Shown here one piece after another: positions 1 through 64,000 of a stretch of 64,000 nt of DNA. Source of the stretch: Candidatus Poribacteria bacterium (GTDB lineage: Bacteria > Poribacteria > WGA-4E > GCA-2687025); contig OY762492.1 in NCBI GenBank assembly GCA_963665845.2, positions 3,467,895 to 3,531,894 of the forward strand, read 5' to 3'. Position 1 is the stretch's first letter, and every line of letters starts with the position of its first letter. The notes beneath the pieces are model-generated. The model had not been told where the DNA came from, made no database searches, and saw only the letters and a list, made by a program, of their open reading frames with translations. The translations under genes and the position numbers were made by a program.

Positions 1-599
1 CATCCCGTTTTGACGCGCCGATTGGACGACCGCTTGCGCCGTCCGTTCCGCGGCCTGCGCCGTCCATGTATATCGCTTGTCGTTCCCCCCAAAAAGCAGT
101 CCGGCGCAGAGCGGCGCCTCAATCCGCGCGCTCATTTCGTCGACGATTTCAGGACAGACGCGGTTCGGCGCGCCCAAGGTTCGGAGGACGCGCCCGCTTC
201 CGCGTTCATGGAACGGCAGCGCCGCGGCGTCAAACGGGCGGACGCCCAGCGGCGATGGACGCATACAGACGACGCTTTTGGCGCCCAAGAGGCGCGACGC
301 AATCAGGTTCGGCGCCGCAACGGAGGAGCCTGTCGACAGCGCGATGTCGGCATGGGAAACAGACGCCAGCTCCGCATATGAGTCAGGCTGAAGCGCATGC
401 CGCAGCGCCGCGGCGAGCCGTTTGAACCCGACAACGCGCCGAAGCAGAACGGCGGCGCGCAGCGCGTTGTCATGCCGTTTGGACCGCCAGCGTATGCGGA
501 CTCGCGCGGCTTCAAAGTCGGGAAGGCAGCGCAAAACGCCTTCCGTTTGGCTTTCATGCCCCGGCTTGCCGTCCATCAGGGCGAGGATGACGGGAACTC
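1..599 (-). CDS. ELM1/GtrOC1-like putative glycosyltransferase (DUF1022-type); 3' end runs off the window
   Basis: I translated the minus strand from the ATG at complement 597-599: MENRVPVILALMDGKPGHESQTEGVLRCLPDFEAARVRIRW..., open to position 1. The N-terminal DGKxGxExQ motif is typical of ELM1-family proteins. It overlaps the upstream acyltransferase by 24 nt. It is absent from the ORF track because there is no stop in the window. Confidence 0.5.
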
Positions 600-1469
600 G
601 GTTTTCCATCGCCTGTGGGTCCATAACCATTGCGAAGGGCGCTCTCGGATCAGCTGTTCGAGCCTTGCGTAAATGTTTTGGAGCGTCTCGCGGTCGGAGC
701 CGCCCTGCGGTATCGGTTCAATGAAGACGGCGTGTTTTCCGCCGCCGTTTCTAAACGGGGCGCATAGCAGAAGCGGGCATCCGAGTTTGCGCGACAGCGC
801 CGCCGGGCTGCGCTCCGCCGAGGCGTACCGTCCAAAAAAGAGCGTCGGGGTCCCGTTTGGACCGGCGTCCTGATCGGCGAGAAAGCCGACAGCGCGCCCC
901 TCCCTCAGACCGCGAACCACTTTTTTGAGCGCGCCTTCTCTCGGCGTCAGCTCAAGCCCGGCGCTGGACCGGCAGCGGGCGGCGAGCGCCTCCAGCGACC
1001 GATGCGGCAGCGGCTGCGCAATCGCCATCGGCTTCGGCAAAAACTGCGGGCTAAGCGGCGCGAGTATCTCCCAGTTGCCCGTGTGCGGTATGAAGAGAAC
1101 GACGCCGCGCCCTTTTTCCGCCGCTTTTTCCGCCTCCGTCCGTCCCACAATCTGAACGCGCCTCTGAAAACGCCGCTCCCATTGCGGAAAGAGCAGCAGC
1201 TCCACGATGTTTTGACCCAGATGCCGAAAATGATCGCGGACGATATTTTGACGCTCCGCCGCCGTTTTTTCGGGGAACGCCGCGTCCACGTTTTGCCGCG
1301 CGACGCGCCGCCTTGAACCGAGCGCCGCATGCATCAAACCGCCGATTCGGGCGCCTAAAAAGAGCGCGGCGCCATGCGGCAATCGGCGCGCCGTGAACGC
1401 AAGCGCCAACGCGGCGAACGTCAAAACGGCGTATTGCGCGCGCTTTAGAAACGAACGTTTTTTCAACAT
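576..1469 (-). CDS. Lipid A biosynthesis lauroyl/myristoyl acyltransferase family (LpxL/HtrB-like lysophospholipid acyltransferase)
   Basis: 297-aa ORF with an N-terminal TM helix. It has the HTGNWE catalytic HX4E-type motif (FIPHTGNWEIL) and the downstream LADQD motif typical of LpxL/LpxM/HtrB. ATG start. Confidence 0.8.
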   Translation of the reverse strand: MLKKRSFLKRAQYAVLTFAALALAFTARRLPHGAALFLGARIGGLMHAALGSRRRVARQNVDAAFPEKTAAERQNIVRDHFRHLGQNIVELLLFPQWERRFQRRVQIVGRTEAEKAAEKGRGVVLFIPHTGNWEILAPLSPQFLPKPMAIAQPLPHRSLEALAARCRSSAGLELTPREGALKKVVRGLREGRAVGFLADQDAGPNGTPTLFFGRYASAERSPAALSRKLGCPLLLCAPFRNGGGKHAVFIEPIPQGGSDRETLQNIYARLEQLIRERPSQWLWTHRRWKTEFPSSSP

Positions 1470-1554
1470 CGCTTTATGTTATCATGCATGGCGGCGCGGC
1501 GGCAGCGGCTCCTGTAGGTTGACATCCAGGCGGAAAACGGTTAGCCTCATTCTA

Positions 1555-2106
1555 ATGAAAAACCGCGCCCAGACCCCAATCTACACGATCGGATACGGCA
1601 GCCGCGCTCTGGATGCGTTCATAGAAACGCTGCGCAAATACGGCGCGCAGTATCTCGTTGATGTGCGTTCGGCGCCGTATTCCCGCTATAAGCCTGAATT
1701 TTCCAAACAGCCGCTGGAGCAGGCTCTCCGCCGAGAGGGGCTGCATTATATCTATATGGGCGAGGCGCTGGGCGGCAAGCCGAGGGACAGGTCATATTAT
1801 TATGCGAACGGCAAGGTGAACGATGATCTCCTGCGAAAGGCGGAGTTTTATCAAAAGGGGATCGCGCGGTTGCTGAAGGCGGCTGAACGGGGGCTGACGA
1901 TAGCGGCAATGTGCAGCGAGGAGAAGCCGGAGAGGTGCCACCGCAGCGAGCTGATTGGGGCGTCGCTGAAGGAGAAGGGCGTTGATGTGCGGCATATCGA
2001 CGAAAACGACGCGCTTCTGACGCAAGATCAGGTTGAGGAGCGGTTGAACCCAGGCAGGCAGGGGTTGCTGCCTGGGATAAGCGCGGTTCGGTCGCGCAAG
2101 CGGTAA
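1555..2106 (+). CDS. DUF488 domain protein (YeaO-like), paralog 1
   Basis: ATG at 1555 (MKNRAQTPIYTIGYGSRALDAFIETL...). It has the DUF488 hallmarks: TIGYG at the N-terminus and MCSEEKPERCHRSEL near the C-terminus. The longer track ORF from 1393 is probably an over-extension. Confidence 0.8.
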   Translation: MKNRAQTPIYTIGYGSRALDAFIETLRKYGAQYLVDVRSAPYSRYKPEFSKQPLEQALRREGLHYIYMGEALGGKPRDRSYYYANGKVNDDLLRKAEFYQKGIARLLKAAERGLTIAAMCSEEKPERCHRSELIGASLKEKGVDVRHIDENDALLTQDQVEERLNPGRQGLLPGISAVRSRKR

Positions 2107-2115
2107 CGGTAAAGA

Positions 2116-2613
2116 ATGCGTATGAAGCGTCCAAAGATTGTCACCATCGGCGTTTACGGTTTTGACGAGGAAGGTTTTTTTGAGGCGCTACGCTCCGCGG
2201 GGGTGGATGTTTTCTGCGACATTCGCTTTAGGCGCGGCATGCGCGGCGCAGCCTATGCGTTCGTCAACAGCGTTCGTCTGCGGGAGCGCCTTGACGAAAT
2301 GAAAATCCGTTATCTGCATCGAAAAGACCTTGCGCCGACGCAGGCGGTTCGAGACCGTCAAGCGGAGGAGGACCGCGCCTCTAAAACGGCGAAACGAAAG
2401 CGCGTCCGGCTGGGCGAGGCGTTTATCGAGGCGTACCGCGCTGAATGTCTTGACTCGTTTGATCCGCAAAGTTTACTGGACGATCTTGGGGAAGATGCGC
2501 AGGTCGCGGCGCTGTTTTGCGTTGAGAGGGAACCGAAGGCATGCCACCGTTCCTTGCTGGCGGAGAAGCTGAAGAATGAGCTTGGTCTTGAGGTGAAGCA
2601 TCTTCTGCCATGA
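2116..2613 (+). CDS. DUF488 domain protein, divergent paralog 2
   Basis: MRMKRPKIVTIGVYGFDEEGFFEAL... and FCVEREPKACHRSLLAEKL. It lies 9 nt after paralog 1, and its stop overlaps the next start (ATGA at 2610-2613). Confidence 0.8.
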   Translation: MRMKRPKIVTIGVYGFDEEGFFEALRSAGVDVFCDIRFRRGMRGAAYAFVNSVRLRERLDEMKIRYLHRKDLAPTQAVRDRQAEEDRASKTAKRKRVRLGEAFIEAYRAECLDSFDPQSLLDDLGEDAQVAALFCVEREPKACHRSLLAEKLKNELGLEVKHLLP

Positions 2614-3257
2614 ATTCCGCCATGATGAACGTCAGGCTGTTGATCGCCGCCAAAACGCGAATGAGGAATGGAGTCTGCCTCGGCGCGTTGACAACAAGGG
2701 GGGAGAATCTTCGGTTGATTCCGCCAGGCGAAATCTTCTTTCCCTTTGCGGATGCGGAACAGTTTGAGATCGGGCAGGTCTGGGAGATGACGGTTCAGCG
2801 TGTGAGGTCTGTCAAACCGCCGCATACAGAAGATGTTTTTGTTCATCAAAGAGAGCAAGATCGAACTCTGACAATGGAGGAGACGGAAACCGCAATTGAA
2901 AAGGTGGCGGAGATTGCCGCTGGGCGTTTCAGCGCGCTTTATGACAGGTTGTTGCGACGGACATCTGCGGGATCGCTTTACATATCGAGAGCGGGCGGCG
3001 TTCCGAATTACAGCGTTGGGTTTTGGCGTCCAGACAAGCCGCTGACGCGCTTTCCGACAGGCAACGGGCAGCGTTACCGTTATCCGACATCAATGGGGCC
3101 ATTGAGTTTTAAGTTTGTCGGGTTTCAAGAGCCTATCGAGACGATTCCTGCGGATACGCTGGTTCGCGTTTCGTTGGCGCGCTGGTGGAAACCTGATGAT
3201 CTGGACGTGGAGTTGCGCTGTTACGCGCAAATCTCTGGATGGTACAAAAAACCTTAG
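2610..3257 (+). CDS. Hypothetical protein, translationally coupled to the DUF488 pair
   Basis: 215-aa ORF with an ATGA start/stop overlap with the upstream gene. Its composition looks coding rather than the Arg/Pro/Ala-rich pattern of shadow ORFs. I recognise no catalytic motif. Confidence 0.6.
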   Translation: MNSAMMNVRLLIAAKTRMRNGVCLGALTTRGENLRLIPPGEIFFPFADAEQFEIGQVWEMTVQRVRSVKPPHTEDVFVHQREQDRTLTMEETETAIEKVAEIAAGRFSALYDRLLRRTSAGSLYISRAGGVPNYSVGFWRPDKPLTRFPTGNGQRYRYPTSMGPLSFKFVGFQEPIETIPADTLVRVSLARWWKPDDLDVELRCYAQISGWYKKP

Positions 3258-3721
3258 CAAGCTGATTGGGCGCTACTGACGAAGGCGGGCGTGGAGACGC
3301 TCTTAAGCGGTTCCGTTTCCCCCCGATGATGCGCGTTCAACGCTTCGTCCGCCATATTGCTTAGGAGCGTTTCGGATTCAGGCAGTCGGAACGCCGCGTC
3401 CCATTTTGCGTCGTCCTCCTCGTCTTCCTTTTTGATGCGCGCAAATTCAGCCCCGTATTTTCGGTGGTTCATCAGCTCAGGTTGAAGCGAAACGGCGGCG
3501 CTAAAATCCTCTTCGTAATTGTCCATATCGCCGATTTCTTTGTAGGCTAGTCCGCGGCATATAAACGCAGGGGCGCAGTATCTGTCTTGCTCAATTAGGC
3601 TTTTGAAGCATGCGATCGCGTCCGACCATCGATTTGCCCGCATATATGCGCACCCTAAAAGAGAAAGAGTCCTTGTTTCCATACTCTGGAGTTCCTTGCG
3701 GTCGTCAACGAAAAACTGCAT
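3254..3721 (-). CDS. TPR-repeat protein
   Basis: 155 aa with TPR-like helices (LLGCAYMRANRWSDAIACFKSLIEQD; AFICRGLAYKEIGDMDNYEEDFSAAVSLQPE). ATG start. It converges on the previous gene. Confidence 0.6.
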   Translation of the reverse strand: MQFFVDDRKELQSMETRTLSLLGCAYMRANRWSDAIACFKSLIEQDRYCAPAFICRGLAYKEIGDMDNYEEDFSAAVSLQPELMNHRKYGAEFARIKKEDEEDDAKWDAAFRLPESETLLSNMADEALNAHHRGETEPLKSVSTPAFVSSAQSAC

Positions 3722-3841
3722 TTTTCACTCCGCCTATTCAGCGCGCCGCGGCTGGGATCCCGATAAGGTTTTCATACCTGTCAACATTTCCATACTAGCC
3801 TAACATTAAAATATTCCCGAAGGCAAGCGGGGCGCCTGACC

Positions 3842-4083
3842 GGCAGTCTCTATAGGCGATGGTCTTGATTTTAGAGAGTCGTTTTGGAATGCGGAGGCTG
3901 TCTGGGAAAACTCTGGATTCCCGCTTACGCGGGAATGACGAATAGCCCAATAACAGCGGTTGGGGCGCGGTTTCTGGACTCCCCCCTTGAAAAGGGGGGC
4001 TGGGGGGTTTTAGTTCCGTGCGCGGAATCACGATTAGCATAACTCAAACGGGATTTTCGTCGTCATCGCCTGTAGAGACTGCC
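3842..4083. mobile_element. MITE with IS1-type terminal inverted repeats (type I), flanked by the 8-bp direct repeat GCCTGACC
   Basis: The ends are GGCAGTCTCTATAGGCGATGG (3842-) and CATCGCCTGTAGAGACTGCC (-4083), which are inverted copies of each other and similar to the ends of the IS1 element at 39704-40528. GCCTGACC occurs at both 3834-3841 and 4084-4091. The element carries one ATTCCC-N8-GGGAAT hairpin (3917-3936) and one CCCCCCTTGAAAAGGGGGG hairpin (about 3974-4012). Confidence 0.75.
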
Positions 4084-4085
4084 GC

Positions 4086-4308
4086 CTGACCTTACGTCTT
4101 AAGTTGGGACACGGCGGCGGGCGAACGCGGACGTCTTCTGAGGCGCCTCTAGATTCCCGCGCGTTTTACCGCAGGGGCGGGAATGCATGCCCTCGCGGGC
4201 ATGTCCTCGTGAAAACGGGGAAGCGGGGGACGCTCTGGTTGGCGAAGCCTTTTCCCATAAATAGAGCGATCGTCAGTTCAAATGTCCCAACTCTCGGCAT
4301 GAGGTCAG
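4086..4308 (-). mobile_element. MITE type II (TIR CTGACCTYAYGYYTAAGTTGGGACAT), reverse orientation, expanded internal hairpins
   Basis: CTGACCTTACGTCTTAAGTTGGGACAC at 4086- and AATGTCCCAACTCTCGGCATGAGGTCAG ending at 4308. The internal CGATCGCTCTATTTATGGGAAAAGG module is shared with the copies at 44889, 52372, 56776 and 63847. Confidence 0.7.
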
Positions 4309-4385
4309 AGACGAAGAGCGTTGACGAACGCCGCTCCCGGCGTTAACCTTCATGCGTAAGAACGCTTCCTTTTCGAGAGGTAGAT

Positions 4386-6605
4386 ATGCGAAAGATTGCT
4401 GTCATTGCAATCGCGGCTGCGGTCGCGGCGTTTTTCATCTTCCGCGCATTGACGCGCCCGACGGGGCTGTCCGAGTCAGAGATCGCGCGTCAGTCGGCGG
4501 TCGGCTTGTCGACGCGCGACATAGCGCCGACCGATTACCGTTCCATGCCGCATCTTGAACAGGGGGCGAAGGGGGCGGTCGTTTCCGCCGTTCATGCGCA
4601 TCATATCGCGGAGAAGGCGGGTTTCAAAAGCGGCGATCTGATCCTCTCGGTGAACGGCGTTGAGACGAAGTCGGCGGCAGAATATGAGACGGCGCTCCAG
4701 CAGGCGCTGGCGGCGGATCGGCTAGAATACCGCATACAGCGCGCGTCCGGCGTCGAGACGATCCGTTTCTCGCTCGATTACGGCGCCTCGTTCAACTCCA
4801 TCGGCGCCGCTCTCATGCGGGACGGGCAGCTGGACGAAGCGGAGGCGGCGTTTCAGCGCGCCTTGGCGATGGAGCCGAATTTCGCCGAAGCGCATTACAA
4901 CTTAGGAAACCTGAACCTTAAACGCGGCGATCCGGAGACGGCCGTCTCGATGTTTCAGAAGGCGGTTGAGGCGGATCCGAATATGCGCGAGGCGCGGTAT
5001 CAACTCGGCGAGGCGTATGCGCAGCTGGAGCAGTATGAACGCTCCATCGCCGCCTTCAAGCAGCTGATCGCCGTCGCGCCGCCGGAGACCGCGGAGCGGG
5101 AGCTGCGCCCTGCGCATGCGGCGCTCGCGTCGGTGGGCGACGTTCTGCGCCAAATTGAGGCGTCGGGCGAGGTGGAAGCGGGAGCGCATGCGGCGGTGTA
5201 TCCGAAGGCGCAGGGCGTTATTATAGAAATGTCAGCGGAGGAGGGCGACCGCGTTCAGAAGGGGGATGTTCTCGCAGTCATTGAGCATGAGGAGCTGAAG
5301 ATTGCCGCCGTTCAAGCGAAGGCGTCTTTGGAAGCGGCGTCGGCGGCGTATGTTCAAGCGCAGAAGCTGGCGAAGACGTCGGCGCTGGCGCGGTTGAAGC
5401 AGGCGGAAGCGGGCGCGGCGCTTGCGTGGGCGTCTTTGGCGCAGGTGATGGACATCAGCGAAACGCGCGCCCGCGCCCAGACGGAGCAGGCGCAGGCGGG
5501 ATTGGAAGCGCTGCGGGCGAACCTAACGAAACTGAAAACGGGTTTGCGCGAGGAGGAGAAACTGCAGGCGCGGGCGGCGCGAAATCAGGCGCGCTCGGCG
5601 TTGACAAGCGCCGAAAGCGAACAGCAGCGCGTCAAGGCGCTGTTTGAAGGCGGAGCGGTGAGCTTGCAGACGTTTGACTTGTCGACGGCGCAGCTGGACG
5701 CGGCGCGGGCGCAATTTGACGCGGCGGAGCAGGGCTGGGTTCTCGCGCAGAAGGGCGCGCGGGAGGAGGACATCTCCGCGCTGGAGGCGCAGGTTGATCA
5801 GGCGGAAGCGGCGCTTCGGCTGGCGCAGGCGCAGCTGGAGACGCAGACCTGGGAGAAGGACGCCGCGATGGCGCAGGCGCAGGTTGATCAGGCAAACGCC
5901 TCGCTCTTGACCGCGCAGGCAAGCGTGGACGCCGAATCGTGGCGGGCGGAGATTGCGGCGGCGAAGGCGTCTCTGGCGCAGGCGCAGGCGGCGTCCGATT
6001 TAGCCGAAAAAAGAGTCCGCGACGCCTCCGTGCGCGCGCCCATCGGCGGCGTCGTTTCCAAACGCATGCTGGACCTGGGCGGGCGCGCCTCGCCTCAGGA
6101 GCCGCTGTTTGAAATTCATGATCAAGACGCGGTGACGGCGTCTGTGCCGATACTGGAAGCGGACATCGCCTGGGTGAAGCCTGGTTTGAAAGCGCGCGCG
6201 TATCTGTCGGCGCTGGCGGAGCCGGTGGAGGGGGTCGTCGCGTCGGTCAGCCCGTCTGTCGACCCGAAGACGCGGACAGCGGATGTGGAGATCGCGCTGG
6301 AGAACCCAGGCGGAGCGGTGAAGCCAGGGATGTTCGCGCGGGCGGCCATCGATGTTGAAACGCGCGCGGACGCGGCGCTGGTTCCGCGCGACGCGCTGGT
6401 GACGGAGAACAGCCTCTTTGTCGCGCGGAACGGGCGCGCTCATTTGACTCAAGTGGAGGTCGGCTTGACGTCCGGAAACGCGGTGGAGATCTTGTCGGGC
6501 GTTCAGCCTGGAGACGCGGTTCTGTTTATCGGGCAGAGAAGCTTGCGGGACGGCGACTTTATTCAGATTGTGCGCAGCGTGGACGATTGGCGGTCGGAAC
6601 CATGA
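4386..6605 (+). CDS. Efflux RND periplasmic adaptor (HlyD/MFP family) with N-terminal TM anchor, PDZ domain and TPR repeats
   Basis: GAGAGG RBS followed by ATG. PDZ-like GAVVSAVHAHHIAEKAGFKSGDLILSVNGVE. TPR units (AEAHYNLGNLNLKRGDPETAVSMFQKAVEADPN...). Lipoyl-like hairpin AQGVIIEMSAEEGDRVQKGDVLAVIE. A long Ala/Gln-rich coiled coil. C-terminal beta-barrel VRAPIGGVVSKRMLDLG. Confidence 0.8.
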   Translation: MRKIAVIAIAAAVAAFFIFRALTRPTGLSESEIARQSAVGLSTRDIAPTDYRSMPHLEQGAKGAVVSAVHAHHIAEKAGFKSGDLILSVNGVETKSAAEYETALQQALAADRLEYRIQRASGVETIRFSLDYGASFNSIGAALMRDGQLDEAEAAFQRALAMEPNFAEAHYNLGNLNLKRGDPETAVSMFQKAVEADPNMREARYQLGEAYAQLEQYERSIAAFKQLIAVAPPETAERELRPAHAALASVGDVLRQIEASGEVEAGAHAAVYPKAQGVIIEMSAEEGDRVQKGDVLAVIEHEELKIAAVQAKASLEAASAAYVQAQKLAKTSALARLKQAEAGAALAWASLAQVMDISETRARAQTEQAQAGLEALRANLTKLKTGLREEEKLQARAARNQARSALTSAESEQQRVKALFEGGAVSLQTFDLSTAQLDAARAQFDAAEQGWVLAQKGAREEDISALEAQVDQAEAALRLAQAQLETQTWEKDAAMAQAQVDQANASLLTAQASVDAESWRAEIAAAKASLAQAQAASDLAEKRVRDASVRAPIGGVVSKRMLDLGGRASPQEPLFEIHDQDAVTASVPILEADIAWVKPGLKARAYLSALAEPVEGVVASVSPSVDPKTRTADVEIALENPGGAVKPGMFARAAIDVETRADAALVPRDALVTENSLFVARNGRAHLTQVEVGLTSGNAVEILSGVQPGDAVLFIGQRSLRDGDFIQIVRSVDDWRSEP

Positions 6606-9600
6606 GGCTGGCGCGCTTTTCCGTTAAAAATGTGCTGCTCATCAACCTTGCGATGGCAACGATACTGCTTTTGGGCGCGTATGCGTTTCTGGTACTGCCG
6701 CGCGAGGCGTCCCCCGACATCAACTTCAACTGGGCGTTTGTGACGACGGCGTATCCCGGCGCCGCGCCGATTGAGGTGGAGCAGCTGGTCACGATACCGA
6801 TGGAGGAGGCGATACGCGAGGTGGCGGACGTCAACATGGTCACCTCCACCTCCAGCGAGGGTATCAGTTTTATCAGCGTCAAATTCGCCCAGAACATGTC
6901 GCGCGGCGATTTTGACAAGCGCTTTCAAGACCTTCAAACGAATATACGCGCCGCGGAGGTTCCAGACGGCGCCGAAGACCCGGACATCCGCAAGCTGGAC
7001 ACGCAGGACTGGTGGCCCGTTGTGAGCGTCGCGGTGAGCGGGCAGCTGCCGGAGCCTGTCATGAATCAGATCGCCGAGGATCTGATCGACCTGTATGAGC
7101 AGAACGACGATGTTGGGCAGTTGACCGCCGTCGGAATGCGCGAGCGGGAGATCTGGGTTGAGGTTAACCCAGACGCGATGAACAGCCTCGACATCGGTTT
7201 TCAGAGCGTCGTTCAGGCGCTGGCGGCGCGTAACTTAAACGTGCCGGGCGGAGAGCTGCGCCCCGGCGGACGCGGCGAGTTTCTTGTACGAACGCTCGGC
7301 AAGATCAACGCGCCGGAAGAGGCGCGTCAAGTCATCATCCGAACCGGACCGTCGGGGCGGCAGGTGCGCGTCGGCGATGTGGCTGAGGTGACCGATACCT
7401 TCGAAAAAGCGCGCATGATCTCCCGCATGGACGGCGAACCTTGCATCACGATCAATGTCGCCAAAAAGCGCGGCGCCAGCACCATCAGCGTCGTGGACGA
7501 TGTGCGCGAGCTGACCGCCCGATACGAAGCGGAGCGGCTTGTCCCCGGCGCGCGGCTGGAGATGGTGAACGACTCCTCCGAATATATCATCAACATCATC
7601 GACAAGCTGCAGTCGAACGCCGTCTTCGGCATCGTCTTTGTGACGCTGGCGCTCTGGCTGTTTATCGGCTGGCGGGCGGCGCTGGCGGTCGTCGTCGGCA
7701 TGCCTGTTACTTTCGCCGTCACCTTTATTTTCATGCGCGCGACGGGGCGGTCGCTGGACGGCAACGCGCTCTTTGCGCTGGTGCTGGTCTTGGGAATGAT
7801 CGTCGACCATGCGATCGTCATCGCGGAAAACTGCGTCCGCCATCTACAGATGGACAAGTCGAAGGCGCAGGCGGTCATTGACGGCGTCGGCGAGGTGTTT
7901 CAGCCGGTGCTGGCGGCGACGCTGACGACCATCGCCGCATTTTTGCCGTTGATGCTCATGCCGGGCATCATGGGCGCGTTCATGCGCATCATCCCGCTTG
8001 TGGTGACGCTGGCGCTGGTCGCGTCCAACTTTGAGGCGTTTTTGATCTTGCCCGCGCATGTGATGGACTGGACGAAGCGGCGCGCTCAAGGCGTCCGCGC
8101 CGAAAACCGCTGGTTTCGCGCGGTTCGGCTTCGGTATATGCGCCTGCTGCGGCGGGTCATTCATCGGCGTTATCTGGCGGTGGCGCTGTTTTTGTTGATA
8201 GCGGTCGGAAGCGCGTTTTTACTGCCGCTGGTCGGCGTCCAATTGTTTGAGGGCGACCCGCTCTCCCGTTTCTATGTGCGGGTCTGGATGCCGCTCGGCA
8301 CAAGCCTTGAAACGACCGACGAGACGCTGCGCGAAATTGAAACGATCGCCATGCAGCTTCCCGACACGGACGTCGCGGCGGTCATCTCAACGGCGGGCAT
8401 GCTGCTGGACGACGAAGGGACGCGCGTCGGCGACCGGTATGGACAGGTTCTGGTCGATGTGCCGGACGGTTCAAAAGAGAGCCGACCCATTCCAGAGATT
8501 CTTGCCGACATGCGCATGCGCTGCAGCCGTTTGACAGGGTATGAAAAGATACGGTTCACGATGGACGAGGGCGGACCGCCGACCGGGAAGCCTGTAGAGG
8601 TGAAGGTGAAAGGTCCCGATCTAGATCGGCTGCAGGAGCTGGTGACGGAGCTGAAGGGGGAGCTGGCGTCCATGCCAGGCGTGTACGACATCGGGGACGA
8701 TTTTTCGCCCGGCAAGGAGGAGCTGCGCATCAAGGTGAACGACGAACGGGCGCGGATGCATGGGTTGGACGCGGCGCAGATCGCCATGTTTGTGCGCACC
8801 GCCGTCAACGGGACGACCGCCACCTCCATCCGCGACGGCAACGACGATGTGGATGTGATTGTGAAGGTGAAGGGCGGCGCGGAGTCGCCTCTGGAACGGA
8901 TCAAGAGCCTGCGCATTGCGGCGCCGGGGGGCGGTTCTCTTCCGCTGCGCGAGGCGGCAACCTTTGAGACGGGGCGCGGCTATTCGGACATTCTCCGCTT
9001 TGAATATGAACGCTCCATCACCGTCTTTGCGGAGGTTGACTCGACCATCGCGTCCGCGGTGGCGGTAAACAGGGAGATGGAAAGCAGGTTTGCGAATCTC
9101 GGCAAGCGTTACCCAGGCTACCGTCTCGATTTTCGGGGCGAGTTTGCGGAGTTCAGAGACGCTTTCAACAGCCTTGCGAGTCTGTTTGCGCTGGGCGTTT
9201 TCATCATCTTCCTGCTGCTGACGGCGCAGTTCAAGTCGCTCATACAGCCGTTCATCATTCTCTTCACGATACCGTTTGCGTTTGTCGGCGCGGTCGTCGG
9301 GCTGATTGCGATTCGGGCGCCGTTCAGCATCATGACGCTCTACGGGATCGTCGCGCTGGCGGGCATTGTGGTGAACGACTCGATTGTGCTGATCGACTTC
9401 ATCAACAAGCGGCGTCAAAACGGGGCGGGGCGTTGGCGCGCCGTCATGAAGGGCGGGGCGCTGCGTCTTCGTCCGGTGCTGTTGACCTCCATCACGACGA
9501 TTGCGGGGCTTCTGCCGATGGCGCTCGGAATCGGCGGCGGCTCGGAGGTGTGGGCGCCGCTGGCGAACACGATCGTATGGGGGCTGTCCGCGGCGACGTT

Positions 9601-9721
9601 CATGACGTTGTTTCTCGTCCCGGCGCTGTATGCGATCGCGGACGACGCGGCGGCGTTTCGGCAGCGTCTTCGGGCGCGCCGCCCCGCGCGGTTAGAGGCG
9701 GCGCCCGCCTCGGCAGATTGA
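6602..9721 (+). CDS. Efflux RND transporter permease (AcrB/AcrD/AcrF family)
   Basis: About 1040 aa with a 12-TM RND architecture. MRLARFSVKNVLLINLAMA..., with conserved GMIVDHAIVIAEN and GIVVNDSIVLIDF motifs. The ATG at 6602 forms an ATGA overlap with the adaptor stop. The track start at 6587 is TTG. Confidence 0.9.
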   Translation: MRLARFSVKNVLLINLAMATILLLGAYAFLVLPREASPDINFNWAFVTTAYPGAAPIEVEQLVTIPMEEAIREVADVNMVTSTSSEGISFISVKFAQNMSRGDFDKRFQDLQTNIRAAEVPDGAEDPDIRKLDTQDWWPVVSVAVSGQLPEPVMNQIAEDLIDLYEQNDDVGQLTAVGMREREIWVEVNPDAMNSLDIGFQSVVQALAARNLNVPGGELRPGGRGEFLVRTLGKINAPEEARQVIIRTGPSGRQVRVGDVAEVTDTFEKARMISRMDGEPCITINVAKKRGASTISVVDDVRELTARYEAERLVPGARLEMVNDSSEYIINIIDKLQSNAVFGIVFVTLALWLFIGWRAALAVVVGMPVTFAVTFIFMRATGRSLDGNALFALVLVLGMIVDHAIVIAENCVRHLQMDKSKAQAVIDGVGEVFQPVLAATLTTIAAFLPLMLMPGIMGAFMRIIPLVVTLALVASNFEAFLILPAHVMDWTKRRAQGVRAENRWFRAVRLRYMRLLRRVIHRRYLAVALFLLIAVGSAFLLPLVGVQLFEGDPLSRFYVRVWMPLGTSLETTDETLREIETIAMQLPDTDVAAVISTAGMLLDDEGTRVGDRYGQVLVDVPDGSKESRPIPEILADMRMRCSRLTGYEKIRFTMDEGGPPTGKPVEVKVKGPDLDRLQELVTELKGELASMPGVYDIGDDFSPGKEELRIKVNDERARMHGLDAAQIAMFVRTAVNGTTATSIRDGNDDVDVIVKVKGGAESPLERIKSLRIAAPGGGSLPLREAATFETGRGYSDILRFEYERSITVFAEVDSTIASAVAVNREMESRFANLGKRYPGYRLDFRGEFAEFRDAFNSLASLFALGVFIIFLLLTAQFKSLIQPFIILFTIPFAFVGAVVGLIAIRAPFSIMTLYGIVALAGIVVNDSIVLIDFINKRRQNGAGRWRAVMKGGALRLRPVLLTSITTIAGLLPMALGIGGGSEVWAPLANTIVWGLSAATFMTLFLVPALYAIADDAAAFRQRLRARRPARLEAAPASAD

Positions 9722-9740
9722 CATCGTCAAGCCTCGCGTT

Positions 9741-9982
9741 CTGACCTCTGAATGATCGCTCTATTCATGGGAAAAAGACCCCGCTAACCAAACCGTCCCC
9801 CGCTTCCGCGAGGACATGCATTCCCGCGCAAGCGGGAATCCAGAGTGCCGACAGAAACCGTCCGCGTTTACCCCAAGCGTCCATCTTACACGCCGTCATT
9901 CCCGCGCAAGCGGGAATCTTAGGCGTCGCAGACGCCGTCCATATCGCGTCTCCGATCAACATCATCGTATGAGCGTACTGCC
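9741..9982. repeat. Mosaic repeat block: truncated type II TIR, two ATTCCC-N8-GGGAAT hairpins and a solo IS1-type inverted repeat
   Basis: CTGACCTC fused to TGAATGATCGCTCTATTCATGGGAAAAAG (9741-). Hairpins ATTCCCGCGCAAGCGGGAAT at 9820-9839 and 9898-9917. CATCATCGTATGAGCGTACTGCC at 9957-9982. Confidence 0.7.
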
Positions 9983-10154
9983 GCCCAGCCGTTTTGGATG
10001 CATACCCTCCCCCGCATGTGTTATACTCTAATGCAATCGTTCCGGCTGATGCCGGCGTTACACAGGTTTGCGCACAGGCAACTCGAAAGGAGCGCCGCAT
10101 AGATGAGGTTCCACAGATTCAACATCAGGAGTGTCGCGCACATGAAACTCACAC

Positions 10155-13100
10155 GTGACGTACCCCCCCCCCCCCCCCCCCCCCCCCCGCGCTTGGTCCG
10201 CTGCTCTAGCGGCGGCGCTTCTCTGCGCATGGCTCGTTGCTGAAAACAGCAGCGCGCAACAGGTCCTGACAGGGCATACGGATGATGTCAGGTCCGTGGC
10301 GTATTCGCCGGACGGTCAGACGATCGCCAGCGGCAGCGCCGACGGCACAATCCGCATCTGGAATCCAGCGACGGGCGCGCATGTCCGAACGCTGGAAGAA
10401 AACGAAACCAGAGTTTTCGCTGTGGGCTATTCGCCGGACGGTCAGACGATCGCCAGCGGAAACTTCTACAACACGATAAGCGTCTGGAACGCTCAAACAG
10501 GCGCGCATCTCAAAACCCTGGAAGAGCGCGTGAACGGCGCGAGCGTCTGTAGAGTAGGCGACGTCCTACAGCCCGGAGACAGCTGCTATTATCCGGGAAC
10601 TGACATTGTGATTCGCGCTGAGGGCGGAAGCCTTATCATTGGAGGCGCATCCTTCTCTGGGGCAACCATAAATCTCCAGGGCGTTACCATCGGCGGCGTA
10701 CGCATCTCCATTACTGCCGTACGCGACGGAAATTCTTATAGAATTTCCGGAATTGCGAGCGCGTCCGCTGTCTACTCGGTGTCGTATTCGCCAGACGGAA
10801 CGCGAATTGTCAGCGGCGGCGGCGGCGGCAGCGGCGACGACACGATTCGGATCTGGAACGCCGAGACGGGCGAACTCATACGAACGCTTGAAGGGCATAC
10901 GGGTATTGTCTGGTCTGTGGCGTATTCACCGGACGGTCAGATGATCGCCAGCGGCAGCTGGGACGACATGATTCGGATCTGGAACGCCAACACGGGCGAA
11001 CTCATACGAACGCTTGAAGGGCATACAGATAATGTCTATTCTGTGATGTATTCACCGGACGGTCAGACGATCGCCAGCGGCAGCGCCGACGACACGATTC
11101 GGATCTGGAACGCCAACACGGGAGCGCACATACGAACCCTCCAAGGACATACGAATACAGTCCTTTCTGTCCTTTCTGTGGCATATTCGCCGGATGGTCA
11201 AACGATCGCCAGCGGCAGCGCCGACGACACGATTCGGATCTGGAACGCCAACACGGGAGCGCATCTACGAACCCTCCAGGGACATACGGATGTAGTCCTG
11301 TCCGTGGCCTATTCACCGGACGGTCAGACGATCGCCAGCGGCAGCTGGGACGACACGATCCGCCTCTGGGACATCAGCGACCTCGCCGCTCCTGTAGACC
11401 GCCCAACGGCGACCGTCTCCGGCCCGAGTGAGACGCAAACAGGCGCGTTCGATGTGACCATCGAGTTCAGCTCCGCCGTCACAGGTTTCGAGTCGTCCGA
11501 CATTGTTGTGACGAACGGCTCTGTGACCAATCTTGCCGGCAGCGGCGCATCCTACACGGCAACGATTCAACCGTCCAGCACAGGAGCCGTTACGGTGAGC
11601 GTCCCCGCCAACGCCGCGGGGAACAACACCGCTTCCAACACCTACTCTGTCAACGCTGAAACCGGAGGGCCGCAGGTCCTGACAGGGCATACGGATGATG
11701 TCTTTTCTGTGGCGTATTCTCCGGACGGTCAAACGATCGCCAGCGGCAGCAGGGACGACACGATCCGCATCTGGAACGCCAACACGGGAGCGCACATACG
11801 AACCCTCCAAGGACATACGAATATAGTCCTTTCTGTGGCATATTCGCCGGATGGTCAAACGATCGCCAGCGGCAGCGTCGACGCCACGATTCGGATCTGG
11901 AACGCCAACACGGGAGCGCATCTACGAACCCTCCAGGGACATACGCGTGTAGTCACATCCGTGGCCTATTCACCGAACGGTCAGACGCTTGCCAGCGGCG
12001 GCTTCGACAACACGGTTCGGATTTGGAACGCCAACACGGGAGCGCATCTACGAACCCTCCAGGGACATACGGATCAGGTATGGTCCGTGGCATATTCACC
12101 GGACAGTCAGATGATCGCCAGCGGCAGCGCCGACGCCACGATTCGGATCTGGAACGCCAACACGGGCGAACTCATACGAACGCTTGAAGGGCATACAGAT
12201 TATGTCTATTCTGTGATGTATTCACCGGACGGTCAGACGATCGCCAGCGGCAGCGTCGACGCCACGATTCGGATCTGGAACGCCAACACGGGAGCGCACA
12301 TACGAACCCTCCAAGGACATACGAATACAGTCCTTTCTGTGGCATATTCGCCGGATGGTCAAACGATCGCCAGCGGCAGCTGGGACGACATGATTCGGAT
12401 CTGGAACGCCAACACGGGAGCGCATCTACGAACCCTCCAGGGACATACGGATGGAGTCCTTTCTGTGGCGTATTCGCCGGATGGTCAGACGATCGCCAGC
12501 GGCAGTTACGACGATACGATACGCATCTGGGACATCAGCGACCTCGCCGCTCCTGTAGACGGCCCAACGGCGACCGTCTCCGGCCCGAGCGAGACGCAGA
12601 CAGGCGCGTTCGATGTGACCATCGAGTTCAGCTCCGCCGTCACAGGTTTCGAGTCGTCCGACATCGCTGTGACGAACGGCTCTGTGACCAATCTTGCCGG
12701 CAGCGGCGCAAGCTACACGGCGACGATTCAGCCGTCCAGCTTCGGAGCCTTTACCGTTACGGTGAGCGTTCCCGCCAACGCCGCGGGCAACAGAGCCTCC
12801 AACACCTACACGGTCAACGTTGAAATCGGAGCGCTGCGGGTCCTGACAGGACATACGGACCCGGTCTGGTCTGTGGCGTATTCGCCGGACGGTCAGACGA
12901 TCGCCAGCGGAAGCTCGGACGACACGATACGCATCTGGAACGCCAACACAGGGGAGCCTCTCAGAACCCTCCAGGGACATACGAGTACTGTCAGGTCTGT
13001 GGCGTATTCACCGGACGGTCAGTCGCTCGCCAGCGGCAGCTACGACAACACGATACGCATCTGGAACGCCAACACTGGCGCGCATCTACGAACCCTCCAG

Positions 13101-15491
13101 GGACATACGAATTGGGTCAGGTCTGTGGCATATTCTCCGGACGGTCTGACGATCGCCAGCGGCAGCAACGACAACACGGTTCGGATCTGGAACGCCAACA
13201 CTGGCGCGCATCTACGAACCCTCCAGGGACATACGGGTCAGGTCTGGTCCGTGGCGTATTCACCGGATGGTCAGACGATCGCCAGCGGCAGCGGCAGCGT
13301 CGACAACACGATACGCATCTGGGACGCGAACACGGGAGAGCATCTCCGAACCCTCCGAGGGCAGTCTTGGGTCACCTCTGTGGCATATTCGCCGGACGGT
13401 CAGACGCTCGCCAGCGGCAGCAGAGACCAAGCAAATCCAATTCGGGTCTGGGACGCGAACACGGGAGCGCATCTACGAACCCTCCATGGACATACGAATC
13501 CAATCCTTTCTGTAGCGTATTCACCTGACGGTCAGACGATCGCCAGCGGCAGCGGCGACGACACAATCCGCATCTGGAACGCCAACACAGGGGCGCATCT
13601 ACGAACCCTCCAGGGACATACGGGTACGGTATGGTCCGTGGCGTATTCGCCGGATGGTCAGACGATCGCCAGCGGCAGCTGGGATGAGACGATTCGGATC
13701 TGGGACATCAGCGACCTCGCCGCTCCTGTAGACCGCCCAACGGCGACCGTCTCCGGCCCGAGTGAGACGCAGACAGGCGCGTTCGATGTGACCATCGAGT
13801 TCAGCTCCGCCGTCACAGGTTTCGAGTCGTCCGACATTATTGTGACGAACGGCTCTGTGACCAATCTTGCCGGCAGCGGCGCAAGCTACACGGCAACGAT
13901 TCAACCGACAGGCGATGGCGCTGTTACGGTGAGCGTCCCCGCCAACGCCGCGGGCAACAACACCGCCTCTGACGCCTACTCTGTCAACTACGAACCGCCT
14001 TTGTTTGCGCATACGGGCGGCATTTTAGCGGCGGCGTATTCATCTGACGGAACCCGCATCGCCACCGCCTCCGCGGACGATACGGCGCTCATCTGGGATG
14101 CCGACGCGGAAACGCCGCTCCTTGAACTGACGGAGCATACGGTTGATGTCCGCTCCGCCGCCTTTTCGCCGGACGGAACCATGCTCGCCACCGGCAGCGC
14201 CGACGACACGATACGCCTCTGGAACGCTGAAACGGGCGCGCATATTCGAACGCTGGCGGGACACACGGGCGACGTCTATGCGCTAGACTATTCGCCGGAC
14301 GGCGCGACCATCGTCAGCGCAAGCGGCGACCGTACAGTTCGGCTCTGGAACGCCGAAACCGGGGAGCTTGTCAAGACGATGACGCAGCATGCGGGGGTTG
14401 TTCGGACAGCCGTCTTCTCTCCTGACGGAACGCTCATCGCCAGCGGCGGCGCCGACCGTACCGTGCGCCTCTGGAACGCGCAAACCGGCAAGCTTCTCTC
14501 CACGCTGAAAGAGCATGGGCGGACGATCTACTCGGTCGCCTTTTCACCCGACGGAACGGTTTTGGCAAGCGGCAGCGCCGACAAAACGATTCGTTTTTGG
14601 GATGTTTCGTCGCAGTCGCTTCTCCATACCCGTACGGTGGGCGGGTCTGCGGGTCTCGTGTTTTCGGTCGCCTTTTCGCCGGACGGTTCCACGCTCGCTT
14701 CCGGGAACGAGGATGGGACCGTCCATCTCTGGGCGTCCGGAAACGGCCGGCATAAAGAGACGCTAGAGGGACATACGGGAACCGTTTACGCGGTCGCCTA
14801 TTCGCCCGACGGTCAAACGCTCATCAGCGGAAGCCGCGACAAGACGCTGCGCTTCTGGTCAATGCCGAAGCCCAATCTCGATCTGAACGGCGACGGCGTC
14901 GTGGACGCGGCGGATCTGCAGATGGTCGCCAACAGCTACGGCGGCTCCGATCCGAACGCGGATGTGAACGGGGACGGCGTCGTGGATGTGAACGACGTTC
15001 TGCTGATCGCGGACGCCCTGGCGAACGCGCAGGCGGTCGCGGCGGCTCCGGCGTTGGCGTCGTTGCGGGAGGCGCCGTCCTTTCCGCAGGTGTCCAGCTG
15101 GCTGAACGACGCGAATGGGCTGATTGTCCGCAGCGATTCGGCAAAGCGGGGCATCGCCGTTTTGGAGGAGATGCTTCGGTCATCGCTGCCGGTTGTGTCC
15201 ACCAGCGCGCTTCTGCCGAACTACCCGAACCCGTTCAACCCAGAGACCTGGATCCCGTTTGAGTTGGCGGAAACGTCCCGCGTAAAGTTGACGATCTACA
15301 ACTCATCGGGTCAAACCGTGCGCGTGTTGGAGCTTGGGCAGTTGCCGGCGGGCGCCTACCGCAGCCGCGCCAAAGCCGCCCATTGGGACGGACGGAACAA
15401 TCTGGGCGAACCTGTCGCCAGCGGCATGTATTATGTCCGCATTGAGGCGGGGTCGTTCACGGCGCTGCGGCGCATGGTTGTGCTGAAGTAA
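10155..15491 (+). CDS. Giant secreted WD40-repeat protein with three Ig-like cassettes, dockerin-like repeats and a T9SS-type C-terminal sorting domain
   Basis: Dozens of WD40 blades ([35 protein letters not shown]). Three near-identical cassettes of about 95 aa starting [10 protein letters not shown] at nt 11370, 12531 and 13704. Dockerin/EF-hand-like [13 protein letters not shown]...[14 protein letters not shown]-terminal [19 protein letters not shown]...[10 protein letters not shown]...RMVVLK. The in-frame start as printed is GTG 10155; see the poly-C finding for the start problem. Confidence 0.85.
10163..10188 (+). repeat. Homopolymeric poly-C tract (26 nt) in the 5' end of the giant WD40 gene
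   Basis: Counted directly: an uninterrupted C run from 10163 to 10188. It encodes the Pro8 stretch of the track ORF. Confidence 0.95.
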
Positions 15492-15503
15492 GGCATTTCT
15501 GTT

Positions 15504-15540
15504 TGCGCGGGAGCGCGTTGCCGTTCCCGCGCAAATTTTC
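15504..15540. terminator. Rho-independent-type hairpin between convergent genes
   Basis: TGCGCGGGA (15504-15512) pairs with TCCCGCGCA (15525-15533) and is followed by AATTTT. It lies 13 nt after the WD40 stop and before the convergent MBL gene's end. Confidence 0.55.
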
Positions 15541-15569
15541 CGCGTTCTCATGCCGACATGTCAAGCGCG

Positions 15570-16607
15570 TCAATCTCTCCGCTCCTCGCCGTCCCAGTAG
15601 CCGACAGCGTCTTTCTTTCGGAAGGCGCCGATGGGGCGCGCGACAATCTTCTCGGAGTCGGGGTATTCGCACACCAGATGCGGATGTTCTTCGCCCAGCA
15701 GAAAGAGAACGCACCGCTCCGAGCCGTTGTTGATGAACTTGTGCGCGCCGCTGCGTCCGGGCGGGAAGGCGATGAAGTCGCCCTTGCGCACCATGAACTC
15801 GCCGCGGTCGGTTCGCATCAGGCATTCGCCCTCCATCACGATCGCCGCTTCTTCGTCGAAATGATGAAAATGGAACGGGCAATTGAACTGCCCAGGCTCC
15901 AGCCGCCACAGCATATAACCTAGATTTTGCGCCCCAATCAGATGTCCAATCTCCGCCGTGAACCCCTCCTCCAGCTCCTCCATGTTGATGCGGTTGATGT
16001 ACACATCGGAGCGGCTTTGGAGGCATTCGACAAGGCGGCGGCTGGCGTCATGAAAGATGGAATGTCCGTCTCCAACAAGGATAACTTCAGGCTGAAGGCG
16101 CAAGATCTTGCGCAGCTCCAGCGCCGCTTTGGCGGGGTTTGCCAGCTTTTCGTCCGGCAGCATGGACAGACGCCCCATCGGTTCGCCGGCAATCAGATCG
16201 CCCGCCAGAACGGCGTTGTGTTCCGGAAAGTGCAAGGCGATCTCCCCTGGGCTTTTGCCGTCTTCAAGGCGCACGGCGCGCATCCCCTCGACAACCTCTT
16301 CCCCGTCCTTGAGCGTTCGGTCGACCCGTATGGAGAGGAGCGGCGCGTCCGCTTCATGCGCGGCAACTTCGGCGCCGAAACGCTTGCGGAAGGCGTCCGC
16401 TTCGCGCTCATGGTCTCGGTTGGTGATGACAATCAGGCTGGCGCCCCCCAGCTGTTCAAGCTGCCGCTGATCCGCGTCCGACATCGGAACGGGGTCGATC
16501 AGTATGTTGCCTTGCGGGCGCGTCCATAGATGCCCGTTGAAGTCGATCTGGCGCATTTCGCTGAAGAGTGACCATGTATAAAATCCGTCGAGCGTCAGCT
16601 GTTTCAT
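15570..16607 (-). CDS. MBL-fold metallo-hydrolase fused to a C-terminal cupin domain
   Basis: The N-terminal half is beta-lactamase-fold-like (LIVITNRDHEREADAF, ILVGDGHSIF). The C-terminal half is cupin-like (FNCPFHFHHFDEEAAIVMEGECLMRTDRGEFMVRKGDFIAFPPG...AHKFINNG). ATG start with an AAGGGA RBS. Confidence 0.65.
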   Translation of the reverse strand: MKQLTLDGFYTWSLFSEMRQIDFNGHLWTRPQGNILIDPVPMSDADQRQLEQLGGASLIVITNRDHEREADAFRKRFGAEVAAHEADAPLLSIRVDRTLKDGEEVVEGMRAVRLEDGKSPGEIALHFPEHNAVLAGDLIAGEPMGRLSMLPDEKLANPAKAALELRKILRLQPEVILVGDGHSIFHDASRRLVECLQSRSDVYINRINMEELEEGFTAEIGHLIGAQNLGYMLWRLEPGQFNCPFHFHHFDEEAAIVMEGECLMRTDRGEFMVRKGDFIAFPPGRSGAHKFINNGSERCVLFLLGEEHPHLVCEYPDSEKIVARPIGAFRKKDAVGYWDGEERRD

Positions 16608-16705
16608 TGTTTCCCTTCGCTGTTGAGAGCCGCTGCAGACGCCCCTATTCTATCCGAAATAGAGGCGCGAAGAGAAGAGCGGATGAAACTTGCCGCGCCG
16701 CGCGC

Positions 16706-16800
16706 TGTCATTCCCGCGTAAGCGGGAATCTTAGGCGCCGCAAACGCTGTCCGCAGCGCTTTAAACCCCCCTAACCCCCCTTTTCAAGGGGGGAATCAGA
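16706..16800. repeat. ATTCCC-N8-GGGAAT hairpin plus C/G-rich hairpin in a divergent promoter region
   Basis: GTCATTCCCGCGTAAGCGGGAATCTTAGG (core 16710-16729) and AAACCCCCCTAACCCCCCTTTTCAAGGGGGGAATCAGAGG (about 16762-16800). Confidence 0.8.
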
Positions 16801-16864
16801 GGCGCGCTTGACTCCCCCGCCCATACCAAGCATGATGCGGCTAACGCAACGCGGAGGATGAAAC

Positions 16865-17977
16865 ATGGCAGACGGCAAAGCGTTCCGAATCGGAGTTATC
16901 GGCGCGGGATGGGCGGCGGACGGGCATATCGCCGGGTTCAATATCGACCCGCGCGCGCAGGTTGTCGGCGTCGCCAACCGAACCAGAGAACGCGCCGAAG
17001 CGACCGCTCAAAAACATGGCATCCCGCATGTCGTTGGAAACCACACAGAGCTGCTCAAGCTGGACCTGGACGCTGTCGCGATCACAACGCCCGGCAAATA
17101 CCATTATGAAGCGGCGATGGACGCCTTCGCCGCGGGCTGCCATGTGATCTGCGAAAAGCCGATGGCGATGAACGCCCAAGAAGCGTACGAGATGCAGCGG
17201 GCGGGCAAAGAGCGCGGACTCGCCGGCGCGATGGCGTTCACATGGCGCTACCCCGCGCGGTTCATGCGCATGCGCAAGATGATCGCGGACGGCGAAATCG
17301 GGCGCGTCCATGAGGTTCACGCGCACTGCATGTCCCCCTCAGGCAAAATCTCCGTCGATGGATGGATGAGTCGGCTGGAAGAGGGGGGCGGGCTGCTTTA
17401 TCAGCTCGCGTCGCATGAGATTGACCGCGTCCGCGCGCTCATCGGGCGGGAGGCGGAAAGGGTCTGCGGACGACAAAAACGCGCGATCACAAAAGCCGCC
17501 GTCGACCCGAAAACGCGCTACTTTTTGGAGATGATGCGTTGGCGCCCCGACAAGCCGATTGAGGAATACGAGATGGTCGAAGCGACCGCGGACACCGGCT
17601 ACGACATCATCGCCGACTTTGAGGAGCAGATTGCCGCCGTCTTCCGCGCCGGAAAAGGTCGAGGGGAAAACGGGCGCGTCATTGAAGTGTACGGCGACGA
17701 AGGAACGCTCATCTTGCGCGAGCATGAGCTGGTCAGAAGCCCCTACGGGGAACGCAAATTTGAGCGCATTGAGGTTCCCGAAACGTTTAGAGAGGCGACG
17801 GCGCATCTGCCGTACCTGCATCGGCTCTGGGCGGAACTGATTGCCGAGTTCATCAACCTGATGGAAGACAAGGAAAGCCCCGTCCCGACGCTGTGGGACG
17901 GCTACAAAGGCATGCAGATCATCGACGCGGCGCGTATTTCTGGGGCGGAGGAGCGGTGGGTTCGCATAGAGCCTTGA
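16865..17977 (+). CDS. Gfo/Idh/MocA family oxidoreductase
   Basis: N-terminal Rossmann motif FRIGVIGAGWAADGHIAGF and the EKPMA motif (VICEKPMAMN). GGAGGA RBS followed by ATG. Confidence 0.85.
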   Translation: MADGKAFRIGVIGAGWAADGHIAGFNIDPRAQVVGVANRTRERAEATAQKHGIPHVVGNHTELLKLDLDAVAITTPGKYHYEAAMDAFAAGCHVICEKPMAMNAQEAYEMQRAGKERGLAGAMAFTWRYPARFMRMRKMIADGEIGRVHEVHAHCMSPSGKISVDGWMSRLEEGGGLLYQLASHEIDRVRALIGREAERVCGRQKRAITKAAVDPKTRYFLEMMRWRPDKPIEEYEMVEATADTGYDIIADFEEQIAAVFRAGKGRGENGRVIEVYGDEGTLILREHELVRSPYGERKFERIEVPETFREATAHLPYLHRLWAELIAEFINLMEDKESPVPTLWDGYKGMQIIDAARISGAEERWVRIEP

Positions 17978-18013
17978 GGCGCGCGGCAATTTCAGATACT
18001 CATGGCTCCTTTG

Positions 18014-19006
18014 TTATGGTCTTTCGGCGCGGTTTCTGCTCAATCGAAACTCTGGATTCTCGTAGAAATCGTATAGATGCTCAATGCCAAGGCGTCTATA
18101 AAGATTTCGAATGGCCAATGCGACTCTTTCTCTCGTTCCTTCGGGACCTGGCGGGAGGGATGGGGACGGAAAGCTGGTAATCCGACTGCCGTGGGTGACG
18201 GGAAGCTCCCCTTGCGCGGAAACCATAAGCGTTTGCATCTCCTGCCGCAGCAAGGCGGCGCGCGAGGCGGCGCTGTCGCGACGCGCCCGGATCCAATTCG
18301 CTTCGAGGTTTAGGAACCGATCCAACTGCTCTGGAGATGGGCGAAAGCCTGTGCGTTTACCGTAATTCATCACGGTTGGCAAGTTCCCAAAATGCTGAAA
18401 CGGTTTTCCCCAGTTGTCTAGTCGTGCTTCGTAAGGCCTCGTTCCGTCTCCGCTCCCTATGGGCGGTTCAAACCCCCAGAAATTTCGATACGATTCCCAG
18501 GTTCTTGGGTCTCGCCAATCGATTTCGAAGGGAGCTATCATTTTGCTTCCTCCCGTTGCTTGGGTCCAATCAATTGAGAGTGGAGGCCCCGTAGGGGTTG
18601 CGCGCGCTGCTTTCAATGATTTCGAATCAACTTTGCGCGTTGTGGTATCCCAATCGGGATTGATACGGTAGGGATTGCCTTGCCGCGTGTAGGCGATCCT
18701 TCCGTACCGTTCGCACCCAGGGGGAATCAAATTTGAGATTTCGCCGCTTGCAGTACCGGCGGCCGCTTTAGCGCTTGTCGCCGTTTCTTCATTCCGGGCG
18801 ATTTCCTCGGCGTTTTCAGGCTTTTCGGCGGGGGCGTCCGGCGTCGTTGCCCGCTCCGTTTTGTCGATCTTGACGACAGGCGACTGGACGAACGTTTCAT
18901 CGGCGGGAATGTCGTTCTCGGCGCTGTTGCGGTATGCCAGCCAGAACGCTCCCGCGATGATGAACGCGAGACCGACCAGCGCTCCTCCGATCGCAACTTT
19001 TTTCAT
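18014..19006 (-). CDS. Hypothetical membrane-anchored protein (tandem paralog A)
   Basis: Start chosen at MKKVAIGGALVGLAFIIAGAFWLAYRNSAENDI (N-terminal TM). Conserved blocks are shared with the next gene (WESYRNFWGFEPP, RTGFRPSPEQLDRF, IEHLYDFYENPEF). Confidence 0.6.
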   Translation of the reverse strand: MKKVAIGGALVGLAFIIAGAFWLAYRNSAENDIPADETFVQSPVVKIDKTERATTPDAPAEKPENAEEIARNEETATSAKAAAGTASGEISNLIPPGCERYGRIAYTRQGNPYRINPDWDTTTRKVDSKSLKAARATPTGPPLSIDWTQATGGSKMIAPFEIDWRDPRTWESYRNFWGFEPPIGSGDGTRPYEARLDNWGKPFQHFGNLPTVMNYGKRTGFRPSPEQLDRFLNLEANWIRARRDSAASRAALLRQEMQTLMVSAQGELPVTHGSRITSFPSPSLPPGPEGTRERVALAIRNLYRRLGIEHLYDFYENPEFRLSRNRAERP

Positions 19007-19083
19007 GGCAAAACCCTTTCGTGTCGCTGCTTGCCTGTCGAGTCGTTTCGCATCGCTTCCGCGTTTCATGTTGGTTGTCTGCG

Positions 19084-20043
19084 TTACTTGCGGTTCTTTC
19101 TGAAATCAGGTTTTTCGTAAAATTCATACAGATGTTCAATGTCCATCCGCTTGTAAAGGTCCCTGATCGCAGCGTCACTGGTTCTTCTTCTGCTTTCACG
19201 GGTTCGTTCCACATTGCCAGTTCCTTGATAGATGATGGCAACAGTCTCGGTATTGGGGAGCATGCCCTGGGCGGAATCCCTGAGATTGCGCATCTTTTGA
19301 CGCAATGCCTCTGCCGCGTCGGAATCGCCAACGAAACGCGCCCGACGCCATTCATCTTCAAGGTTCATATACCGCTCTAACTGCTCAGGGGAGGGTCGAA
19401 AACCAGTCCGTCTGCCATAGTCAATCACGATTGCGGTATTGTCATGCCATTGTATCGGCTTCCCCCAGTTGTCAATCATGGCTCTATAGCGGCTGGAACC
19501 GTTGGGGTTAAAAGGCGGGTCAAAGCCGAAGAAGTTACGGTAAGATTCCCACGCTCTTGGGTCTGTGAAATCAGCTCCTGGCACAAACTTTTTGATCGGA
19601 TCCGATTTTTCCGCTTTCCACCAGGGAAGAGACAGCGGAGGTCCGGTCGGCTCTTCGGCGGCAGCAGCCCACGCGGTCGGATCGTGTATTGACGGCACAG
19701 GACCATACTGATGCGGGTTGATGATGTACTCGTTCCCCTGCCGCGTGATCCCAATCATCTCGCCTTTCTCGTTCGTATAGGCGACGCGCGGCTTCGTTAC
19801 GAGCGGGGGCGCATCTCCATTCGCCGCGGCTTCCGCTTCGCCTTCTGCCGTTTCGGTCGGGGAGTCCTGCGCGCCTTGCTTGGCGGTCGGCGCCTCCTGG
19901 CCGGACTGGACGACGGGCGACTGGACGGGCGTCTCATCAACGGCAATGTCGTTCTCGGCGCTGTTGCGGTATGCCAGCCAGAACGCTACCGCGATAATGA
20001 ACGCGAGACCGACCAGCGCTCCCCCGATGGCAACTTTTTTCAT
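19084..20043 (-). CDS. Hypothetical membrane-anchored protein (tandem paralog B)
   Basis: MKKVAIGGALVGLAFIIAVAFWLAYRNSAENDI... with WESYRNFFGFDPP, RTGFRPSPEQLERY and IEHLYEFYEKPDF. The 5' leader (GAAAGGATTTGCC-ATG-AAAAAAGTTGC) is nearly identical to that of paralog A. Confidence 0.6.
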   Translation of the reverse strand: MKKVAIGGALVGLAFIIAVAFWLAYRNSAENDIAVDETPVQSPVVQSGQEAPTAKQGAQDSPTETAEGEAEAAANGDAPPLVTKPRVAYTNEKGEMIGITRQGNEYIINPHQYGPVPSIHDPTAWAAAAEEPTGPPLSLPWWKAEKSDPIKKFVPGADFTDPRAWESYRNFFGFDPPFNPNGSSRYRAMIDNWGKPIQWHDNTAIVIDYGRRTGFRPSPEQLERYMNLEDEWRRARFVGDSDAAEALRQKMRNLRDSAQGMLPNTETVAIIYQGTGNVERTRESRRRTSDAAIRDLYKRMDIEHLYEFYEKPDFRKNRK

Positions 20044-20156
20044 GGCAAATCCTTTCTTTCGTCCGACGCTTTTATTATAGACCATAATTGCATCCGCTCA
20101 ACTTTAGGCGTATCATGCGTTTCGTTGAAACGCCGCGCATATCGGAAAGGCATGTT

Positions 20157-20945
20157 ATGAAATCTGGGTTCATGAGTTCCGTCTGTCCAAAGCAGACGCT
20201 CCAGCAGCTGACCGCCTCCGCCCAAAAGTACGGCTATACGGGCATTGAGTTCCGCGTCGAATGGGGGCATGGGCATGGCGTTGAGCTGGACGTTTCGCCC
20301 GCCGACCTGCAGAACGCCCGCCGTCATCTCGCCGACGCCGGCATAGACGCCTCATGCGTCGCGACGAGCGTCAAATTCAACACAAACGATCCGCTTCACC
20401 ATGAAAGCCATCAGGAAACGTTGAGGCGTTACATACCGCTTGCCGCCGAGATCGGCGCGCCATGCATCCGTACCTTTTCGGATCCGCTGCCTGAAGAGAA
20501 CGAAGCGGCGCGCAGCGAGATCTTGAAACGCGCCGCCGATTCCTACGCCGCCGTGAACGAGCTTGCCGCGGAGCATGACATCCGCGTTCTCGTGGAGACG
20601 CACACGAACATGCGCGCCCACTGGGCAATGCAGGTTCTGGAGCTGGCGCAGGCGTCCCATCTTCAAGTTCTATGGGATCCTGGGCATCATGTGCGGCGGG
20701 GTCAGTCGGTTGATGAGGCGCATGGTTATCTGCAGGGCAGCGTCGCGCATCTGCATTTTGGAACGGCCGGCCCTGGGGAAGGCTCCATGTCGGAGGAGGA
20801 GCATGCGCGCGTGGTGGAGCTGCTGAACGCGGACCGGTTTGAGGGGTATTTTTCGGTGGAGGTGATCAATCCGGACGATTCGGACGCGGTCTTGGCATAC
20901 AACAGCCGGCAGTTTGAAACGTATCTGGAGGCGGCGCGTCGATAA
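20157..20945 (+). CDS. Sugar phosphate isomerase/epimerase (xylose isomerase-like TIM barrel)
   Basis: ATG at 20157 after GGAAAGG. It matches the AP endonuclease 2/xylose-isomerase-like pattern (YGYTGIEFR, VLVETHTN, VAHLHF). Confidence 0.7.
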   Translation: MKSGFMSSVCPKQTLQQLTASAQKYGYTGIEFRVEWGHGHGVELDVSPADLQNARRHLADAGIDASCVATSVKFNTNDPLHHESHQETLRRYIPLAAEIGAPCIRTFSDPLPEENEAARSEILKRAADSYAAVNELAAEHDIRVLVETHTNMRAHWAMQVLELAQASHLQVLWDPGHHVRRGQSVDEAHGYLQGSVAHLHFGTAGPGEGSMSEEEHARVVELLNADRFEGYFSVEVINPDDSDAVLAYNSRQFETYLEAARR

Positions 20946-21023
20946 GATTCCCGCTTTGACCCAAAAGCGTTTGCGCAACCCGCTGTTCCCCGTTTTCACG
21001 AGGATATGCATTTCGGGCGCGGC

Positions 21024-21066
21024 TAAAACCCCCAGCCCTCCTTTTTTTTAAGGGGGAGTCCAGAAA
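21024..21066. repeat. C/G-rich hairpin repeat (variant) between convergent genes
   Basis: AAAACCCCCAGCCCTCCTTTTTTTTAAGGGGGAGTCCAGAAACCCGCGCCCTAC. The same module occurs at 36041-36082 and 57663-57710. Confidence 0.7.
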
Positions 21067-21101
21067 CCCGCGCCCTACACCCGCTGTCATCGTCCGCTGC
21101 A

Positions 21102-22358
21102 TCAACCCTTTCTCTGACAGACAACGATGCATTCTTCATGCATCGTCGGCGCCGTTTTCCCGGCGATGTTTGCGGGGCTGTTCGTTTTCGGCATGCGCTT
21201 GTTCGGGATATTGCGGACGATCGTCTCTCGGTGGGCGAAGCCATGGCGTTCAAACGCGGCGGCGATGAATTCGTCTGTCCGCAGATATTCGCCTTTCACC
21301 CGGCGGTTTCCGACAACATAACAGACCGTCGACACGGGCTTCAGCGCCTTGGCGACCGCGGCGGCGCTGCGTTCCAGGTCGGCGTAAAACGCGGACGCTT
21401 CTCTCCCCCGTTTCTCGTCCTGCGCGCGAATCCTCTCAACCGCCGAGGCGACCGGCGAATCGGGGTCATGCGCCGCCTCTCCGACGCGCCCGCCCATGCT
21501 CATTTTGTCGACGCGCCGCGCCTCGGCGTATCCGATCCACTCCGACGCCAGCCGCGAAAATTGCCCGTACGCGACGGTCGTCTGCGAATCGCCGTACGGC
21601 GGCGAGGTCAGCGCGAGCGCATACCCGTTCGGCGGATGCGGCATCGGCAACTCGCCATGCGCCGTATTCGCGCTTGAAACATGCGCCTCCACCCGCTTTC
21701 GCTTCTGAAGATAGGCGGACATGCCCAGCCTGTTTCGGTACAGCTTTTTGCGGAAAACGTCAAAAACATCGGGGTTGAAAGTTTCCATCTTCGGCGCGGG
21801 GATGCGATGCAGTTTGAATTCGCCCGTCCGCGTGTATGAGCATTCTCGTACCGTTTCGGAAAAGGCGACCCAGAAAAAATCGCGGATCGAGTCATCCTCC
21901 TCGGCGCCGATTTCAGCCCGAAGAAACGCAAGCCTTTCGATCACATCGTCCGAGAACCAGTACTCAAGATTGAGTATGTCAGGGACGGGGCGTTCTGGGA
22001 CGTCTCCCGAAAAGCCGACCTTCAGCAGCCTTCCGCTCAAGCGGTCTAGACGCAAATCCAAGAGGGCGGGCGGAATCGGCGTCGTCTTGACGCGCGCGAT
22101 GAGCCGCGCCAGCGGGTTGATGTCGCACCCGACGCTATGCATTCCGAACAGCGACGCCTCCGCCAGCGATGTTCCTGTCCCGCAGTACGGATCCAGCAGC
22201 CATTCGCCCTCAACGCCGTACCGTTTCAGAAGCTCCCGCGCGATCTGCGGGATCATTCGGGCGGGGTAGTTGTGGAAGCAGTGCGTGTACTCTTTTGTGT
22301 TCGCCCCGCGGAAATCCCAGTCCGCCTCATGCGTCTTATTGATGGGCGTCCCTTTCAT
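21102..22358 (-). CDS. Site-specific DNA methyltransferase (N4-C/N6-A amino-MTase, motif I before SPPY)
   Basis: CFHNYPARMIPQIA, AdoMet motif I LLDPYCGTGTSLAEA and catalytic motif IV LTSPPYGD about 190 aa downstream. ATGA overlap with the upstream PhyH gene. I detect no adjacent restriction endonuclease. Confidence 0.75.
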   Translation of the reverse strand: MKGTPINKTHEADWDFRGANTKEYTHCFHNYPARMIPQIARELLKRYGVEGEWLLDPYCGTGTSLAEASLFGMHSVGCDINPLARLIARVKTTPIPPALLDLRLDRLSGRLLKVGFSGDVPERPVPDILNLEYWFSDDVIERLAFLRAEIGAEEDDSIRDFFWVAFSETVRECSYTRTGEFKLHRIPAPKMETFNPDVFDVFRKKLYRNRLGMSAYLQKRKRVEAHVSSANTAHGELPMPHPPNGYALALTSPPYGDSQTTVAYGQFSRLASEWIGYAEARRVDKMSMGGRVGEAAHDPDSPVASAVERIRAQDEKRGREASAFYADLERSAAAVAKALKPVSTVCYVVGNRRVKGEYLRTDEFIAAAFERHGFAHRETIVRNIPNKRMPKTNSPANIAGKTAPTMHEECIVVCQRKG

Positions 22359-23179
22359 TCACCCCAGAGGTCCAAACCCAGCAGTTTCCGTCCGAGCGGC
22401 GAGAGCGGCGCCGGTCCGTAATTCTCCGCTTCCCATCCGCGCGCGTCGCCGCGGAAGGAGCCGTGTCCAGAAGCGCGCCGTTCGCGCCACAACGCGACGC
22501 GCCCATCCCGCGCCGCCTCGCTCGGAGACTGCGGCGCCGGACTCTGGTTGATGTACTGCGCGATGCGCGGCTTGTCGGAGGTGTTGCGCCCGTTGCCGTG
22601 CGGCAAGGCGCGGTGCCAGATCAGCAGGTCGCCCTGATTTGCCGGTATTTGGTGAAACAGCCCTGGCTCCAGCTTCGGCGCAAACGGGTCTTTCTCCCGG
22701 ATCAGCGTCTTATGCGCCCCCGGCATGCAGACGAACGAGCCTTGATCGGAGGCGGTGTCGCGCAGAAACAGAACGCCCTGCGTCCCAAACCCCAGCGGCA
22801 GCTTCGTCACATCTGCGTCCCAGTGGTACATTCCCTTATGATCCCACTGCGGATGGTCGGGATGGCGCGGCGGTTTGAAATTGACGCGGTCAAGCGACGT
22901 CCACAGCTTCTCCGTTCCCCAAAGCTCCGAGAACGCCTGATGAATGCGCGGACTTTGCCGCGTCTGCCACATGGCGGGATGCTGATACATCTCCACCATG
23001 CCGGCGCCGGGGCGGTGCGGCGCTTTATACCAGTCGTTCGGATCGCTCGGGTCGAAGCCCAAGAAGCTGAAGACGGCGTCCACAACCGCTTCGCAATGCT
23101 TCTTCGGCGCCGCTTCGCGCACAATCACATACCCGTTTTCGTTAAAAAAGTCTCGGTCTTTTTGCGTCAAAACGCCCAT
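22355..23179 (-). CDS. Phytanoyl-CoA dioxygenase (PhyH) family Fe(II)/2OG oxygenase
   Basis: MGVLTQKDRDFFNENGYVIV..., HWDAD (HxD) and a distal H in LLIWHRALPHGNG. Start chosen at the ATG preceded by AAAGGAG. Confidence 0.75.
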   Translation of the reverse strand: MGVLTQKDRDFFNENGYVIVREAAPKKHCEAVVDAVFSFLGFDPSDPNDWYKAPHRPGAGMVEMYQHPAMWQTRQSPRIHQAFSELWGTEKLWTSLDRVNFKPPRHPDHPQWDHKGMYHWDADVTKLPLGFGTQGVLFLRDTASDQGSFVCMPGAHKTLIREKDPFAPKLEPGLFHQIPANQGDLLIWHRALPHGNGRNTSDKPRIAQYINQSPAPQSPSEAARDGRVALWRERRASGHGSFRGDARGWEAENYGPAPLSPLGRKLLGLDLWGE

Positions 23180-23210
23180 TTTCAACGCTCCTTTCATGGA
23201 GAATTGCGCC

Positions 23211-24185
23211 TTACCGGTCGCGGACAGCCAGCCCGCGCGCCAGATTTATCAGCGCTTCCTTGGCGCCGCTTTCGGGCAGCGCCTTCAAATGATCAATCGC
23301 CTGCTCCGTATAATCGGCAGCGGTCTTCAAAGCGTATTTTAACCCGCCCAACGCCTCGGCGCGCTGAACGATCCACTCCGTCTCTTCGGGCGAACGCTCA
23401 TCCGCCAGCATCAGTTCGCGCAGGCGGGCGCGTTCTTCGGGGCTGCAGTTGTCCCGAAAAAACATCGCCGGGAGCGTCATTTTGCCTTCGCGCAGGTCGT
23501 TGCGCGTCGGCTTGCCGAAAACGCTCTCCTCGCCGATCATGTCTAAGACATCGTCCATCACTTGAAACGCGATGCCGACCGCATGTCCGTAGGACGCCAG
23601 CGCCTCAACCGCGTCGGAACCCGCCGAGCCTTGCAGCGCGCCGATGCGGCATGAGCAGGACATCAACCGCGCCGTCTTCAGCTCTATCACCTTAAAGTAG
23701 TCGTCCAGCTCCAGTTCAAAGTCGCGCGCTTGGTAGGCGTGAATCACTTCGCCTTCGCACATGGACTGCGTCGCTTCGGCGACCGCCTCGTACACCTCTT
23801 CGTTCGCCTTGCATGCGACGAGTACGGCTAAAACGCGCGCATGCATATAGTCGCCGACCAGCACCGCCACCTTGTTGCCGAATTTGGCGTTCAGCGTTTC
23901 CTGTCCGCGGCGCATAGGCGATTCGTCGATCACATCGTCATGGGCGAGCGAGGCGATATGGATCAGCTCCATCGCGGCGGCGAGGTCGTACATGGCGCCG
24001 CCTGACGCGCCGGCGGCGCGCGCCGAAAGGAGCGTCAGTATCGGCCGCAGACGTTTTCCGCCGCCCTTGATGACATGTTGCGCCGCTTGATCGACAAACT
24101 CATAGACGTTCGCCGCCCGCTCCAAGAGGCGCCGCTCCACAATCTCAAGGTCGCTTTGGACGAATGCGTTCACCTTTTCAATCGA
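23211..24185 (-). CDS. Polyprenyl diphosphate synthase (IspB/HepT-like, trans-IPPS)
   Basis: Two Asp-rich motifs ([10 protein letters not shown] and FQVMDDVLD). Start taken at [15 protein letters not shown], which overlaps the hemL stop by 8 nt. The longer Arg/Lys-rich N-terminus in the track ORF is unlikely to be real. Confidence 0.85.
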
Positions 24186-25494
24186 CATGCGCGCCGCCCG
24201 CTTCAACCTCTTCAACCGCTTCTTTGAACGCTTTCTCGGTCGCTTCGATTTCCGCCGCCGTATGCGCTGTTGAAACAAAAAACGCCTCAAACTGCGCGGG
24301 AGGCAGGTAGACGCCGCGGTTCAACATGGCGCGGTGAAAGCGTCCAAACTTCTCCGTGTCGCACGCGAGCGCGCCGTCATAATCGGTTACAGGTCCTTCG
24401 CCAAAAAAGACGCACAGCATGGAGCCGACGCGCGCCGTGTAAAACGGACCCGCCGCCTCTGAAAGCGCGCGTCGAATGGCCGCCTCTAATTGCGCGCCGA
24501 GCGTTTCAAGCCGTTCATAGACGCCCGGTTTTTTCAACTCGGTCAACGCGGCAATGCCCGCCGCCGCCGCCAGCGGATTTCCGGACAGCGTCCCCGCCTG
24601 ATAGACCGGACCGGTCGGCGCGACGACCGCCATGATGTCGGCGCGCCCGCCGTATGCCCCAACAGGCAAACCGCCGCCGACAATCTTGCCGAGACAGGTC
24701 ATGTCGGGGGAGACGCCGTAACGCTCCTGCGCGCCGCCGTAAGCGAGGCGAAAGCCGGTCATCACCTCGTCAAAGATGAGCAGCGCGCCATGTTTCGTTG
24801 TCAATTCGCGCAGCGCCTCTAGATACCCTTCCGCCGGCGGAACCAGCCCCATATTGCCGGCGGCAGGCTCCAAGATGACGCAGGCGACTTCGTCCGGATG
24901 TTCCGACATGGCGCGGTCGACCGCATCGGCGTCGTTGAACGGAACGATGAGCGTATGTTTGGCAAAATCGGCGGGGACGCCCGCGCTGGTCGGCGTTCCA
25001 AAGGTGGTCGCGCCGGAGCCTGCTTTCACCAACAGATAGTCGGCATGTCCATGGTAGCAGCCGGCGGCTTTGACAATCATATCGCGCCCGGTGAAGCCGC
25101 GCGCCGCGCGTATCGCGCTCATCGTCGCCTCGGTGCCTGAATTGACGAGGCGTACGCGGTCCATGGACGGGTACGCTTCGAGGATCATCGCCGCCAGCCG
25201 CGTTTCGTATTCGCCGCAGGTTCCAAAGCTGGTTCCGCGCTTCAACGCTTCGCCGACCGCCGCTTCAATGGACGGATGCGCGTGTCCTAAAATGAGGGGA
25301 CCCCATGAGGCAACATAGTCGATATATCGGTTTCCGTCGGCGTCCATGAGATGCGGCCCGGCGCCGCGCTCCATAAAGACCGGGTCGCCTTGGACGGCTT
25401 GAAAGGCGCGGACGGGGCTGTTGACGCCGCCTGGCATCGTTTGCTGCGCCTCCGCCCACAACTCCGCCGACCGACTCCGTTTGCGATTCGGCAT
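24178..25494 (-). CDS. hemL: Glutamate-1-semialdehyde 2,1-aminomutase
   Basis: 438 aa. [24 protein letters not shown] and FDEVMTGFR are characteristic of HemL. Confidence 0.95.
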
Positions 25495-25669
25495 CGCTCC
25501 AACGCTCCTGCCCTACAACTGCGATCGCTAATAAGCATACCATACCAGATTGCGCTCTGAATAGAAAGCGCAACTCTTCGACGGCGGTACGCTGATGCGG
25601 TAAAACGCGCGGGAATCCAGAGGCGCCGTAGAAACCATCCGCGTTCACCTGATGTCAAGAAAACGCGGT

Positions 25670-25697
25670 TTGACAACCCCCCAGCATCGTGTATAAT
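25670..25697 (+). promoter_or_regulatory. Near-consensus sigma70-type promoter upstream of the TPR-PIN-PIN islet
   Basis: TTGACA (25670-25675), a 16-nt spacer ending in TG, then TATAAT (25692-25697). It lies about 50 nt upstream of GGAG plus the ATG at 25747. Confidence 0.5.
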
Positions 25698-25746
25698 AAT
25701 CTGACAGCGCGGCATAGCGCCGCATCGGTTGCGATTGGAGCGAAGC

Positions 25747-27753
25747 ATGGCTGAACGAAGCGAAATTCAGAGCGATCGATTTTTAGCGCATCTTACATCG
25801 CAGAGCATTGTTGCGGACAGTGAATCCATCTTTCAGGGCGGTTTTCAACAACCGCAAATCATGGCGTTTTCAGTAGAATCTAACAGTCCCCTATTCACCT
25901 CGCTCAATGAGGCTGTTGATCAAACACGGACTTCCTCTGATCAATCGAAAGGCTCCGGCGGCGCCGTTGAAGCGCAGCCTAAAGATCGGTCGGCTGCTCT
26001 GAACGAAATTGCAGATCCGAAACTTCGCGGAGCTCTGAATAGAGCGTTGAAATCGCAAGACGAAGCGGACGAAAAAGGCGTCAATAAAAAAACGCGCTAC
26101 AGATTGCTGATGCAAGCAGTCGGGAACTACAGTGACGCTTTGGATTTGATGGCGCGACAGAACGAAGGCGAAAAAGACGTTGCGTTGGAATCGGCTATTC
26201 ATAATGGCATTGGCGTCGCTTACGGGATTATTGGCCGTTCAGATGACGCAATTGACAGATTTGGCAAAGCCATCAAGATTGATCCCGACAATGCGATTGC
26301 CCACTACAATTATGGCGTCGTTTGCATACAGAGCGGGAAGATTGACGCGGACGCATATCATAGCCTGGGCGTCGGTTCCATGTTACGCGGCAACGCCGAC
26401 GAAGGCGTAAAAAATCTCAAAAAAGCGATTGATCTAGGCTCTAAGAACTCTGACACATTTTTGTATTTGGCTACCTATTATACACAAATTGGCGATCTTG
26501 ATCAAACTATAGCCTATCTTAAAAAAGCCGTTAATATTAGTCCAAAAGATGCAAAATTATATCACAGGTTAGGCATTGCGTATGGAGAATCGAAAAATCC
26601 GAACAAAGCAATTGAAAATTTTGAAATAGCCGTCAAAATTAATCCAAATGATGCGGGAATTTACTATAGTCTGGGTGTTGCTTACAGTCTGGTAGGCAAT
26701 CGCAAGAAAGCGATTGAATATGGACATATGTCTATTGATCTCAATCCTGATTTTGCTGACGCTCTCTTTAACCTAGGGAATGAATACATAAGGGAAAGAG
26801 AATTCGATACCGCAATAAAATATCTCAAAAGGGCTATTGAAAAAGGTCCTCGCCGCATAGACGCTTATATGAACCTGAGCTATGCGTATGAGAAAAGCAA
26901 CAGATCTGAGGATGCAATTGAATGTTGCCTTAAGGCGCTTGCGATCAACCCCGAAAACATCGTTGCGCATCATAACCTAGGTATTGCGTATGCGAGAGCC
27001 GACAACCTTGAAGCCGCCCTTGAAAGCAGTCTTCAAGCGATCCGAATGAAACCCGACTTCGCCGCCGCATATATGGGGCGCAGTTTCATCTATCTTATAA
27101 AAAGAGAACAGGACGAGGCAGCAGGTCAGCAGGACGAGGCAGCAGATCAGATGAATGAGGCAGCGGAAGACTTCGCTGTCGCGCTGTCGCTCAATCCAGA
27201 GCGGTATCAGGAGTATGCCGACATATTTGCTGATGTTCTGCGGAAGATCGAAGAAGATGAAGCGCCCTGGAACGAGCTGCGCGCCGCGCTCATCCAGGCG
27301 CAGTCGGACGCGGAGCATGAACAGCCGGAGGGATGGACGACTCTCCTCAATAGCGCGTTGGAGGCGGTCGACAAGCTCGCCCCGCTGCGAAAAGACATAC
27401 GCCGCCTCAACCGCGCGGCGAAATATTTGGCGGTAGAAGAATGCCGCGATGTCCGGACAGAGCTTGGATATGTCCTGAACGAGGCGCTGGATCGATTAGG
27501 CTCTCTAGCGGCGTTTCAGCGCGAGACGGCGCGGCATGCGCTTTCGATGGAAGCGTCGGGAGAAGAAAAAGATGGCTTTGCGGCGGCGCTGCTCCGGCTC
27601 AATCGGTCGCTGGACGCCATAAAGATTGAGGAGGTCAACGATGATTTTCTGAAAATTCGGGCAGATAATTCGATGCAAACCCTCCGCTATCTGCAGACCC
27701 GTATCAAAACGGGCGGGCGAAAGTTCACATGGGAAGAAGCGAATGAGCGTTGA
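25747..27753 (+). CDS. Large TPR-repeat protein with a non-TPR helical C-terminal region
   Basis: About 10 canonical TPR units (AIAHYNYGVV..., AKLYHRLGIAYGESKNPNKAIENFEIAVKINPNDAGIYYSLGVAY..., ADALFNLGNEY...). ATG at 25747 after GGAG. Its G+C is markedly lower than that of the flanking genes. Confidence 0.8.
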   Translation: MAERSEIQSDRFLAHLTSQSIVADSESIFQGGFQQPQIMAFSVESNSPLFTSLNEAVDQTRTSSDQSKGSGGAVEAQPKDRSAALNEIADPKLRGALNRALKSQDEADEKGVNKKTRYRLLMQAVGNYSDALDLMARQNEGEKDVALESAIHNGIGVAYGIIGRSDDAIDRFGKAIKIDPDNAIAHYNYGVVCIQSGKIDADAYHSLGVGSMLRGNADEGVKNLKKAIDLGSKNSDTFLYLATYYTQIGDLDQTIAYLKKAVNISPKDAKLYHRLGIAYGESKNPNKAIENFEIAVKINPNDAGIYYSLGVAYSLVGNRKKAIEYGHMSIDLNPDFADALFNLGNEYIREREFDTAIKYLKRAIEKGPRRIDAYMNLSYAYEKSNRSEDAIECCLKALAINPENIVAHHNLGIAYARADNLEAALESSLQAIRMKPDFAAAYMGRSFIYLIKREQDEAAGQQDEAADQMNEAAEDFAVALSLNPERYQEYADIFADVLRKIEEDEAPWNELRAALIQAQSDAEHEQPEGWTTLLNSALEAVDKLAPLRKDIRRLNRAAKYLAVEECRDVRTELGYVLNEALDRLGSLAAFQRETARHALSMEASGEEKDGFAAALLRLNRSLDAIKIEEVNDDFLKIRADNSMQTLRYLQTRIKTGGRKFTWEEANER

Positions 27754-28207
27754 TGCGTTTATCGATACAAACGTCGTACTATACAAGTATGACCATAAGG
27801 ATGCGTCTAAACAAAGAAAGGCGGACCGTCTCATCAAAAGCGCGGTCGAAAATAAAGACGCGTGCATCAACTATCAGGTCGTTCAGGAGACGCTGGCTGT
27901 TCTGTCGGGCGGAAAATTCAGAGCGCCTCTTAGAGAGCTGGAAGCGGAGCTGCGGGATACGTTGTTGCCGCTCTGGACGGCAAACCCTGCGCAAAATGCG
28001 ACGCCGACCCCAGACCTCTACCGCCGCGCCGCCGCTGTCATGGACAAGAGCGGCTACAGCTTTTATGACAGCGTTGTCATCGCCGGCGCTCTTGAAGCAG
28101 GCTGCAAAACGCTTTACACCGAAGATATGGAGGACGGACATCAACTCGAATCTGTAACGATTGTCAACCCGTTCAAAGAAGAGGAGAACGCGCATTCCAA
28201 ATCCTGA
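27743..28207 (+). CDS. PIN-domain ribonuclease (VapC-like), acidic residues intact
   Basis: MSVDAFIDTNVV (Asp1), VVQETL (Glu), SFYDSVVIAGA (Asp3) and LYTEDMED (Asp4). The start overlaps the TPR gene end by 11 nt. Confidence 0.75.
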   Translation: MSVDAFIDTNVVLYKYDHKDASKQRKADRLIKSAVENKDACINYQVVQETLAVLSGGKFRAPLRELEAELRDTLLPLWTANPAQNATPTPDLYRRAAAVMDKSGYSFYDSVVIAGALEAGCKTLYTEDMEDGHQLESVTIVNPFKEEENAHSKS

Positions 28208-28271
28208 GAATGAAAAGAGCGCTAATCAAGGAGAACCGCCGCCCAAAGACGCGCCGATAAAGATCGAGTAC

Positions 28272-28691
28272 ATGATCGGCCCCGATGTCGTCGCAGCCGC
28301 CTTTGACGATACGAACGGCAGGAGGCGTGGAATAGCGGAACAAATCATACAACGGGCGCTCAGCAACCAAAGCGGATGCGTCAGTTTCCAAGTCGTTCAA
28401 GAAACCCTCAACTGGCTTGACAAGAAACAAACGTTGCATCCAAGAGATCGCAACACTTATATGGAGACCGAGCTGATTCCCCTTTGGACGCAAAATCCTG
28501 TTTGGCAGAACCAGCCGACGCTGGACACATATCTGCGCGCTTTACAGATCCAAGACGCATACCAGCTGCATTTCTACGCTGGACTTCTTGTGAGCGGCGT
28601 CATCGATGCAGGATGCCAAACGCTTTACTCGGGGATGTACGATTCTCGGCAGAAAATCGAGGGAGTGGACATCGTCAACCCGTTCAACTAA
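28272..28691 (+). CDS. Degenerate PIN-domain paralog (predicted catalytically inactive); start uncertain (TTG 28161 to ATG 28272)
   Basis: It aligns with the upstream PIN (FDDTNG, VVQETL, LIPLWTQNP, IDAGCQTLY, VDIVNPF). The third Asp is replaced (HFYAGLL versus SFYDSVV), TEDM is replaced by SGMY, and there is a deletion after DTN. Confidence 0.6.
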   Translation: MIGPDVVAAAFDDTNGRRRGIAEQIIQRALSNQSGCVSFQVVQETLNWLDKKQTLHPRDRNTYMETELIPLWTQNPVWQNQPTLDTYLRALQIQDAYQLHFYAGLLVSGVIDAGCQTLYSGMYDSRQKIEGVDIVNPFN

Positions 28692-28864
28692 AGAGGATGG
28701 GGCATGCTTGGTCAGAGCGTCGGCATTCGCAAGCCTCATGTCAATCTTTTCAATCTTGGAAATCCTAGTTCAGACCACAAACGCGGCGCCTAAGATTCCC
28801 GCGCGTTTTACCTCAAGGGAGGAAACGACTTGCGCCGCCGCCCCGAAACATAGACAATGCGCCT

Positions 28865-29998
28865 ATGTCAAAGGCGCGCAGCGAACGCAAACGGCAGGAT
28901 GAGCAATGGATGGCGCGCGCGCTGGAGCTTGCCCAAAGCGCGGCGCGGCGAACCTCCCCCAACCCGATGGTCGGCGCTGTCGTCGTCCAGAACGGGCGCG
29001 CTGTCGGCGAGGGGTTCCATCGAGGCCCTGGACATCCGCACGCCGAAGCGGAAGCGCTGAAACAGGCGCAGGAAAAAGCCGACGGCGCCGCGCTCTATGT
29101 GAACCTAGAACCATGCGCCCATGAAGGGCGAACGCCGCCATGCGCTGATCAGCTGGTCGAATGCGGCGTCGCGCGCGTCGTCTCCGCCATCGAAGACCCT
29201 GACGAGCGGGTGTCGGGGCGCGGACATGCGCGCCTGCGGGCGGCGGGCATACGGGTTGAAATCGGGCTGATGGCGGAAGAAGCGCGCCGCCTCAACGCCC
29301 CGTACCTAAAATGGAAACGGCGCGGCGTCCCGTTCGTCACGCTCAAAATGGCGATGAGCCTAGACGGCAAAACGGCGACCGGGACAGGCGAATCGAAGTG
29401 GATCACCTCGGAGGCGGCGCGCCTGGACGGCAGGCGTCTGCGCGTCTCGCATGACGCGATACTGATCGGAGTCGGTACCGCCCTCGCGGACGATCCGCAT
29501 CTCACCGCCCGCCTCCCCGACAGCGGCGCCGATCAAGACCCGCTCCGCGTTGTCGCGGACACGCATGCGCGCCTCCCGCCGACCGCGCGCATGTTTCAAA
29601 ACCGCGGCGGTAAAACGATCCTCGCCGTCGGCGAGACGGCTCCTGTCAGCCGCGTCCGCGCGTTGGAGTCGGCGGGGGCGGAGGTATGGCGCCTGCCGCT
29701 TTTGGAGGGGCGCGTCTGCCTTGAGTCGCTGCTTCGGCGCCTGGGCGAAGCGGGCGCGCTGAGCGTTCTGGCGGAGGGCGGCTCCGCGCTGCATGGAAGC
29801 CTCGCGCGCGGTCGGCTGGCGGACAGGGTCGCCGCTTACATCGCCCCGATCATCATCGGCGGAGAAGGGCTGCCGGCGGTCGGGGACGCCCAGCTCAACC
29901 GCCTCTCCGACGCCCTGCGCATACGCGACTGGACAACGACCCGCATCCCGCCGGACATACGCATCGACGGGTATATTGAAGAAGCGGACAGCGAATAG
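28865..29998 (+). CDS. ribD: Bifunctional riboflavin biosynthesis deaminase/reductase
   Basis: Deaminase zinc motif HAEAEAL...PCAHEGRTPPC. Reductase half VTLKMAMSLDGK...GGSALHGSL. Confidence 0.9.
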   Translation: MSKARSERKRQDEQWMARALELAQSAARRTSPNPMVGAVVVQNGRAVGEGFHRGPGHPHAEAEALKQAQEKADGAALYVNLEPCAHEGRTPPCADQLVECGVARVVSAIEDPDERVSGRGHARLRAAGIRVEIGLMAEEARRLNAPYLKWKRRGVPFVTLKMAMSLDGKTATGTGESKWITSEAARLDGRRLRVSHDAILIGVGTALADDPHLTARLPDSGADQDPLRVVADTHARLPPTARMFQNRGGKTILAVGETAPVSRVRALESAGAEVWRLPLLEGRVCLESLLRRLGEAGALSVLAEGGSALHGSLARGRLADRVAAYIAPIIIGGEGLPAVGDAQLNRLSDALRIRDWTTTRIPPDIRIDGYIEEADSE

Positions 29999-30029
29999 CG
30001 CGGTTGACGAACCAGAAAGCGTCCGCGCC

Positions 30030-30270
30030 ACAATTCGTCATTCCCGCGCAAGCGGGAATCCAGAGGCGCCGCTGACGACGTCCGCATTCCCCGAAACCGT
30101 CATCCTACCAAACGTCATTCCCGCGCAAGCGGGAATCCAGAGGCGCCGCAGACGGCATCCGCATTCGACGTCATTCCCGCGCAAGCGGGAATCTTAAGGC
30201 ATCGCCGCCGCTCCCGTCCTTTTAAACCCCCCTAACCCCCCTTTCAAGGGGGAATCCAGAGGCGCCGCAT
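30030..30270. repeat. Array of three ATTCCC-N8-GGGAAT hairpin units plus one C/G-rich hairpin (NIME-like mosaic)
   Basis: ATTCCCGCGCAAGCGGGAAT at 30040-30059, 30117-30136 and 30173-30192. Each has the conserved flanks GTC...CCAGAGGCGCCGC. AAACCCCCCTAACCCCCCTTTCAAGGGGGAATCCAGAGG at about 30224-30262. Confidence 0.85.
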
Positions 30271-30297
30271 TCGCCGAAACCGTCATTCTACCCGCTG

Positions 30298-31434
30298 TCA
30301 TTTCTGCACAGCGTCTATCAGCCTGTTGATTTCCTCTTCGTTGTTAAAAAGCGCCGCGGAGACGCGAATCCCATCAATCTCCTCCACATACCGTACGCGG
30401 ATGCGCTCCTGTTCGTACAGCTCCGCCGCAAGCGTCTCGCCTGAAACGCCCTCGACCGAAAAGGAGGTCATCGCGCATGAATGCTCCCATGCGTCAGGCG
30501 TGTGGAGGCGGACATTCGGCGCCGTTTTCAGCCCCTCTTTCAGCATGCCGGTCAACGCGCGCATACGGCGCCATGCGTTCTCAAAACCGACCTGATCCCA
30601 CCATTCAAACAGCGGCTCAAAGCCCGCATAACGCCCGCAGCCGCGCGTTCCGCATTCAAACCGCCGCGCGGAGCGGTCCAGCGTCAGTCTGTCCGCCGCC
30701 TCGTCGTAAATGCCCGAACCCATGCCCACCTGCGTCGGCGTCAGCGCGTCCATCAGCGCGGGGCGTATGCGCAGATAGCCCGTGCCTTTCGGTCCGAGTA
30801 GCCACTTATGCCCGTTGCCCGCGTAGATGTCCGCTTCCTCCGCCGCCTCCTGTATCGGCATTTGCCCCGCCGCCTGCGCGCCGTCGATGAGCGACAGGAC
30901 GCCGCGCTCTCGACAGCGGCGCGCCATCTCGGCGGCGGGCGCCCGCTTGCCCGTGACGCAGCTGACATGGCTGAACGCCGCGAGGCGCGTTTTAGGGGTA
31001 AAGGCGGCTTCGAGAGCGTCCAGCGTTTCTTCAGGCGTGTTGCCAAAACGAAAACGGCGGACCGACACGGCGTTTTCTCCCGCGGAACGCTGCGCCAAAA
31101 ACGCCCATGGAAACAGCAGCGCCGCATGTTCCTCGTCCGAGATCAGTACCTCTCCGCCGCCGCTCCAGTCAAGCCCATGGGCGGCGGCGTTGATGCCTTC
31201 GGTGGCGTTGCGCGTGAAGGCGACCTCGTCCGCGGAGACGCCCAAAAACGCCGCCAGACGCGCCCGCCCCCGTTCAAGCCGTTCAAGAGAGGCGGTCCAC
31301 TCCACCTCTCCGCCCAGTTCAAACGCGCGGACGGACTCCTCCGTCTTCTCGGCGACCGACAGCGGACACAGCCCCGCCGCGCCTACGTTTAAATACGCGC
31401 ACCGTTCTAACAGCGGAAACTCGCCCCGTATCAC
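30298..31434 (-). CDS. Aminotransferase class V-fold PLP-dependent enzyme (cysteine desulfurase/epimerase-like)
   Basis: 378 aa with class V pattern (TRNATEGIN, SHVSCVTG, GNGHKWLLGPKGTGYL carrying the PLP lysine). GTG start overlapping the upstream stop (GTGA). Confidence 0.75.
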   Translation of the reverse strand: MIRGEFPLLERCAYLNVGAAGLCPLSVAEKTEESVRAFELGGEVEWTASLERLERGRARLAAFLGVSADEVAFTRNATEGINAAAHGLDWSGGGEVLISDEEHAALLFPWAFLAQRSAGENAVSVRRFRFGNTPEETLDALEAAFTPKTRLAAFSHVSCVTGKRAPAAEMARRCRERGVLSLIDGAQAAGQMPIQEAAEEADIYAGNGHKWLLGPKGTGYLRIRPALMDALTPTQVGMGSGIYDEAADRLTLDRSARRFECGTRGCGRYAGFEPLFEWWDQVGFENAWRRMRALTGMLKEGLKTAPNVRLHTPDAWEHSCAMTSFSVEGVSGETLAAELYEQERIRVRYVEEIDGIRVSAALFNNEEEINRLIDAVQK

Positions 31435-32240
31435 AACGCCACAATACGGCGCATGCGCCGCGCCGTTTCGATATGGTCGTCCCGCGATCCGCCCACCTCA
31501 TGGATAACAGGCGCGGAATACCCTGCGGCGCGCAGCTCCGCCATGACGCCCGCCCAGTCGGTGTCGCCGTCCATGAGGCGGGTCCAGGCGTGCGGTCCGC
31601 GCTTGAAGTCCTTGAAATGAACCCGCTTGATGCGCGTCCCAAGCGCCCGTATCCACTGCTCCGTATAGCCGTATGCCATCATGTTGGCGGTGTCCAGATA
31701 GGCGCCGATCCATTCGCTGCCGACCTGGTCGATGAGTTGGCGCATTTCGCGCGGGCTGAGCAGAAACTTGTTCCACACGTTTTCAACGCCGACGGCGCAT
31801 TGCCGCTTTTCCGCGATGGGAGCCAGCTCCTTGAGGCTGCCGCAGAGCGCGTTCCAAGCGTCGTCGTAGGTTCCTTCTTGGGGGAGGGCGCCGGGGTGAA
31901 GCAGCGTCGCGCCGGCGCCGAGAGCCTCCGCGATTTCGCATGACCTCTGGACGCGCAGAATGCCGTGTTCGCGCTGGTCGGGGTCGGTTGAAAGCAGGTT
32001 TCCGCCGCCCCCTTTCGGCGAGGCGGAGATGACGCTGGCGATCTCAACGCCGGCGTCGGCGCACCGCCGGGCAACGTCCGCCAGTTCGCTGTCGGTCATG
32101 TTCGGATGGAGGTCTTTGCCGTCGCGGAAAGTCAGCTCGACCGCTTCGTACCCCGCTTCTTCGCACAGGTTGAGCGTTTCGTCCAGGGTGGCGGCGCCGA
32201 GTATGATCTGTGTGATGCCGATTTTATTCGTTGTTGTCAT
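31431..32240 (-). CDS. Sugar phosphate isomerase/epimerase (xylose isomerase-like TIM barrel)
   Basis: 269 aa. GYEAVELTF, LLHPG, VGVENVWN and YLDTANM motifs. AAGGAG RBS followed by ATG. Confidence 0.7.
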   Translation of the reverse strand: MTTTNKIGITQIILGAATLDETLNLCEEAGYEAVELTFRDGKDLHPNMTDSELADVARRCADAGVEIASVISASPKGGGGNLLSTDPDQREHGILRVQRSCEIAEALGAGATLLHPGALPQEGTYDDAWNALCGSLKELAPIAEKRQCAVGVENVWNKFLLSPREMRQLIDQVGSEWIGAYLDTANMMAYGYTEQWIRALGTRIKRVHFKDFKRGPHAWTRLMDGDTDWAGVMAELRAAGYSAPVIHEVGGSRDDHIETARRMRRIVAL

Positions 32241-32434
32241 GGCGGCTCCTTTTTCTTGGATTAAATGTAAGCCGATCGGGCGCGCAGGTCAAGCGCCCAT
32301 GGTTATCGTCATGACGCGGCGGAGATTTGTTGCGCTCAAAATATTGCGGCGCGGCAAAGCCTATGCTATGGTTTCGGACGTTGGCAGCAAGCGTTCAGGT
32401 ACTCGGCGGAAACACCGCCAGAGAGGCGTTGACG

Positions 32435-33532
32435 ATGCGATTCACTGCGGCTTTCCAGACAGCCGTTTTGGCCGTCGCGCTGCTGTCGGCTTATTCCGCG
32501 GCGGCGCAGCTGCCGTCGCCCAAAGAGAATGTGCTGCGGCTTGAGAGGCCGACGATCGTTTACAAAGCCAACGAGGCATACGAGCTGCGCCTCATCGACT
32601 GGGACGGACAGAACGACAGGTTGTGGATGACCGACTCGCGCAAGCGAATGCGCTTTCTAGCAGGCGTCGAATGGTCGCCGGACGGCAGGCGCGCGGCCAT
32701 TGCCGGATTTTACGGAGGAGGAAATTACGCGGTCAATGTTCTCAACCTGTCCACAAACCAAGTCGATATTGTGACGAAGCCTTTTGAAGGCAAGATCGTC
32801 CTCAACTCCCCTGCATGGTCTAGAGACGGCCGTTCGCTGCTTCTTGCAGGCTTTCCGTTGCCTCCAGGAGGTTTCTGGTCAGATATTTACAAGCTGGATC
32901 TATCGTCGGGGCGTCTGAAAAATCTGACAAACGCGCGCGACAACCTCAATCAATTTCCTTCATGGTCGCCTGTTGAGGATAAGATTTTGTTTCGCTCGAA
33001 GATCCCTGGTGAGGACAACCATGACATCTATGTGATGAACGCGGACGGCAGCGGCGCCGTTCGCTTCGTTGATCCGAGTTATGAGAATGCTCCCGCATGG
33101 TCTCCCGATGGCAAGCGGATCGCGTGGTCGTCCACCCGCGGCTCCAAATTTCCCGACTACAACATCTTTGTGATGAACGCGGACGGTTCGAACAAGGAGC
33201 CGCTGACAACCAGCCCGAACTATGATTACGCTCCGAGGTGGTCGCCGTGCGGAAAATGGCTCGTCTATTGTTCAAGAGAATGGGTTGACGGCGCCGTATG
33301 GAATGTGTACCGCGTTCATGTGGAGACAAAGGAGGTTGTTCAGCTGACGGTCAATGGGGGGCGCGACCCGCGGTGGGTCTTGGCGGGCAAGAGCCGCTTC
33401 CTCTCTGTCGACCCAGCGGATAAAAAAAAGGCGCCATGGGGCAAGATAAAAGAAGCGGAGGCTCAAGATTCCCGCGCGCTTTACCGCAAGGGCGGGAATG
33501 ACGGTCTGGCTTGCGAAGCCTTTTTTCCATGA
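32435..33532 (+). CDS. Secreted TolB-like PD40 beta-propeller protein
   Basis: ATG at 32435 after GAGAGG. Signal peptide MRFTAAFQTAVLAVALLSAYSAAAQ. Repeated PD40 motifs (WSPDGRRAA, PAWSRDGRSL, PSWSPVEDKI, DIYVMNADGSG, PAWSPDGKRIA, NIFVMNADGSN, PRWSPCGKWL). The last ~25 codons and the stop lie inside a MITE fragment. Confidence 0.8.
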   Translation: MRFTAAFQTAVLAVALLSAYSAAAQLPSPKENVLRLERPTIVYKANEAYELRLIDWDGQNDRLWMTDSRKRMRFLAGVEWSPDGRRAAIAGFYGGGNYAVNVLNLSTNQVDIVTKPFEGKIVLNSPAWSRDGRSLLLAGFPLPPGGFWSDIYKLDLSSGRLKNLTNARDNLNQFPSWSPVEDKILFRSKIPGEDNHDIYVMNADGSGAVRFVDPSYENAPAWSPDGKRIAWSSTRGSKFPDYNIFVMNADGSNKEPLTTSPNYDYAPRWSPCGKWLVYCSREWVDGAVWNVYRVHVETKEVVQLTVNGGRDPRWVLAGKSRFLSVDPADKKKAPWGKIKEAEAQDSRALYRKGGNDGLACEAFFP

Positions 33533-33570
33533 ATAAAGGCTTTGTTCGATCAATGCCCCCACTTTCTGCC
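33468..33570 (-). repeat. Partial type II MITE (internal half plus long-loop hairpin variant) overlapping the 3' end of the PD40 gene
   Basis: AGATTCCCGCGCGCTTTACCGCAAGGGCGGGAATGACGGTCTGGCTTGCGAAGCCTTTTTTCCATGAATAAAGGCTTTGTTCGATC matches the reverse complement of the interior of the copies at 52372 and 44889. Confidence 0.65.
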
Positions 33571-33664
33571 TAGTTCAGACAAACCCTGTATGCGCGAACA
33601 TACGCAATTTCGCGTTACGAACGCTGCGGGCGCAAGCCTAGACCGCCTGCGCCCGCAGCGTAGA

Positions 33665-35899
33665 TCAACCGCGAAGGATGTATTCTTTCCCCGCCTCCGT
33701 CTCAATTGCGACGAGTCCGTCCTCGTCCGCCGGCGCTGCGGCGCCGTTCACTTCCAGCGGTGACGCCGAACGAACGCGGCATGCGTTGCCGAGAATGGAC
33801 AGAAGGCGCGCCTCCTTCAGCCCGCCGTTTTCCCACTCGATATCGACCTCAAAACCGCCGCGCGCCCGCAGACCCTTCACCCACCCGCTTTGCCAGGCAG
33901 ACGGCAGCGCCGGCAGCAGCGCGATCTCGCCCGCGTGGCTCTGAAGCAGCATCTCCACAACGCCCGACGCGCCGCCGAAGTTGCCGTCGATCTGAAACGG
34001 CGGATGCGCGTCAAACATGTTTGGATAGGTGCCGGTCGCAATGAGGCTCTCCAGCATGAGATATGCATGGTCGCCGTCCTCAAACCGCGCCCAGAAGTTC
34101 ACTTTCCACGCCTTGCTCCAGCCGGTGCCGCCGTCCCCGCGTATGAGCAGCGACTGCTTCGCCGCGTCGCACATGTCGGGCGTTCCGCGCGGCGCGATCT
34201 CGCTGCCCGGATGCAGCCCCCACAGGTGCGACACATGGCGGTGCCGTTCGTTCGGGTTGTCCTTGTCCTCAAGCCACTCTTGAAGCTGCCCCAGCCGTCC
34301 GATCTGGTTCGGCGCGATGCGCTCATGCATCTCCTGGAGCCGCGCGCGGAAGTCGGCGTCCACATCCAGGATCGCGCTCGCCTTCGCGCACGAGTCGAAC
34401 AGGGCGCGGATGATCTGATGATCCATCGTCGGGCCGGCGACCAGCCCGCCCAGCTCGGGCGAGTTGGACGGCGTACTGATGAGCCAGCCTGTCTTCGGGT
34501 CTTCGATGAGAAAATCGACAAAAAACTGCGCCGCGCCTTTCATGAGCGGATAGGCGCGTTCCGCCAAGAACGCCTTGTCTTCGGTGAACAGATACCGCTC
34601 CCAAAGATGCTGGCACAGCCACGCGCCGCCCGTAACCCAGATGCCATGGTTGGAGGCGTTGATCGGCGCGGCGCCGCGCCACATGTCGGTGTTGTGATGG
34701 AGAACCCATCCGCGGCAGCCGTAATGTTTCTGCGCCGTTCGGACGCCCGTTTGCGCGACATCGGCGATCATGTCGAACAGCGGCTCGTGGCATTCGGACA
34801 GGTTTGCCGCTTCCGCCGGCCAGTAGTTCATTTCGATGTTGATGTTGACCGTATACTTGCTGCCCCAGGGCGGATTCTGGCTCTCGTTCCAGATGCCTTG
34901 CAGGTTGAGCGTCTGCGTTCCAGGGCGCGAGCCGCTGATCATGAGATAACGCCCGAATTGAAAGTACGCCGCCGCCAATTCAGGATCGTTGTTGTCGGCG
35001 AACGCTTTGATGCGTACGTCGGTCGGCCGGTCAGGGTCGTCCGAGTCGCCGAGGTGAATCTGAACGCGGTTGAACAGCGCCTGATAATCGTCGATATGCT
35101 CTTTTTTGGCGGAATCGTAGTCGGTCTCAAGGGCGAGGGCGGCGCGTTCGGCGCACAGCGCGGCTGGGTCGGCGTCGGCGGTTTGGAAGTCGCGCGCGCT
35201 GGACGCTCCCGTCAAAATGAGCGTCGCCGACTCCGCTTCTTCGACCTGTATATGCGCGGTTCCGTCCGCGATGCTGACGCTTCCGCCTTCTGTCTGAATG
35301 TGAAGCCGCGCCTCAAACTGCGTGACCCCGCGCTCCACCTTGCCGCGCATGACCAGCGCCTCGTCCGACAGCGGTTCCGTTTCAAACCCGCTGTGGGGCG
35401 ACACCAGACGCGCCGCGAAGGAGATGGGCTTTCCTCCCCCCTGAATGCGAAGAAAAATCGCTTGGCGCGGCGCGCTCGCAAACATCTCCCGCGTCCATTC
35501 GATGCCGTTTTCGTCTGTGTATTGAACGGAGGCGATCGCGCTGCCGATGTCCAGCTCGCGCCTGTAGTTTTGAAACTCGCCGCCGCCTTCAAATTCTAGG
35601 AGCAGGTCGCCGAACGGCTGGTACGATTCTTGCCCCAGCGGTATGCTCATGAATTCGCGCGCGGCAAGCTCTTCCGCTTCACGCTGTTTGCCGTCGAACA
35701 GCAGCCGGCGTATCTCGCCGAGATGCTGCGCGGCTCCTTCATGGGCGTAATCGTGCGGTTGCCCCGACCAGATCGTGTCCTCGTTGAATTGTATGCGTTC
35801 CGCGTCCGTTTTGCCGAAGATCATGGCTCCGAAGCGCCCGTTTCCGATCGGATGCGCTTCGACCCACTGCTCAGCCGGCTTGTCATGGTAAAGTTTCAT
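33665..35899 (-). CDS. Glycoside hydrolase family 95 (alpha-L-fucosidase-like)
   Basis: 744 aa. The N-terminus [39 protein letters not shown] is the GH95 N-terminal signature. The size and the catalytic-domain blocks ([19 protein letters not shown]) fit. Confidence 0.85.
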
Positions 35900-35973
35900 C
35901 GGCGCCCCGTTCTGTTGTTTTGTCCATGTTATACCATGCCTGCGCCCGCCCGTCTTTATTCTCTTCCGCCGGG

Positions 35974-36120
35974 CAGTTTCTATAGGCGATGATGTACGAA
36001 AATCCTGTTTGTGTCGCGCTACTCGTCATTCTACGCGCGGCTAAAATCCCCCCAGCCCCCTTTTCAAGGGGGGAGTCTAGAAATCCCGCGCCCTACCCGT
36101 TGTCATCGGACGGCCGTCAT
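35974..36120. repeat. Left part of a chimeric mosaic element (IS1-type IR, C/G hairpin, first 6 nt of the ATTCCC hairpin unit) interrupted by IS110
   Basis: GGCAGTTTCTATAGGCGATGATG at 35974-. CCCCCCAGCCCCCTTTTCAAGGGGGGAG at about 36041-36082. It ends in ...GGCCGTCATT at 36120, colinear with the reverse complement of the MITE at 3842-4083. Confidence 0.7.
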
Positions 36121-37664
<1,544 letters not shown>

Positions 37665-37749
37665 CCCGTGTAAGCGGGAATCCAGAGGCATCGGGGATGA
37701 CGTCCGCGTTCCCATGCCGACATGTCCCAACTTAAGACGTAAGGTCAGG
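37665..37749. repeat. Right part of the interrupted mosaic element (hairpin remainder plus type II TIR)
   Basis: CCCGTGTAAGCGGGAATCCAGAGGCATCGGGGATGACGTCCGCGTTCCCATGCCGACATGTCCCAACTTAAGACGTAAGGTCAG. Confidence 0.75.
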
Positions 37750-37767
37750 AACGATCCGCAGACGAAC

Positions 37768-39564
37768 TTACCAAGCCGATGTGCTATCGTTGCGAAACTT
37801 CAGAGGGTGAACGTCTCTCGGATGACCTATTTTCTGTTTTGTCACCTGATAAGGCTCCCATGTGAATAGGTTCCCGTACGACATGGCAATATCCTGCGCG
37901 AGCCGAATCTCTTCCTCGGTCGCGCCGCCGTCCGTCAGAGCCGCCTGCCATTCCTTGACCGCAATCAGCTGGTCGAAAGCTCCCTCCGCCCTCTCTTCTC
38001 TGCCGAGCCGAACCAGATCATAATAGATATGTTCAATGTCCATAGCGATGGACATGCTCTCGGCGATTTTATGTACCGCAATCTCATAGACCGCCGTCTC
38101 CACATCCATGCTCGACTCTTCGCCTTCCATGAAGATCGGAATGCGGTATTTCTCATCCACAAACGACCAGTAATCCGGCTTCGGAACGGCGCGGCGCTCA
38201 TCTTGGGCAGCGAGGACCGCCTCTGCCGCGGCAATCTTTTCAGCGTCGTCGGCGTTCTCGTCCACTAAAACCGTCTGCCAATTTTGGACTGCATCCCGCC
38301 ATTTAAGAACAGGCTCCGATTCAAAGACAGCGATGTTAGCGGGCAGCGCTCTGAACGCTTTTCGGAATCCCTCGGCGCTTTTGTACGGCTCATAGCTGAG
38401 GATATTGCTATAGGGGCGCATGTCGAACCGCCTCCACACCGCGACGCCCGCCCGCGCCGCTTCAAGCGCGGCTGTAGCGGGGTCTAGACGCCAGTCCGCT
38501 TCGCGCTTGTTTTTGCTCATCCCAATGAAAGCGGGCGGAGACGGCAGCCATGCTGGGTTCAGCGCCTCAATGCATGCGTTTGCAAACGCCTCATACGCCG
38601 CGTAACGCGCTTTCCAAACGGACGCTTGAAATGGGCGCAGTTCTCCTCCTCCGCTCCTGAGAAATTCCGCGTATGCGTCTTCCGCTTCAAGCCTTTTTTC
38701 AGCGGCTATGAGCCACGTTTGAACGGCGGCGCGCGCCGCTTCATGGCGGGCGGTACGTTCAGGCGTCCATTCTGAAAGGTCGGCGGGTCTGGCAAGCTTC
38801 TGGGAAATCTTCTTCGCCCGATAGACAGCCTGCCAGGCTCTCATGACGCCTTCCTCCGCGTTCGGAAACTCCGGCGGAGACAGCTTTCCTCTCACGGTAA
38901 CAAGCTCTTTGACGAACGCCGCGCAGGACTGTATCTTGTCTCGCTTTGCCGTTGACAAAGGTACGCCGCTCTTGAGCGCGCCCAGCCATGCTTGTTCAAT
39001 CGCCGTCTTCTTTTCAAACATGCGCAGCGACGCCGCATGATTCTTCACGAGATCGCGATGGTCGCCCAGCCGATCGTCTGTCCCCCGCAAATAGTCCAGC
39101 AGGAATTGATCCCGTTTCAAACGCTCCTCGGCGCAGTGGATATACAAGCCCCGTATGCCGTCGGCGGCAAGCGCCTCATTGACAGCAGTTTTTTGAGGCA
39201 TGATTAAAATGGGCGGACCATGCATATCGTCTGGCGTCGGATCGCGAAAATAGGCGACGCCGCCGTTTGCGGCAATGAGACGCTCTATGTCGTCCGTGTT
39301 CTGAATCGAATGGCCGATCAGGTCCGTAATGACCGCTATATCCGCTACGACGCCGAGACCTGGGATGGATCGGATATACCCTTTCCGGTAGTTGAGCGCG
39401 ACTTCTCTAGAGCCGAAACTTACCTGACCTCGGCGCAAACGGCGATCCTCCGCCTCCATGCTTGCGGCAGCTGCATGCTCAGTCGCGGGAGGGGGCTGCT
39501 GCGTATAACATCCCGCTATCGCCAAGAGAGCCGAAGCAATGAGCGCGTTCAACAAGCGCGGCAT
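37768..39564 (-). CDS. Hypothetical lipoprotein (about 598 aa) between two IS elements
   Basis: ATG 39564 preceded by GAGG. The lipobox is MPRLLNALIASALLAIAGC. The protein is largely helical and I recognise no family motif. Confidence 0.6.
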   Translation of the reverse strand: MPRLLNALIASALLAIAGCYTQQPPPATEHAAAASMEAEDRRLRRGQVSFGSREVALNYRKGYIRSIPGLGVVADIAVITDLIGHSIQNTDDIERLIAANGGVAYFRDPTPDDMHGPPILIMPQKTAVNEALAADGIRGLYIHCAEERLKRDQFLLDYLRGTDDRLGDHRDLVKNHAASLRMFEKKTAIEQAWLGALKSGVPLSTAKRDKIQSCAAFVKELVTVRGKLSPPEFPNAEEGVMRAWQAVYRAKKISQKLARPADLSEWTPERTARHEAARAAVQTWLIAAEKRLEAEDAYAEFLRSGGGELRPFQASVWKARYAAYEAFANACIEALNPAWLPSPPAFIGMSKNKREADWRLDPATAALEAARAGVAVWRRFDMRPYSNILSYEPYKSAEGFRKAFRALPANIAVFESEPVLKWRDAVQNWQTVLVDENADDAEKIAAAEAVLAAQDERRAVPKPDYWSFVDEKYRIPIFMEGEESSMDVETAVYEIAVHKIAESMSIAMDIEHIYYDLVRLGREERAEGAFDQLIAVKEWQAALTDGGATEEEIRLAQDIAMSYGNLFTWEPYQVTKQKIGHPRDVHPLKFRNDSTSAW

Positions 39565-39703
39565 CTTTCCTAACCTCAAAGGCGCGGGGCAGGCGGTAAA
39601 AACGTTCCAAGAGGAGCCACATCACTATGCCCTTTGTTACATGTTCATCCAACAAACGCATTATGGCATAGGCATTTGAGAAACGCAACCTTCTTCACGG
39701 CAG

Positions 39704-40528
39704 GGCAGTACGCTCATACGATGATTATGGTAGAATCCGATTTAAATTGGCTCAACAGGAGAATCGCAAATGGCCCGCCCACGCTCGTATCGTCACGACA
39801 TTCGCTGCATCCACTGCGGATCCAACTGGATGGTGAAAAACGGCAAAGACGGCGAAAAGCAGACATACCTTTGCCAGGATTGCAATACCCGACACACTCC
39901 ATCGGGAAAACGCCGCTGGTATTCGAAAGAAATCAAAGATCAAGCGGTGAAAATGTATGAGAACGGAACCAGCGGTCGCGCCATCGCCCGCATTCTAGGG
40001 GTAAGTCCCAGCGCGGTCTACAGGTGGATCAAAAAAAAAGCTGAACATGCGCTGCGGGTGAGGGAAGAGCGGAGAAAAAACAACCTGAAAAAGCGCATGG
40101 CCAAAGCGATCGCGATCGATGAGATGGTGACTTATCAGCGCGCCCGAAGGGGTCCTGGTCAGAAGAAGGTGTGGATTTGGACCGCGCTCATTGAATGGTT
40201 TGATGGGTCTCTGTCGTTCGATTTTGTCGTTGGAGATCGTACGGCGGAGACCTTTCAGAAGCTCATGGATCGTCTGCCTGTGGCGGAGACGTATCATACG
40301 GATGGATATGGCGTGTATGATGAGATTTCGCGTCGTCATCGTGTCATCGGCAAGGGAGGAAAGGTGAACCGCAACGAGTCGCTTCATTCTCGTCTTCGGG
40401 AGAGTTTATACCGCTTTCGTCGGGGCGCCAAAGGTCTTACGCGGAGCCTCTGGATGCTTGAGGCTTCGATTGCTCTCGTCGCTGTCATGAAAGGGTTTTT
40501 ATGAATATCATCGCCTGTAGAGACTGCC
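39704..40528 (+). mobile_element. IS1-family insertion sequence (about 825 bp) with imperfect terminal inverted repeats
   Basis: Left end GGCAGTACGCTCATACGATGATTATGG. The reverse complement of the right end is GGCAGTCTCTACAGGCGATGATATTCA. It has a single fused InsAB-type ORF and no clean target-site duplication. Confidence 0.75.
39770..40504 (+). CDS. IS1-family transposase (fused zinc-finger/HTH InsA part plus DDE InsB part)
   Basis: CIHCGSNWMVKNGK...YLCQDCNTRH zinc finger. HTH in GRAIARILGVSPSAVYRWIKK. DDE region AIDEMVTY...WIWTALI...GDRTAETF...YHTDGYGVYD...NESLHSRLRE matches the IS1 InsB layout. Confidence 0.85.
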   Translation: MARPRSYRHDIRCIHCGSNWMVKNGKDGEKQTYLCQDCNTRHTPSGKRRWYSKEIKDQAVKMYENGTSGRAIARILGVSPSAVYRWIKKKAEHALRVREERRKNNLKKRMAKAIAIDEMVTYQRARRGPGQKKVWIWTALIEWFDGSLSFDFVVGDRTAETFQKLMDRLPVAETYHTDGYGVYDEISRRHRVIGKGGKVNRNESLHSRLRESLYRFRRGAKGLTRSLWMLEASIALVAVMKGFL

Positions 40529-40685
40529 GTCCAGAACCCTTGCGCTTTACCCGACGTCATTCCCGCGCCCCTCTTCGGCGCCGATCCTACCTGTCGTCAT
40601 TTCCGCGCCCCACTTTCTGTCATTCCCGCGTAAGCGGGAATCTTAAGGCGCCTCATGCAAAGTTAGCGTTCATGTTAGGATTTGA

Positions 40686-41063
40686 TCAGGCGTAGTCGGT
40701 CAACGCGCCTATCAGATACGGCAATTCGGACGCGACGCGCGAGTTGGACGCGACGATGTCGACCCCAAGCTCCTTCGCTTTTTGAAACGCTTCAACGTTC
40801 ATATGGCTTCCGAAGGCGAGCAGCGGCAGCGTCTCGGCAAGCGGTCCCGATTTCACCTCTTCGATGAACCCGACCCAGTCGAACCCGTCTTTGTCCATGG
40901 AGACGAGCGCGGCGGTGAATTCGTTTTCTTTAAGCCGCCGCCGCGCAATCTCTAAGTTGCCCGCCCCGGTCGCTTCATAGCCGAGAACCTTGGCGCCTTC
41001 CAGCAGTTTGGCGAAGAAGAACAGGTCGGCGATGATGAGCAGTTTGCCTTTGCTTTCGGTCAT
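40686..41063 (-). CDS. CheY-like receiver-fold protein, degenerate (stand-alone)
   Basis: A beta-alpha alternation resembling receiver domains (KLLIIADLFF, AALVSMDKDG, LPLLAFGSH). The canonical acidic pocket and Lys are not clearly preserved. The ATG at 41063 abuts the stop of the upstream gene. Confidence 0.35.
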   Translation of the reverse strand: MTESKGKLLIIADLFFFAKLLEGAKVLGYEATGAGNLEIARRRLKENEFTAALVSMDKDGFDWVGFIEEVKSGPLAETLPLLAFGSHMNVEAFQKAKELGVDIVASNSRVASELPYLIGALTDYA

Positions 41064-41608
41064 ACCTTCTCCTTTGGCGTCCATACCGTTTCATCTTGCC
41101 CGCCGCGTATCGCGACGGCGCGCGCCGCGACAAAAAGCAGATCGGACAGGCGGTTCAGATAGATGAGCGCGGACGGATGGACAGGCTCCTTTTCGGCGAG
41201 AGCCGCGACGCGCCGTTCCGCCCGCCTGCAGACGGCCCGCGCGGTATGAAGCGCCGCCGCGGCGCGGTTTCCCCTCGGCAGAATGAACTGTTTCAGCGGC
41301 GGAAGCTCCTTTTCAAGCTGGTCTATGCCGCGCTCAAGGTCCTCCGCCGCGTTCTCGTCCATCATCGGCGAGTCGCTTTTCGGCGCGGCGAGGTCGGCTC
41401 CCAGCTCAAACAGGCGCGCTTGCGACGCGGCCAGAATGTCCAGCAGGTCGCCGTTTCGCGCGTCCAGCTCCGCGTCTGCCGCGCCGAGAAAAGCGTTCAG
41501 CTCGTCCACGGCGCCAATCGCTTCCATGCGGGGCGAACTTTTAGAGATTCGCCCCGCGCCGAAGAGATCGGTCTCTCCGCTGTCGCCGCGCTTGGTGTAA
41601 ATCTTCAC
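41060..41608 (-). CDS. ATP:cob(I)alamin adenosyltransferase, PduO type
   Basis: VKIYTKRGDSGETDLFGAGRISKSSPRMEAIGAVDELNAFLG... is the PduO/MMAB N-terminal signature. GTG start at 41608. The Arg-rich extension in the track ORF was rejected. Confidence 0.85.
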   Translation of the reverse strand: MKIYTKRGDSGETDLFGAGRISKSSPRMEAIGAVDELNAFLGAADAELDARNGDLLDILAASQARLFELGADLAAPKSDSPMMDENAAEDLERGIDQLEKELPPLKQFILPRGNRAAAALHTARAVCRRAERRVAALAEKEPVHPSALIYLNRLSDLLFVAARAVAIRGGQDETVWTPKEKV

Positions 41609-41889
41609 GCGACCGTTTCGGCGGTGTCGCCGTCGTCCGCTTCCTCTTCCGCCTCTTCTTCGATGTCGACCCGTTCGCCGCCGCATGATTCCGCCCGGCG
41701 GGCGCGTTTCTCTTTGGAGAGTTCGACGCAAGCGTCCATCGTCTGGACCGCTTCGTCAACGCACTCGCTGACGCAGGATTTGACGCCCAGCAGCAGCTCC
41801 CGCTTTGCGTTCGTGAAATGTGTAACAAACTCTTCTGGCCAGATGGACAGAAACTCAGATGCCGCTTCTTCAAAGATGCTCGCGCTCAT
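41605..41889 (-). CDS. Small acidic hypothetical protein (94 aa)
   Basis: GGAG RBS followed by ATG 41889. MSASIFEEAASEFLSIWPEEFVTHFTNAKRELLLGVKSCVSECVDEAV...EEEAEEEADDGD. GTGA overlap with the adenosyltransferase start. Confidence 0.5.
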   Translation of the reverse strand: MSASIFEEAASEFLSIWPEEFVTHFTNAKRELLLGVKSCVSECVDEAVQTMDACVELSKEKRARRAESCGGERVDIEEEAEEEADDGDTAETVA

Positions 41890-41917
41890 GTCGTTCTCCT
41901 CATGTGAATGCCTGTCT

Positions 41918-44458
41918 TTAGTATGCCAGCTCCCAGCCGACATAGTAAAGCGCGCCGTTGAAACCAAACGGGGCGGATCGGCGCGAATACGCAAAAACGC
42001 CCGGCGAATCGACAATGATATTGCCGTTCGCGTCCAGGATCGTTCCGCCCCGCGCCTGACCGATCTTGTTCGCGTCCGGCGTCGCATTGAACAGGTTGTT
42101 CGCCCCGAATTTCAGCCGCGCCGTCTCGCTGATGTTGAAAGCGATCTGCGCGTCCGTAACGATCTTGGGCGAATAGGTCTGGCTCCGTCCGCCGTCAATG
42201 ACCGTGTATGCGCCGTAGCGGTGCGCGGCAAGGTCGATGTCCAGCCCTTCGCCTCGATACCGCGCCGACCATGAGAACCGATCTTTCGGCTGCCACGTTT
42301 CAATGATGGAGCGGTCCTGCTCCGAAAAAAGCGATTCAGGCAGATCGGCGGGCAGATTCACATCCGTAATCTCCGTCTCCGTCACATTGCCCGCGACGCT
42401 CAAAGTCAGAATGCCGCTCTCGCCGACCGGCTGCATGTAGGTTGCCACCACATCCATGCCGTTCGTTTCGGTGTCCGCGGCGTTCATGAAGAACTGCGCC
42501 CCGGCGACGCCTGCGGACGAAAGCGCGGTTCGCACAGCGTCGGGAAGCGAGTCGTCGCCCGCTTGCGCGCGTCCGCTGATGATGATGCGGTCTTCAATGG
42601 CGATGCGGTACACATCCGCCGTCACGGTGAATTGCGAATGCGGACGCATAATGACGCCCCCGCCGATATTGACAGCGGTCTCTTCGCTCAGCTCCGGCAC
42701 TCCGACCGCCTTCGCGATCTCGCTGTCGTTGCGGAAGGTGCCAATCTCCTGCGGAATGTTTTCGCCCGTCACAGGGTCAATGTTGAACTGCGTGCTGACA
42801 TTGTTGAAATACAGCTGCTGCATGGACGGCGCCCGAAAGCCGGTGCTGATGGAGGATCGGAACGCCAGCTCCTCGGTCAGTTCCAGCCGCGCGGCGATCT
42901 TGCCGTTGGCGGTCGCGCCGAAGTCGCTGTAATTTTCAACGCGGACGGCGGGGCTAATCAGAAACGACTCGCTCAAATTCAGCTCAAGGTCGGCGTATCC
43001 GGAGATTGCCGTGCGGTCTTCGTCCACAACGTTCGTCGGCTGAAAACCAGGGAAGACCTGAATGCCGCCGGAGGCTCCGCCTGGGCCGTCGTAGTCTTTA
43101 TAGGACAGCTCCTCGCCCTCTCGAATTTCATAGCTGTCAAGGCGGAATTCGGCGCCCCAAGCCAGATGCCCCGCGTCCATGAACGGGTACGCGAAATCAA
43201 GATTGGCGGTCGTCAACCCAAGCTGCAGTCCGCCCGCGTCCGCCGACGTTTCGTCAGGGTCAGGACCGTTCGCGGCGACGCGCGAGGCGTTGTGCGAATT
43301 GCTGATGGTGAAGTCGAACGTGTTCAGCCCGCCCGAAAGGCTTGCGTCGATTCGCATGCCGTTCTCCAGCTCTTTTTCCGCCCCAAGCGCGACCGAATAA
43401 TCAAAGACGTCCGTATTGATGAGCGGAAGAAAGCCGTCCGGATAGAGCGAGCCTTCAGGGTTTCTATCCAGCTGATTGGCGCGGCGGTAGAATCCCGCGC
43501 TTTCGTTGTTTCGGGACGAGATGTCAAAGGAACCGTACAGGTTGTATCCGCCCGCCGGCAGCGATCCGTTCAAGACCAGCGCATACTGCGTGGAGGCGGC
43601 GTCGCCCAGTCGGAAGTTGAGTCGGTCAAATTTCGCCTCTTTGCTTCCGGGGTCCGATTCGATCATTGGCGGATCGCTGCCTTCCACAAGCGTTGTGCTT
43701 GGAAATTGAACGTTGCCGGTGAGGCCGGCGCGGTTGGTCGCTTCTCTGTCGCGGAATTCTGCCGCGATATGCAGCGCGCCTTCTTTTCCGAGCCGCAGGC
43801 TGTGGTAGGCGTTCAGGAGCGTTGTCGCGCCGTCGCCTTCATGGGTGATCCCGTAAGAGGTGGAAAAACCGCCGCCGAACTCGTCTTTCAGGATGATGTT
43901 CATAACGCCGGCGATGGCGTCGGTGCCGTACTGGGCGGAGGCGCCGTCGCGCAAAATCTCGATGCGCTGGATGGCGGCGGCGGGTATCGCGTTCATGTCG
44001 ACGCCGGCGGTTCCGCGTCCGACGGAGGTGTTGACATGGATGAGCGCGCTGCCGTGGCGCCGTTTTCCGTTCACCAGAACCAGCGCCTGGTCAGGTCCGA
44101 GGCCGCGCAGCGTCGCCGGACGGAGCGCGTCGGTGCCGTCGGAGATGGAGGAGCTGGAGAAGTTGAAAGAGGGCGCGAGCGTTTGCAGGATGCGCCCCAG
44201 TTCAGTATGCCCCGTTTGCCGCATCTGCGTTTCGGTGATCACATCCACAGGGGCGGGCGAGTCGAGTCGGCTGCGTTCAGGAGCGCGCGTCCCGACCGTG
44301 ACGACAGGGTCTAACTCCGCGTCGGTTTCGGTTGACGATTCCGTTTCTTCGGTAGTTTCCTCTTCTTCATGCTGGTCGGCTTGTAGAGCCGCGCCAAAGA
44401 GCATCGACGCAAAAGCCGCTGTCCAAAAGACATATATCCATCGTTCAGTTCGCTTCAT
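41918..44458 (-). CDS. TonB-dependent outer-membrane receptor
   Basis: Start at MKRTERWIYVFWTAAFASMLFGAALQA (signal peptide). Plug domain (VDVITETQMRQTGHTELGRILQTLAPSF, RGLGPDQALVLVNGKR, IQRIEILRDGASAQYGTDAIAGVMNIILK). C-terminal barrel ending in aromatic ...YYVGWELAY. Confidence 0.9.
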   Translation of the reverse strand: MKRTERWIYVFWTAAFASMLFGAALQADQHEEEETTEETESSTETDAELDPVVTVGTRAPERSRLDSPAPVDVITETQMRQTGHTELGRILQTLAPSFNFSSSSISDGTDALRPATLRGLGPDQALVLVNGKRRHGSALIHVNTSVGRGTAGVDMNAIPAAAIQRIEILRDGASAQYGTDAIAGVMNIILKDEFGGGFSTSYGITHEGDGATTLLNAYHSLRLGKEGALHIAAEFRDREATNRAGLTGNVQFPSTTLVEGSDPPMIESDPGSKEAKFDRLNFRLGDAASTQYALVLNGSLPAGGYNLYGSFDISSRNNESAGFYRRANQLDRNPEGSLYPDGFLPLINTDVFDYSVALGAEKELENGMRIDASLSGGLNTFDFTISNSHNASRVAANGPDPDETSADAGGLQLGLTTANLDFAYPFMDAGHLAWGAEFRLDSYEIREGEELSYKDYDGPGGASGGIQVFPGFQPTNVVDEDRTAISGYADLELNLSESFLISPAVRVENYSDFGATANGKIAARLELTEELAFRSSISTGFRAPSMQQLYFNNVSTQFNIDPVTGENIPQEIGTFRNDSEIAKAVGVPELSEETAVNIGGGVIMRPHSQFTVTADVYRIAIEDRIIISGRAQAGDDSLPDAVRTALSSAGVAGAQFFMNAADTETNGMDVVATYMQPVGESGILTLSVAGNVTETEITDVNLPADLPESLFSEQDRSIIETWQPKDRFSWSARYRGEGLDIDLAAHRYGAYTVIDGGRSQTYSPKIVTDAQIAFNISETARLKFGANNLFNATPDANKIGQARGGTILDANGNIIVDSPGVFAYSRRSAPFGFNGALYYVGWELAY

Positions 44459-44558
44459 GAGACATCCTCTCCGCTTTCCGTAGACCGTCCAAAATGAACC
44501 GATTTTCGCATGAGAGTATAACGGCAATCGGGCTGCGCGTCTATATTGGCGTTTCTGA

Positions 44559-44713
44559 GGCAGTACCTACAGGCGATGATATGCATTTTTGCGCGACTGC
44601 CTGCGGATCCAGGCCGTCATTCCCGCGCAAGCGGGAATCCAGAGTTTTTCCATAGAGCCTTCGCATTCCAAAACGGCGCTCTAAAATCGAAATCATCGCC
44701 TATAGAGACTGCC
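44559..44713. mobile_element. MITE type I (IS1-type TIRs), 155 bp, flanked by the 8-bp direct repeat GTTTCTGA
   Basis: GGCAGTACCTACAGGCGATGAT (44559-) and ATCATCGCCTATAGAGACTGCC (-44713). GTTTCTGA occurs at 44551-44558 and 44714-44721. The internal hairpin ATTCCCGCGCAAGCGGGAAT is at 44619-44638. Confidence 0.8.
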
Positions 44714-44721
44714 GTTTCTGA

Positions 44722-44881
44722 GGCAGTACGCTCATGCGATGGACTTCATTTTGACCTTAAAGCGTTGGCGCCGCTTGTCGTCATTCCCGCCCTTGCGATA
44801 AAACGTGCGGGAATCTAGAGGCGTTTCAGAAGACGTCCGCATTCGCCAGGCGGAATGTCCCAACTAAAGATGTGATGTCGG
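44722..44881. repeat. Chimeric mosaic element (IS1-type IR at the left, type II TIR at the right)
   Basis: GGCAGTACGCTCATGCGATGG at 44722-. Long-loop hairpin CATTCCCGCCCTTGCGATAAAACGTGCGGGAATC. It ends in GGAATGTCCCAACTAAAGATGTGATGTCGG. The layout is the same as 35974-36120 plus 37665-37749, and inverted it matches 9741-9982. Confidence 0.65.
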
Positions 44882-44888
44882 AAGCTTG

Positions 44889-45056
44889 CTGACCTTATGC
44901 TTAAAGTTGGGACATTTGAACCGACGATCGCTCTATTCATGGGAAAAAGGCGCCGCCAACCAGACCGTCATTCCCGCGTAAGCGGGAATCTAGAGGCGCC
45001 GCAGAAGACGTCCGCGTTCGCATGCCGACATGTCCCAACTTAAGACGTAAGGTCAG
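44889..45056 (+). mobile_element. MITE type II, complete 168-bp copy
   Basis: CTGACCTTATGCTTAAAGTTGGGACATTTGAAC...GTCATTCCCGCGTAAGCGGGAATCTAGAGGCGCCGCAGAAGACGTCCGCGTTCGCATGCCGACATGTCCCAACTTAAGACGTAAGGTCAG. The termini are inverted repeats of each other. Confidence 0.8.
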
Positions 45057-45066
45057 AAGCTTGCAG

Positions 45067-45095
45067 TTGACAGCCGGCGCATGATCAGGCATACT
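45067..45095 (+). promoter_or_regulatory. Candidate sigma70-type promoter of rpsT
   Basis: TTGACA (45067-45072), a 17-nt spacer, then CATACT (45090-45095). It lies 30 nt upstream of the rpsT ATG and 11 nt after the MITE end. Confidence 0.4.
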
Positions 45096-45124
45096 TTAAA
45101 CAACTTTGACCTAGGAATAAGCGA

Positions 45125-45448
45125 ATGTCTCGACGAACAGCGGAGAAGAAATACACCAGCACTGAAGAGCGCGTCGCCTATAAAAACCGCGTCAAGCGGA
45201 GCATCATCGCAAATGCGGAGAGGAAGCGGCTGCGAAACCGTCGCGTCATGTCGTCGCTGCGGACCGCTCTCAAAAAGGCGCGGTTCAACATCGCCGCCCA
45301 GAGCGAAGACGCCCAAGAAAGCGTCCTGCGCGCCGTCAGCCTTCTCGACAAAGCGGCGAAAAAAGGCGTCATCAAAAAGCGAACGGCGAACCGCAACAAG
45401 TCGCGGTTGATGAAACGGCATCATCTCGAAACGATCCGCGCCGAGTGA
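45125..45448 (+). CDS. rpsT: 30S ribosomal protein S20 (with about 20-aa N-terminal extension)
   Basis: RVKRSIIANAERKRLRNRRVMSSLRTALKKA...LLDKAAKKGVIKKRTANRNKSRLMK matches the S20 pattern (KSAxKR...N...S..RT..KK...D.A..KG.IH.N.A.R.KS.L). Confidence 0.85.
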   Translation: MSRRTAEKKYTSTEERVAYKNRVKRSIIANAERKRLRNRRVMSSLRTALKKARFNIAAQSEDAQESVLRAVSLLDKAAKKGVIKKRTANRNKSRLMKRHHLETIRAE

Positions 45449-45500
45449 GCGTTTAGACGCGCCTTGGTTTCGATTCCCCCTTGAAAACAGGAGCGTTCGG

Positions 45501-46109
45501 TTGCGGTACTACCCTGAGAATCTCGCGCGTTTGTTGACGGAGCTGCGCAAGCTCCCTGGCGTGGGCGAGAAGACTGCGCAGCGTCTTGCGTTTCATATGC
45601 TGCGCGAGCCGGCGGAAGATATTCGCCGCCTCGGCAATTTGATTGCAGAGTTGCATGATCATCTGACGCGGTGCGATGTGTGCGGCAGTTTCACCGACAA
45701 GGCGCAGAACCCGTGCAGAATCTGCGAAAGCCCCAACCGCGACCGCAGCGCGATCTGCGTTGTGGAGAAGCCGGACGACATCGCCGTCTTTGAGCGCATG
45801 GGCAGCTACCGCGGGCTTTACCATGTGCTGGGCGGCGTCCTGTCCGCGTTGAACCATGTCCGCCCCGACGATCTGCGCATACCGGAGCTGCTGTCGCGCG
45901 TGAAGAAGGAGCAGACGGCGGAGGTGATCTTGGCGCTGAATCCGAGCGTGGAGGGCAACGCGACCGTCACCTACCTGTCGCGCCAGCTGGAGCCGCTGCC
46001 CGCGCGCGTGACGCAGATCGCATACGGCATTCCGATCGGAAGCGAGATCGAGTATGTGGACGAGGTGACGTTGAACCGCGCCTTGGAGAGCCGAAGCGAT
46101 GTGCCTTAA
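45501..46109 (+). CDS. recR: Recombination protein RecR
   Basis: TTG start. LPGVGEKTAQRLAFHML helix-hairpin-helix. A C4 zinc finger (CDVCGSFTDKAQNPCRIC). Toprim region ICVVEKPDDIAVFE. GIPIGSEIEYVDEVTL. Confidence 0.9.
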   Translation: MRYYPENLARLLTELRKLPGVGEKTAQRLAFHMLREPAEDIRRLGNLIAELHDHLTRCDVCGSFTDKAQNPCRICESPNRDRSAICVVEKPDDIAVFERMGSYRGLYHVLGGVLSALNHVRPDDLRIPELLSRVKKEQTAEVILALNPSVEGNATVTYLSRQLEPLPARVTQIAYGIPIGSEIEYVDEVTLNRALESRSDVP

Positions 46110-46989
46110 GAAGAGTCTCTCGGCAATTCTCGCGCTTTTTTTATGGGCGGGATTTCACACGCGCGCGCAGCAAATCCCGCAGATAGACGCCGACCGCGCG
46201 ATGGCGTACTTGACGGCGCAAACGGACCTCGGACCCCGCAACCCAGGCTCGGACGGACACAAGGCGGGGCGCGACTATCTCGCCGCCGAGCTGAAAAAAT
46301 GGGCGGACGAGGTACATCTTCAGCCGTTCACCCACAAAAAGATTGAGATGTGGAACATCGCTGCAACTTTCGGCGAGGGGGAGAATCCTGTCCTGCTGTG
46401 CGCCCACTGGGACACGCGCCCGTTCGCCGAGCATGACCCGAAGAAAGAGAATCGCAAAACGCCTATTTTAGGGGCGAACGACGGCGCTTCCGGCGTCGCG
46501 GTACTTCTTGAGATGGCGCGTCAATTTCATGCGGCGCCGCTTCCGTATCCTGTCGTCATCGTGTTGTTTGACGGGGAAGATTACGGTCCGACGACCGATG
46601 AGATGTTTCTCGGCTCCACCTACTACGCCGCGAATCCGATTCCGTCCAAGCCCCGCTTTGCGATTCTGCTCGACATGGTTGGGGACGCCGATTTGTCGAT
46701 ACCGGTAGAGCCGTTTTCGTATCGGGCGGCGCCGGAGCTGGTGAAAGGCGTATGGAAAACGGCGCATGAAATCGGCGCGGACGCCTTCGTCGAACGAATG
46801 GGTCCGGCGATACTGGACGACCATATTCCGCTCATCAAGGCGGGCATTCCCGCCATCGACATCATCGATTTCTCATACCCGCACTGGCACACCATCGCGG
46901 ACACTCCCGACAAATGCTCCGCTCAAAGTTTGAAAACGGTAGGGGATGTTGTGCTGCGGTATCTGTTCACGCGCGTGTCGCCTCCATGA
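46099..46989 (+). CDS. M28-family metallopeptidase / glutaminyl-cyclase-like protein
   Basis: Signal peptide MCLKKSLSAILALFLWAG. CAHWDTRPFAEHD, GANDGASGVAVLLEMAR, VLFDGEDYG and HWHTIADT are M28/QC zinc-ligand blocks. Confidence 0.8.
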   Translation: MCLKKSLSAILALFLWAGFHTRAQQIPQIDADRAMAYLTAQTDLGPRNPGSDGHKAGRDYLAAELKKWADEVHLQPFTHKKIEMWNIAATFGEGENPVLLCAHWDTRPFAEHDPKKENRKTPILGANDGASGVAVLLEMARQFHAAPLPYPVVIVLFDGEDYGPTTDEMFLGSTYYAANPIPSKPRFAILLDMVGDADLSIPVEPFSYRAAPELVKGVWKTAHEIGADAFVERMGPAILDDHIPLIKAGIPAIDIIDFSYPHWHTIADTPDKCSAQSLKTVGDVVLRYLFTRVSPP

Positions 46990-47630
46990 CGGCGGCGGAG
47001 GCAATTCGAGAGGCGTTCTCGGAGGCGTCTCTTCCGCTTTCGGATCGTCAAGCGCGCGCGTTTACGGCGCATGCGGAGCTGATGCTGCGCTGGAATCGGA
47101 CGCATAATTTGACGCGGATCGCGACGCCTGCCCAGATTGCGCGGCGCCATTTTTTGGACTCGGCGGCTGTTCTTGACCATGTTGATGCGCCGTCTGGAGC
47201 GTTGACTGCGGACATCGGATCGGGGGCGGGGTTTCCAGGGCTTGCGGTGGCGGCGTACCGCCCGGATCTGCGCGTTCGTCTTTTTGAGTCGTCCTCCAAA
47301 AAAGCCTCCTTTTTAATGGCGGCGCTGCCGGCGGTCGGCGCCGGCAACGTTCAGGTTGAGCATACCCGCTTGACGGTCGGCGCGTCCATAGCGAACAGCG
47401 GCGCGTATGATCTTATTCTGTCCCGTTATACAGGCTCGCTGGAATGGCTGGGTCGATTGAGCGGGCAAATGTTGAAATCGGGCGGATGGCTTGCGGCGCA
47501 TAAGTTTGACGACGCGGACGAACGGGAGGCGCTGGCGCGTTTCCCGGACGAGTTTGGCGCGCGGCATGTAGAATGGCGCTCTGACGCCCGTTTGGACGCG
47601 CGGCGCCGTTTTGCGCTGGCGCAGTTTTGA
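46986..47630 (+). CDS. rsmG: 16S rRNA (guanine527-N7)-methyltransferase
   Basis: The ATG at 46986 forms an ATGA overlap with the peptidase stop. LMLRWNRTHNLTRI and DIGSGAGFPGLAVA are RsmG/GidB motifs. Confidence 0.85.
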   Translation: MTAAEAIREAFSEASLPLSDRQARAFTAHAELMLRWNRTHNLTRIATPAQIARRHFLDSAAVLDHVDAPSGALTADIGSGAGFPGLAVAAYRPDLRVRLFESSSKKASFLMAALPAVGAGNVQVEHTRLTVGASIANSGAYDLILSRYTGSLEWLGRLSGQMLKSGGWLAAHKFDDADEREALARFPDEFGARHVEWRSDARLDARRRFALAQF

Positions 47631-47682
47631 GCGCGCGGGCGTTTGGCGCTAAACTGAAGACCATTCGGCGCTGGACAAAACG

Positions 47683-50247
47683 ATGGAAAATCGCAAATCA
47701 ACGCTGCGGCGCATACAGTACCGCTGGTTTGGAAGCTTGAGCGGTCAATTGCTGCTCATGTTTGTGGCGGCGTCGGCGATACCGGCTCTGGCGGTGGTGT
47801 TTTTGCCGAGGATCGGATTGTATGCGCAGAGCCGCGCGTCGCTTCAAAGGGCGATCGGATCCGAACTGCATAAAACATCGGTGGAAGCGCGCGAGAGCGC
47901 AACCCTGCTTGTTACAGAAGAGCTGAAATGGGCGGAGCAGCAGGCTGACCGCGCCATCGGCAAACATGTGCGGGAAATCGCCAAGCAGAACATGGACACG
48001 ATGCTCATCATCGGCGCATGGGGAAGCGGCGAATCTCCTCTTGGCAGCGGGGCGGATATTATTGTCAGCAATATCGTCAGGGAACGTTCGCGCGTCGTCG
48101 GTTACACGATCGCCGACCATCGCGGACTGACCCTCGCATCCAACGAAAAGAGCCGTCCCGCCACCGTTTTAAACGAAACATGGTGGAAGGAGACGGTTCA
48201 AAACAACAGACCGCATATCGGCAAGACAGGTTTTCATAACAAACACGATTCGGTTGTCGCGCGGCTTGCCGTGCCGATACGCGAGAACTCCAACCGCAGC
48301 AGCAAGCCGGTAGGCGCGATGCGTTTAACGCTCTCCTTTCCAGAGCTGGCCGATCTCAGCGGCGCCGGCGCCCAGGAGGATCCGCGCCGCATTGAAATTT
48401 TAGGGCGCGATCCGCATGACCCTGACAACCGCTATGTGTATCTGGTCAGCTCATCGGAGCCTGGATGGGACCGCCTTGAAAACGAGGACACGGTCTGGGT
48501 GGAGCTGGAGCCGAGGCGAAGCGGGCGCGCCGCCGGCAACAACGGCGCCGTGAAAAGCCTGATGATCAGCGCGCGCGTCTCTCTCGGCAAATTTGCGCAT
48601 CCCGACCTGGGCGAGGAAGAGTATGCGGTGGAGGGTTTGACAGCGTCTGAATTTGCGGACATGGCGTTTGAAAGGCTGTCCGATTCTCCAAATCCGCCGT
48701 TGGGGGTCATGGTTTCCGTTCGAAAAATGGGACTGACCTTTTCAAAATCGGCGGAAGACGCGACGGACGCCGCCAGCAGATCCGACGCCCCCGTCTACCG
48801 CATCGAACCGGACAGCAAAAATGTGGAGCGGGTCTGGGCATACGACAAGTTTATCGGACCGATACCGCTCTGGTCGGCGCTCGTCTCGGAGCCGACGACG
48901 GTCGCCTTCATCTCTGAACAAATGCTCTGGAAGCGCATCCTGTGGACGATCGGCTTGGCGGCGGTCGTTTTCGGCATCGTCTCGTTTCTCTTTGTGCGCC
49001 GAATTGTGCGCCCGATACGTCAGATCACCGACGCGGCGCACACCATCCGCCTCGGAAATTACCAGCAGGCGATACCGATCACAAGCCATAACGAGATCGG
49101 AATACTGGGCGAAGAATTCAACGCCATGACGCAGACGCTGCAGGACGCCCTGGCGCGAATCCGCCAAGAAGAGCGGAAGTTGAACTCGGTCTTGAACGGC
49201 ATCGCCGAAGGGATCGTCCATTTAGACCTGGAGCGGCGCATTGTGCTGCTGAACCCGGCGGCGGAGGCGCTGCTGAATTTGCCGTCGGACGCGGTCGGCA
49301 AGACGGTCGACGAGGCGCTGGACCCGCAGCTGCTGGAGCGGCTCTTTCCGCCCGACAGAATGCGCCCATTGAGCCATCGAGTGAACGCCTACGAGGTGGA
49401 GATCGAACGGAATAAACAAAAAATCGCGCTCAAAGTGGTGCGCGGGCCGGTCTACTACACGGACGGGGCGCCGACGGGCGCGGTGTATGTGCTGGACGAC
49501 ATCACCCGCGAAAAAGAGATTGACCAGATGAAATCGGAGTTTGTCGCGCTGGTCTCGCATGAGCTGCGCACCCCGCTGACCTCCATTTACGGCTACACGC
49601 GGCTCATTTTAGACGGAAAAACAGGCGTCATACCAGAGGTGATGCGCGACAAACTGGAGCGGGTGGAACGGCAGGCGGTCAGGCTGTCCGGTTTGATCAG
49701 CGACCTGCTAGACCTTTCGCGCATCGAATCGGGGCGCATTGAGCTGAAGTTGGAGCCGCTGGACCTTGCGGAGGTCGGAAAGACGCGCATGGATGAAATC
49801 AGTCCCCAAGCCGCCGAGAAACGCATCCGTCTTTCGTTTGAAGCGGAACCTGGACTTCCGCTTGCGACAGGCGACGCGGACCGCATCGGGCAGGCGGTAA
49901 CGAACCTGCTCGGCAACGCGGTCAAGTTCACCCCGGACGATGGAACGGTTGAAACGCGCGTCGGGCGGGAGGGCGGCTATCTTTGGTTGAGCGTCAAAGA
50001 CACTGGCCCCGGCATCGCGCAAAGCGACCAGGAGATGATTTTCGACAAGTTCCGTCAATCGTCCAATCATCAAACGCGCAAGCAGGGCGGAACAGGTTTA
50101 GGACTCGCCATCGCGCGCAGCATTATTCAGGCGCACGGGGGCGAAATATGGGTCGAAAGCGCCCTCGGCAAAGGAAGCGAATTCGCCTTTCGAATACCGA
50201 TAGACGAAGCGGGCGAGACGGTACAGTTCACCGAAAACTCGATCTAG
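47683..50247 (+). CDS. Sensor histidine kinase (two TM helices, large periplasmic sensor, HAMP, PAS, HisKA, HATPase_c)
   Basis: HAMP RRIVRPIRQITDAAHTIRLGNYQQ...EIGILGEEFNAMT. H-box FVALVSHELRTPLTSIYGY. N/G boxes LLGNAVKFTP, DTGPGI and GGTGLGLAIARSII. No response regulator is adjacent. Confidence 0.9.
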   Translation: MENRKSTLRRIQYRWFGSLSGQLLLMFVAASAIPALAVVFLPRIGLYAQSRASLQRAIGSELHKTSVEARESATLLVTEELKWAEQQADRAIGKHVREIAKQNMDTMLIIGAWGSGESPLGSGADIIVSNIVRERSRVVGYTIADHRGLTLASNEKSRPATVLNETWWKETVQNNRPHIGKTGFHNKHDSVVARLAVPIRENSNRSSKPVGAMRLTLSFPELADLSGAGAQEDPRRIEILGRDPHDPDNRYVYLVSSSEPGWDRLENEDTVWVELEPRRSGRAAGNNGAVKSLMISARVSLGKFAHPDLGEEEYAVEGLTASEFADMAFERLSDSPNPPLGVMVSVRKMGLTFSKSAEDATDAASRSDAPVYRIEPDSKNVERVWAYDKFIGPIPLWSALVSEPTTVAFISEQMLWKRILWTIGLAAVVFGIVSFLFVRRIVRPIRQITDAAHTIRLGNYQQAIPITSHNEIGILGEEFNAMTQTLQDALARIRQEERKLNSVLNGIAEGIVHLDLERRIVLLNPAAEALLNLPSDAVGKTVDEALDPQLLERLFPPDRMRPLSHRVNAYEVEIERNKQKIALKVVRGPVYYTDGAPTGAVYVLDDITREKEIDQMKSEFVALVSHELRTPLTSIYGYTRLILDGKTGVIPEVMRDKLERVERQAVRLSGLISDLLDLSRIESGRIELKLEPLDLAEVGKTRMDEISPQAAEKRIRLSFEAEPGLPLATGDADRIGQAVTNLLGNAVKFTPDDGTVETRVGREGGYLWLSVKDTGPGIAQSDQEMIFDKFRQSSNHQTRKQGGTGLGLAIARSIIQAHGGEIWVESALGKGSEFAFRIPIDEAGETVQFTENSI

Positions 50248-50260
50248 GGAGGAAAGCCGC

Positions 50261-52192
50261 ATGCGTAAAAGGGCGCGGCGCATGGCGGCTTGGACGCTCG
50301 CGCTGAGCATTCTAGCGCTGACCGGCTGCGGACCGGAAGAGCCGACGACCATGCCCCTCGGCGCATGGAAAATCGCGCGGCAAGGAAAATGGCGCGGCAC
50401 GTTTTACGATCTGGAGTTTGCGAATGCCCAGACCGGATGGGCGGTCGGAAGTACGGAAGGGGCGCAGAAAGCTCTCATCGCGCATACCTCCAACGGCGGA
50501 GCGGAATGGACGCCTCAACATGCGGATGTACAAGGACCGATGCGCCGCGCCGCCTTTCAAAACGAAAAGGTCGGATGGATCGTCGGGGACGGCGGAATCG
50601 TTGTCGGAACGGGCGACGGCGGAACGACATGGACGCGCCTTAACCTGAACAGCTCCAGCGCCTTTTACGACATCTTTGCAGGACATGGCGCCGTTTGGAT
50701 CGTCGGGGACCACGGCGCCGCGTTCCGCTCCCGGAACGAAGGACTCGATTGGGAACCTGCGGGGAAGGGGCTGGAGCAAGCGTCGCTGCGGGCGGTTCAT
50801 TTTATCGACGCGCAAACGGGATGGGCGGCAGGATGGAGCGGGCGCATTTTCCGCACCGACGACGGCGGAGACGCATGGATCCCGCAGCAGACGCCCGATT
50901 CCATCGGCGGCGCCGAATTGACGCGCATCCGTTTTTTTGACGCGCAAAGAGGCTTTGCGGTCGGCGACCAGCGGACGATCCTAGCGACGGAGGACGGAGG
51001 CGAAACATGGCGCCATATCACCGACGGCTCCAACGAGCGGCATTTTCAAATCTACGGACAAAAACGCCGCCTCGGCGACGAGCCGCTTCACAGTTACATG
51101 CTGTACGACCTGCACATCGAGCCGCCGAACAGGTTATGGGTCGCGGGCGATCTGGGCGCGGCGCTGAAGTCGGAGAACGGAGGCAAAGTTTGGACTCACA
51201 TGCTGGGCGGCCGCACCGGAAAGCGGGGGGCGCATCCCGTTTTTCTCGCCGTTGAATTTGCCGACGCAAACGCAGGATGGGTCGCGGGCGAAGGCGGCGG
51301 GATCTACGCCACCAACGACGGCGGAAAGACATGGACGGCGCAATCGACAACGGCGGGGCTGCTCTACGGCGTCTGCTTCGCCAGCCCGAAGGTCGGCTGG
51401 GCGGTCGGCGACCGAGGCGACGCCCTGTTCACCTCCGACGGCGGACTCAACTGGACGGCGCAGGACAGCTCCACCGACGAATGTTTCAGCTCAACGCATT
51501 TTATAGATGAACGGCGCGGCTGGGCGGCGGCGGAGTTCGGCGTCATCGTCCATACCGACGACGGCGGCGAAACATGGACGAAACAGGAGACGCCCGGCAA
51601 TATCGACCTGTTGGACATCTACTTCGCGGACAAGCGAAACGGATGGGCGGTCGGCGTCGCAGGGAAGATTTACCGAACGGCGAACGGAGGCGCCGACTGG
51701 ACAGAATCGGAGGCGCCTGTCAAGCGGGAGCTGTTTGCCGTCCATTTTGTGAACCCAAAGATCGGATGGGCGGCGGGGAAGGAGGGCGCCGTCGTACGCT
51801 CAAGCGACGGCGGCGTTACATGGACGCGCCAAGCGGAGCAGATCGGATCCGATGTGTGGCTGATGAGCGTCTACTTTCATGATAAACAAAACGGCTGGAC
51901 ATGTTCAGCCGAAGGGCGCATTTTTATGACGCAGGACGGCGGGCAGACATGGACAGAGCAGGAGACGGGCGTTGACGCAGTTCTTTACGACATCGCCTTT
52001 TTAGACAAACGAAACGGATGGGCGGTCGGCGGCGGCGGGCTGATCCTGCAGACGACAGACGGCGGAACCCGTTGGCGCAAACGGCCAAGCGGAGTCGATG
52101 TGGACTTAACAGGCATCGATTTCGCCGACTGGCGCAACGGCTGGATCGTCGGGCAATGGGGAACGATCCTGCGGTATGCCGCGCACGAATAA
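50261..52192 (+). CDS. Lipoprotein with tandem BNR/Asp-box (Ycf48-like/sortilin-type) beta-propeller repeats
   Basis: GGGAGG RBS followed by ATG. Lipobox LSILALTGC. About 14 repeats of S/T-x-D-G-G-x-T-W (TSNGGAEWT, TGDGGTTWT, TDDGGDAWI, TEDGGETWR, ...), each followed by GWAVG-type strands. Confidence 0.8.
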   Translation: MRKRARRMAAWTLALSILALTGCGPEEPTTMPLGAWKIARQGKWRGTFYDLEFANAQTGWAVGSTEGAQKALIAHTSNGGAEWTPQHADVQGPMRRAAFQNEKVGWIVGDGGIVVGTGDGGTTWTRLNLNSSSAFYDIFAGHGAVWIVGDHGAAFRSRNEGLDWEPAGKGLEQASLRAVHFIDAQTGWAAGWSGRIFRTDDGGDAWIPQQTPDSIGGAELTRIRFFDAQRGFAVGDQRTILATEDGGETWRHITDGSNERHFQIYGQKRRLGDEPLHSYMLYDLHIEPPNRLWVAGDLGAALKSENGGKVWTHMLGGRTGKRGAHPVFLAVEFADANAGWVAGEGGGIYATNDGGKTWTAQSTTAGLLYGVCFASPKVGWAVGDRGDALFTSDGGLNWTAQDSSTDECFSSTHFIDERRGWAAAEFGVIVHTDDGGETWTKQETPGNIDLLDIYFADKRNGWAVGVAGKIYRTANGGADWTESEAPVKRELFAVHFVNPKIGWAAGKEGAVVRSSDGGVTWTRQAEQIGSDVWLMSVYFHDKQNGWTCSAEGRIFMTQDGGQTWTEQETGVDAVLYDIAFLDKRNGWAVGGGGLILQTTDGGTRWRKRPSGVDVDLTGIDFADWRNGWIVGQWGTILRYAAHE

Positions 52193-52239
52193 CGGACATT
52201 CCGACGCCGATCCTGCCCGTCAGGACATCGTCCCACGCC

Positions 52240-52322
52240 GTCATTCCCGCCCCCTCCTTGTCATTCCCGCCCCCTCCTTGTCATTCCCGCCCCCTCCTCG
52301 TCATTCCCGCGCAAGCGGGAAT
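52240..52322 (+). repeat. Tandem 20-bp repeat (3 copies of TCATTCCCGCCCCCTCCTTG) ending in a complete ATTCCC-N8-GGGAAT hairpin
   Basis: Read directly: TCATTCCCGCCCCCTCCTTG x2, TCATTCCCGCCCCCTCCTCG, then TCATTCCCGCGCAAGCGGGAAT (hairpin core 52303-52322). Confidence 0.85.
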
Positions 52323-52371
52323 CTTAGACGCCGCAGAAACCTTTCGCGCCCGCCAGACGTCATGTCAAGTA

Positions 52372-52537
52372 TGACCTCACGCCTAAAGTTGGGACATTTG
52401 AACGACCAAAGCCTTTATTCATGGGGAAAAAGCCTCGCAGACCAGATCGTCATTCCCGCGTAAGCGGGAATCCAGAGGCGCCGCAGACGACGTCCGCGTC
52501 CGCCCGCCGGCATGTCCCAACTAAAGACGTAAGGTCT
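52372..52537 (+). mobile_element. MITE type II, complete copy
   Basis: TGACCTCACGCCTAAAGTTGGGACATTTGAAC...GTCATTCCCGCGTAAGCGGGAATCCAGAGG...GGCATGTCCCAACTAAAGACGTAAGGTC. Confidence 0.75.
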
Positions 52538-52630
52538 GATGTCAAGTGTCTTGACACGTGAATCAGCCGATGTTATTGTGTTGGCGCATCGGCAAGAAAG
52601 CTGTTGATTCAAAAGAACCTAGGTTACGGT

Positions 52631-53008
52631 ATGTCAATGAACGAGAACACAATGGCGAATATAAAGCTTCTGCGTGAGAAGACGCAGCGGCGTCTGGAAT
52701 CCAAGCTGGCGTCTGTGAATCTGGCGCCTGCAACGTTTGGTCTCAAGGCGGGATGGGATCCGACCCCCTATGTCGAGTATATCGACCAGGAGCATGTCCG
52801 CGTCTGCATTCAGGTTGGCGAATTCATGATCTTTCTCGATACGCAGCGGAAAGAGCTGTGCGGTCAACATAAATACGCTAAGCATGCGATCCCAGTGGGC
52901 GCTGACTTGGCGGAGATTGTCGCTGAATACTGGCAATGGCGGCGCGCCTGCATTCTGGCGCGGGAAGCAGAAATTGAGGCGGAGAAACAAGATATTCCTG
53001 TTTTCTAA
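52631..53008 (+). CDS. Hypothetical small protein (125 aa), lower G+C
   Basis: The ORF follows a candidate promoter: TTGACA 52551-52556, a 17-nt spacer, then TATTGT 52574-52579. No recognisable motif. The start is uncertain (TTG 52604, ATG 52631 or ATG 52637). Confidence 0.45.
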   Translation: MSMNENTMANIKLLREKTQRRLESKLASVNLAPATFGLKAGWDPTPYVEYIDQEHVRVCIQVGEFMIFLDTQRKELCGQHKYAKHAIPVGADLAEIVAEYWQWRRACILAREAEIEAEKQDIPVF

Positions 53009-53041
53009 GCGGGCTTCAGGCTCATCCGGCGAACTTCAATA

Positions 53042-54481
53042 TCAAAACCTTTGAAAGCTCTCGCCCCAGTAGACATCCAGAAGCCAGGACTCTTCGCTCT
53101 CCAGCTCTTTTCGGCTGTAACGCCCGTATTCCGCTTCCGCCTCCGACCATGGGCGCAGCCGCAGCTCTACCCGATCGCCGACCTCCAAAGAAGCGGCGCG
53201 CGTCCACTCATGCGCGCGCATTCCCCACACAAACGCGACCGCCTCCGCAGGCGTCTCCGCGCCCGCGCCTAACAGCGACAGCTCGCCTAAACGAAGCGCG
53301 ATGACGCAATCGCCGTACGGCGTGGAACCCGGCGCCGGCGGCCGCGTCAACTCCAACACCACGCCGCGCGCCAGACCCGCCTCTGACAGCGCAGGCTGCT
53401 CAGGCGAACGCTCAAACGAACCCATCGGATACAGCCGCCAATCGCCCCAAGACAGCTCCCGCGCCGCAAATTGCCACAACACAACCCGCGCGTTCGCCAA
53501 ACGACCCGAATCGCGCGCCAGTTCGCGCCGCGTCGTATGGCTGCCCCCCTCGTTCAACACGATGCGGTCAACCGGACGCCCAAGCGCATAGGACAATTGC
53601 TCCGCAAACCCAGCCGACGATCCCCAGCTCATCTCCTCCAGCGAATAGATGTTGCTGAAGCTGTCGCCCAGCAGCAGAATTTCGGCGCCGCGCCGCGCCT
53701 GCCAAGGCGTTCCGTCCGCCGCCGCTATCGGCTCAATCTCGACCCGCTCCGCCGGCAGATCGATGTCCAGCATTCCCGCCAGATCGCCCCGCCCCTTGAC
53801 CGAGCGCGTTTGGCGAACATATCGGTCGGTTTTCGGCGACAGATCAACGCGCGCCTCCTCAACCCGCGCTTCGATGAAACGCGCCGCCTCCTCCGATATC
53901 TCGCGCATCGCCGAGGGGGTCCAGTGCGTGTCGGTTTTCAGATAGGCGCGCGGAACCGCCTCCAGCGTCCAGACGCCCTCGCCGCGCAGCCGCTCAATAA
54001 ACGCTTCATAGGACGGGTTGCGCAGGACAGTCCCTGGTTCAAGCCGCCGCCGCGTGAAATGCGTCCACTCGACCGCCGACTTCGGCGCGACCGGCATGAC
54101 GATGAGACGAATGCCGCGCTCCTCCAGCTGACGCTGAAAATCCAGTATCGCATTCAGCGGCTGTTCAATCGAAAAGGGGGCGCCGGAGGTGTGTTCTATG
54201 TCCGGCTGATAAAAAAGCCAGCCGCCCTTGCCAAGATACGCCTGTCCGCCGCCCGCCGCGCCGACATGCGTCAACGCGCGCTGCGTCCAAGGGCGCAGCC
54301 GCTCCGACAACGGCGGCCGCTCCTCCAGCGCGTCCTCATACGCCTCTATGTGCGGGAGGGAAATGCCGGCGGGGGGAGGAGGCGCGCCTTCTCCAAACAG
54401 CTGATGAAGCAGCGCCGGAACCCCAACCGTCAAGCAGAAGAGAATGACGATCGCCCATCTCGTTTTAGAAAATGCCGCCAT
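53042..54481 (-). CDS. AlgJ/AlgX-like SGNH-fold O-acetyltransferase partner protein with an extra C-terminal domain
   Basis: N-terminal TM anchor. DTHWT motif (YLKTDTHWTPSAM) and LLLGDSFSNIY, typical of AlgJ/AlgX-type acetyltransferases. The C-terminal ~100 aa are shared with two other proteins of the locus. Confidence 0.7.
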   Translation of the reverse strand: MAAFSKTRWAIVILFCLTVGVPALLHQLFGEGAPPPPAGISLPHIEAYEDALEERPPLSERLRPWTQRALTHVGAAGGGQAYLGKGGWLFYQPDIEHTSGAPFSIEQPLNAILDFQRQLEERGIRLIVMPVAPKSAVEWTHFTRRRLEPGTVLRNPSYEAFIERLRGEGVWTLEAVPRAYLKTDTHWTPSAMREISEEAARFIEARVEEARVDLSPKTDRYVRQTRSVKGRGDLAGMLDIDLPAERVEIEPIAAADGTPWQARRGAEILLLGDSFSNIYSLEEMSWGSSAGFAEQLSYALGRPVDRIVLNEGGSHTTRRELARDSGRLANARVVLWQFAARELSWGDWRLYPMGSFERSPEQPALSEAGLARGVVLELTRPPAPGSTPYGDCVIALRLGELSLLGAGAETPAEAVAFVWGMRAHEWTRAASLEVGDRVELRLRPWSEAEAEYGRYSRKELESEESWLLDVYWGESFQRF

Positions 54482-54564
54482 CTGTTGACCGCCTATTCGC
54501 CCGCTTTGATGAAAGCGAACTGATGATACCGCGCGCCGATGCCGCGGTCAACGGCGGCGCGTCC

Positions 54565-54652
54565 GATTCCCCCTTGAAAAGGGGGTTAGGGGGTTTGAGC
54601 CGCGCGCCGACGCGTCCGATTCCCCCTTGAAAAGGGGGGCTAGGGGGGTTTT
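54565..54652. repeat. Two tandem C/G-rich hairpin units
   Basis: GATTCCCCCTTGAAAAGGGGGTTAGGGGGTTT (54565-54597) and GATTCCCCCTTGAAAAGGGGGGCTAGGGGGGTTTT (54617-54652). They are followed by an ATTCCC-N8-GGGAAT hairpin at 54688-54707 and a type II TIR remnant. Confidence 0.85.
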
Positions 54653-54745
54653 ATGCGCCGCAGAAACTGTCCGATCCTCAATTCGTCATTCCCGCGCAAG
54701 CGGGAATCTAGAGGCGCCGCAGAAGCCGCCCGCGTTCCCATGCCC

Positions 54746-55324
54746 TTAAGTTGGGACATTGTCTTGAGGCATTCCTCTCGATTCTTCATAAGCCTCGACA
54801 AGCGCTTTTGCCGCGCTTGGCGTCAATGCGCCTTCCGTCAACATCGCCCGAATTTTCAGTAAAAACGGATTTTCCGTATTCTCGAGGCTTCGCGTTAAAT
54901 CCTCCAACATCGATTTTCTATGTTCAGCCTCTCTTATTCTTTTGAGAAGTACCGGAAACAAGACGCCGAAAATGATTGCGCCAAGGAGTCCGCCATAACC
55001 AAATCCGAACCATACGCCGTAAGGTTGTCCGGACAGAAATGCAGCGATGCCGACGACGAGTGAAACGACCGAGAGGAGAAACGCGAAGGCGTGGACTCCT
55101 AAAGTAAGTTTCACCGCTTTTCCTCTTGACGCAAACACGCCTCCCAATGTGCCGACAACCCCGCCAAGGATGCCCAATGTCGAACCGAGTATCCCCCCTA
55201 TCCATCCAGGGTGGACCCAAGGTTCGACGACACGCGCTCCGTTTTGAGCCGACGCGCTCAAGCATAAAACCGAGAAGAGGACGCTCAACGCGGCGGCGAA
55301 GCGAACGAACCGATTGCCTGTCAT
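54746..55324 (-). CDS. Hypothetical integral membrane protein (signal peptide, 4 Gly-rich TM helices, cytoplasmic helical tail)
   Basis: GGAGG RBS followed by ATG 55324. MTGNRFVRFAAALSVLFSVLCLSASA. GWIGGILGSTLGILGGVVGTLGGVF. Confidence 0.55.
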   Translation of the reverse strand: MTGNRFVRFAAALSVLFSVLCLSASAQNGARVVEPWVHPGWIGGILGSTLGILGGVVGTLGGVFASRGKAVKLTLGVHAFAFLLSVVSLVVGIAAFLSGQPYGVWFGFGYGGLLGAIIFGVLFPVLLKRIREAEHRKSMLEDLTRSLENTENPFLLKIRAMLTEGALTPSAAKALVEAYEESRGMPQDNVPT

Positions 55325-55349
55325 GAGAAGAATTCCTCCATTCTTATGG

Positions 55350-56666
55350 TTAGTCTTTGCCCTGAAACGAATCATTGGCGCGTTTCTGCGCCGCCGACCA
55401 TTTCGCCCGATATTCAGGATTCTCCTGTATCTTGCGCATGATATCTTGAGGCGTCATACCGCCCATGAGAAGCATTTCCAACTTTGAAGGGATGCCAATA
55501 GAGCTAGCCGCGCTTCTAAACATCGCATCCTTCTTTACACTTGCTGAATTTGCGTCGTGAATGATCATGCGATCCAAGACGTTGACGAAATACTTTTCGG
55601 ATACCTGCGCTTTCCGCTCTTCAACCGACGCCCCTTGCCGCCGCAATTGAGCGTCCAGATTGGCAAGGTCCTCCATTGATTCGGTCATTACGTCCGCATA
55701 CTCCGTCAATTCAGGCGAATGGGCTTTCAGCTTTTTTGCGAAGTCGAACACTTCCTGAATGCCCTCTAGGAGCTGGTTTGCAAAATCGTCAAGAACGTCG
55801 GCGGGAGCGGCCTCCGGGGGCGGAGCGGTCAAGGTTTCCGGCGTTTCGCCGGCGTCCTGCGGGGCGTCAGAAGAGAGCGTTGAGTCGGCGCCGTTAGCTG
55901 TTTCGGTTTGGGTTGAGACGCCGTCGTTTGAAGCGCCGTCGTTTGAAGCGCTGGTCTCGACAGGCGGCGTCTGCTCTTCAATCGTCAACCCCGGCGTCTC
56001 GCTGTTGGATGAACCGCCGTATTCCAGCCAGAGATACCCGCCCAGCAGCGCGAGAATCAGAACTGCCGTAATTCCAAGAACGATCTTCGTTGATTTTGTC
56101 ATGAGAACGATTCCTCCAAATGCGTTGCGCGTCAGGTTGACAAGCGGCAAAACGAGCGCGATCTTCATGCCTTCCATTATTTTTTTGAGACGCTGTTTGG
56201 CGCGGTGCAGCCGTATCCCGACCGCCGAATAGGACAACCCATGCCGCTTCTGCAGATCGGCGTACGACTCCTCGTCCATATACCTCCCGCGCAGCAGATC
56301 GCGGTCAACAGGGTTCAGCCTGTTCATCGCTTGGCGTATCAGCTCGTTCCTCTCCGCTTGTTCGAGGGCGTCCAGCGGGTCGCTTTCGTCTGTCAGCTCC
56401 GCCTCGTCCGTCAGCGGATGCTCTGCCCTGCGGTAATGCGCTCGGTTCCAGTCGTCCGCCACGTTGCGCGCAATGCCGGCGATCCACTGCTTCAGCTTGG
56501 CAGGGTCGCGCAGCTGCGCTCGGTTCGCATAGACCCGCGCGATTGTTTCTTGGACGAAGTCGTCCAGCTCGTTTTGGTTGCGCAGTTTGCGTCTCCCGAC
56601 GGCGCGTATATGCTCCATCTGTTCCAGAACCGTCTTGTCGAAATCGGTCAGCGGTCGATCTTTCAA
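55350..56666 (-). CDS. ECF-type sigma-70 factor fused to a TM helix and an extracytoplasmic C-terminal domain
   Basis: Region 2 DDFVQETIARVYAN...WIAGIARNVADDW. Region 4 ESYADLQKRHGLSYSAVGIRLHRAKQRLKKIM. Then the TM helix IVLGITAVLILALLGGYLWL, a low-complexity linker and a helical domain of about 150 aa. Start is TTG 56666 or ATG 56618. Confidence 0.75.
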   Translation of the reverse strand: MKDRPLTDFDKTVLEQMEHIRAVGRRKLRNQNELDDFVQETIARVYANRAQLRDPAKLKQWIAGIARNVADDWNRAHYRRAEHPLTDEAELTDESDPLDALEQAERNELIRQAMNRLNPVDRDLLRGRYMDEESYADLQKRHGLSYSAVGIRLHRAKQRLKKIMEGMKIALVLPLVNLTRNAFGGIVLMTKSTKIVLGITAVLILALLGGYLWLEYGGSSNSETPGLTIEEQTPPVETSASNDGASNDGVSTQTETANGADSTLSSDAPQDAGETPETLTAPPPEAAPADVLDDFANQLLEGIQEVFDFAKKLKAHSPELTEYADVMTESMEDLANLDAQLRRQGASVEERKAQVSEKYFVNVLDRMIIHDANSASVKKDAMFRSAASSIGIPSKLEMLLMGGMTPQDIMRKIQENPEYRAKWSAAQKRANDSFQGKD

Positions 56667-56775
56667 AGCGCAACTCCCTCGTTCAGATGGTTTGTAGCGT
56701 TCGCCCTGCAGATTTTACATGTTTTTGCGGGCATTACGCTCATACGGGATATTCGCGGCGCCGCGTCCGATTCCC

Positions 56776-56943
56776 CTGACCTCATCCTTAGAGTTGGGAC
56801 AATTCTGGTTGTGAACGCGGACGGTTTCGGGGTAGACTCTGGATTCCCGCTTGCGCGGGAATGACGGTTTGGTTGGCGGCGCCTTTTTCCCATGAATAAA
56901 GCGATTGTCGGTTCAAATGTCCCAACTTTATACATGAGGTCAG
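56776..56943 (-). mobile_element. MITE type II, complete 168-bp copy, reverse orientation
   Basis: CTGACCTCATCCTTAGAGTTGGGACAA...GGATTCCCGCTTGCGCGGGAATGAC...GGTTCAAATGTCCCAACTTTATACATGAGGTCAG. Confidence 0.8.
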
Positions 56944-57172
56944 ATTCTCCCCTTGAAAAGGGGGTTAGGGGGGTTTAGCGCCTGCGGTAAAGCGCGCGGG
57001 AATCCAGAGGCGTCGCAGACGACGTTCGCGTTCGCCCGTCATGCCCGCGCCCGGGAGGCGTCATTTATATAATGACTCCCGCATAAGCGGGAATCTAGAG
57101 GCGCCGCAAGAGACGTCTCGCGTCCGCTATCAGATTTGTCTCAAATCTATGGGCAGGCTCAGAGAAATCCCA

Positions 57173-57514
57173 TTATTTGATGACCAGATTCACGATTACC
57201 ATGACCAGGGGTCCCAGTAGACCAGCCGCAAGCCCGATGATGATAATGCTGCCGGCGATTTTTCCCTCGAGCCGCGCGATGGCTTTTCCATTGTCCAAGA
57301 TGGCTTTTCCATTGTCCAAGATGGCGTTTCTGTTCACCTCAATGGCGTTTTTGTTCGCTTCAATGGCGTTTTTGTTCGCTTCAATGGCGATTCTGTTTTC
57401 CGCGATCGCGCTTCTGTTTTCCGCGATCGCGTCTTCGAGGCGGTCTGCCCGCGCAATGTGGGCGTCAAGTTTTTGGATCAGCGCGTAGAGTTCCCCACTG
57501 ATGTCGTCGTTCAT
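57173..57514 (-). CDS. Tail-anchored coiled-coil protein built from heptad (21-bp) tandem repeats
   Basis: GGAG RBS followed by ATG. AIAENRS AIAENRI AIEANKN AIEANKN AIEVNRN AILDNGK AILDNGK AIARLEG, followed by the C-terminal TM helix SIIIIGLAAGLLGPLVMVIVNLVI. Confidence 0.65.
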   Translation of the reverse strand: MNDDISGELYALIQKLDAHIARADRLEDAIAENRSAIAENRIAIEANKNAIEANKNAIEVNRNAILDNGKAILDNGKAIARLEGKIAGSIIIIGLAAGLLGPLVMVIVNLVIK

Positions 57515-57754
57515 GGCGTATCTCCTCAGTTGTGGGCGGATGATGCCACCGCTTTCATCATACGATAAGCGTCTTTAAAATGCAAGCATTCTGTCGGCGA
57601 AGTGGGCTGCGGAGCTTTCCGTCCGCGGCAGTAAGTCCCGCCCCGACGCGCCCTTCGCCTTCTAAAATCCCCAGCCCCCCTTTTCAAGGGGAGTCCAGAA
57701 GCCCCGCGTCCGGCAGGCGTCATTCCTGCCCTTAACGTATTTTAGATGCGCTCG

Positions 57755-58312
57755 TCAGGTATCCGAGTCGTTTTCATGCTCTCTGTTTTGAAGCTGGCGC
57801 GTCAGTTCATCAACCTGTCGGCGGAGGTACGCCAGTTCAGCGTTTTGGGGCGATCTTGCGTCGCTCATCAGAATGGTTAGGTCGGCGATTTCTTGGCGCA
57901 GCCGCGCGACCTCCTCGTCCGGCGGCTGCTGCGCGTTTTTCAGCTGGCGCGTCAGGTCGTTGATCTGCTCCTGCATATGAGCGATTTCCCGCTCCGAACG
58001 CGATTCCCGTTCCTGCCGCCGCCATCCCGACGAAGCGGAAAAACGCCGACTCGTCCGCTCTCTTCTCGCCGTATAAGACTGCTCAACCCGTTCATAATCT
58101 TCCTCGTCCCACTCCATATCCCGCTCCCGCCTCTGCCGAAGCGTCCGCGTAAAACGCGGTTTCGGTACTCGCCGCAATAGCGTGTCCATTCTATTGCCGG
58201 ACTCCGTGGACTTTTTCTGCCCCCCGAAAAAACCAATAACGGCTCCAACGCCGACCGTACCTAAAAGAAAAAAGCAGCAGCAAAGCAAGCATTCCAAAGA
58301 GCCTACCATCAT
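57755..58312 (-). CDS. Hypothetical N-terminally anchored, Arg/Glu-rich coiled-coil protein
   Basis: Cys-rich TM helix MMVGSLECLLCCCFFLLGTVGVGAVIGFF, then charged helices (INDLTRQLKNAQQ..., VDELTRQLQNRE). GGGAGG lies immediately upstream of the ATG. Confidence 0.5.
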   Translation of the reverse strand: MMVGSLECLLCCCFFLLGTVGVGAVIGFFGGQKKSTESGNRMDTLLRRVPKPRFTRTLRQRRERDMEWDEEDYERVEQSYTARRERTSRRFSASSGWRRQERESRSEREIAHMQEQINDLTRQLKNAQQPPDEEVARLRQEIADLTILMSDARSPQNAELAYLRRQVDELTRQLQNREHENDSDT

Positions 58313-58332
58313 CCTCCCGTGAGCAGGTTCGG

Positions 58333-59736
58333 TTAAAAAATGAAGTAGATAAAGGGATTATACGTCTGGGCGGACAATAACGCTAGCGACAGCCACAAGC
58401 CCGCCAGCGCCGCCCCCGCTTTCAACGGCGTCAACCGCTCCGTCCAGTCCCACGCCGTCGGAGAGAGCCACACCGTCAACCCGCTGACTGCCATGCTGAT
58501 CAGATAATACGGCTGATACAGAACGCCCGATACGAGCGCCGCCTCCGGCGTCGGCGATCCGATCCCCGCCAGAGAGCCTAAAAACGCCCATGCCGAGCCG
58601 AGGTCAGGGGCGCGGAAAAACGCCCAGCCGAGGCACACCAGTAAAAAGGTCAGCCCGACGCGCGCCCCGCGCGGCAATCCGCTGTACGCCGCCCGCTTTC
58701 CGCGCCAGCGTTCCAGCGCCAGCATCCCGCCATGCAGCGACCCCCAGACGACGAAGTTCCAAGAGGCGCCATGCCATAGCCCGCCGAGTATCATCACCAG
58801 CGCGAGGTTTAGATAGGTGCGCCGCGGACCTTTGCGGTTGCCGCCGAGCGGTATATAAAGGTAGTCGCGCAGCCAGCTGGAAAGGGAGATATGCCATCGG
58901 CGCCAAAATTCGGTGATCGATTCGGAGCGGTACGGCGAGTCGAAGTTCTTTGGAAACGCGAAGCCGAGCGTCAAGCCGAGGCCGATCGCCATATCGGAGT
59001 AACCGCTGAAATCGAAGTAGATCTGAAACGCATACGCGAGCAAGCCGTACCAAGCGTCCAGAAAATGGAGCGACCCAGCCTCAAAGACCGTGTCTGCCAT
59101 TTTACCGCACGGGTTCGCCAGCGCGACCTTCTTCGCCATGCCGACCGAAAAAAGAGCCGCCCCACGCGCAAACTTCTCCAACGTATGCGTACGGCTGCGC
59201 AGCTGCTCCGACACATCCGAAAAACGCACAATCGGACCCGCCACCAGTTGCGGAAACATCGACACATAACAGGCGAAGTCGATGAAACGGCGAATCGGCT
59301 GCGCGTCCCCCCTGTAGACATCGATCGTGTAACTCATCGACTGAAACGTATAAAAGCTGATGCCGAGCGGAAGCGCGACCTGCAAGGCGCCTTCCCATGC
59401 GGGCGACTCCAAACCGACGAGCCGCATGAGCGCGGCGGCGTTTTCAGAAGCGAAGTTGAAATATTTGAAGAAGCCGAGAAGCGACAGGTTCGCGCAGATG
59501 GAAACAACTACGGCGCGCTTGCGGGTCGATTCGCCGCCCGACATCGCCAGCCCGCACCGGTAATCGACCAGCGTGGAGCCGAGCATGAGCAGTATGAACC
59601 ACGGGTTCGCCCAGCCGTAAAACAGGTAGCTGAACGCGGTCAGCGCCAAATGCTTCGCCCGCCGCGGCATCAGATAATAAACGGCGAGCGCCAGCGGCAG
59701 ATAATAATAAACGAACAGCGGCGAACTAAAGACCAT
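58333..59736 (-). CDS. MBOAT-family membrane-bound O-acyltransferase (AlgI/DltB-like)
   Basis: 467 aa and polytopic. GISFYTFQSMSYTIDVY, FWRRWHISLSSWLRDYLYIPLGGNR with the catalytic His, and GLWHGASW. Confidence 0.9.
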   Translation of the reverse strand: MVFSSPLFVYYYLPLALAVYYLMPRRAKHLALTAFSYLFYGWANPWFILLMLGSTLVDYRCGLAMSGGESTRKRAVVVSICANLSLLGFFKYFNFASENAAALMRLVGLESPAWEGALQVALPLGISFYTFQSMSYTIDVYRGDAQPIRRFIDFACYVSMFPQLVAGPIVRFSDVSEQLRSRTHTLEKFARGAALFSVGMAKKVALANPCGKMADTVFEAGSLHFLDAWYGLLAYAFQIYFDFSGYSDMAIGLGLTLGFAFPKNFDSPYRSESITEFWRRWHISLSSWLRDYLYIPLGGNRKGPRRTYLNLALVMILGGLWHGASWNFVVWGSLHGGMLALERWRGKRAAYSGLPRGARVGLTFLLVCLGWAFFRAPDLGSAWAFLGSLAGIGSPTPEAALVSGVLYQPYYLISMAVSGLTVWLSPTAWDWTERLTPLKAGAALAGLWLSLALLSAQTYNPFIYFIF

Positions 59737-59761
59737 GCGCCATGCCGCGCCGGGCGCGCCG

Positions 59762-60538
59762 TTACAGCAGCGACGAGGGCGGCGGCGGAGGCAGCAGAGC
59801 GTTCCAGCCGTATCCAGGACCCTCGGCGTCCAGCGCCGTATCTTGCTCCATCAAGAGCGGCAACCCGTCGTCCATCGGAAACGCGTTGCTGACATAAGCG
59901 CCGTCTTGGGATTCATACGGGCGCAGGCGCAGTATATGCGCGCCGCCGATCTCATACGCCAGCGCCGGCTGACGCGCTTCGTTGCGAACCGCCCAGTGAG
60001 CCACGCGCAGGCGCAACTGATTGGTCAAACCCTTGATGCGCCGTAAAATGCGGTACTCATACACCACCAGCACATTGCGGAACGGCGCCTCTTCAAAAAC
60101 GGGCAGCGGCGACTTCGCCACCAGCTCCGCCTCCACCATAAATTGGCTCTCCTCTACCGACGGATCGGAGCCGCTGTCCGCATCCTCTAAGGGCGGGTAC
60201 GTTTCGTCGTCTATTGAGGCTGTCGCGCCGTTTCCGCCGCTCTCCGCGCTGTAAGGCTCAACGCTTTCGACATGCCGCTCGTTCGCTTCCCATTCGCGTA
60301 TCATCTTTTCTAATTCGGCATTCGATATGCGTGAGCTTTCTTCGTCAAAATTCGGGTCTGCCTTTGAGACGGGAACATGCGTTTGGCGCGGCGTCTGAAT
60401 CAACGGCGCCCCGCTCTCCTGCGAGCGGGTCGACATGCCCACATAATAGAGGGCTGCCGCCAACAAGCAGCCGAGTCCAAAACCAATCAAAAAAGCGAAT
60501 CCGCGATCCGATTTGCGCATATGCCGCCGCCTTTCCAT
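59762..60538 (-). CDS. Hypothetical N-terminally anchored protein carrying the locus-specific C-terminal domain
   Basis: The ATG at 60538 overlaps the upstream stop by 1 nt (TGATG). TM helix FAFLIGFGLGCLLAAALYYVGM. An acidic linker. C-terminal VLVVYEYRILRR...LRVAHWAVRNE...ILRLRPYES is shared with 53042-54481 and 60538-63699. Confidence 0.6.
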   Translation of the reverse strand: MERRRHMRKSDRGFAFLIGFGLGCLLAAALYYVGMSTRSQESGAPLIQTPRQTHVPVSKADPNFDEESSRISNAELEKMIREWEANERHVESVEPYSAESGGNGATASIDDETYPPLEDADSGSDPSVEESQFMVEAELVAKSPLPVFEEAPFRNVLVVYEYRILRRIKGLTNQLRLRVAHWAVRNEARQPALAYEIGGAHILRLRPYESQDGAYVSNAFPMDDGLPLLMEQDTALDAEGPGYGWNALLPPPPPSSLL

Positions 60539-63500
60539 CAAGGGTCTACCGCGTAAAATAAGGGCGCATTAAAATCCGGTTCCAACGTGTCCGACATGTA
60601 AAACGATTCCAGTTGAGGGTTCCTCTCAAAAGGCTCAATGCGGAGGCGGACGGAGCTTCCCGCCTTCCATTGCGCCGAATCAAGCGTCTTGCCGTCCATG
60701 GCGACCCAGTGAACGACGCGCATCTTCGAGGGCGCCGCCGAGCCGTCCAACGCCCGCGCCGATTCATACTCATAAACCGCCAGCGCCTCCCGATACGGCT
60801 TGATCTCCTCTAGTGTCGGCGCGCGGGAGAGATTTGTCAAGGTAGCCTCCACCTCCAGCGGACGAATCGATTCGCGGCTCTCATAAAGACGCCAGTACGC
60901 CTCGCTGTTTTGCCGCGCCTCGGCGGCGTCCATCCAGCGCGAATAGATTGCGGCGCCCTCCAGACGCCCCGACCAGTCGCGCCCGCCGCCCCATTCGTCG
61001 CCGAACAGGAGCCGCTGCGCTTCCCAGTTTTCAAAACCGCCGCGAACGTTCGTAGTACGCAAAACCTCAACCCCGTCTCGATAGCATACCAGCAAACCCT
61101 GCCTATACGTAATTGAGACATGAACAGGCGAATTTTTAGGCAATTCGAACAACGGCGTTTGCGGATTAATCCCGTTCTCCCCTGTCGACGGCGTCCGAAG
61201 CCGCAAAATAAGCCGCCCGCCCTCCTGCCCCAACGTGAAATTGCGCGACGTTGCGCCGCTGGAAAAGGTAACAATACGCGCCGGCCCGAATTGGTCCATC
61301 GAGTCGGTCTGTATAAACGCCTCAATCGTCAACTGATTCGTCCGCTTTGCCGCGTCCAAAAGCCGCTTCGCCGCGCTCTCGTCGGCTAAAAACGCCCCGC
61401 CCGACAGCGCCATCCCATACGCGCCTGTCAAACGCCCCTTCCCTGTCGGTTTGAGGACGCATGCGCTGTTGCCGATAAGATTGTCCGCCTTGTCGGTCTG
61501 CCAAATAAATTGAAGGCCGGCGCGGCTCGCCGGCCAAGGCGTCGGGTTCTCCGCAAAACGCCGCTCGCGCAGCGCCTTAAAGTCGCGCCAGCTGCGCCGC
61601 GCCTCCTCAGCGGACAACGCCCGGCTGTGTGCCGCAAACGCCTCCACAACGCCGTTCCATCGGCGGTTTCCGTCCGCCTCGTCGCCCAGCAAAAAGTAAT
61701 GGTCAGTCCACGCCTTCAGATCGCCTTTCAGCGCCGTTGTCTGAAACGCCTTCTCGCCGTCACGGTAGGCAGTCAATTGCCCGTTGCGGTACGCCGCGAC
61801 GACATGGACGGTCTCGTACGCCTTCAGCGGAAACAGCGCGAACTCGCGGTAGCCGCCGCTTTCCGCTGTCGTTTCGGAGGTGCGCAGACGAAGGATGAGC
61901 TGGGCGTTCTGTTGACCGAGCGTGAAGTTGCGCGCCGACGCGGTGCTTGAAAAGGTAACGATACGGGCAGGACCGCTCTGGTCAAGCCGATCGGTCCGAA
62001 ACACCGCCTCTATCGACATCTCTCCAGACGCGCGGCATGCTTTCAAAAGAGCGGCCGCGGCAGTCGGAAAACGAGCCGAGCCGCCTGAAAACTCCAAGGA
62101 ACCGTCCCAGCCCTCTTGGACCGCGCCTTCGCGCTTCATTTCATGCGTTCCCGCGGACGCCTCGCCCGACGACCATGAAACGACCGCGGCGTCCGCATCG
62201 ACCGGCCAAGCGGGCGGACGAACCGCAATGCGCAGCGGCTCCATCTCGTTCGGGCTTTGCGCCAAATCCTTCGCGCCCGACAAGATCAACGTATCTGTCG
62301 ACTCCACCGGCTCCCGAAGCGTCAACGCCGCCGCGTCCGCGCCGACCGCCGTCACCGACTCGATCTCCACCCCAGACGCCAGCGACGCCTTAAAACGGCT
62401 CAAATCAACCGGCTCGCTGAACTGAACCCGCGCAAGCCGCTTCGATGGAAGCGACGCATCCTTTACATACGGAATGGTGCGCGGCTCCGCCTTGACGCGC
62501 CCGCGGTAGGTCTCTTCGCCGTCTGCCGCCGACACCTCATATTCGCCTGCTTCTTTGTAGATATAGGAGACGCTTGAACCGCGCAAACGGGTCCCATCCC
62601 CCATATCCCACGCGGCGCCCTTCGAAACGCCTTCAGGCGCCAACTCCACCCGCAGCGGAACCTCCCCCTCCGCCCTGCCCAACTCCAAACCGCGCAGATA
62701 CACATCGGGGAAACGATCCGCGGCGCCGTCAAACGTATAGCGCGCCGGCTCGCCCATCAGCTCCAGCGTTTCAGGGTCGATGCGGGAGATAAAGATGTCG
62801 TAATCGGAGCGGAAATGGTCATGCTGATTGGGAGACGCGCCGAACGCGATCAGGTCGGAGCGGTCGGAGATCATCGGAAAGTAGATGTAGCTGCGCTCCG
62901 CCGGCAAACGGCTGTCATTTTTATAGAGGATCGCTTCCACGGCGCCCGTTTCAAGATGGATGCGGTTGACGGGTCCGCCCGCGCCAGCCATCCAGTACCC
63001 CCAGACGCCGTCGCGCGTGAAGTAGGGCTGACAGCCGCCGCGGTGTTTTCGGCGGGAGATCTGCTTGCTGCTCAAATCATAGGGGGAAAACTCTGGGCGG
63101 CCGGGCGTCGCATGCGTCAAGGAGGCGTTGATGAGCATACCGAACTCTTTTTGCGGCTCGGAGGTGAGGCGCAGATTGCTGTCCGTTTTCAGATTCATCT
63201 GATAGGTATGCCCGTCGCCGCCGATGTAGATAAATTCGTCGGGGCTGATCCAGACGGCGGCGCGGTCCTCAAAATAAGCGCGCGCGTTCTCAACGAGAAC
63301 CCGATCCCGCCCTGTCTCGATATGGAACAGACGCAGCGGAACCTTGATGTTGTGCAGTTCGGGCTTGCCGTGGAGGTTCTTGTCGTAGCTGTTTCGCCCT
63401 TTCGGGTAGCTCAAGTAAAGAAGCCGCTTGCCGTCGGGAGAGACATGCGGGCAAAAGTGGTCGCGCCCGTTTTCATCAGGGACCAGCTGGCGCAGACCGC

Positions 63501-63699
63501 TCCCGTCCAGGTTGCGCATCCAGATGCGCCAAGCGCCGGTTCGGCTCGATTCCCACACGACAAAGCCGTCGCCGAGCTGCGCGATCTCTTTCCATGCCGC
63601 TTTTTCGCCGGCGGTCTGCGCCTCCGCCCCGCCCAGAAAGGCGGTCCCAAAAAGGAAATATCCCAAAGCAGACAACAGAGATAACCGACGAGAACTCAT
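60538..63699 (-). CDS. Large secreted multidomain protein: PD40/TolB-like propeller, PKD domain, two LamG-like jelly-roll domains and the locus-specific C-terminal domain
   Basis: Signal peptide MSSRRLSLLSALGYFLFGTAFLGGAEA (ATG 63699 after GGAAGG; an alternative ATG is at 63717). PD40 motifs (HVSPDGKRLLYLSY). PKD-like AAWDMGDGTRLRGSSVSYIYKEAGEYEVS. Duplicated LamG blocks (GPARIVTFSSTASARNFTLGQQNAQLILRLRT and GPARIVTFSSGATSRNFTLGQEGGRLILRLRT). Confidence 0.8.
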   Translation of the reverse strand: MSSRRLSLLSALGYFLFGTAFLGGAEAQTAGEKAAWKEIAQLGDGFVVWESSRTGAWRIWMRNLDGSGLRQLVPDENGRDHFCPHVSPDGKRLLYLSYPKGRNSYDKNLHGKPELHNIKVPLRLFHIETGRDRVLVENARAYFEDRAAVWISPDEFIYIGGDGHTYQMNLKTDSNLRLTSEPQKEFGMLINASLTHATPGRPEFSPYDLSSKQISRRKHRGGCQPYFTRDGVWGYWMAGAGGPVNRIHLETGAVEAILYKNDSRLPAERSYIYFPMISDRSDLIAFGASPNQHDHFRSDYDIFISRIDPETLELMGEPARYTFDGAADRFPDVYLRGLELGRAEGEVPLRVELAPEGVSKGAAWDMGDGTRLRGSSVSYIYKEAGEYEVSAADGEETYRGRVKAEPRTIPYVKDASLPSKRLARVQFSEPVDLSRFKASLASGVEIESVTAVGADAAALTLREPVESTDTLILSGAKDLAQSPNEMEPLRIAVRPPAWPVDADAAVVSWSSGEASAGTHEMKREGAVQEGWDGSLEFSGGSARFPTAAAALLKACRASGEMSIEAVFRTDRLDQSGPARIVTFSSTASARNFTLGQQNAQLILRLRTSETTAESGGYREFALFPLKAYETVHVVAAYRNGQLTAYRDGEKAFQTTALKGDLKAWTDHYFLLGDEADGNRRWNGVVEAFAAHSRALSAEEARRSWRDFKALRERRFAENPTPWPASRAGLQFIWQTDKADNLIGNSACVLKPTGKGRLTGAYGMALSGGAFLADESAAKRLLDAAKRTNQLTIEAFIQTDSMDQFGPARIVTFSSGATSRNFTLGQEGGRLILRLRTPSTGENGINPQTPLFELPKNSPVHVSITYRQGLLVCYRDGVEVLRTTNVRGGFENWEAQRLLFGDEWGGGRDWSGRLEGAAIYSRWMDAAEARQNSEAYWRLYESRESIRPLEVEATLTNLSRAPTLEEIKPYREALAVYEYESARALDGSAAPSKMRVVHWVAMDGKTLDSAQWKAGSSVRLRIEPFERNPQLESFYMSDTLEPDFNAPLFYAVDP

Positions 63700-63846
63700 G
63701 GGCGAAGCCTTCCGCATTCCGTATCCGCATGAATCATACACTATAGCCCCGCCGGCTGATGTTATATGTTTATGAAATCAGAATAAAAAACGCCCCTGCA
63801 ATGCGCCTCTCTTGTTAACGATGTCCAGAATCGAATGCGAAGTTAT

Positions 63847-64000
63847 CTGACCTCATGCTGAAAGTCGGGACATTTGAACTGACAATCGCTCTATTCACGG
63901 GAAAAGGCGCCGCCAACCAGACCGTCATTCCCGCGTAAGCGGAAATCCAGAGGCGGCGAAGAAAACGTCCGCGTTCGCATGCCGACATGTCCTAACTTAA
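63847..64000 (+). mobile_element. MITE type II copy, truncated by the window end
   Basis: CTGACCTCATGCTGAAAGTCGGGACATTTGAACTGACAATCGCTCTATTCACGGGAAAAGGCGCCGCCAACCAGACCGTCATTCCCGCGTAAGCGGAAATCCAGAGG...GACATGTCCTAACTTAA. Confidence 0.75.

Follow-up and report, generated by a model that had tools for sequence, protein, structure and literature searches.

A poly-C tract of 26 nt as a candidate three-state translational switch of a strain-specific WD40 protein in a poribacterial sponge symbiont

A lineage-specific cassette with a giant WD40 gene

The stretch of DNA analyzed here, in the following called the window, comprises 64 kb from the genome of Candidatus Poribacteria, a sponge symbiont, and belongs to a contig of 3.95 Mb. 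On the plus strand it contains a lineage-specific cassette of 5.84 kb (9725-15564), which is inserted between an AcrB-type gene and an MBL-cupin gene and consists of REP hairpins, a 5' region, an uninterrupted run of 26 C, a WD40 gene and a 3' hairpin. A blastn comparison with the related contig L001 revealed that the window up to position 9724 and from position 15565 onwards aligns to points which are 47 nt apart in the relative. In the related loci L155-L158 the AcrB gene ends at 13120 and the MBL-cupin gene occupies 13176-14216, so that both genes are adjacent. Altogether the AcrB and MBL-cupin genes are neighbors in five relatives and the whole cassette is absent there; relatives with 92-94% identity lack the entire WD40 gene. 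The other genes of the window with counterparts in the relatives are near full length, within about one residue.

Upstream of the WD40 gene two copies of the REP-like hairpin TTCCCGCGCAAGCGGGAA are located at 9821-9838 and 9899-9916 (plus strand). This pattern matches 22 times at about 17 distinct sites over the window, compared with an expectation of 0.29, and members of the family are present both to the left and to the right of the C tract. The same REP pair is found upstream of the homologous gene in L159. Behind the stop codon of the WD40 gene the sequence contains a hairpin, GCGCGGGA...TCCCGCGC followed by AAATTTT (15505-15539, plus strand), which may act as a terminator; a consensus terminator scanner made no call at this position because of the excessive length of the loop and the shortness of the T run. 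A consensus promoter scan near the 5' end of the WD40 gene yielded nothing, and neither the Rfam scan nor the tRNA scan of the window produced a match.

The long open reading frame (10155-15491, plus strand) encodes 1778 amino acids. Pfam and NCBIfam scans identified about 27 WD40 repeats, three Big_12 Ig-like domains, a dockerin-like segment and a C-terminal Por_Secre_tail/FlgD_ig sorting domain, and a self-blast revealed an internal triplication with a period of 1170 nt. The frame is unbroken by stop codons over 5.3 kb, the dN/dS ratio among the internal modules is 0.33-0.38 and the GC3 value of 0.71 is similar to that of the neighboring genes and the host genome. Taken together, these data point to past selection on the encoded protein. 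The C-terminal domain matches TIGR04183 (Por_Secre_tail) with 33.8 bits at a cut-off of 23 and PF18962 with 27.5 bits at a cut-off of 27, and the protein therefore carries the sorting domain that characterizes type A cargo of the type IX secretion system (T9SS). Judging from this domain, the protein must be exported via Sec. A Por_Secre_tail has been described on poribacterial WD40 proteins, and single-cell genomes of Poribacteria yielded no structural genes for Por secretion (Kamke et al. 2014, PMC3909097). The proteins described there belong to the same class and phylum as the protein analyzed here and share with it the TIGR04183 tail and a signal peptide, which is predicted for the protein of the window.

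Four homologous poribacterial genes are available for comparison, and the C-terminal 500 amino acids of their products are 77-84% identical to the window gene. Homologous genes in other assemblies are called as fragments, at least partly due to scaffold gaps and error-rich contigs; the related contig L159 contains many frameshift-split genes. Searches of GTDB genomes, JGI metagenomes and the protein collection revealed no same-species sequence, and a pattern of the tract flanks with a variable gap had no match in the GTDB and JGI data. The exact sequences of the WD40 protein (with a V or M start) and of the MBL-cupin, GFO and TIM-barrel proteins were likewise without a match. A protein search with the N-terminal 244 amino acids of the WD40 protein retrieved only generic WD40 matches with at most 60% identity, and a metagenome scan with the AcrB C-terminus joined to the WD40 protein's unique N-terminal insert revealed no close relative (best value 76%) and left the insert unmatched.

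The poly-C tract within the signal-peptide region

The run of 26 C is located at 10163-10188 on the plus strand, in agreement with an earlier note on this DNA, and accounts for 8-9 prolines that separate the n-region of a signal peptide from its h-region. The rest of the signal peptide (10188-10256, plus strand), as deduced from the translation and an alignment with the homologues, consists of an R, an h-region of 17 amino acids and the c-region ENSSA, with a predicted cleavage before QQ. At the cleavage motif the residues S, A and Q are invariant in this alignment. The four homologues begin with short classical signal peptides without the tract, and their design is a short n-region and an h-region followed by (Q/E)NS.AQ and TL.GHT. 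The window gene matches this design only if it is read from ATG 10142 through the tract. Since all four homologues are devoid of the tract, it is, as far as this comparison reaches, lineage-specific. The comparison with orthologs, which had been recommended in the earlier note, thus recovered the same signal-peptide design, but the tract in none of the four genes. A shorter version of the tract is also present in no homologue, and there is consequently no sign of mutability that has been selected over time.

Two start codons with Shine-Dalgarno-like motifs precede the tract. The motif AAAGGAG (10086-10092) lies 10 nt upstream of ATG 10103 (feature 10086-10105, plus strand), and this codon is in the same frame as ATG 10142, as had already been noted. 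A start at ATG 10103, an upstream in-frame alternative, results in an n-region of 20 amino acids ahead of the tract, which is atypical in comparison with the homologues. A second Shine-Dalgarno-like motif, AGGAG (10127-10131), had been overlooked; it is located 10 nt ahead of ATG 10142 (feature 10127-10144, plus strand), from which MKLTRDV... is translated. Here, length and charge of the n-region agree with the homologous signal peptides. Because the four homologous genes show the same signal-peptide design without the tract, ATG 10142 is likely to be the native start. Shine-Dalgarno-like motifs are found ahead of many genes in the window.

With the assembled 26 C both ATG codons are out of frame with the long open reading frame. 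Their common frame runs through nine prolines and terminates at a TGA at 10241-10243 (plus strand); this stop codon had been correctly assigned before, in contrast to the number of prolines, which had been given as eight. The single start codon in frame with the long open reading frame is a GTG at 10155-10157 (plus strand), and no Shine-Dalgarno motif is present 5-12 nt upstream of it. Frames and sequence therefore bear out the previous statement that the long frame can be entered only from a GTG lacking an obvious ribosome binding site. The third frame is closed by a TGA directly before the tract (10156-10158, plus strand).

To follow the consequences of length changes, the reading frames from all three starts were simulated for tract lengths of 0-4 and 22-30 nt. 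The frames cycle with a period of 3. At lengths of 1 mod 3 both Shine-Dalgarno-preceded ATG codons are joined to the long open reading frame, at lengths of 2 mod 3, including the assembled 26, this frame can be reached from GTG 10155 only, and at lengths of 0 mod 3 none of the three starts yields a long product. The last result is due to the TGA at 10156-10158, a small addition to the previous description. The simulation also reproduced the central claim of that description, that the loss of one C or the gain of two fuses the ATG codons to the WD40 frame. At lengths of 1 mod 3 the N-terminus predicted from ATG 10142 is a homologue-like signal peptide, whereas the signal peptide of the sequence as assembled can be obtained from the GTG start only. 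The GTG frame would still encode a plausible and usable signal peptide and would hence be more than a plain OFF state.

The layout of the signal peptide also bears on the integrity of the locus. According to one alternative the poly-C run connects two unrelated pieces of DNA, as had been suspected in the earlier note on the general ground that long homopolymers are prone to false joins. Such a chimera is extremely improbable and effectively refuted by three observations: the genes to the left (AcrB) and to the right (MBL-cupin) are adjacent in five relatives, the same REP family occurs on each side of the tract, and the left flank with Shine-Dalgarno motif, ATG and n-region and the right flank with h-region and c-region form one homologue-like signal peptide. 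The similar GC3 of the open reading frame and its neighbors is a further argument against it. The tract is internal to the contig and its flanks are syntenic; it neither lies at a contig end nor joins flanks that are unrelated elsewhere. The locus is thus contiguous.

An inactivated accessory gene has to be considered as well. In this case expansion of the tract would have recently frameshifted a strain-specific WD40 gene, which now decays without any adaptive switching. The cassette is missing from five close relatives and so is dispensable, the assembled sequence puts the good starts out of frame, and the homologues in other assemblies are called as fragments, although scaffold gaps and error-rich contigs account for at least part of this fragmentation. 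Decay is nevertheless very unlikely in view of the intact frame of 5.3 kb and the dN/dS of 0.33-0.38 among the modules. Moreover, a frameshift in a homopolymer of 26 nt readily reverts, and such an inactivation would be reversible and in practice equivalent to phase variation.

Two further explanations were set aside. A programmed ribosomal frameshift would call for a slippery heptamer and a downstream stimulatory structure that are conserved among homologues, but the tract is present in no homologue and no Rfam family was matched in the window. For a derivation of the tract from a C-rich REP-associated element, the flanks do not contain any other piece of such an element.

Reliability of the tract and of its assembled length

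The tract is the sole homopolymer of more than 9 nt within the 64 kb window, and the chance expectation for C or G runs of at least 26 nt is 2.7e-9. Across about 600 kb of related loci homopolymers of at least 9 nt are almost absent, which argues against general assembly noise as the source of the C26 run. Its length clearly exceeds the approximately 8 nt from which a homopolymer counts as a simple sequence repeat (SSR) long enough to be hypermutable, and as the tract separates the start codons from the main part of the open reading frame, changes in repeat number alter the frame. In well-studied contingency loci, homopolymer tracts mostly measure 8-20 nt. The 26 nt found here are beyond this usual range, which makes an artefact or an error in length more probable a priori.

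The contig was probably assembled from long reads, since a size of 3.95 Mb implies reads that span the tract; from this size and from the names of the relatives' contigs we infer PacBio HiFi data and an assembly with metaMDBG. In long-read assemblies most of the remaining errors concern homopolymers; metaMDBG collapses these runs and derives their length from consensus polishing (PMC11392814). With an assembly of this type the tract itself is probably genuine, whereas its exact length is unreliable. Because homopolymer length is the main residual error of long-read assemblies, the assembled, OFF-like length of 26 may deviate from the true one by 1-2 nt.

This uncertainty leads to the possibility that the tract is real but mis-called, with a true mode that is in frame (e.g. 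25 or 28). The signal peptide would then simply contain a polyproline stretch and slippage would remain without consequence. The residual homopolymer errors of such assemblies (PMC11392814), the contig of 3.95 Mb and the numerous frameshift-split genes on the related contig L159 are compatible with this explanation, and one base less is sufficient to put a Shine-Dalgarno-linked ATG in frame. On the other hand, the nearly full-length genes in the rest of the window indicate that the consensus quality of the window is high. Furthermore, a homopolymer of 25-28 nt is expected to be unstable due to slipped-strand mispairing, and a uniform population is unlikely even with an in-frame mode. We regard an inconsequential mis-call as unlikely.

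A more radical variant is that the tract is an artefact of sequencing or assembly and that the true genome contains no long C run, perhaps one C, resulting in a clean MKLTRDVRAWSAAL... signal peptide. This one-C version is in frame and closely resembles the homologues, none of which contains the tract. In public metagenome contigs, long G/C homopolymers mostly represent artefacts located at the contig ends; in a scan of IMG/VR for C24 about four fifths of the matches listed lay at locus ends, a value that can serve as a rough baseline only. In addition, two-colour Illumina machines were used for related short-read sponge data (PMC8163846). The tract of the window, in contrast, is internal, both flanks are unique and biologically coherent, the size of the contig implies long reads, and no further tract of this kind is present in the window. 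Reads with poly-G tails at their 3' ends should give rise to dead-end tips and not to internal tracts, and 26 nt is below the usual final k-mer size. We know of no mechanism in long-read chemistry that inserts 25 C. An artefact is thus unlikely.

A possible slipped-strand switch and its relation to known contingency loci

The reading which we prefer, with a chance that we put at about even, is that of a real, very long poly-C SSR in the signal-peptide region that serves as a slipped-strand switch of a strain-specific, exported "eukaryote-like" WD40 protein. Slipped-strand mispairing during replication would change the length of the tract, and the length would decide which start codon feeds the open reading frame of 5.3 kb. 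In the ON state (1 mod 3, e.g. 25 or 28) translation would start at the Shine-Dalgarno-linked ATG 10142 and proceed through MKLTRDV, the proline run and RAWSAAL... to the full protein. In a weak state (2 mod 3, as in the assembled 26) GTG 10155 without a Shine-Dalgarno motif would be the only start, and in the OFF state (0 mod 3) no long product would be made. Slippage of the RNA polymerase may contribute, as the tract is longer than the RNA:DNA hybrid. As a consequence of the three length-dependent states, we propose that the population is a mixture of cells with and without the displayed WD40 protein. Hypermutability of the tract, heterogeneity of the population and a difference in expression between the states are what we infer from this layout.

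The earlier note had described the arrangement as a classical ON/OFF switch. The tract in the signal-peptide region of an exported protein, the out-of-frame ATG codons and their restoration by -1 or +2 C agree with this description; a plain two-state reading fits less well, as the GTG frame is not simply silent. Since this frame still encodes a usable signal peptide, the switch may have three states rather than two, and since the product of the GTG frame retains a plausible signal peptide, the switch may also be leaky. The more specific proposal of a hypermutable poly-C run that sets one of three translational states (Shine-Dalgarno-linked ATG, weak GTG or off) of a strain-specific giant WD40 surface protein is tentative, with a likelihood slightly short of even. 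The homologue-like signal peptide and the Por_Secre_tail place the product among the surface-exposed, secreted or host-interaction proteins which are typical of contingency loci, although this property is not strictly defining. From its sequence the locus is a plausible candidate for a further case of the known contingency-locus type.

The closest parallel is pilC of Neisseria. Jonsson et al. reportedly described in 1991 a poly-G tract in the region coding for the signal peptide, at which a change of +/-1 nt toggles translation. Both loci have a homopolymer within the signal-peptide coding part of a gene whose product acts at the surface or in host interaction. In Neisseria the tracts measure about 10-17 nt, and their variation and switching have been demonstrated experimentally, whereas the tract described here has 26 nt and its switching is predicted; in addition, the organism is an uncultivated sponge symbiont and the product a WD40 protein with a T9SS-type tail. 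For lic1 of Haemophilus influenzae, Weiser et al. are said to have found in 1989 that (CAAT)n repeats and alternative start codons lead to strong, weak and off states. The selection of the in-frame start by the repeat number and the three-state logic, here predicted, are common to both loci; lic1 contains a tetranucleotide repeat with measured expression, while the poribacterial gene contains a homopolymer with predicted expression.

Poly-C runs at genes for surface proteins are also known from promoters. The fim genes of Bordetella have a promoter poly-C tract. In Neisseria meningitidis, a promoter poly-C of variable length controls the surface protein encoded by opc (PMC3960869). These tracts act on promoter spacing and thereby on transcription; the tract of the window, in contrast, is located downstream of a Shine-Dalgarno motif and an ATG and would act on the frame.

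A different role of long homopolymers is reported from insect endosymbionts, in which, as Tamas et al. are said to have found in 2008, transcriptional slippage at long poly-A tracts rescues frameshifted genes. The WD40 gene likewise combines a long coding homopolymer with a host-associated bacterium, and RNA slippage could provide some in-frame mRNA irrespective of the length at the DNA level. In the endosymbionts the tracts consist of A/T, measure about 10 nt and belong to reduced, AT-rich genomes, in contrast to the C run found here, and slippage on C/G runs is less well documented.

A full-text search on homopolymeric phase variation in sponge symbionts retrieved nothing relevant, and a repeat-based switch is not known to have been described for poribacterial WD40 proteins. 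For the interaction of symbionts with sponges, eukaryote-like repeat proteins are the foremost candidates, and to our knowledge nothing has been described about their regulation. In case of a length error or an artefact, the locus would do no more than call for caution with homopolymers in metagenome-assembled genomes from long reads. If the switch is real, no earlier contingency locus would have been described from a sponge symbiont. A population of Poribacteria would display the WD40 protein stochastically within one host and could, for instance, vary its recognition by host cells or by phages. Bet-hedging of surface proteins, which is known mainly from pathogens, would then also occur in an obligate mutualist of an early-branching animal, and the tract length in long reads would provide a simple marker of the expression state in uncultivated populations.

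Reading frames at the poly-C tract and a candidate switch

The sequence contains an unbroken run of 26 C at 10163-10188, as the earlier note had described. No other homopolymer in the 64 kb window exceeds 9 nt, and the number of C or G runs of this length expected by chance is 2.7e-9. A Shine-Dalgarno-like AAAGGAG (10086-10092, plus strand) is located 10 nt 5' of ATG 10103, and a second one, AGGAG (10127-10131, plus strand), 10 nt 5' of ATG 10142. Both ATGs share one frame and are, as previously claimed, out of frame with the WD40 ORF. With 26 C their frame encodes a proline run and ends at TGA 10241-10243; translation gives nine prolines and not the eight reported before. The long ORF of 1778 aa (10155-15491, plus strand) lies in the +1 frame relative to the ATGs. 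The frames confirmed that it can be entered only from GTG 10155, for which no Shine-Dalgarno motif is present at a useful spacing. A TGA of the third frame (10156-10158, plus strand) is positioned directly 5' of the tract. When the locus was rebuilt in silico with tract lengths of 0-4 and 22-30, lengths of 1 mod 3 fused both ATGs to the full ORF, which bears out the proposal that loss of one C or gain of two would have this effect. Lengths of 2 mod 3 left the GTG start alone, and with 0 mod 3 the long product was absent.

Judged from the sequence, phase variation is a structurally well supported interpretation, and the locus is a plausible candidate for it. In homopolymers this long, frequent gain and loss of units by slipped-strand mispairing is expected from contingency loci. 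Such mispairing would change the tract length at high frequency and lead to three translation states, with the ATGs fused to the ORF, the GTG start only, or no long product. RNA polymerase may slip on the tract too, as its length exceeds that of the RNA:DNA hybrid. The nearest parallels are Neisseria pilC, which reportedly carries a poly-G tract likewise in the signal-peptide region, and Haemophilus lic1, whose (CAAT)n switch is said to use multiple starts, a logic comparable to the three states considered here. Promoter poly-C tracts such as that of opc are related, but differ in acting on transcription (PMC3960869). No description of phase variation mediated by repeats in a sponge symbiont came up in a full-text literature search.

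The WD40 protein and its probable native start

The ORF product consists of about 27 WD40 repeats, three Big_12 Ig-like domains and a dockerin-like segment, and its C-terminus is a FlgD_ig/Por_Secre_tail sorting domain (TIGR04183, 33.8 bits, cut-off 23; PF18962, 27.5 bits, cut-off 27). WD40 proteins with a sorting tail of this type are already known from Poribacteria (PMC3909097). As a Por_Secre_tail protein must first cross the inner membrane, an N-terminal signal peptide is needed. Within the ORF, a 1170-nt module is present in three tandem copies (window 10825-13990, ORF nt 671-3834); each module comprises seven WD40 blades and one Big_12 domain, and the copies share 84-87% nucleotide identity. 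On the basis of a dN/dS of 0.33-0.38 among these copies and a GC3 of 0.71, inside or near the range of the neighbouring genes, the gene looks like one that was translated under selection in the past. It could be a recently inactivated accessory gene, but the ORF is intact and the frameshift reversible, and we regard this as improbable. An 82-aa non-WD40 segment is inserted in the first propeller (window ~10524-10770, ORF aa ~124-205); it had no Pfam match and a sub-threshold PAAR-like NCBIfam match (E = 0.0019, 18 bits vs cut-off 124).

A close relative of the N-terminal part was not found in the protein collection. The C-terminal 500 aa have homologues with 77-84% identity in other Poribacteria, located in differing genomic contexts. 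Comparison with homologues, in line with the ortholog check proposed in the earlier note, revealed that the 5' ends of four homologous genes encode short classical signal peptides (MTRPLRSVMFRLFCWTAPLLFAGIFNQNSQAQTVKTLAGHT, MKTRRPSLSRILPTLAALFGLTLIAQNSPAQPIRTLGGDHT, MSRLASAFFAALCFAVFAGFLAHKSQAQTPQTLIRHT and MRIRYWHILAASLLAALFAQNSQAQLERTLAGHT). Aligned to these, the window gene reads MKLTRDV, the proline run and then the residues encoded beyond the tract. The cleavage-motif residues S, A and Q, and the L and HT after them, are invariant. All four homologues lack a C run or proline run. From this alignment and the absence of the tract in the homologues, ATG 10142 is probably the native start; by sequence comparison, the tract arose in the n-region by an insertion or expansion specific to this lineage and is not a conserved coding feature. 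Removal of 25 C yields a clean, homologue-like signal peptide, as would fit a real genome without the long tract; but we know of no mechanism for inserting 25 C, and consider this explanation quite unlikely.

Genomic setting and length of the tract

The AcrB-type gene upstream is 94% identical to that of L001, a MAG of Candidatus Poribacteria recovered from the sponge Rhopaloeides odorabile, and the remaining gene content of the window is typical for the phylum. In L001 and four more relatives (L155-L158) only 47-55 nt separate the AcrB gene from the MBL-cupin gene, whereas the interval in the window is 5.84 kb (9725-15564, plus strand). Besides the tract and the entire WD40 gene it harbors the 5' region, a pair of REP-like hairpins and a hairpin on the 3' side, which makes the WD40 gene a cassette specific to this lineage. 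Neither mobile-element genes nor direct repeats at the flanks were seen for the 5.84 kb insertion. The REP-like intergenic hairpin TTCCCGCG(C/T)AAGCGGGAA matches the window 22 times (0.29 expected), at some 17 distinct sites, among them 3918, 9821, 9899, 16711, 30041, 30118, 30174, 40623, 44620, 44971, 52304, 52453, 54689 and 56844, with copies on both sides of the tract. A chimeric join had been one of two alternatives in the earlier note. But the bracketing genes are neighbours in five relatives, one REP family is present on both sides, and the left flank provides the Shine-Dalgarno motif, ATG and charged n-region, the right flank the h- and c-region of one signal peptide. Syntenic flanks, shared repeats and a coherent signal peptide make a join of unrelated DNA very unlikely and remove this alternative.

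Indirect evidence from its internal position, its neighbours and the contig favours a real tract. The run is internal and unique. In about 600 kb of related loci, homopolymers of at least 9 nt hardly occur, and other window genes with counterparts in relatives are near full length, to about one residue. The AcrB protein of the window is recorded for a 3,950,614-bp contig, and a contig this large implies that the tract was bridged by long reads. The names of related contigs follow the metaMDBG style, and sponge projects of this kind used PacBio HiFi and metaMDBG (PMC13224822); we infer the same for the window's own contig. This pipeline uses homopolymer-compressed reads and obtains bases via consensus polishing, its residual errors lying chiefly in homopolymers (PMC11392814), so that the existence of the run is credible, but not its exact length. 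It would be unsafe to accept the out-of-frame state of the assembly as it stands, and a mis-called length, the true modal length being in frame, is an unlikely explanation that still carries some weight. The classical two-colour poly-G artefact leaves tracts chiefly at the ends of contigs, as illustrated by the matches listed in an IMG/VR scan; considering how assembly graphs are built, such an artefact would not account for an internal run of 26 nt whose flanks are coherent.

In L159, a related contig carrying a WD40 homologue, the AcrB gene is broken into three ORFs (1-2413) and the homologue into two (8274-11893; 576 and 630 aa, 4-nt overlap), which points to a frameshift-rich assembly. These split genes are a warning against a biological reading of single frameshifts in such datasets.

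Repeat elements in the window and in relatives

The relative L001, 92% identical, lacks the segments that contain the REP-like copies at 9821, 9899 and 16711, so these elements differ between close lineages. A similar pair is located 5' of the WD40 homologue in L159 (7545-8100). A 20-nt tandem repeat (GTCATTCCCGCCCCCTCCTT, 3.5 copies, 52240-52310) adjoins a REP copy, tandem repeats of 21 nt form a block at 57278-57436, and a 'gtcattcccgc...' repeat at L159 7500-7545 resembles the tandem repeats of the window. Two adjacent minus-strand ORFs (18014-19069 and 19084-20085; 351 and 333 aa) have the N-terminal segment KKGFAMKKVAIGGALVGLAFIIA in common, an indication of tandem duplication; of the two, the one scanned had no Pfam match. 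The C-rich direct repeat AACCCCCCT occurs twice, at 16764-16781 and 30225-30242, each time near a REP copy, and a C9/C6 motif related to it, together with a G-rich partner, is present in L159 (7776-7800). C-rich runs thus seem to be part of the repeat elements of this lineage.

Follow-up and report, generated by a model that had tools for sequence, protein, structure and literature searches.

The window, a 64,000-nucleotide stretch of Candidatus Poribacteria DNA, contains a gene for a 1,778-residue protein of a sponge-symbiont-type bacterium. The protein is a real four-propeller WD40 protein with Ig-like spacers, encoded in a single open frame. The features of the gene and its surroundings are as follows, with coordinates given in the window.

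9725 to 15564, no strand assigned: segment with no counterpart in G008, a genome of the same genus, whose flanking genes lie about 48 bp apart at the syntenic site
10086 to 10144, plus strand: ribosome-binding site (RBS) AAAGGAG at 10086-10092, with ATG codons at 10103 and 10142 in one frame, read from the sequence
10155 to 15491, plus strand: long ORF as assembled, GTG start, 1,778 codons, stop at 15489-15491
10163 to 10188, plus strand: homopolymer of 26 C, Pro8 in either frame, read from the sequence
10188 to 10259, plus strand: signal-peptide-like hydrophobic region ending ENSSA/QQ, a putative cleavage site, from the translation and paralogue junctions
10260 to 11369, plus strand: propeller 1, seven WD40 blades, holding the insert and the 9-nt duplication (AF2 mean pLDDT 85.8)
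10497 to 10769, plus strand: insert domain of about 90 residues, two-cysteine and beta-rich, occupying the D-A loop that joins blades 2 and 3 in propeller 1
11160 to 11177, plus strand: 9-nt tandem duplication, GTCCTTTCT twice, in propeller 1
11370 to 11675, plus strand: Big_12 Ig-like cassette 1 (PF19078, E 6.6e-12, 46 bits against a cut-off of 27)
11676 to 12530, plus strand: propeller 2, seven highly repetitive blades (AF2 pLDDT 94.1, 28 strands)
12531 to 12839, plus strand: Big_12 Ig-like cassette 2, a beta-sandwich following the propeller in the AF2 model
12840 to 13703, plus strand: propeller 3, seven blades, from blade grouping
13704 to 13997, plus strand: Big_12 Ig-like cassette 3, from cassette alignment
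13998 to 14870, plus strand: propeller 4, divergent (mean blade identity 0.42), common to 'propeller-dockerin-CTD' paralogues
14871 to 15029, plus strand: type I dockerin with two calcium-binding loops, direct repeat D6 (PF00404, 30.1 bits against 22.9)
15030 to 15218, plus strand: linker between the dockerin and the C-terminal domain (CTD), kept in six paralogues at 44-67% identity
15219 to 15488, plus strand: T9SS type-A C-terminal sorting domain, ending in RRMVVLK (TIGR04183, 33.8 bits against 23)

WD40 blades were identified with PF00400, which matched 28 stretches at a spacing of 42 residues, grouped 7+7+7+7; DH[S/T]W tetrads were present in 21 of the 28 blades, and the approximately 42-residue GH...WD repeats close into seven-bladed propellers. 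The four propellers have three Big_12 domains between them and are followed by the dockerin and then the CTD. Big_12, Dockerin_1, TIGR04183 and FlgD_ig were called by profile scores against curated cut-offs, which were passed. The domain identities proposed in a preliminary description of this DNA (WD40 propellers, Ig-like cassette, dockerin and T9SS-type CTD) were all right. The AF2 model of unit 2 contains 7 x 4 strands followed by a beta-sandwich (pLDDT 94.1), and its best structural matches in Foldseek were seven-bladed WD40 domains at an rmsd of 0.8-0.9 Å (for the propeller 2 model, 7big_A at 0.8 Å, and also 5yzv and 2ymu). Assignment of the cassettes to Big_12 is based on a score above gathering and on the beta-sandwich fold in the AF2 model. 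Dockerin_1 matched two stretches, as in a type I dockerin with two calcium-binding repeats. The TIGR04183 match covers residues 1690-1776 of 1778, at the extreme C-terminus, and the CTD also matched PF18962 (27.6 against 27 bits) and FlgD_ig (45.8 against 27 bits); its cut-off was passed by 51 ORFs in the genome.

Several finer points of the preliminary description were confirmed. The cassettes start exactly where it had placed them (11370, 12531 and 13704, or 1161 and 1173 nt apart), the 9-nt duplication in propeller 1 is in frame, and the last propeller is the more divergent one by blade identity; propeller 4 has 81-90% amino acid identity to four paralogues. The non-WD insertion described in the first propeller was likewise found and corresponds to residues 115-205 of the ORF product. 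It matched no Pfam or NCBIfam family in the profile search and is present as a single copy in the genome, and other genomes of the phylum have homologues at 32-42% identity within giant ORFs, with the motif VCxVGDxLxPGxSCxYPGT in common. AF2 modelled this insert as all-beta (pLDDT 70-87).

Variation among blades is concentrated at three positions: the scaffold is near constant, and columns 8, 10 and 26 are almost free to vary. Entropy peaks at these columns (3.1, 2.5 and 3.0 bits, respectively), and a set of 465 blades taken from other genes was likewise most variable there. We take the columns to correspond to R1-2, R1 and D-1, the hotspots of Wu et al. 2012, which line the top face. Scaffold codons compared among blades gave an omega of 0.19; omega above 1 at the hotspot columns has a partly circular basis, the columns having been chosen by their variability, and is near saturation. 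Mean pairwise blade identity, calculated with our own pairwise measure rather than with WDSP, was 0.73 for propellers 2 and 3 together and 0.69 for propellers 1-3. Highly-Repetitive (HR) prokaryotic WD40 proteins were described by Hu et al. 2017 (Sci Rep, PMC5587647); in this class a run of repeats has internal identities of 0.7 or more, with diversity at hotspot sites, and propellers 2 and 3, with the entropy peaks given above, belong to it.

The (propeller + Big_12) units of the super-repeat have 82-86% nucleotide identity overall, and exact repeats, the longest of 78 nt, connect them at offsets of 1161-1173 nt. Between units 1 and 2 the 3' half is 93-100% identical, and we infer intragenic recombination from patches of 98-100% identity among units together with significant mosaic runs of shared variable sites (p<=1e-4). 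Blades P1.6 and P2.2, which are non-homologous, share 97% identity, and a 50-mer previously quoted as recurrent occurs twice in propeller 1, in neighbouring blades (11079 and 11214). The three cassettes (amino acid identity 90-93% overall) are 98-99% identical over their first ~200 nt and formed a clade apart from all paralogues in a tree. The statement that they differ by a handful of residues holds for the first ~70 residues only, because the last ~100 nt diverge and carry indels. The proposal of very recent duplication or ongoing gene conversion was similarly correct in part: the overall identity of the units does not fit it, and the 93-100% stretches, the mosaic runs and the single cassette clade do.

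These comparisons show that the gene arose by multiplication of a (propeller + Big_12) unit, followed by partial homogenisation through recombination within the gene, and that its insertion, with a conserved gene on either side, postdates the split from the same-genus relative. The whole 5.8-kb gene has no counterpart in G008, whose flanking genes adjoin at the syntenic site. It is co-linear with paralogue 3854551 at 82%; its leader resembles paralogue 1195208 instead.

The genome (3.98 Mb, 90% complete, with the chromosome in one 3.95-Mb contig) contains 111 WD40 ORFs with at least five blades, which make up 6.5% of it; the same CTD is found in 34 of these and Big_12 cassettes in 19. About 15 genes show a w7-I-w7 pattern, with five cassettes at most, and this pattern is present too in G008 and in a further genome, G134; related loci are mostly from Poribacteria. 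Paralogues also have an alternative pre-CTD module of about 310 residues, whose sole PDB sequence matches were weak lectin matches. The gene at 10155-15491 is a young, lineage-specific copy, recently reshuffled, in a family that exceeds 100 genes. Kamke et al. 2014 (PLoS One, PMC3909097) had already reported WD40 genes with a TIGR04183 tail from Poribacteria; that report and the 34 and 19 ORFs counted here do not support the suggestion that such an array is unusual. The protein itself is not new in kind, the WD40 plus sorting-tail class being already known in the phylum.

The RBS-linked ATG at 10103 is the ancestral start, because the closest paralogue (C1:1195208-1202314, 80% nucleotide identity in the leader) starts MRFHRFNIKSVAHMKFTRDVTPAWSAVLAAALL in a single frame and has an uninterrupted leader. 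With 26 C, the frame of the ATGs at 10103 and 10142 is one base off the long ORF, and a tract of 25 or 28 C would join the two; the paralogue has VTPAW where the tract stands, without poly-C. No homopolymer elsewhere in the genome exceeds 12 bases. The paralogues have a like junction (NSQAQ/NSSAQQ) directly 5' of the first blade, and the in-frame GTG at 10155 still gives a hydrophobic leader. A homopolymer in the 5' coding region that sets the reading frame, as here, is one mark of a phase-variable contingency locus. Because the tract puts the RBS-linked ATG one base off the ORF, expression may be switched by tract length or the assembly may have misread the tract, and the copy, out of frame as assembled, may also be silent or decaying.

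A phase-variable contingency gene, in which slipped-strand changes in the 26-C tract toggle translation of a surface protein within the population, is a possibility to which we give limited weight. The tract separates the RBS-linked ATG from the signal peptide, is one base from an ON length and has no equal in the genome, and the product is a predicted surface protein of a variable family. However, such a tract is present in no other gene of the genome, which therefore gives no sign of a phase-variation habit, and a search for an orthologue from another sample, with which the tract could be compared, found none. The same offset could come from a recent paralogue insertion whose true start was frameshifted by runaway C-tract expansion and which is nearing loss. 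This would fit the two out-of-frame ATGs beside the uninterrupted leader of the paralogue, the absence of the gene from the same-genus genome, and a search of the upstream plus strand that found no sigma-70-like promoter. We nevertheless think silence or decay unlikely, as all 1,778 codons are open with no internal stop, scaffold codons have the low omega given above, the GTG at 10155 can supply a leader, and assemblies are commonly off by one base in a homopolymer of 26.

Assembly error of another sort, in which the number of (propeller + Big_12) units was collapsed or expanded by misassembly of an internally repetitive gene, is very improbable: the units differ at 14-18% of bases with no exact repeat above 78 nt, the chromosome lies in one contig, the reading frame is intact, and paralogues have equal unit length. 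Docking of the protein into a cohesin-bearing cell-surface scaffold, as in a cellulosome, would give a role to the dockerin, which scores above its cut-off; but a cohesin partner was not found (PF00963, E<=0.01, six-frame search of the 90%-complete genome), and the alternative ~310-residue module before the CTD of paralogues matches no Pfam family. We consider this arrangement quite unlikely.

The explanation that we favor, and hold probable as a whole, is that of a multiplied and reshuffled family member with varying top faces that would act as a multivalent surface binder. The product belongs to the 'eukaryote-like' WD40 family of Poribacteria, has a T9SS-type tail and is predicted to be exported by the Sec route. 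A check of the genome for T9SS components gave a divided answer: SprA_N (36.6 bits), PorV (32.1 and 30.9 bits; cut-off of 27 for both) and two Peptidase_C25 (PorU-like) proteins, each with its own CTD, were above Pfam cut-offs, and the SprA, PorU and PorV homologues were all under NCBIfam equivalog cut-offs. GldL and GldM had no match in the 90%-complete genome, in a search that covered GldK, GldL and GldM and in which control queries were also without a match; GldK gave only generic sulfatase-family matches in the genome profile search (85 bits against a cut-off of 350). The protein would leave the cytoplasm by the Sec route via its signal peptide, pass in a CTD-dependent manner through an SprA-like outer-membrane translocon with a PorV-like shuttle, and be processed by a PorU-like C25 peptidase. 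The Ig-like Big_12 domains would keep the four closed seven-bladed propellers apart, the top face of each propeller would be a distinct binding site, and the protein, displayed on the cell surface or released, may bind host, matrix or particle ligands multivalently.

The proteins of Kamke et al. 2014 (PMC3909097) are from the same phylum, combine WD40 with a Por-secretion C-terminal sorting domain and raise a like question of export. That study was a domain census of incomplete single-cell genomes, whereas the present genome is near complete, and it found no Por structural genes, whereas SprA_N, PorV and C25 homologues above Pfam cut-offs are present here; the propeller/Big_12 super-repeat, intragenic recombination and presence/absence polymorphism were not described in it. 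As in HR WD40 proteins, the scaffold is kept and predicted hotspot positions vary, with a structural match at an rmsd of 0.9 Å. The HR structures PkwA (5YZV) and 2YMU are WD40 domains alone, unlike the present protein with its signal-peptide-like leader, Ig spacers, dockerin and sorting tail, and the terms 'signal peptide' and 'secret' are absent from Hu et al. 2017 (PMC5587647).

Bacteroidota T9SS type-A cargo (gingipains, SprB-type adhesins) has an N-terminal signal peptide, to which the signal-peptide-like leader would correspond here, and similarly a CTD of about 80 residues, a beta-sandwich matching TIGR04183, and SprA-, PorV- and PorU-like genes are found here too; in contrast to that system, the host is outside Bacteroidota, GldL/GldM were undetected, GldK was generic and machinery homologues were below equivalog cut-offs. 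Highly conserved WD40 repeats are also shared with the fungal HET-E/HET-D (HNWD) proteins, intracellular NLR receptors with NACHT domains in which concerted evolution, shuffled repeats and hypervariability at a few top-face positions are known. Unlike these, the present protein has no NTPase domain and is predicted to be exported, and recognition would be its presumed function.

Among the genomic signatures of sponge symbionts, none is cited more often than eukaryote-like repeat proteins. It is tempting, if doubtful, to see the poribacterial WD40 genes as a fast-evolving repertoire of surface binders, diversified by blade shuffling and at three top-face positions, exported by a motor-less SprA/PorV/PorU route, and with members gained, lost or switched. 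Such a repertoire might, speculatively, resemble the WD40 repeats of fungal NLRs or lamprey VLRs; on the same tentative footing, the poly-C tract would do the switching of the gene at 10155-15491, and members would differ between close relatives. The gene is a clean, fully resolved example of how poribacterial WD40 genes are built and turned over: by unit multiplication, recombination among units, variation in three blade positions, and presence or absence between same-genus genomes. Because a near-complete genome has SprA-, PorV- and PorU-like genes and no detected GldL/GldM, the question of how poribacterial WD40 proteins are exported is narrowed to a testable one.

The region of the WD40 gene holds a single open frame (1778 aa), and its features and flanks are as follows, in window coordinates.

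up to 9724: RND pump gene, upstream flank
10086-10092, + strand: AAAGGAG, preceding ATG 10103
10155-15491, + strand: open frame of the WD40 protein
10497-10769, + strand: non-WD insert of propeller 1 (aa 115-205), separating blades 2 and 3
11160-11177: 9-nt duplication
11370, 12531 and 13704: first nucleotides of the three Ig-like cassettes
from 15565: MBL-cupin gene, downstream flank

The order of domains is leader, propeller 1 with the insert, Big_12, propeller 2, Big_12, propeller 3, Big_12, a divergent propeller 4, dockerin, linker and T9SS-type C-terminal sorting domain (CTD). Anchoring on the [YF]S[PS][DN][GS] motif gave 28 WD40 blades at 42-aa spacing in four groups of seven, and a Pfam search likewise returned 28 WD40 stretches. 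The cassette matched Big_12 (PF19078; E = 6.6e-12, 46 bits against a cut-off of 27), and the tail matched Dockerin_1 (30.1 bits against 22.9), TIGR04183 (33.8 against 23), PF18962 (27.6 against 27) and FlgD_ig (45.8 against 27); judged by profile, this makes it a genuine CTD of type A. The preliminary description had read the protein as WD40, Ig-like and dockerin-like domains with a sorting tail and had proposed profile searches for a TIGR04183-type CTD, dockerin and Big domains; that reading was correct, and all these searches scored above cut-off. The three cassette starts, the insert in the first propeller and the 9-nt duplication, which it had put at about 11160-11180, were also recovered, and the 50-mer that it quoted as recurring was found in two blades next to each other, at 11079 and 11214.

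Unit 2 (propeller 2 with cassette 2) was modelled in AlphaFold2 from an alignment with 19 paralogous units; the model had a mean pLDDT of 94.1 and consisted of 28 strands followed by a beta-sandwich. The closest PDB structures were 7-bladed WD40 domains, the best matches including the designer protein 7BIG (55% identity, rmsd 0.8 Å), the WD40 domain of Thermomonospora PkwA (5YZV), the 'highly repetitive propeller' 2YMU and WDR5. The model of unit 1 had a pLDDT of 85.8; the insert domain in it was all-beta, with pLDDT 70-87.

Variation among blades was concentrated in three columns. Among 13 blades of propellers 1-3 that are free of indels, entropy peaked at columns 8 (3.1 bits), 10 (2.5 bits) and 26 (3.0 bits), most other columns being invariant, and the same columns were again the most variable (3.8-4.0 bits) among 465 full-length blades taken from other genes in the genome that holds the window. 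They correspond to the 'xVxSV' after GH and to the residue preceding the conserved Asp of 'SGSxD', positions which we take to be the hotspots R1-2, R1 and D-1 of the top face (Wu et al. 2012). Nei-Gojobori comparisons among blades gave an omega of 0.19 for scaffold codons and of 2.7 for columns 8, 10 and 26; the latter is partly circular and near saturation and therefore counts as support only. That hotspots are diverse in highly repetitive WD40 proteins has been noted before (Hu et al. 2017, PMC5587647, citing Wu et al.). The protein would form a semi-rigid string on which the top face of every propeller is a distinct predicted binding site.

The insert stands in place of the 'GHTxx' D-A loop of blade 3; in standard WD40 topology, the D-A loop lies on the top face. 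It is a small two-cysteine beta domain with the motif VCxVGDxLxPGxSCxYPGT, and it was found again, often in several copies, in giant ORFs (up to 6671 aa) at related loci (L002-L010) in other genomes of the phylum. An insert-based scan of metagenomes returned no orthologues from other samples. PAAR and SH3_5 were rejected as its family, the similarities to Pfam/NCBIfam profiles being weak and sub-threshold.

Nucleotide identity between the repeat units was 85.8% (1 vs 2), 81.8% (1 vs 3) and 85.0% (2 vs 3), and was patchy between units 1 and 2, with 93-100% in the 3' half and 55-89% in the 5' half. In every pair, the cassettes were 95-98% identical over their first 200 nt. Blade 5 of propeller 1 was 98% identical to blade 5 of propeller 2, and blade 6 of propeller 1 was 96% identical to blade 6 of propeller 2 and 97% identical to the non-homologous blade 2 of that propeller. 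Runs of consecutive shared variable sites reached 17 for units 1 and 2 and 12 for units 2 and 3, above all 10,000 permutations. A tree built from all 48 cassettes that the WD40 genes of this genome contain placed the three cassettes of the gene in one clade, sister to four of the five in the closest paralogue; in several other paralogue groups, the grouping was instead by position across genes. Because of these identity, mosaic-run and cassette-clade data, we conclude that the unit was multiplied or homogenised within the gene after the gene had split from its paralogues, and the mosaic pattern indicates that patchwise exchange between units continued afterwards. Of the earlier proposal of very recent duplication or ongoing gene conversion, mosaic intragenic recombination fits the data, but 'very recent duplication' was overstated for units that are 81.8-85.8% identical.

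The gene as a whole is chimeric. From about 11.6 kb on, it is co-linear with the paralogue at C1:3854551-3858492 on the main contig (82%), and the 5' leader and the first blades match a different paralogue, C1:1195208-1202314, at 80% identity. Its flanking genes share 92% identity with their counterparts in a genome of the same genus (G008), in which the RND pump and MBL-cupin genes lie about 48 bp apart and the entire 5.8-kb segment is missing; no target duplication was visible in this comparison. The difference therefore reflects either a gain specific to the lineage of the window or a loss from G008, and the chimeric make-up of the gene leads us to favour a gain. Two copies of an 18-nt palindrome, TTCCCGC-GCAA/GTAA-GCGGGAA, lie just upstream of the WD40 gene within the segment missing from G008. 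This palindrome, which looks like a REP-like intergenic element, has 810 copies in the 3.98-Mb genome and occurs in the window at 9821-9838, 9899-9916, 16711-16728 and 11 other places.

At the start of the gene, ATG 10103 and ATG 10142 share one frame. The closest paralogue opens with MRFHRFNIKSVAHMKFTRDVTPAWSAVLAAALL... in one frame, and ATG 10103 is therefore taken as the ancestral start, with a run of 26 C, by far the longest homopolymer in the genome, in place of 'TP'. At 26 C the ATG frame is off the ORF by one base, and the two would be joined at 25 or 28 C; the offset may stem from an error in the assembly, from a fixed frameshift or from phase variation. Promoter and terminator scans gave sites no more numerous than in shuffled sequence.

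Candidate export components were sought in the same genome (3.98 Mb, three contigs, 90% complete), where 51 ORFs scored above the TIGR04183 cut-off. A SprA-like ORF of 2205 aa carried three TIGR04189 stretches, all under cut-off, and matched Pfam SprA_N (36.6 bits against 27); two proteins of ~2000 aa had a Peptidase_C25 domain and their own CTD, like PorU, and two proteins passed the Pfam PorV cut-off.

C1:935094-941711 (-), C1:1293086-1299277 (-), C1:1858843-1864773 (+), C1:3740858-3741820 (+), C1:1875289-1876557 (+): homologues of SprA_N, Peptidase_C25 (with CTD) and PorV, by Pfam gathering scores

GldL and GldM had no matches in this genome, nor in the control genomes; the GldK search returned generic matches only, and the neighbours of the SprA-, PorV- and PorU-like genes yielded no additional T9SS family, just a FadL-like barrel and DUF5683. 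By its Pfam matches, the genome thus has candidate outer-membrane T9SS parts, and neither a motor, from the GldK, GldL and GldM searches, nor a dockerin partner was detected. Whether the genome has T9SS components or cohesin partners had been raised as a check: candidates for the former were present as SprA-, PorV- and PorU-like proteins, but cohesin (PF00963) was not found in the 90%-complete genome. Kamke et al. (2014, PMC3909097) found no Por structural genes, whereas SprA_N, PorV and C25 homologues here exceeded the Pfam cut-offs. The protein would be exported through Sec and then a SprA-like pathway, with putative display at the surface.

With HMMs built from the gene, 111 ORFs of at least five blades were counted in this genome, comprising 1385 blades and 6.5% of its length. 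The same CTD occurs in 34 WD40 ORFs and Big_12 cassettes in 19; about 15 ORFs follow a strict alternation of seven blades and one cassette, with at most five cassettes (C1:1195208-1202314). The family has two C-terminal endings, 'divergent propeller, dockerin, CTD', as in this gene, or '~310-aa module, CTD'. The ~310-aa conserved module replaces propeller 4 and dockerin in at least 10 CTD paralogues (e.g. C1:1195208-1202314, - strand); it matched no Pfam family, and its PDB sequence matches were weak lectin ones only.

Other arrangements were also seen. Nine WD40+CTD genes of ~770-900 aa form a tandem array at C1:1881487-1902669, with a PorV-like gene at a distance of about 5 kb and a PorU-like C25 gene at 17 kb; a second tandem array, of six genes of that size, lies at C1:949701-963938, 8 kb from the SprA-like gene. 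In three adjacent paralogues (C1:1075663-1092339, - strand), the propeller/Big_12 units and CTD are preceded by an N-terminal domain of ~240 aa, in which the motif GTGFLVAPNKIxSNRHV is trypsin-like; these are possibly proteases with WD40 binding arms. Four WD40/Big_12 genes with two propellers around one cassette (C1:3019117-3025403, - strand, and C1:3058773-3063124, + strand) have membrane-anchor-like N-termini and no CTD, and the super-repeat is therefore independent of the sorting tail.

Propeller and cassette alternate likewise in G008 and in a genome from a different family of the phylum. A propeller-cassette-propeller junction used as query retrieved 80 related loci on genome contigs, and the related loci in the species collection belonged mostly to Candidatus Poribacteria MAGs; apart from the window's own locus, a narrow HMM detected the Big_12-like cassette among the 80 in only three non-poribacterial, non-WD40 proteins, and the retrieved loci were used solely as a pointer to the phylum. 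A search for homologous proteins was dominated by generic WD40 matches, the best non-self match being 55% identical. Poribacterial WD40 genes often carry TIGR04183 (Kamke et al. 2014, PMC3909097), and since this class was already published, the propeller array is no oddity, contrary to the preliminary description, which had called it unusual. The protein belongs to a poribacterial family that is very large and already known, and it also fits an established category, that of the highly repetitive prokaryotic WD40 proteins. Its interest is modest and rests on clean evidence of unit shuffling, on gain or loss between congeners and on a partial T9SS inventory.

Follow-up and report, generated by a model that had tools for sequence, protein, structure and literature searches.

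The 64-kb stretch of DNA analysed here (the window), from the genome of a sponge symbiont (Poribacteria), contains, between the housekeeping genes hemL and ribD, a compact islet of three genes on one strand. The first encodes a TPR protein of 668 aa from its ATG (25747..27753, + strand), the second a VapC-like PIN-domain protein of 154 aa, hereafter PIN1 (27743..28207, +), and the third a PIN paralog of 139 aa, PIN2 (28272..28691, +, with an alternative TTG start at 28161). ORF coordinates bear out the arrangement given in an earlier note on this DNA, in which the start of PIN1 overlaps the stop of the TPR gene by 11 nt; PIN2 begins 64 nt past PIN1, with no terminator-like site between the two. 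Upstream lies the sigma-70-type promoter proposed earlier (TTGACA-16 nt-TATAAT, 25670..25697, +), which matches the consensus at 12/12 positions and is the sole such match in the region, and a Shine-Dalgarno GGAG (25737..25740, +) sits 6 nt 5' of the ATG at 25747. The promoter is common to stand-alone paralogous antitoxin genes, and the Shine-Dalgarno is likewise kept in paralogs. Two copies of a dispersed REP-like repeat, the left at 25596..25617 (+) and the right at 28794..28815 (−), bracket the islet in inverted orientation as a 22-nt inverted repeat with 95% complementarity, this repeat occurring six times in the window versus 0.06 expected.

The lowest 400-nt G+C value in the window (0.36 at 26401; window mean 0.596, sd 0.046) is found in this islet, and the hand counts of the earlier note were exact (20/60 at 26461-26520, 25/60 at 27781-27840 and 34/60 inside hemL at 24241-24300). 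The dip on which a low-GC islet was proposed is therefore present, but it essentially corresponds to the TPR-repeat segment (0.44), with higher values in the helical domain (0.57) and the two PIN genes (0.52-0.53). The helical-domain and PIN values are equal to those of paralogous modules elsewhere.

Pfam searches of the TPR protein returned TPR motifs, including seven TPR_1 stretches, and together TPR_1 and related matches delimit a hypervariable array of approximately nine repeats (26185..27135, +). The C-terminal 205 aa gave nothing significant in Pfam or NCBIfam, where the only matches were the TPR motifs upstream; used as a query, however, this region showed 54-80% identity, as aligned per match, to a family of Poribacteria antitoxins (P0131-P0139). 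These share a layout which the TPR protein fits, namely a domain of approximately 130 aa (PWNELRAALIQ…EECRDVR…SGEEKxGF), an IKTGGR(K/T)FT tail and an overlapping downstream PIN gene. The lineage-specific domain (27259..27648, +) is also the body of stand-alone antitoxins of 176-181 aa and occurs in just four clusters among 1.84 billion representatives. Its AF2 model is an all-helical, long bundle (pLDDT 82) with no match to PDB folds at E < 0.01. No DNA-binding fold (RHH, AbrB, HTH, Phd) was recognisable in the TPR protein by Pfam, NCBIfam or AF2 fold search.

In its last 34 residues (…RYLQTRIKTGGRKFTWEEANER) the TPR protein is homologous to the tails in which this family's small antitoxins end. 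BLASTP matches to 74-aa antitoxins had E-values of 5e-7 and 2e-6, and in hhalign a profile built from 20 canonical antitoxins aligned with that of the helical-domain family at a probability of 97.7% (E 1.9e-12) over 34 columns. We predict that this segment (…KIRADNSMQTLRYLQTRIKTGGRKFTWEEANER, 27649..27750, +) binds and neutralises PIN1. Part of the constraint on its conserved final five residues comes from the start codon of PIN1, which overlaps them, although the GGRKFT motif lies upstream of the overlap. A search of the PDB with the tail found nothing relevant and no detectable sequence similarity, so that the proposed mode of inhibition is taken by analogy from other VapBC complexes. The earlier note had reported no canonical antitoxin at this locus, which holds in so far as there is no separate VapB or RHH gene, but the canonical tail forms the C-terminus of the TPR protein. 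From the homology of this tail to antitoxins preceding the same PIN family, the TPR protein is therefore likely to be an antitoxin, and the suggestion that it inhibits the active PIN gains support from the tail together with the translational coupling.

PIN1 matches PF01850 (E 9e-10) and has more than 1000 homologs. All of its acidic site is kept (D8, E49, D109, E127 and D128), in line with the four acidic positions read in the earlier note, and these five residues are invariant across 27 relatives (23 canonical PINs, three paralogs and PcrIIC1). PcrIIC1 (PDB 8wmm, E 7.5e-7) is the sole solved relative by sequence. The dN/dS of PIN1 (0.38-0.59) may be set beside that of the helical domain (0.37-0.49).

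PIN2 is a paralog of PIN1 (34% identity, E 9e-33, BLASTP), as previously proposed, and has no match in Pfam; ordinary PF01850 proteins are 38-41% identical to it. Its catalytic degeneration, first noted as an Ala at the third Asp and SGMY in place of TEDM, is real and goes further than was claimed. The deletion described after DTN proved to be a misalignment, as MIGPDVV aligns ungapped with FIDTNVV of PIN1 in both BLAST and MAFFT, hence the first catalytic Asp is also lost (Gly), and the FDDTN of PIN2 is the counterpart of the FDETD motif of the family. At the five catalytic positions PIN2 carries G8, E49, A109, G127 and M128, so that D8, D109 and D128, three of the five invariant acidic residues, are missing. 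The same loss is seen in three lineages, where these positions read G/E/A/(G|E)/(M|K), and the structural motifs VVQETL, IPLW, AGCQTLY and IVNPF are retained. The AF2 model has a PIN fold (pLDDT 88.7) with PcrIIC1 as its top fold match (TM 0.73-0.76), followed by VapC toxins. The PIN2 ORF is intact in 5/5 contigs with a dN/dS of 0.28-0.37, not above that of PIN1 or the helical domain; between the window and one related locus (L003) there are 12 synonymous changes over 91 sites and 13 non-synonymous changes over 326 sites. These substitution patterns indicate that PIN2 is under purifying selection, as a maintained pseudo-nuclease. It was seen only beside TPR-fused antitoxins (the window, L004, L001-L003 and L045), in three independent lineages, and was absent from four stand-alone modules (three at L046 and one at L052).

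Canonical relatives of the module are pairs of an antitoxin of approximately 74 aa and a PIN of approximately 140 aa with an 11- or 14-nt overlap, found in Dehalococcoidia, Acidobacteriota, Rubrobacter and Proteobacteria. The 11-nt overlap of the islet occurs in 16 of 23 canonical pairs. Such pairs are also found on plasmids, there with AbrB-type antitoxins that carry a related tail ending …GFKFDRLEANER, and the N-terminal domain of antitoxins in this family is interchangeable, being RHH-like or AbrB. The stand-alone helical antitoxins, each followed by an overlapping PIN, represent an intermediate form. An identical 668-aa product is already on record from a 3.95-Mb contig, which also carries five stand-alone helical antitoxin paralogs. 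From the promoter through the 5'UTR and Shine-Dalgarno to codons 1-6 (M-A/T-E-R-S), the TPR gene aligns with a stand-alone antitoxin gene (L046 AT176) and with a shorter TPR-fused gene (L045 TPR308), and because this start region aligns with stand-alone genes, we interpret the TPR array as an insertion after approximately codon 6. Sequence comparison thus indicates that the small N-terminal domain of family antitoxins has been replaced by a Poribacteria-specific helical bundle plus an inserted TPR array. Horizontal acquisition of the islet, as put forward in the earlier note, fits only in part: the TPR segment alone looks foreign or swapped, but the backbone (promoter, 5'UTR, first codons, helical domain, tail and PIN) is multi-copy in the same genome. 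Elsewhere, a tail-bearing capture was also observed in a type III Res-like helicase of a Dehalococcoidia MAG.

Comparison of the islet with its counterpart in a second strain (L004) showed flanks and a 3' part that are 98-100% identical, with 99-100% for the helical domain, PIN1 and PIN2, and a TPR segment with just 27-86% nucleotide identity and dS from 0.6 to saturated. This combination of low identity and saturated dS indicates cassette replacement. Omega within the TPR repeats between the two loci was 0.17-0.30, and the divergence is best read from these alignments as recombination of old alleles and not as a demonstration of positive selection, hence it is suggestive of a sensor role without establishing one. 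TPR-fused antitoxins of 295-668 aa occur in at least three lineages and two genomic contexts.

Genes neighbouring the relatives of this module include Mrr/ResIII helicases, type III-like Res and Mod, HNH-MTase, TIR and FRG, and the hemL-side site is occupied by GmrSD or HNH-MTase in sister strains. A check against PADLOC-DB 2.0 gave no match for PIN1 or PIN2 and generic TPR matches only for the TPR protein, hence the module corresponds to no defence system catalogued by PADLOC, as had been anticipated. Other genes of the window code for a WD40 protein of 1778 aa and for a fusion of TPR, PDZ and HlyD.

We consider that the islet is probably a VapBC-type (type II) toxin-antitoxin operon whose antitoxin has been remodelled, on the strength of the sequence homologies described above. 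Transcription would start at the consensus sigma-70 promoter, translation of PIN1 would be coupled to the upstream antitoxin gene via the 11-nt overlap, and PIN2 would be co-transcribed with PIN1, as the 64-nt gap without a terminator-like site between them suggests. PIN1, judging from its residues, would be an active Mg2+-dependent VapC-like endoribonuclease, and the 668-aa TPR protein its cognate antitoxin. By analogy with solved VapBC complexes, the antitoxin tail would cover the catalytic site of PIN1 and probably extend an Arg/Lys into the acidic pocket. The ordinary N-terminal domain of the family (RHH-like or AbrB), presumed to bind DNA, would be missing, with the helical bundle and TPR array in its stead. 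Since strains that are otherwise identical differ by wholesale exchange of the TPR array, we tentatively propose that it is a specificity or sensor surface at which a protein ligand, phage-encoded or other, alters neutralisation of PIN1. The most likely role for PIN2, although itself rather doubtful, is that of a dimer partner of PIN1, in a heterodimer whose single active site could be capped by one bulky antitoxin. It is unlikely, though worth stating, that the two ideas combine in a swappable TPR receptor which frees or repositions the tail on meeting a phage protein or another foreign one and so unleashes a heterodimeric PIN1-PIN2 RNase, with PIN2 binding substrate or restricting the complex to a single site that can be capped.

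A simpler account, to which we give a modest share of the probability, is that of an ordinary addiction or selfish module in which the TPR array is a neutral passenger brought in by illegitimate recombination in a genome rich in TPR sequences, and PIN2 is what remains of a tandem module that lost its antitoxin by deletion and in which the toxin became inactive. Tandem antitoxin-PIN arrays do occur in the same lineage, one with an antitoxin already broken, and the ancestral ATG of PIN2 appears to have been changed to ATA. Furthermore, TPR fragments and 102-nt repeat families are abundant at poribacterial loci and would promote recombination. A decaying leftover sits poorly, however, with an ORF that is intact in all five contigs at a dN/dS as low as that of its active partners, or with three lineages that have fixed identical losses at three catalytic positions and kept all of the structural motifs; the persistence of TPR-fused antitoxins across lineages and contexts similarly argues against a neutral passenger.

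The selective maintenance of PIN2 and its co-inheritance with PIN1 would suit an activator, which would join PIN1 in forming a composite site for RNA binding or catalysis, so that the toxin is the heterodimer. The eukaryotic SMG5-SMG6 pair sets a precedent for a degenerate paralog activating an active PIN (PMC12923823). We regard this role as improbable for PIN2, as canonical relatives of PIN1 need no such partner and PIN1 itself has the full catalytic set.

It is unusual in type II modules for the inhibitor gene to lie downstream of the toxin gene and to be uncoupled from it in translation. This bears on one form of the model of the earlier note, whereby PIN1 is truly inhibited by the dead PIN2, as a pseudo-toxin turned antitoxin, and the TPR protein plays an accessory part. 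PIN domains dimerise, the fold of PIN2 is kept under purifying selection, and PIN2 was always 3' of PIN1 in the Poribacteria loci of the lineage that were examined, all of which would be expected of such an inhibitor. The homologous tail, however, is on the upstream coupled gene, in the same place as in canonical pairs, paralogous modules manage their PIN without any PIN2, and PIN2 is itself 3' of the toxin and uncoupled, hence we consider this model very unlikely. A TPR protein acting as a eukaryote-like sponge-symbiosis factor, functionally unrelated to the two PIN genes after it, is hardly credible: such repeat proteins are abundant in sponge symbionts, and the WD40 and TPR-PDZ-HlyD proteins are encoded in the window, but the TPR gene overlaps PIN1, bears an antitoxin tail, has a promoter and start common to stand-alone antitoxin paralogs, and encodes an N-terminus (MAERSEIQSDRFLAHL…) with no hydrophobic signal sequence as judged by eye.

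In the usual description, a type II antitoxin joins a small DNA-binding domain to a toxin-binding tail. If the islet is a remodelled VapBC operon, the tail has been conserved here while the remainder was rebuilt as a large protein-interaction scaffold, exchanged between strains otherwise identical across the module. Were the TPR array to sense a ligand, this would be a simple, evolvable coupling of a VapC toxin to a molecular trigger, with a bearing on how toxin-antitoxin modules turn into phage defence. Were the fuller receptor mechanism also true, the islet would provide, in bacteria and with a bent towards defence, an equivalent of the composite PIN of SMG5-SMG6 and an example of the antitoxin as a modular sensor, made by insertion of a repeat array into an antitoxin gene. 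PIN2 would also offer a bacterial instance of a co-inherited, selectively maintained pseudo-nuclease paralog beside its active sibling, and the tail (…GGRKFTRDEMNER) may serve as a sequence tag for finding other proteins that captured this PIN family.

Among known systems, PcrIIC1 is described in PMC13153721, which cites Zhang et al. 2024, as a PIN-domain 'pro-CRISPR' accessory of type II-C Cas9 that docks on a C-terminal helix of this large protein. It shares the IDTN, SEDM and IVNPF motifs, and its docking on Cas9 is comparable to a large TPR protein presenting its tail, but PcrIIC1 enhances the protein it binds and is not neutralised by it. The genomic setting also differs, PIN1 having hemL, the TPR gene, PIN2 and ribD as neighbours, and no cas9 was found among the 23 window ORFs scanned. 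That set, out of 85 ORFs that reach 150 aa, took in the islet trio, ten ORFs around it and ten of the largest remaining ones. In SMG5-SMG6 of eukaryotic nonsense-mediated decay, a degenerate PIN paralog activates an active PIN through PIN-PIN contact, and as in the islet an active PIN is paired with a paralog without catalytic residues in a system with helical-repeat domains, borne there by both proteins (PMC12923823). That system is eukaryotic, however, with homology to the islet only at the level of the PIN superfamily, and is an analogy only.

VapBC antitoxins bind DNA through an N-terminal domain and the toxin through a C-terminal tail. The islet resembles these systems in its toxin, a PIN domain with a complete acidic site, and in its upstream, translationally coupled antitoxin with a tail homologous to canonical members. 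It differs in that the antitoxin is 668 aa rather than approximately 75 aa, with a TPR array and helical bundle and no recognisable DNA-binding domain, and in that the operon includes a third gene, a conserved and catalytically dead PIN. The islet was earlier called a non-canonical toxin-antitoxin, a label that we would replace, because the family antitoxin tail and the 11-nt coupling to PIN1 point to a VapBC derivative. Tripartite toxin-antitoxin systems, such as TAC with its SecB-like chaperone and HipBST, are likewise three-gene operons with a third protein that should modulate the pair of toxin and antitoxin, but the third component of the islet is a dead toxin paralog and not a chaperone, regulator or split-toxin fragment. 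TPR sensor domains are known in STAND/Avs-type NTPases, and sensor-coupled toxin-antitoxin or defence systems are reportedly associated with the work of Kaur et al. 2020. The islet shares with these a variable helical-repeat domain joined to a toxic effector module, and the company of defence islands in its relatives, but it does so without an NTPase and with the TPR array carried on the antitoxin rather than on the effector.

The islet, flanked by hemL on the minus strand (24178-25494) and ribD on the plus strand (28865-29998), holds three co-oriented genes, and the ORFs agree with the layout given in the earlier note: a TPR protein gene at 25747-27753 (668 aa from the ATG at 25747), PIN1, a VapC-like PIN toxin, at 27743-28207, whose ATG opens an 11-nt overlap with the 3' end of the TPR gene, and PIN2, a degenerate PIN paralog, at 28272-28691, all on the plus strand. 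A database record exists for the 668-aa product with this ATG (3.95-Mb contig), the neighbouring hemL clusters with a protein to which NCBI gives the name Candidatus Poribacteria, a GGAG lies 6 nt 5' of it, and the promoter proposed upstream (TTGACA-16 nt-TATAAT, 25670-25697) matches the consensus at 12 of 12 positions. Three G+C counts made by hand proved exact on recount, and the lowest G+C over 400 nt in the window is 0.36, at 26401 (window mean 0.596, sd 0.046). The description of the whole islet as low in G+C holds for the TPR segment (0.44), but not for the helical domain (0.57) or the PINs (0.52–0.53), and paralogous PINs at other loci have the same composition as those of the islet. 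Pfam detected TPR motifs only in the first gene and PF01850 in PIN1 (E 9e-10), with no match for PIN2; PADLOC and NCBIfam scans of the trio added nothing specific, and Rfam over 24000-31000 returned no riboswitch or sRNA accounting for the islet.

The islet had been described as lacking a canonical antitoxin, a claim overturned by the C-terminus of the TPR protein. The PIN1 family is large (>1000 matches, ~140 aa each). Relatives in Dehalococcoidia, Acidobacteriota, Rubrobacter and Proteobacteria have, just upstream of the PIN gene, a gene for a ~74-aa canonical antitoxin, and the two genes overlap by 11 or 14 nt. This antitoxin has an RHH-like N-terminus (MKNITLSADExLIEAAR...) and ends in ...TGGRKFTRDEMNER before the stop. 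An RHH assignment was rejected, and the N-terminus is named only “RHH-like” because its matches were sub-threshold (DUF6364, E 0.006; CopG/AvtR chains, E 0.4–0.6). The last 30 residues of the TPR protein (ADNSMQTLRYLQTRIKTGGRKFTWEEANER, then stop) are 50% identical to the canonical tail (E 2e-6 and 5e-7), and a profile of 20 canonical antitoxins matched the C-terminal-domain family with a probability of 97.7% (E 1.9e-12, 34 columns). In the window, this tail is carried by a 668-aa TPR protein.

Plasmid PINs, 37–40% identical to PIN1, follow antitoxins with other N-terminal types, also overlapping by 11 nt; one is AbrB/MazE-type and ends in ...GFKFDRLEANER, and the other, which has no annotation, ends in ...GFKFDREEANAR, each directly before the stop. 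As related tails occur on RHH-like, AbrB/MazE-type and unannotated N-termini, we regard it as an old, portable, predicted PIN-binding module with interchangeable N-terminal domains. VapB antitoxins are known to be built in this way, with a tail on swappable N-terminal domains. A GTDB genome scan recovered only canonical short antitoxins through the tail, a PDB search with the tail, which also covered the C-terminal helix of Cas9, gave no relevant match, and phage records yielded no PIN1 relatives. A Dehalococcoidia MAG (CBDBBO010000001.1, locus L020, 1977-5165) encodes a 1062-aa type III Res-like helicase/endonuclease (PF04851 and PF19778) whose in-frame end is the antitoxin tail (...RELRAAIATGGRKFTRDEMNER, then stop), with a Mod-like methyltransferase ~1 kb downstream and no adjoining PIN ORF, which may mean that a second large protein has captured the tail, or that a deletion left a scar here.

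The helical domain and tail (~165 residues before the stop) also occur as stand-alone proteins of 176–181 aa, and five such paralogs share the 3.95-Mb contig of the window. Searched exhaustively by HMM against 1.84 billion representative proteins, the domain turned up in four clusters only, and two JGI metagenome scans, with PIN2 and with the helical domain, yielded no confirmed relative, hence the domain appears specific to this lineage. Its AF2 model is a confidently predicted long helical bundle (pLDDT 82); assignment to a fold was abandoned, as the PDB neighbours from Foldseek were uninformative, all of them generic helical bundles (E at least 0.03). The window gene and a stand-alone antitoxin gene in a sister strain (L046) align over the promoter, 5'UTR, Shine-Dalgarno and first six codons (M-A/T-E-R-S-E/G). 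Past codon six the stand-alone protein continues as PWNELRAALIQ..., a motif that the window protein meets after ~500 extra residues. This shared 5' end, followed by the extra residues before a common motif, argues that the TPR array was inserted into an antitoxin gene that already existed, and is not a separate gene lying upstream by chance.

The TPR segment is also the variable part of the locus. In L004, a locus from another metagenome with the same hemL...ribD context, nucleotide identity to the window is 98–100% over about 350 nt upstream of the segment (25401-25700) and 95–100% from ~27300 to 28800, covering the helical domain, tail, PIN1 and PIN2, with blastn blocks further out at 96% (hemL side) and 98% (ribD side); from ~25800 to 27250 it is 27–86%, with indels. 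In the repeats dS ranges from 0.6 to saturation, and the last 168 codons have a dS of exactly zero, which points to recombinational allele replacement, a swapped cassette, over in-place mutation. Omega was 0.17–0.30 in the TPR repeats and 1.2, on few sites, in the pre-TPR region (aa 85–150). TPR-antitoxins of related lineages measure 295, 307, 308 and 637 aa. Two related loci, L001 and L002, carry TPR gene fragments and repeat families at 102-nt spacing, together with several 46-aa ORFs (including 3111-3251 and 9031-9171) that are copies of the 5' part of the TPR-antitoxin gene; these copies and the repeat families suggest cassette-like shuffling of TPRs. At 5110-7041, L001 and L002 also encode another TPR protein, of 505 or 432 aa, 4 nt before a different, tRNA-fMet-VapC-like PIN of 136 aa; family searches with the tail of the L001 protein (...SAAGSWKGLIDGEKLIREIYEARK...) gave no match. 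Where the TPR and helical parts meet in the window (27109-27150), a 21-nt stretch is duplicated in tandem and in frame (CAGGACGAGGCAGCAG[G/A]TCAG, coding for QDEAAGQ/QDEAADQ); it is missing from L004, L045 (a locus of a related lineage) and the related proteins P0129 and P0130.

PIN1 and PIN2 share 34% identity (E 9e-33) and are clearly paralogous. Five acidic residues, D8, E49, D109, E127 and D128 in PIN1 numbering, do not vary among 23 canonical PINs, three paralogs and PcrIIC1; PIN1 keeps them all, so its acidic site is intact, as had been proposed. The reading of PIN2 as catalytically degenerate, with Ala at the third Asp, is also borne out: G8, E49 and A109 are the same in all three lineages, with GM at positions 127–128 in the window and the related locus L003, and EK in L045. 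A supposed deletion after DTN arose from misaligning FDDTN with the catalytic IDTN; FDDTN corresponds to FDETD, a motif of the family located 10 residues further on, and the N-terminus aligns with PIN1 without a gap.

PIN2 might be a pseudogene, as 76-aa calls in relatives would imply, however, its DNA is intact and in frame in five of five contigs and the short calls are gene-caller artefacts. Pairwise dN/dS (0.28–0.37 among the window, L003 and L045) is no higher than for PIN1 (0.38–0.59) or the helical domain (0.37–0.49), and we judge from these alignments that PIN2 is not decaying. Its AF2 model (pLDDT 88.7) best matched PcrIIC1 (TM 0.73–0.76), followed by VapC toxins, and its best matches beyond the narrow lineage are ordinary PINs (38–41% identity). 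Five codons 5' of the present ATG, an ATA appears to mark the ancestral start codon. Translation could alternatively begin at an in-frame TTG (28161), and the 37-codon 5' extension is open in all lineages; since it is poorly conserved as protein in L045, the ATG at 28272 is preferred. The trio is not confined to the window: PIN2 lies beside every TPR-fused antitoxin with readable downstream DNA (window, L004, L001/L002/L003 and L045), and is missing from all four stand-alone modules examined.

In sister Poribacteria, the hemL-proximal site is occupied by GmrSD and an LVIVD protein, or by an HNH-methyltransferase, in place of the trio. The block of hemL, polyprenyl synthase, PhyH and methyltransferase genes (21102-25494) is conserved among strains (compared with L047-L049), and the DNA on the promoter side of hemL differs per strain (GmrSD and LVIVD, HNH-methyltransferase, or TPR-PIN-PIN and ribD); this side seems to be a hotspot that varies by strain. 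A different lineage has the trio together with FRG, HNH-methyltransferase and Mrr-ResIII genes, beside a second TPR-VapC pair. L046 (6001-9047) carries three helical-antitoxin modules in tandem, each with an overlapping PIN, the middle antitoxin being split into 37-aa and 98-aa ORFs, and in L052 (298-8115) a single module separates ResIII-type from N6_N4 methyltransferase genes beside a TIR gene. Helical-antitoxin/PIN modules are recurrently associated with type III-like restriction-modification and defence genes, and the FRG, HNH-methyltransferase, Mrr-ResIII and GmrSD genes at related sites indicate that the family keeps defence-island company; the neighbours of the window trio itself are housekeeping genes.

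The inverted repeat flanking the islet (25596-25617 / 28794-28815) was rejected as terminal inverted repeats of a mobile element, being a dispersed REP-like motif with six window copies. This palindromic repeat (GTCATTCCCGCGCAAGCGGGAATCCAGAGGCGCCG / GGTAAAACGCGCGGGAATC) has a 19-mer core found six times against 0.06 expected: an inverted pair brackets the islet (25596-25646, 28794-28815), dispersed copies lie at 4152-4170, 33467-33485, 44797-44815 and 56986-57004, and a related unit forms a tandem triplicate downstream of ribD (30036-30196). Elsewhere, the window encodes a 1778-aa near-all-WD40 protein (10155-15491) and a PDZ-TPR-HlyD fusion (4386-6605) upstream of an AcrB-type transporter, both typical of the “eukaryote-like repeat” content of sponge symbionts.

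The mechanism we propose builds on tail homology, gene coupling geometry, the PIN1 and PIN2 catalytic sets, selection on PIN2, TPR hypervariability and the regulatory DNA shared with the stand-alone paralogs, which we count as observed. By analogy with VapB tails in solved VapBC complexes, the tail would, with high confidence, cap the PIN1 active site. With moderate confidence, operon autoregulation through a DNA-binding antitoxin domain would be lost, DNA binding by the helical bundle being possible. More tentatively, the TPR array could bind a ligand as a specificity module, modulating neutralisation, and, with similarly low confidence though as its likeliest role, PIN2 would pair with PIN1 in a dimer with one active site, coverable by a single bulky antitoxin. 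PcrIIC1, a PIN homologous to PIN1, docks on the Cas9 C-terminal helix (PMC13153721), and the SMG6 PIN is completed by the degenerate SMG5 PIN (PMC12923823); these precedents make the proposals reasonable, not proven.

Our literature search found no description of a TPR-fused VapB-type antitoxin or of a dead-PIN third gene, and a published classification of the PIN superfamily nowhere mentions TPR, which does not prove that no such description exists. We interpret the module as a VapBC derivative with a remodelled antitoxin and an added conserved gene. It would resemble VapBC in its descent and way of working, but differs in being without a recognisable DNA-binding antitoxin domain, a defining VapBC feature, and in having a third conserved component.

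Follow-up and report, generated by a model that had tools for sequence, protein, structure and literature searches.

Hairpin repeats with an ATTCCC-N8-GGGAAT core have been described three times under different names. In Neisseria they are the dRS3 repeats of the mosaic elements called NIMEs (Parkhill 2000; Bentley et al. 2007, PMC1797815), in which hairpin arrays with repeat units of 50-150 nt, interspersed with more than 100 families of RS spacers, vary in length among relatives. Filamentous prophages of Neisseria also integrate at dRS3, by means of a recombinase of the DEDD/IS110 type (PMC1797815). In a survey of REP sequences, Di Nocera et al. (2013, PMC3733652) equated dRS3 in Neisseria with the CGTC-1 REP family, in which a CGTC (or TGTC) tag precedes a stem of 8 bp, the first two pairs being A-T, that is closed by a loop of 4 nt and followed by a CCA tail. 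The members of that family were mostly head-to-head dimers and were distributed over 5 phyla, Poribacteria not being among the hosts.

A function came with the definition of the NTS ("Neisseria Transformation Sequence"), CGTCATTCCCGCGMAVGCGGGAATCYRG, by Chenal et al. (2025, Nat Commun, PMC11893778). As single-stranded DNA, the forward strand forms a stem of 8 bp and a loop of 4 nt in Neisseria, and likewise for a Wolbachia homolog that has its own variant motif. SsnA, a small single-domain GIY-YIG nuclease whose residues Tyr6, Tyr17 and Glu64 were mutated in that work, binds the hairpin and cleaves a few nucleotides upstream of it. The C that follows the palindrome is most critical for binding, and the GTC that precedes it for cutting; the RNA form is not bound by the Neisseria enzyme. 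In Neisseria, cutting by Ssn lowers the recombination of incoming NTS-bearing ssDNA, and symbionts are overrepresented among the genomes that have more than 300 copies (PMC11893778). How NTS repeats multiply is a question left by the published work.

We analyzed a window of 64,000 nucleotides from a Candidatus Poribacteria genome (G000; 3.98 Mb, 59.7% GC) made up of a 3.95-Mb contig (C1), a 12-kb contig (C2) and a 16-kb contig (C3). The locus of interest is a mosaic of hairpins between two convergent genes (Table 1). A sequence-only reading had likened this mosaic to the dRS3 repeats and NIMEs of Neisseria in an unrelated host, and both parts of that proposal held: the genome belongs to Poribacteria, and the repeat with its flanks fits the 28-nt NTS, of which the genome holds 174 exact copies, or 384 when one mismatch is allowed. 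The 20-mer at the center of the repeat is, on sequence grounds, the palindromic core of the NTS hairpin, which also goes by the names dRS3-type repeat, CGTC-1 REP family and Ssn-related motif.

Table 1. Positions of the repeats, mobile elements and flanking genes in the window
Feature	Position	Strand	Remarks
Whole 291-nt mosaic	30006..30296	.	Gap of convergent ribD and class-V aminotransferase gene
ribD-like gene, diaminohydroxyphosphoribosylaminopyrimidine deaminase/reductase	28865..29998	+	Left flank; named from translation; sister-species copy 91% identical
NTS copy 1, CGTCATTCCCGCGCAAGCGGGAATCCAG	30036..30063	+	Published NTS motif matched exactly; 8-bp stem, GCAA loop
Spacer AGAGGCGCCGC..GACGTCCGC..	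30064..30112	+	Common to array units; RS-element analogue; 3' end is a CCGTCAT half-site
NTS copy 2	30113..30140	+	Exact NTS; 77 nt past copy 1
NTS copy 3	30169..30196	+	CTTA-tail subtype; left part of hairpin + module 2 composite
Module 2, C-run/G-run hairpin	30222..30257	-	Minus-strand sequence GATTCCCCCTTGAAAGGGGGGTTAGGGGGGTTT; lineage-specific repeat
Module 2 right arm, GGGGGAATCCAGAGGCGCCGC	30246..30270	+	AATC tail and downstream flank as in NTS
Class-V aminotransferase/cysteine-desulfurase-like gene	30298..31434	-	Right flank; named from translation; sister-species copy 91% identical
NTS core pair, spacing 78 nt	9820..9917	+	Cores 9820-9839 and 9898-9917
IS110-family IS, splits an NTS	36122..37664	+	CCGTCATT at 36114-36121; CCCGTGTAAGCGGGAATCCAGAGG from 37665
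Long-loop hairpin variant ATTCCCGCCCTTGCGATAAAACGTGCGGGAAT	44788..44822	+	Pattern search
Type II MITE, TIR CTGACCTTATGCTTAAAGTTGGGACAT	44881..45057	+	NTS at center, core 44970-44989; more copies at 52363-52539 and 63839-64000

The 20-mer occurs in the focal region as three copies of ATTCCCGCGCAAGCGGGAAT in a single orientation (starting at 30040, 30117 and 30173). Folded as ssDNA, the 28-mer yields an 8-bp stem and a 4-nt loop at -9 kcal/mol with a z score of about -5 (-5.1 for copy 1). A pattern search found ATTCCCGCG[C/T]AAGCGGGAAT at all 15 core sites listed in the sequence-only reading and in none of 100 shuffles; the last of these cores lies at 63927-63946 and carries one mismatch (GGAAAT), and those at 3917 and 56843 have the opposite orientation. 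The flanks had been described as conserved, and genome-wide they are: among 766 oriented copies, CGTC precedes the palindrome in 614 and C directly follows it in 765. These best-conserved flanking positions coincide with the determinants of SsnA activity, namely, the C after the palindrome for binding and the three bases before it for cleavage (PMC11893778). An Rfam scan of the window matched zero families.

Confinement of the repeats to the window would, by the reading's own account, have refuted it. They are not so confined: we counted 868 ATTCCC-N8-GGGAAT cores genome-wide, 866 of which are spread along C1, with two on C2 and none on C3. Approximately 95% of the C1 cores (820/866) are intergenic, within a non-coding share that represents 12.5% of the genome. 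Profile searches with nhmmer retrieved 962 copies of the hairpin and 502 of a second hairpin module (module 2), each ~95% intergenic, and the degenerate Ssn-related motif (SRM) of PMC11893778 had 422 matches in the genome versus ~26 in simulated genomes. The statement that nearly every intergenic gap holds such repeats was too strong, the actual share being ~45% of the gaps of at least 50 nt. A hairpin or a module 2 copy was present in 632 of 1447 gaps of that size genome-wide, and at least one hairpin in 563 of all 2204 gaps; the window has 31 gaps, 23 of them at least 50 nt long, and strict copies of one or the other module were present in 11 of either set.

The copies are not uniform. On the sense strand the loop is of the GNRA type, GCAA, GTAA or GAAA, and the 766 oriented copies end mostly in CTTA (347), CCAG (283) or CTAG (119). 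The strict NTS motif covers neither GTAA loops nor CTTA tails, both of which are frequent in this genome. The copies need not all be good substrates for Ssn, as the CTTA tail found in ~45% of them departs from the published YRG. Long-loop variants had been noticed at three places in the window, and we found them close to those sites; the corresponding form, ATTCCCGC-N10-20-GCGGGAAT, has 86 copies in the genome. A sub-family, ATTCCCGT-GAAA-ACGGGAAT, is represented by 44 genome copies, one example being in the flank of the IS110 copy at G000:C1:3698270; its closing pair shows a compensatory change from C-G to T-A, and the GNRA-type loop is kept.

The genome also encodes a candidate for the cognate enzyme. 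Outside the window, at G000:C1:2298872-2299180, lies a 102-aa GIY-YIG ORF (PF01541, 55 bits) that is 59% identical to a 94-aa SsnA ortholog of N. gonorrhoeae over 92 aa, without gaps and with an E value of 2e-42, the N. gonorrhoeae reference sequences being chromosomes mislabelled within a plasmid collection. The ORF lies within the limits that delineate Ssn homologs in PMC11893778 (E < 1e-10, coverage >75%), and its residues Y7, Y18 and E65 align with the catalytic Y6, Y17 and E64 of the gonococcal protein. The gonococcal ORF sits in a 2.7-kb array made up of 16 NTS copies. The Poribacteria gene is likewise surrounded by hairpins, two upstream in the plus and three downstream in the minus orientation, all within 600 nt. 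This arrangement of ssn between inverted hairpins recurs in the sister species (G001) and in one Gemmatimonadales MAG, whose homolog is 62% identical and whose flanking hairpin is the variant GTCACCCCGGCGAAGGCCGGGGTCCAG. There is one ssn gene in G000; a second GIY-YIG match was rejected as a second Ssn, because it is a 361-aa UvrC-like protein.

The sister species has two ssn copies, at G001:C16:144799-145215 and G001:C32:70107-70412. The syntenic copy is split or frameshifted and located at a contig end, and the other is intact, in a different context, and codes for a protein that is 91% identical. The two copies hint that the NTS-ssn-NTS cassette has moved or been duplicated within the genus.

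Taken with the repeat counts, these features make it very probable that this Poribacteria genome harbors the known NTS/Ssn system, with one ssn gene and ~900 almost exclusively intergenic NTS copies, the module having probably been acquired and then expanded, and the copies being dispensable for neighboring genes and serving as landing sites for an IS110 element. The resemblance to the system of PMC11893778 extends to the identical 28-nt sequence, including the CGTC head and C tail that give it an orientation, to the NTS-ssn-NTS layout with an Ssn 59% identical, to the hundreds of intergenic copies and to a symbiont host. It differs in that the host is a member of Poribacteria, uncultured and represented by a near-complete assembly, that the enzyme is known here from its sequence, and that the copies form 79-nt arrays running head to tail, occur within MITEs and are joined to a second, lineage-specific hairpin. 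By analogy with Neisseria, the hairpin would form in ssDNA, where the Poribacteria Ssn would bind it and cut just upstream. The role of the enzyme might be to limit or shape the recombination of ssDNA, or else to mobilize the repeats. The copies take three forms, as head-to-tail arrays of 59- or 79-nt units, as composites with module 2 and as cargo at the center of MITEs. ComEC and DprA are both present in the genome. These proteins are near-universal and provide little information on natural competence.

The phylogenetic distribution of the module is patchy. Across 41 class-level relatives, a 24-mer of the repeat has 702 copies in G000 and 73 in its sister species; one further genus has 4, and the remaining 38 relatives have none. 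A clear Ssn homolog together with many NTS copies occurs only in the genus itself among these relatives, one of which (G004, ~61% complete) gave a weak partial Ssn match. The earlier reading had proposed to look for the 20-mer in other phyla; the exact 28-mer is present in more than 12 phyla, in both MAGs and isolates, among the matches listed. This patchiness, and the fact that the protein is 59% identical to an enzyme of betaproteobacteria, speak for a horizontal origin with later expansion. The genus thus probably gained the module horizontally, and an approximately tenfold expansion would later have taken place in the G000 species via tandem duplication and block insertion. The Neisseria-like mosaic would then represent neither convergence nor contamination, but a pan-bacterial NTS/Ssn system that was gained by one genus of Poribacteria and expanded there.

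One of the genomes that contain the exact 28-mer is Deltaproteobacteria bacterium RHO3_bin_65 (L101, JAPPNF010000086.1). Its RHO3 prefix is shared with that of the sister species, the sponge MAG Candidatus Poribacteria bacterium RHO3_bin_6 of the same genus, and the two apparently come from one sample set. Exchange of the module between co-resident symbionts is possible. A literature search found no paper that ties Poribacteria to NTS or dRS3 repeats, which is weak evidence that none exists.

Repeat gain in this sponge-symbiont genome of ~900 copies can be read directly against the sister species. In G001, the ribD and aminotransferase genes are separated by only 14 nt and the 291-nt mosaic is absent. 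As both genes are kept there, the mosaic is dispensable for both of them, and the comparison identifies it as DNA that, to judge from these two genomes, is recently expanded. The empty site of G001 holds a half-site-like sequence, CCGTCATTTCC. Synteny between the window and contig C3 of G001 is short. We therefore rely on 349 orthologous gaps, drawn from 1.28 Mb of the 3.6-Mb G001 genome, in which NTS copies were present only in G000 in 46 cases, only in G001 in 8 and in both in 13. The differences between the two genomes in these gaps correspond to indels of whole blocks. A regular target-site duplication was not found at the filled-versus-empty sites of the two species.

Two filled-versus-empty cases stood out, at G000:C1:189409-189599 and 460714-461077. 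In the first, the hairpin block is flanked by a 32-nt target duplication. In the second, a 111-nt unit is present in tandem triplicate and takes in the end of the upstream gene with its stop codon.

The spacing between hairpins of the same orientation peaks at 59 and at 76-80 nt, and 145 adjacent pairs have the same orientation versus 6 with opposite orientations. The biggest array comprises ten head-to-tail 79-nt units between convergent genes (C1:2099654-2100440); its units are nearly identical, with GCAA and GTAA loops intermixed. One spacer consensus prevails between the hairpins of arrays. These arrays share with NIMEs (PMC1797815) the hairpin core, the length of the repeat unit and a variable array length among relatives, but the Poribacteria arrays that we examined have one dominant spacer and periods of 59 or 79 nt where Neisseria has its many RS families, and their hairpins are uniformly oriented, whereas orientation alternates at the gonococcal ssnA locus examined. 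Similarly, the repeats share with the CGTC-1 REPs (PMC3733652) the tag, the 8-bp stem with its two A-T pairs, the 4-nt loop, the CCA-type tail and the lack of association with a RAYT gene, but they are arranged head to tail rather than head to head.

A more far-reaching reading of the system is that NTS-ssn is not domesticated in this lineage but actively propagating as a mobile system, with nicks made by Ssn at CGTCAT seeding the duplication and insertion of repeat blocks. We regard it as rather unlikely. It would be compatible with the two contexts of ssn in G001, with CCGTCATTTCC at the empty site and with the exact 79-nt steps of the arrays. Some growing arrays carry along the end of the neighboring gene. 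If active propagation did take place, MITEs and IS110 would be exploiting the hairpin landscape, and the CGTC-type repeats would gain the "dedicated enzyme" that the 2013 survey lacked.

The sequence-only reading had favored a different role, in which the repeats shape promoters, terminators and mRNA ends. More generally, the hairpins could chiefly be RNA elements, i.e., terminators, 3'-end stabilizers or processing sites that act on the expression of neighboring genes. Some of the data go in that direction: the loop is of the GNRA type on the sense strand, hairpins in co-directional gaps favor the gene strand by 232:128, and their density is highest in convergent gaps (2.2 copies per kb versus 1.4 in co-directional, i.e., tandem, ones). 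Action at the RNA level has also been proposed for REP-type repeats elsewhere (PMC3733652). However, the hairpin stem is not followed by a T-run, and neither a promoter-like nor a terminator-like consensus was present in 30006-30297. Densities are similar across the types of gaps, and divergent gaps, which have no need of a terminator, carry 1.8 copies per kb. Furthermore, the sister species lacks the mosaic at the junction of these two genes, most occupied gaps differ between the two species, and SsnA of Neisseria does not bind the RNA form (PMC11893778). We found no support for the proposed effects on promoters, terminators and mRNA ends, and a primary function in RNA is improbable, although the 232:128 sense bias leaves room for a side effect at the RNA level. 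A replichore or strand bias was looked for as well, but GC skew is weak and hairpin orientation does not switch consistently.

Instead of an NTS/Ssn system, the hairpins might be mere passengers of IS1-type and type II MITEs, spread by the transposases of these elements only, in which case ssn would be incidental. The type II MITE of this genome is bounded by the TIR CTGACCTTA..GTTGGGACAT and has an NTS at a fixed, central position, with one TIR 67 nt ahead of the hairpin and the other beginning 60 nt past the hairpin start; ~130 such TIR pairs were found, as this explanation would have it. Nevertheless, only ~134 of the 766 oriented copies are located within 80 nt of a type II TIR, and the majority either stand alone or belong to tandem arrays or to composites with module 2. 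In addition, the 28-mer is present in more than 12 phyla among the matches listed, whereas module 2 is in no loci fetched from those phyla, and ssn is bracketed by NTS copies in three phyla. Spread as MITE cargo is a slightly poorer explanation still than an RNA function, and we give it little credence next to the NTS/Ssn system.

Module 2 is a separate, lineage-specific repeat. It has 414 copies genome-wide by regular expression, and its exact 17-mer occurs 333 times in G000 and 6 times in the sister species; this 17-mer is absent from 11 other relatives and from the loci fetched from other phyla. In 170 cases a hairpin is followed after 55-66 nt by an inverted module 2. The copies pointed out in the window were recovered at 3977, 16762, 21025, 30222, 36042, 54564, 54617, 56943 and 57662, and the half unit at 45459-45492. 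The modules had also been described as shuffled among several element types, and this is supported, as the hairpin occurs in tandem arrays with a 76-80-nt period, in composites with module 2 and at the center of a TIR-bounded MITE.

Classical REPs moved by a RAYT transposase (IS200/IS605-type Y1) resemble these repeats in being short, intergenic palindromes of high copy number that assemble into mosaics, but a REP/RAYT pair (REPtron) is excluded by the CGTC rather than GTAG tag and by the absence of a Y1 transposase, with no PF01797 match in the genome when 6 control genomes matched, in line with the reported lack of a link between CGTC repeats and a RAYT gene (PMC3733652).

The NTS copies are a fixed landing site for an IS110-family element. 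This element of ~1.55-kb (PF01548 + PF02371) has seven copies in the genome that are 89-94% identical, and all seven are inserted in one orientation between the CGTCATT and the CCCGCG of an NTS. IS621-type bridge-RNA IS110 elements target REP sequences. The seven Poribacteria copies resemble them in their single position and orientation inside a repeated palindrome, and differ in that the target is an NTS/CGTC-type hairpin and not the E. coli REP. A parallel is also found at dRS3 in Neisseria, where a recombinase of the DEDD/IS110 type uses the hairpin for integration, of a prophage there and of an IS110 element here. A direct link between this element and the recombinases of Neisseria filamentous phages was rejected, as the phage records gave only distant inovirus transposases of ~30% identity. 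The transposase ORF of the window copy ends in a low-complexity tail rich in Ser, Ala, Asp and Glu (37315-37547) after the conserved domains.

The classification of the repeat (2013, PMC3733652) and its mechanism (2025, PMC11893778) are known already. New are the Poribacteria host, how far the repeat has expanded compared with a congener, its 79-nt arrays running head to tail, the fusion with a second hairpin that is lineage-specific and the joint use of the repeat by MITEs and IS110. A single hairpin that is at once a putative Ssn site, MITE cargo and an IS110 landing pad renders this genome well suited as a natural example in which to study repeat multiplication.

The repeats also affect annotation. 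The peptides RHSRASGNPE, VIPAQAGIQ and SFPRKRES had been flagged as recurrent spurious products, and they indeed correspond to three reading frames of one hairpin, all of them within the spurious ORF 29793..30197. ORFs that contain these junk peptides should be masked.

Two other features of the window were noted in passing. A very long gene at 10260-14858 contains ~25 tandem 126-nt units that encode WD40 repeats (...IRIWN), adjacent units being 60-90% identical in DNA. Directly upstream of ribD, at 27743-28691, two neighboring genes code for paralogous small proteins with similar C-terminal halves (...QVVQETL...YD..I..A...GC.TLY...), possibly PIN-like toxin-type domains.
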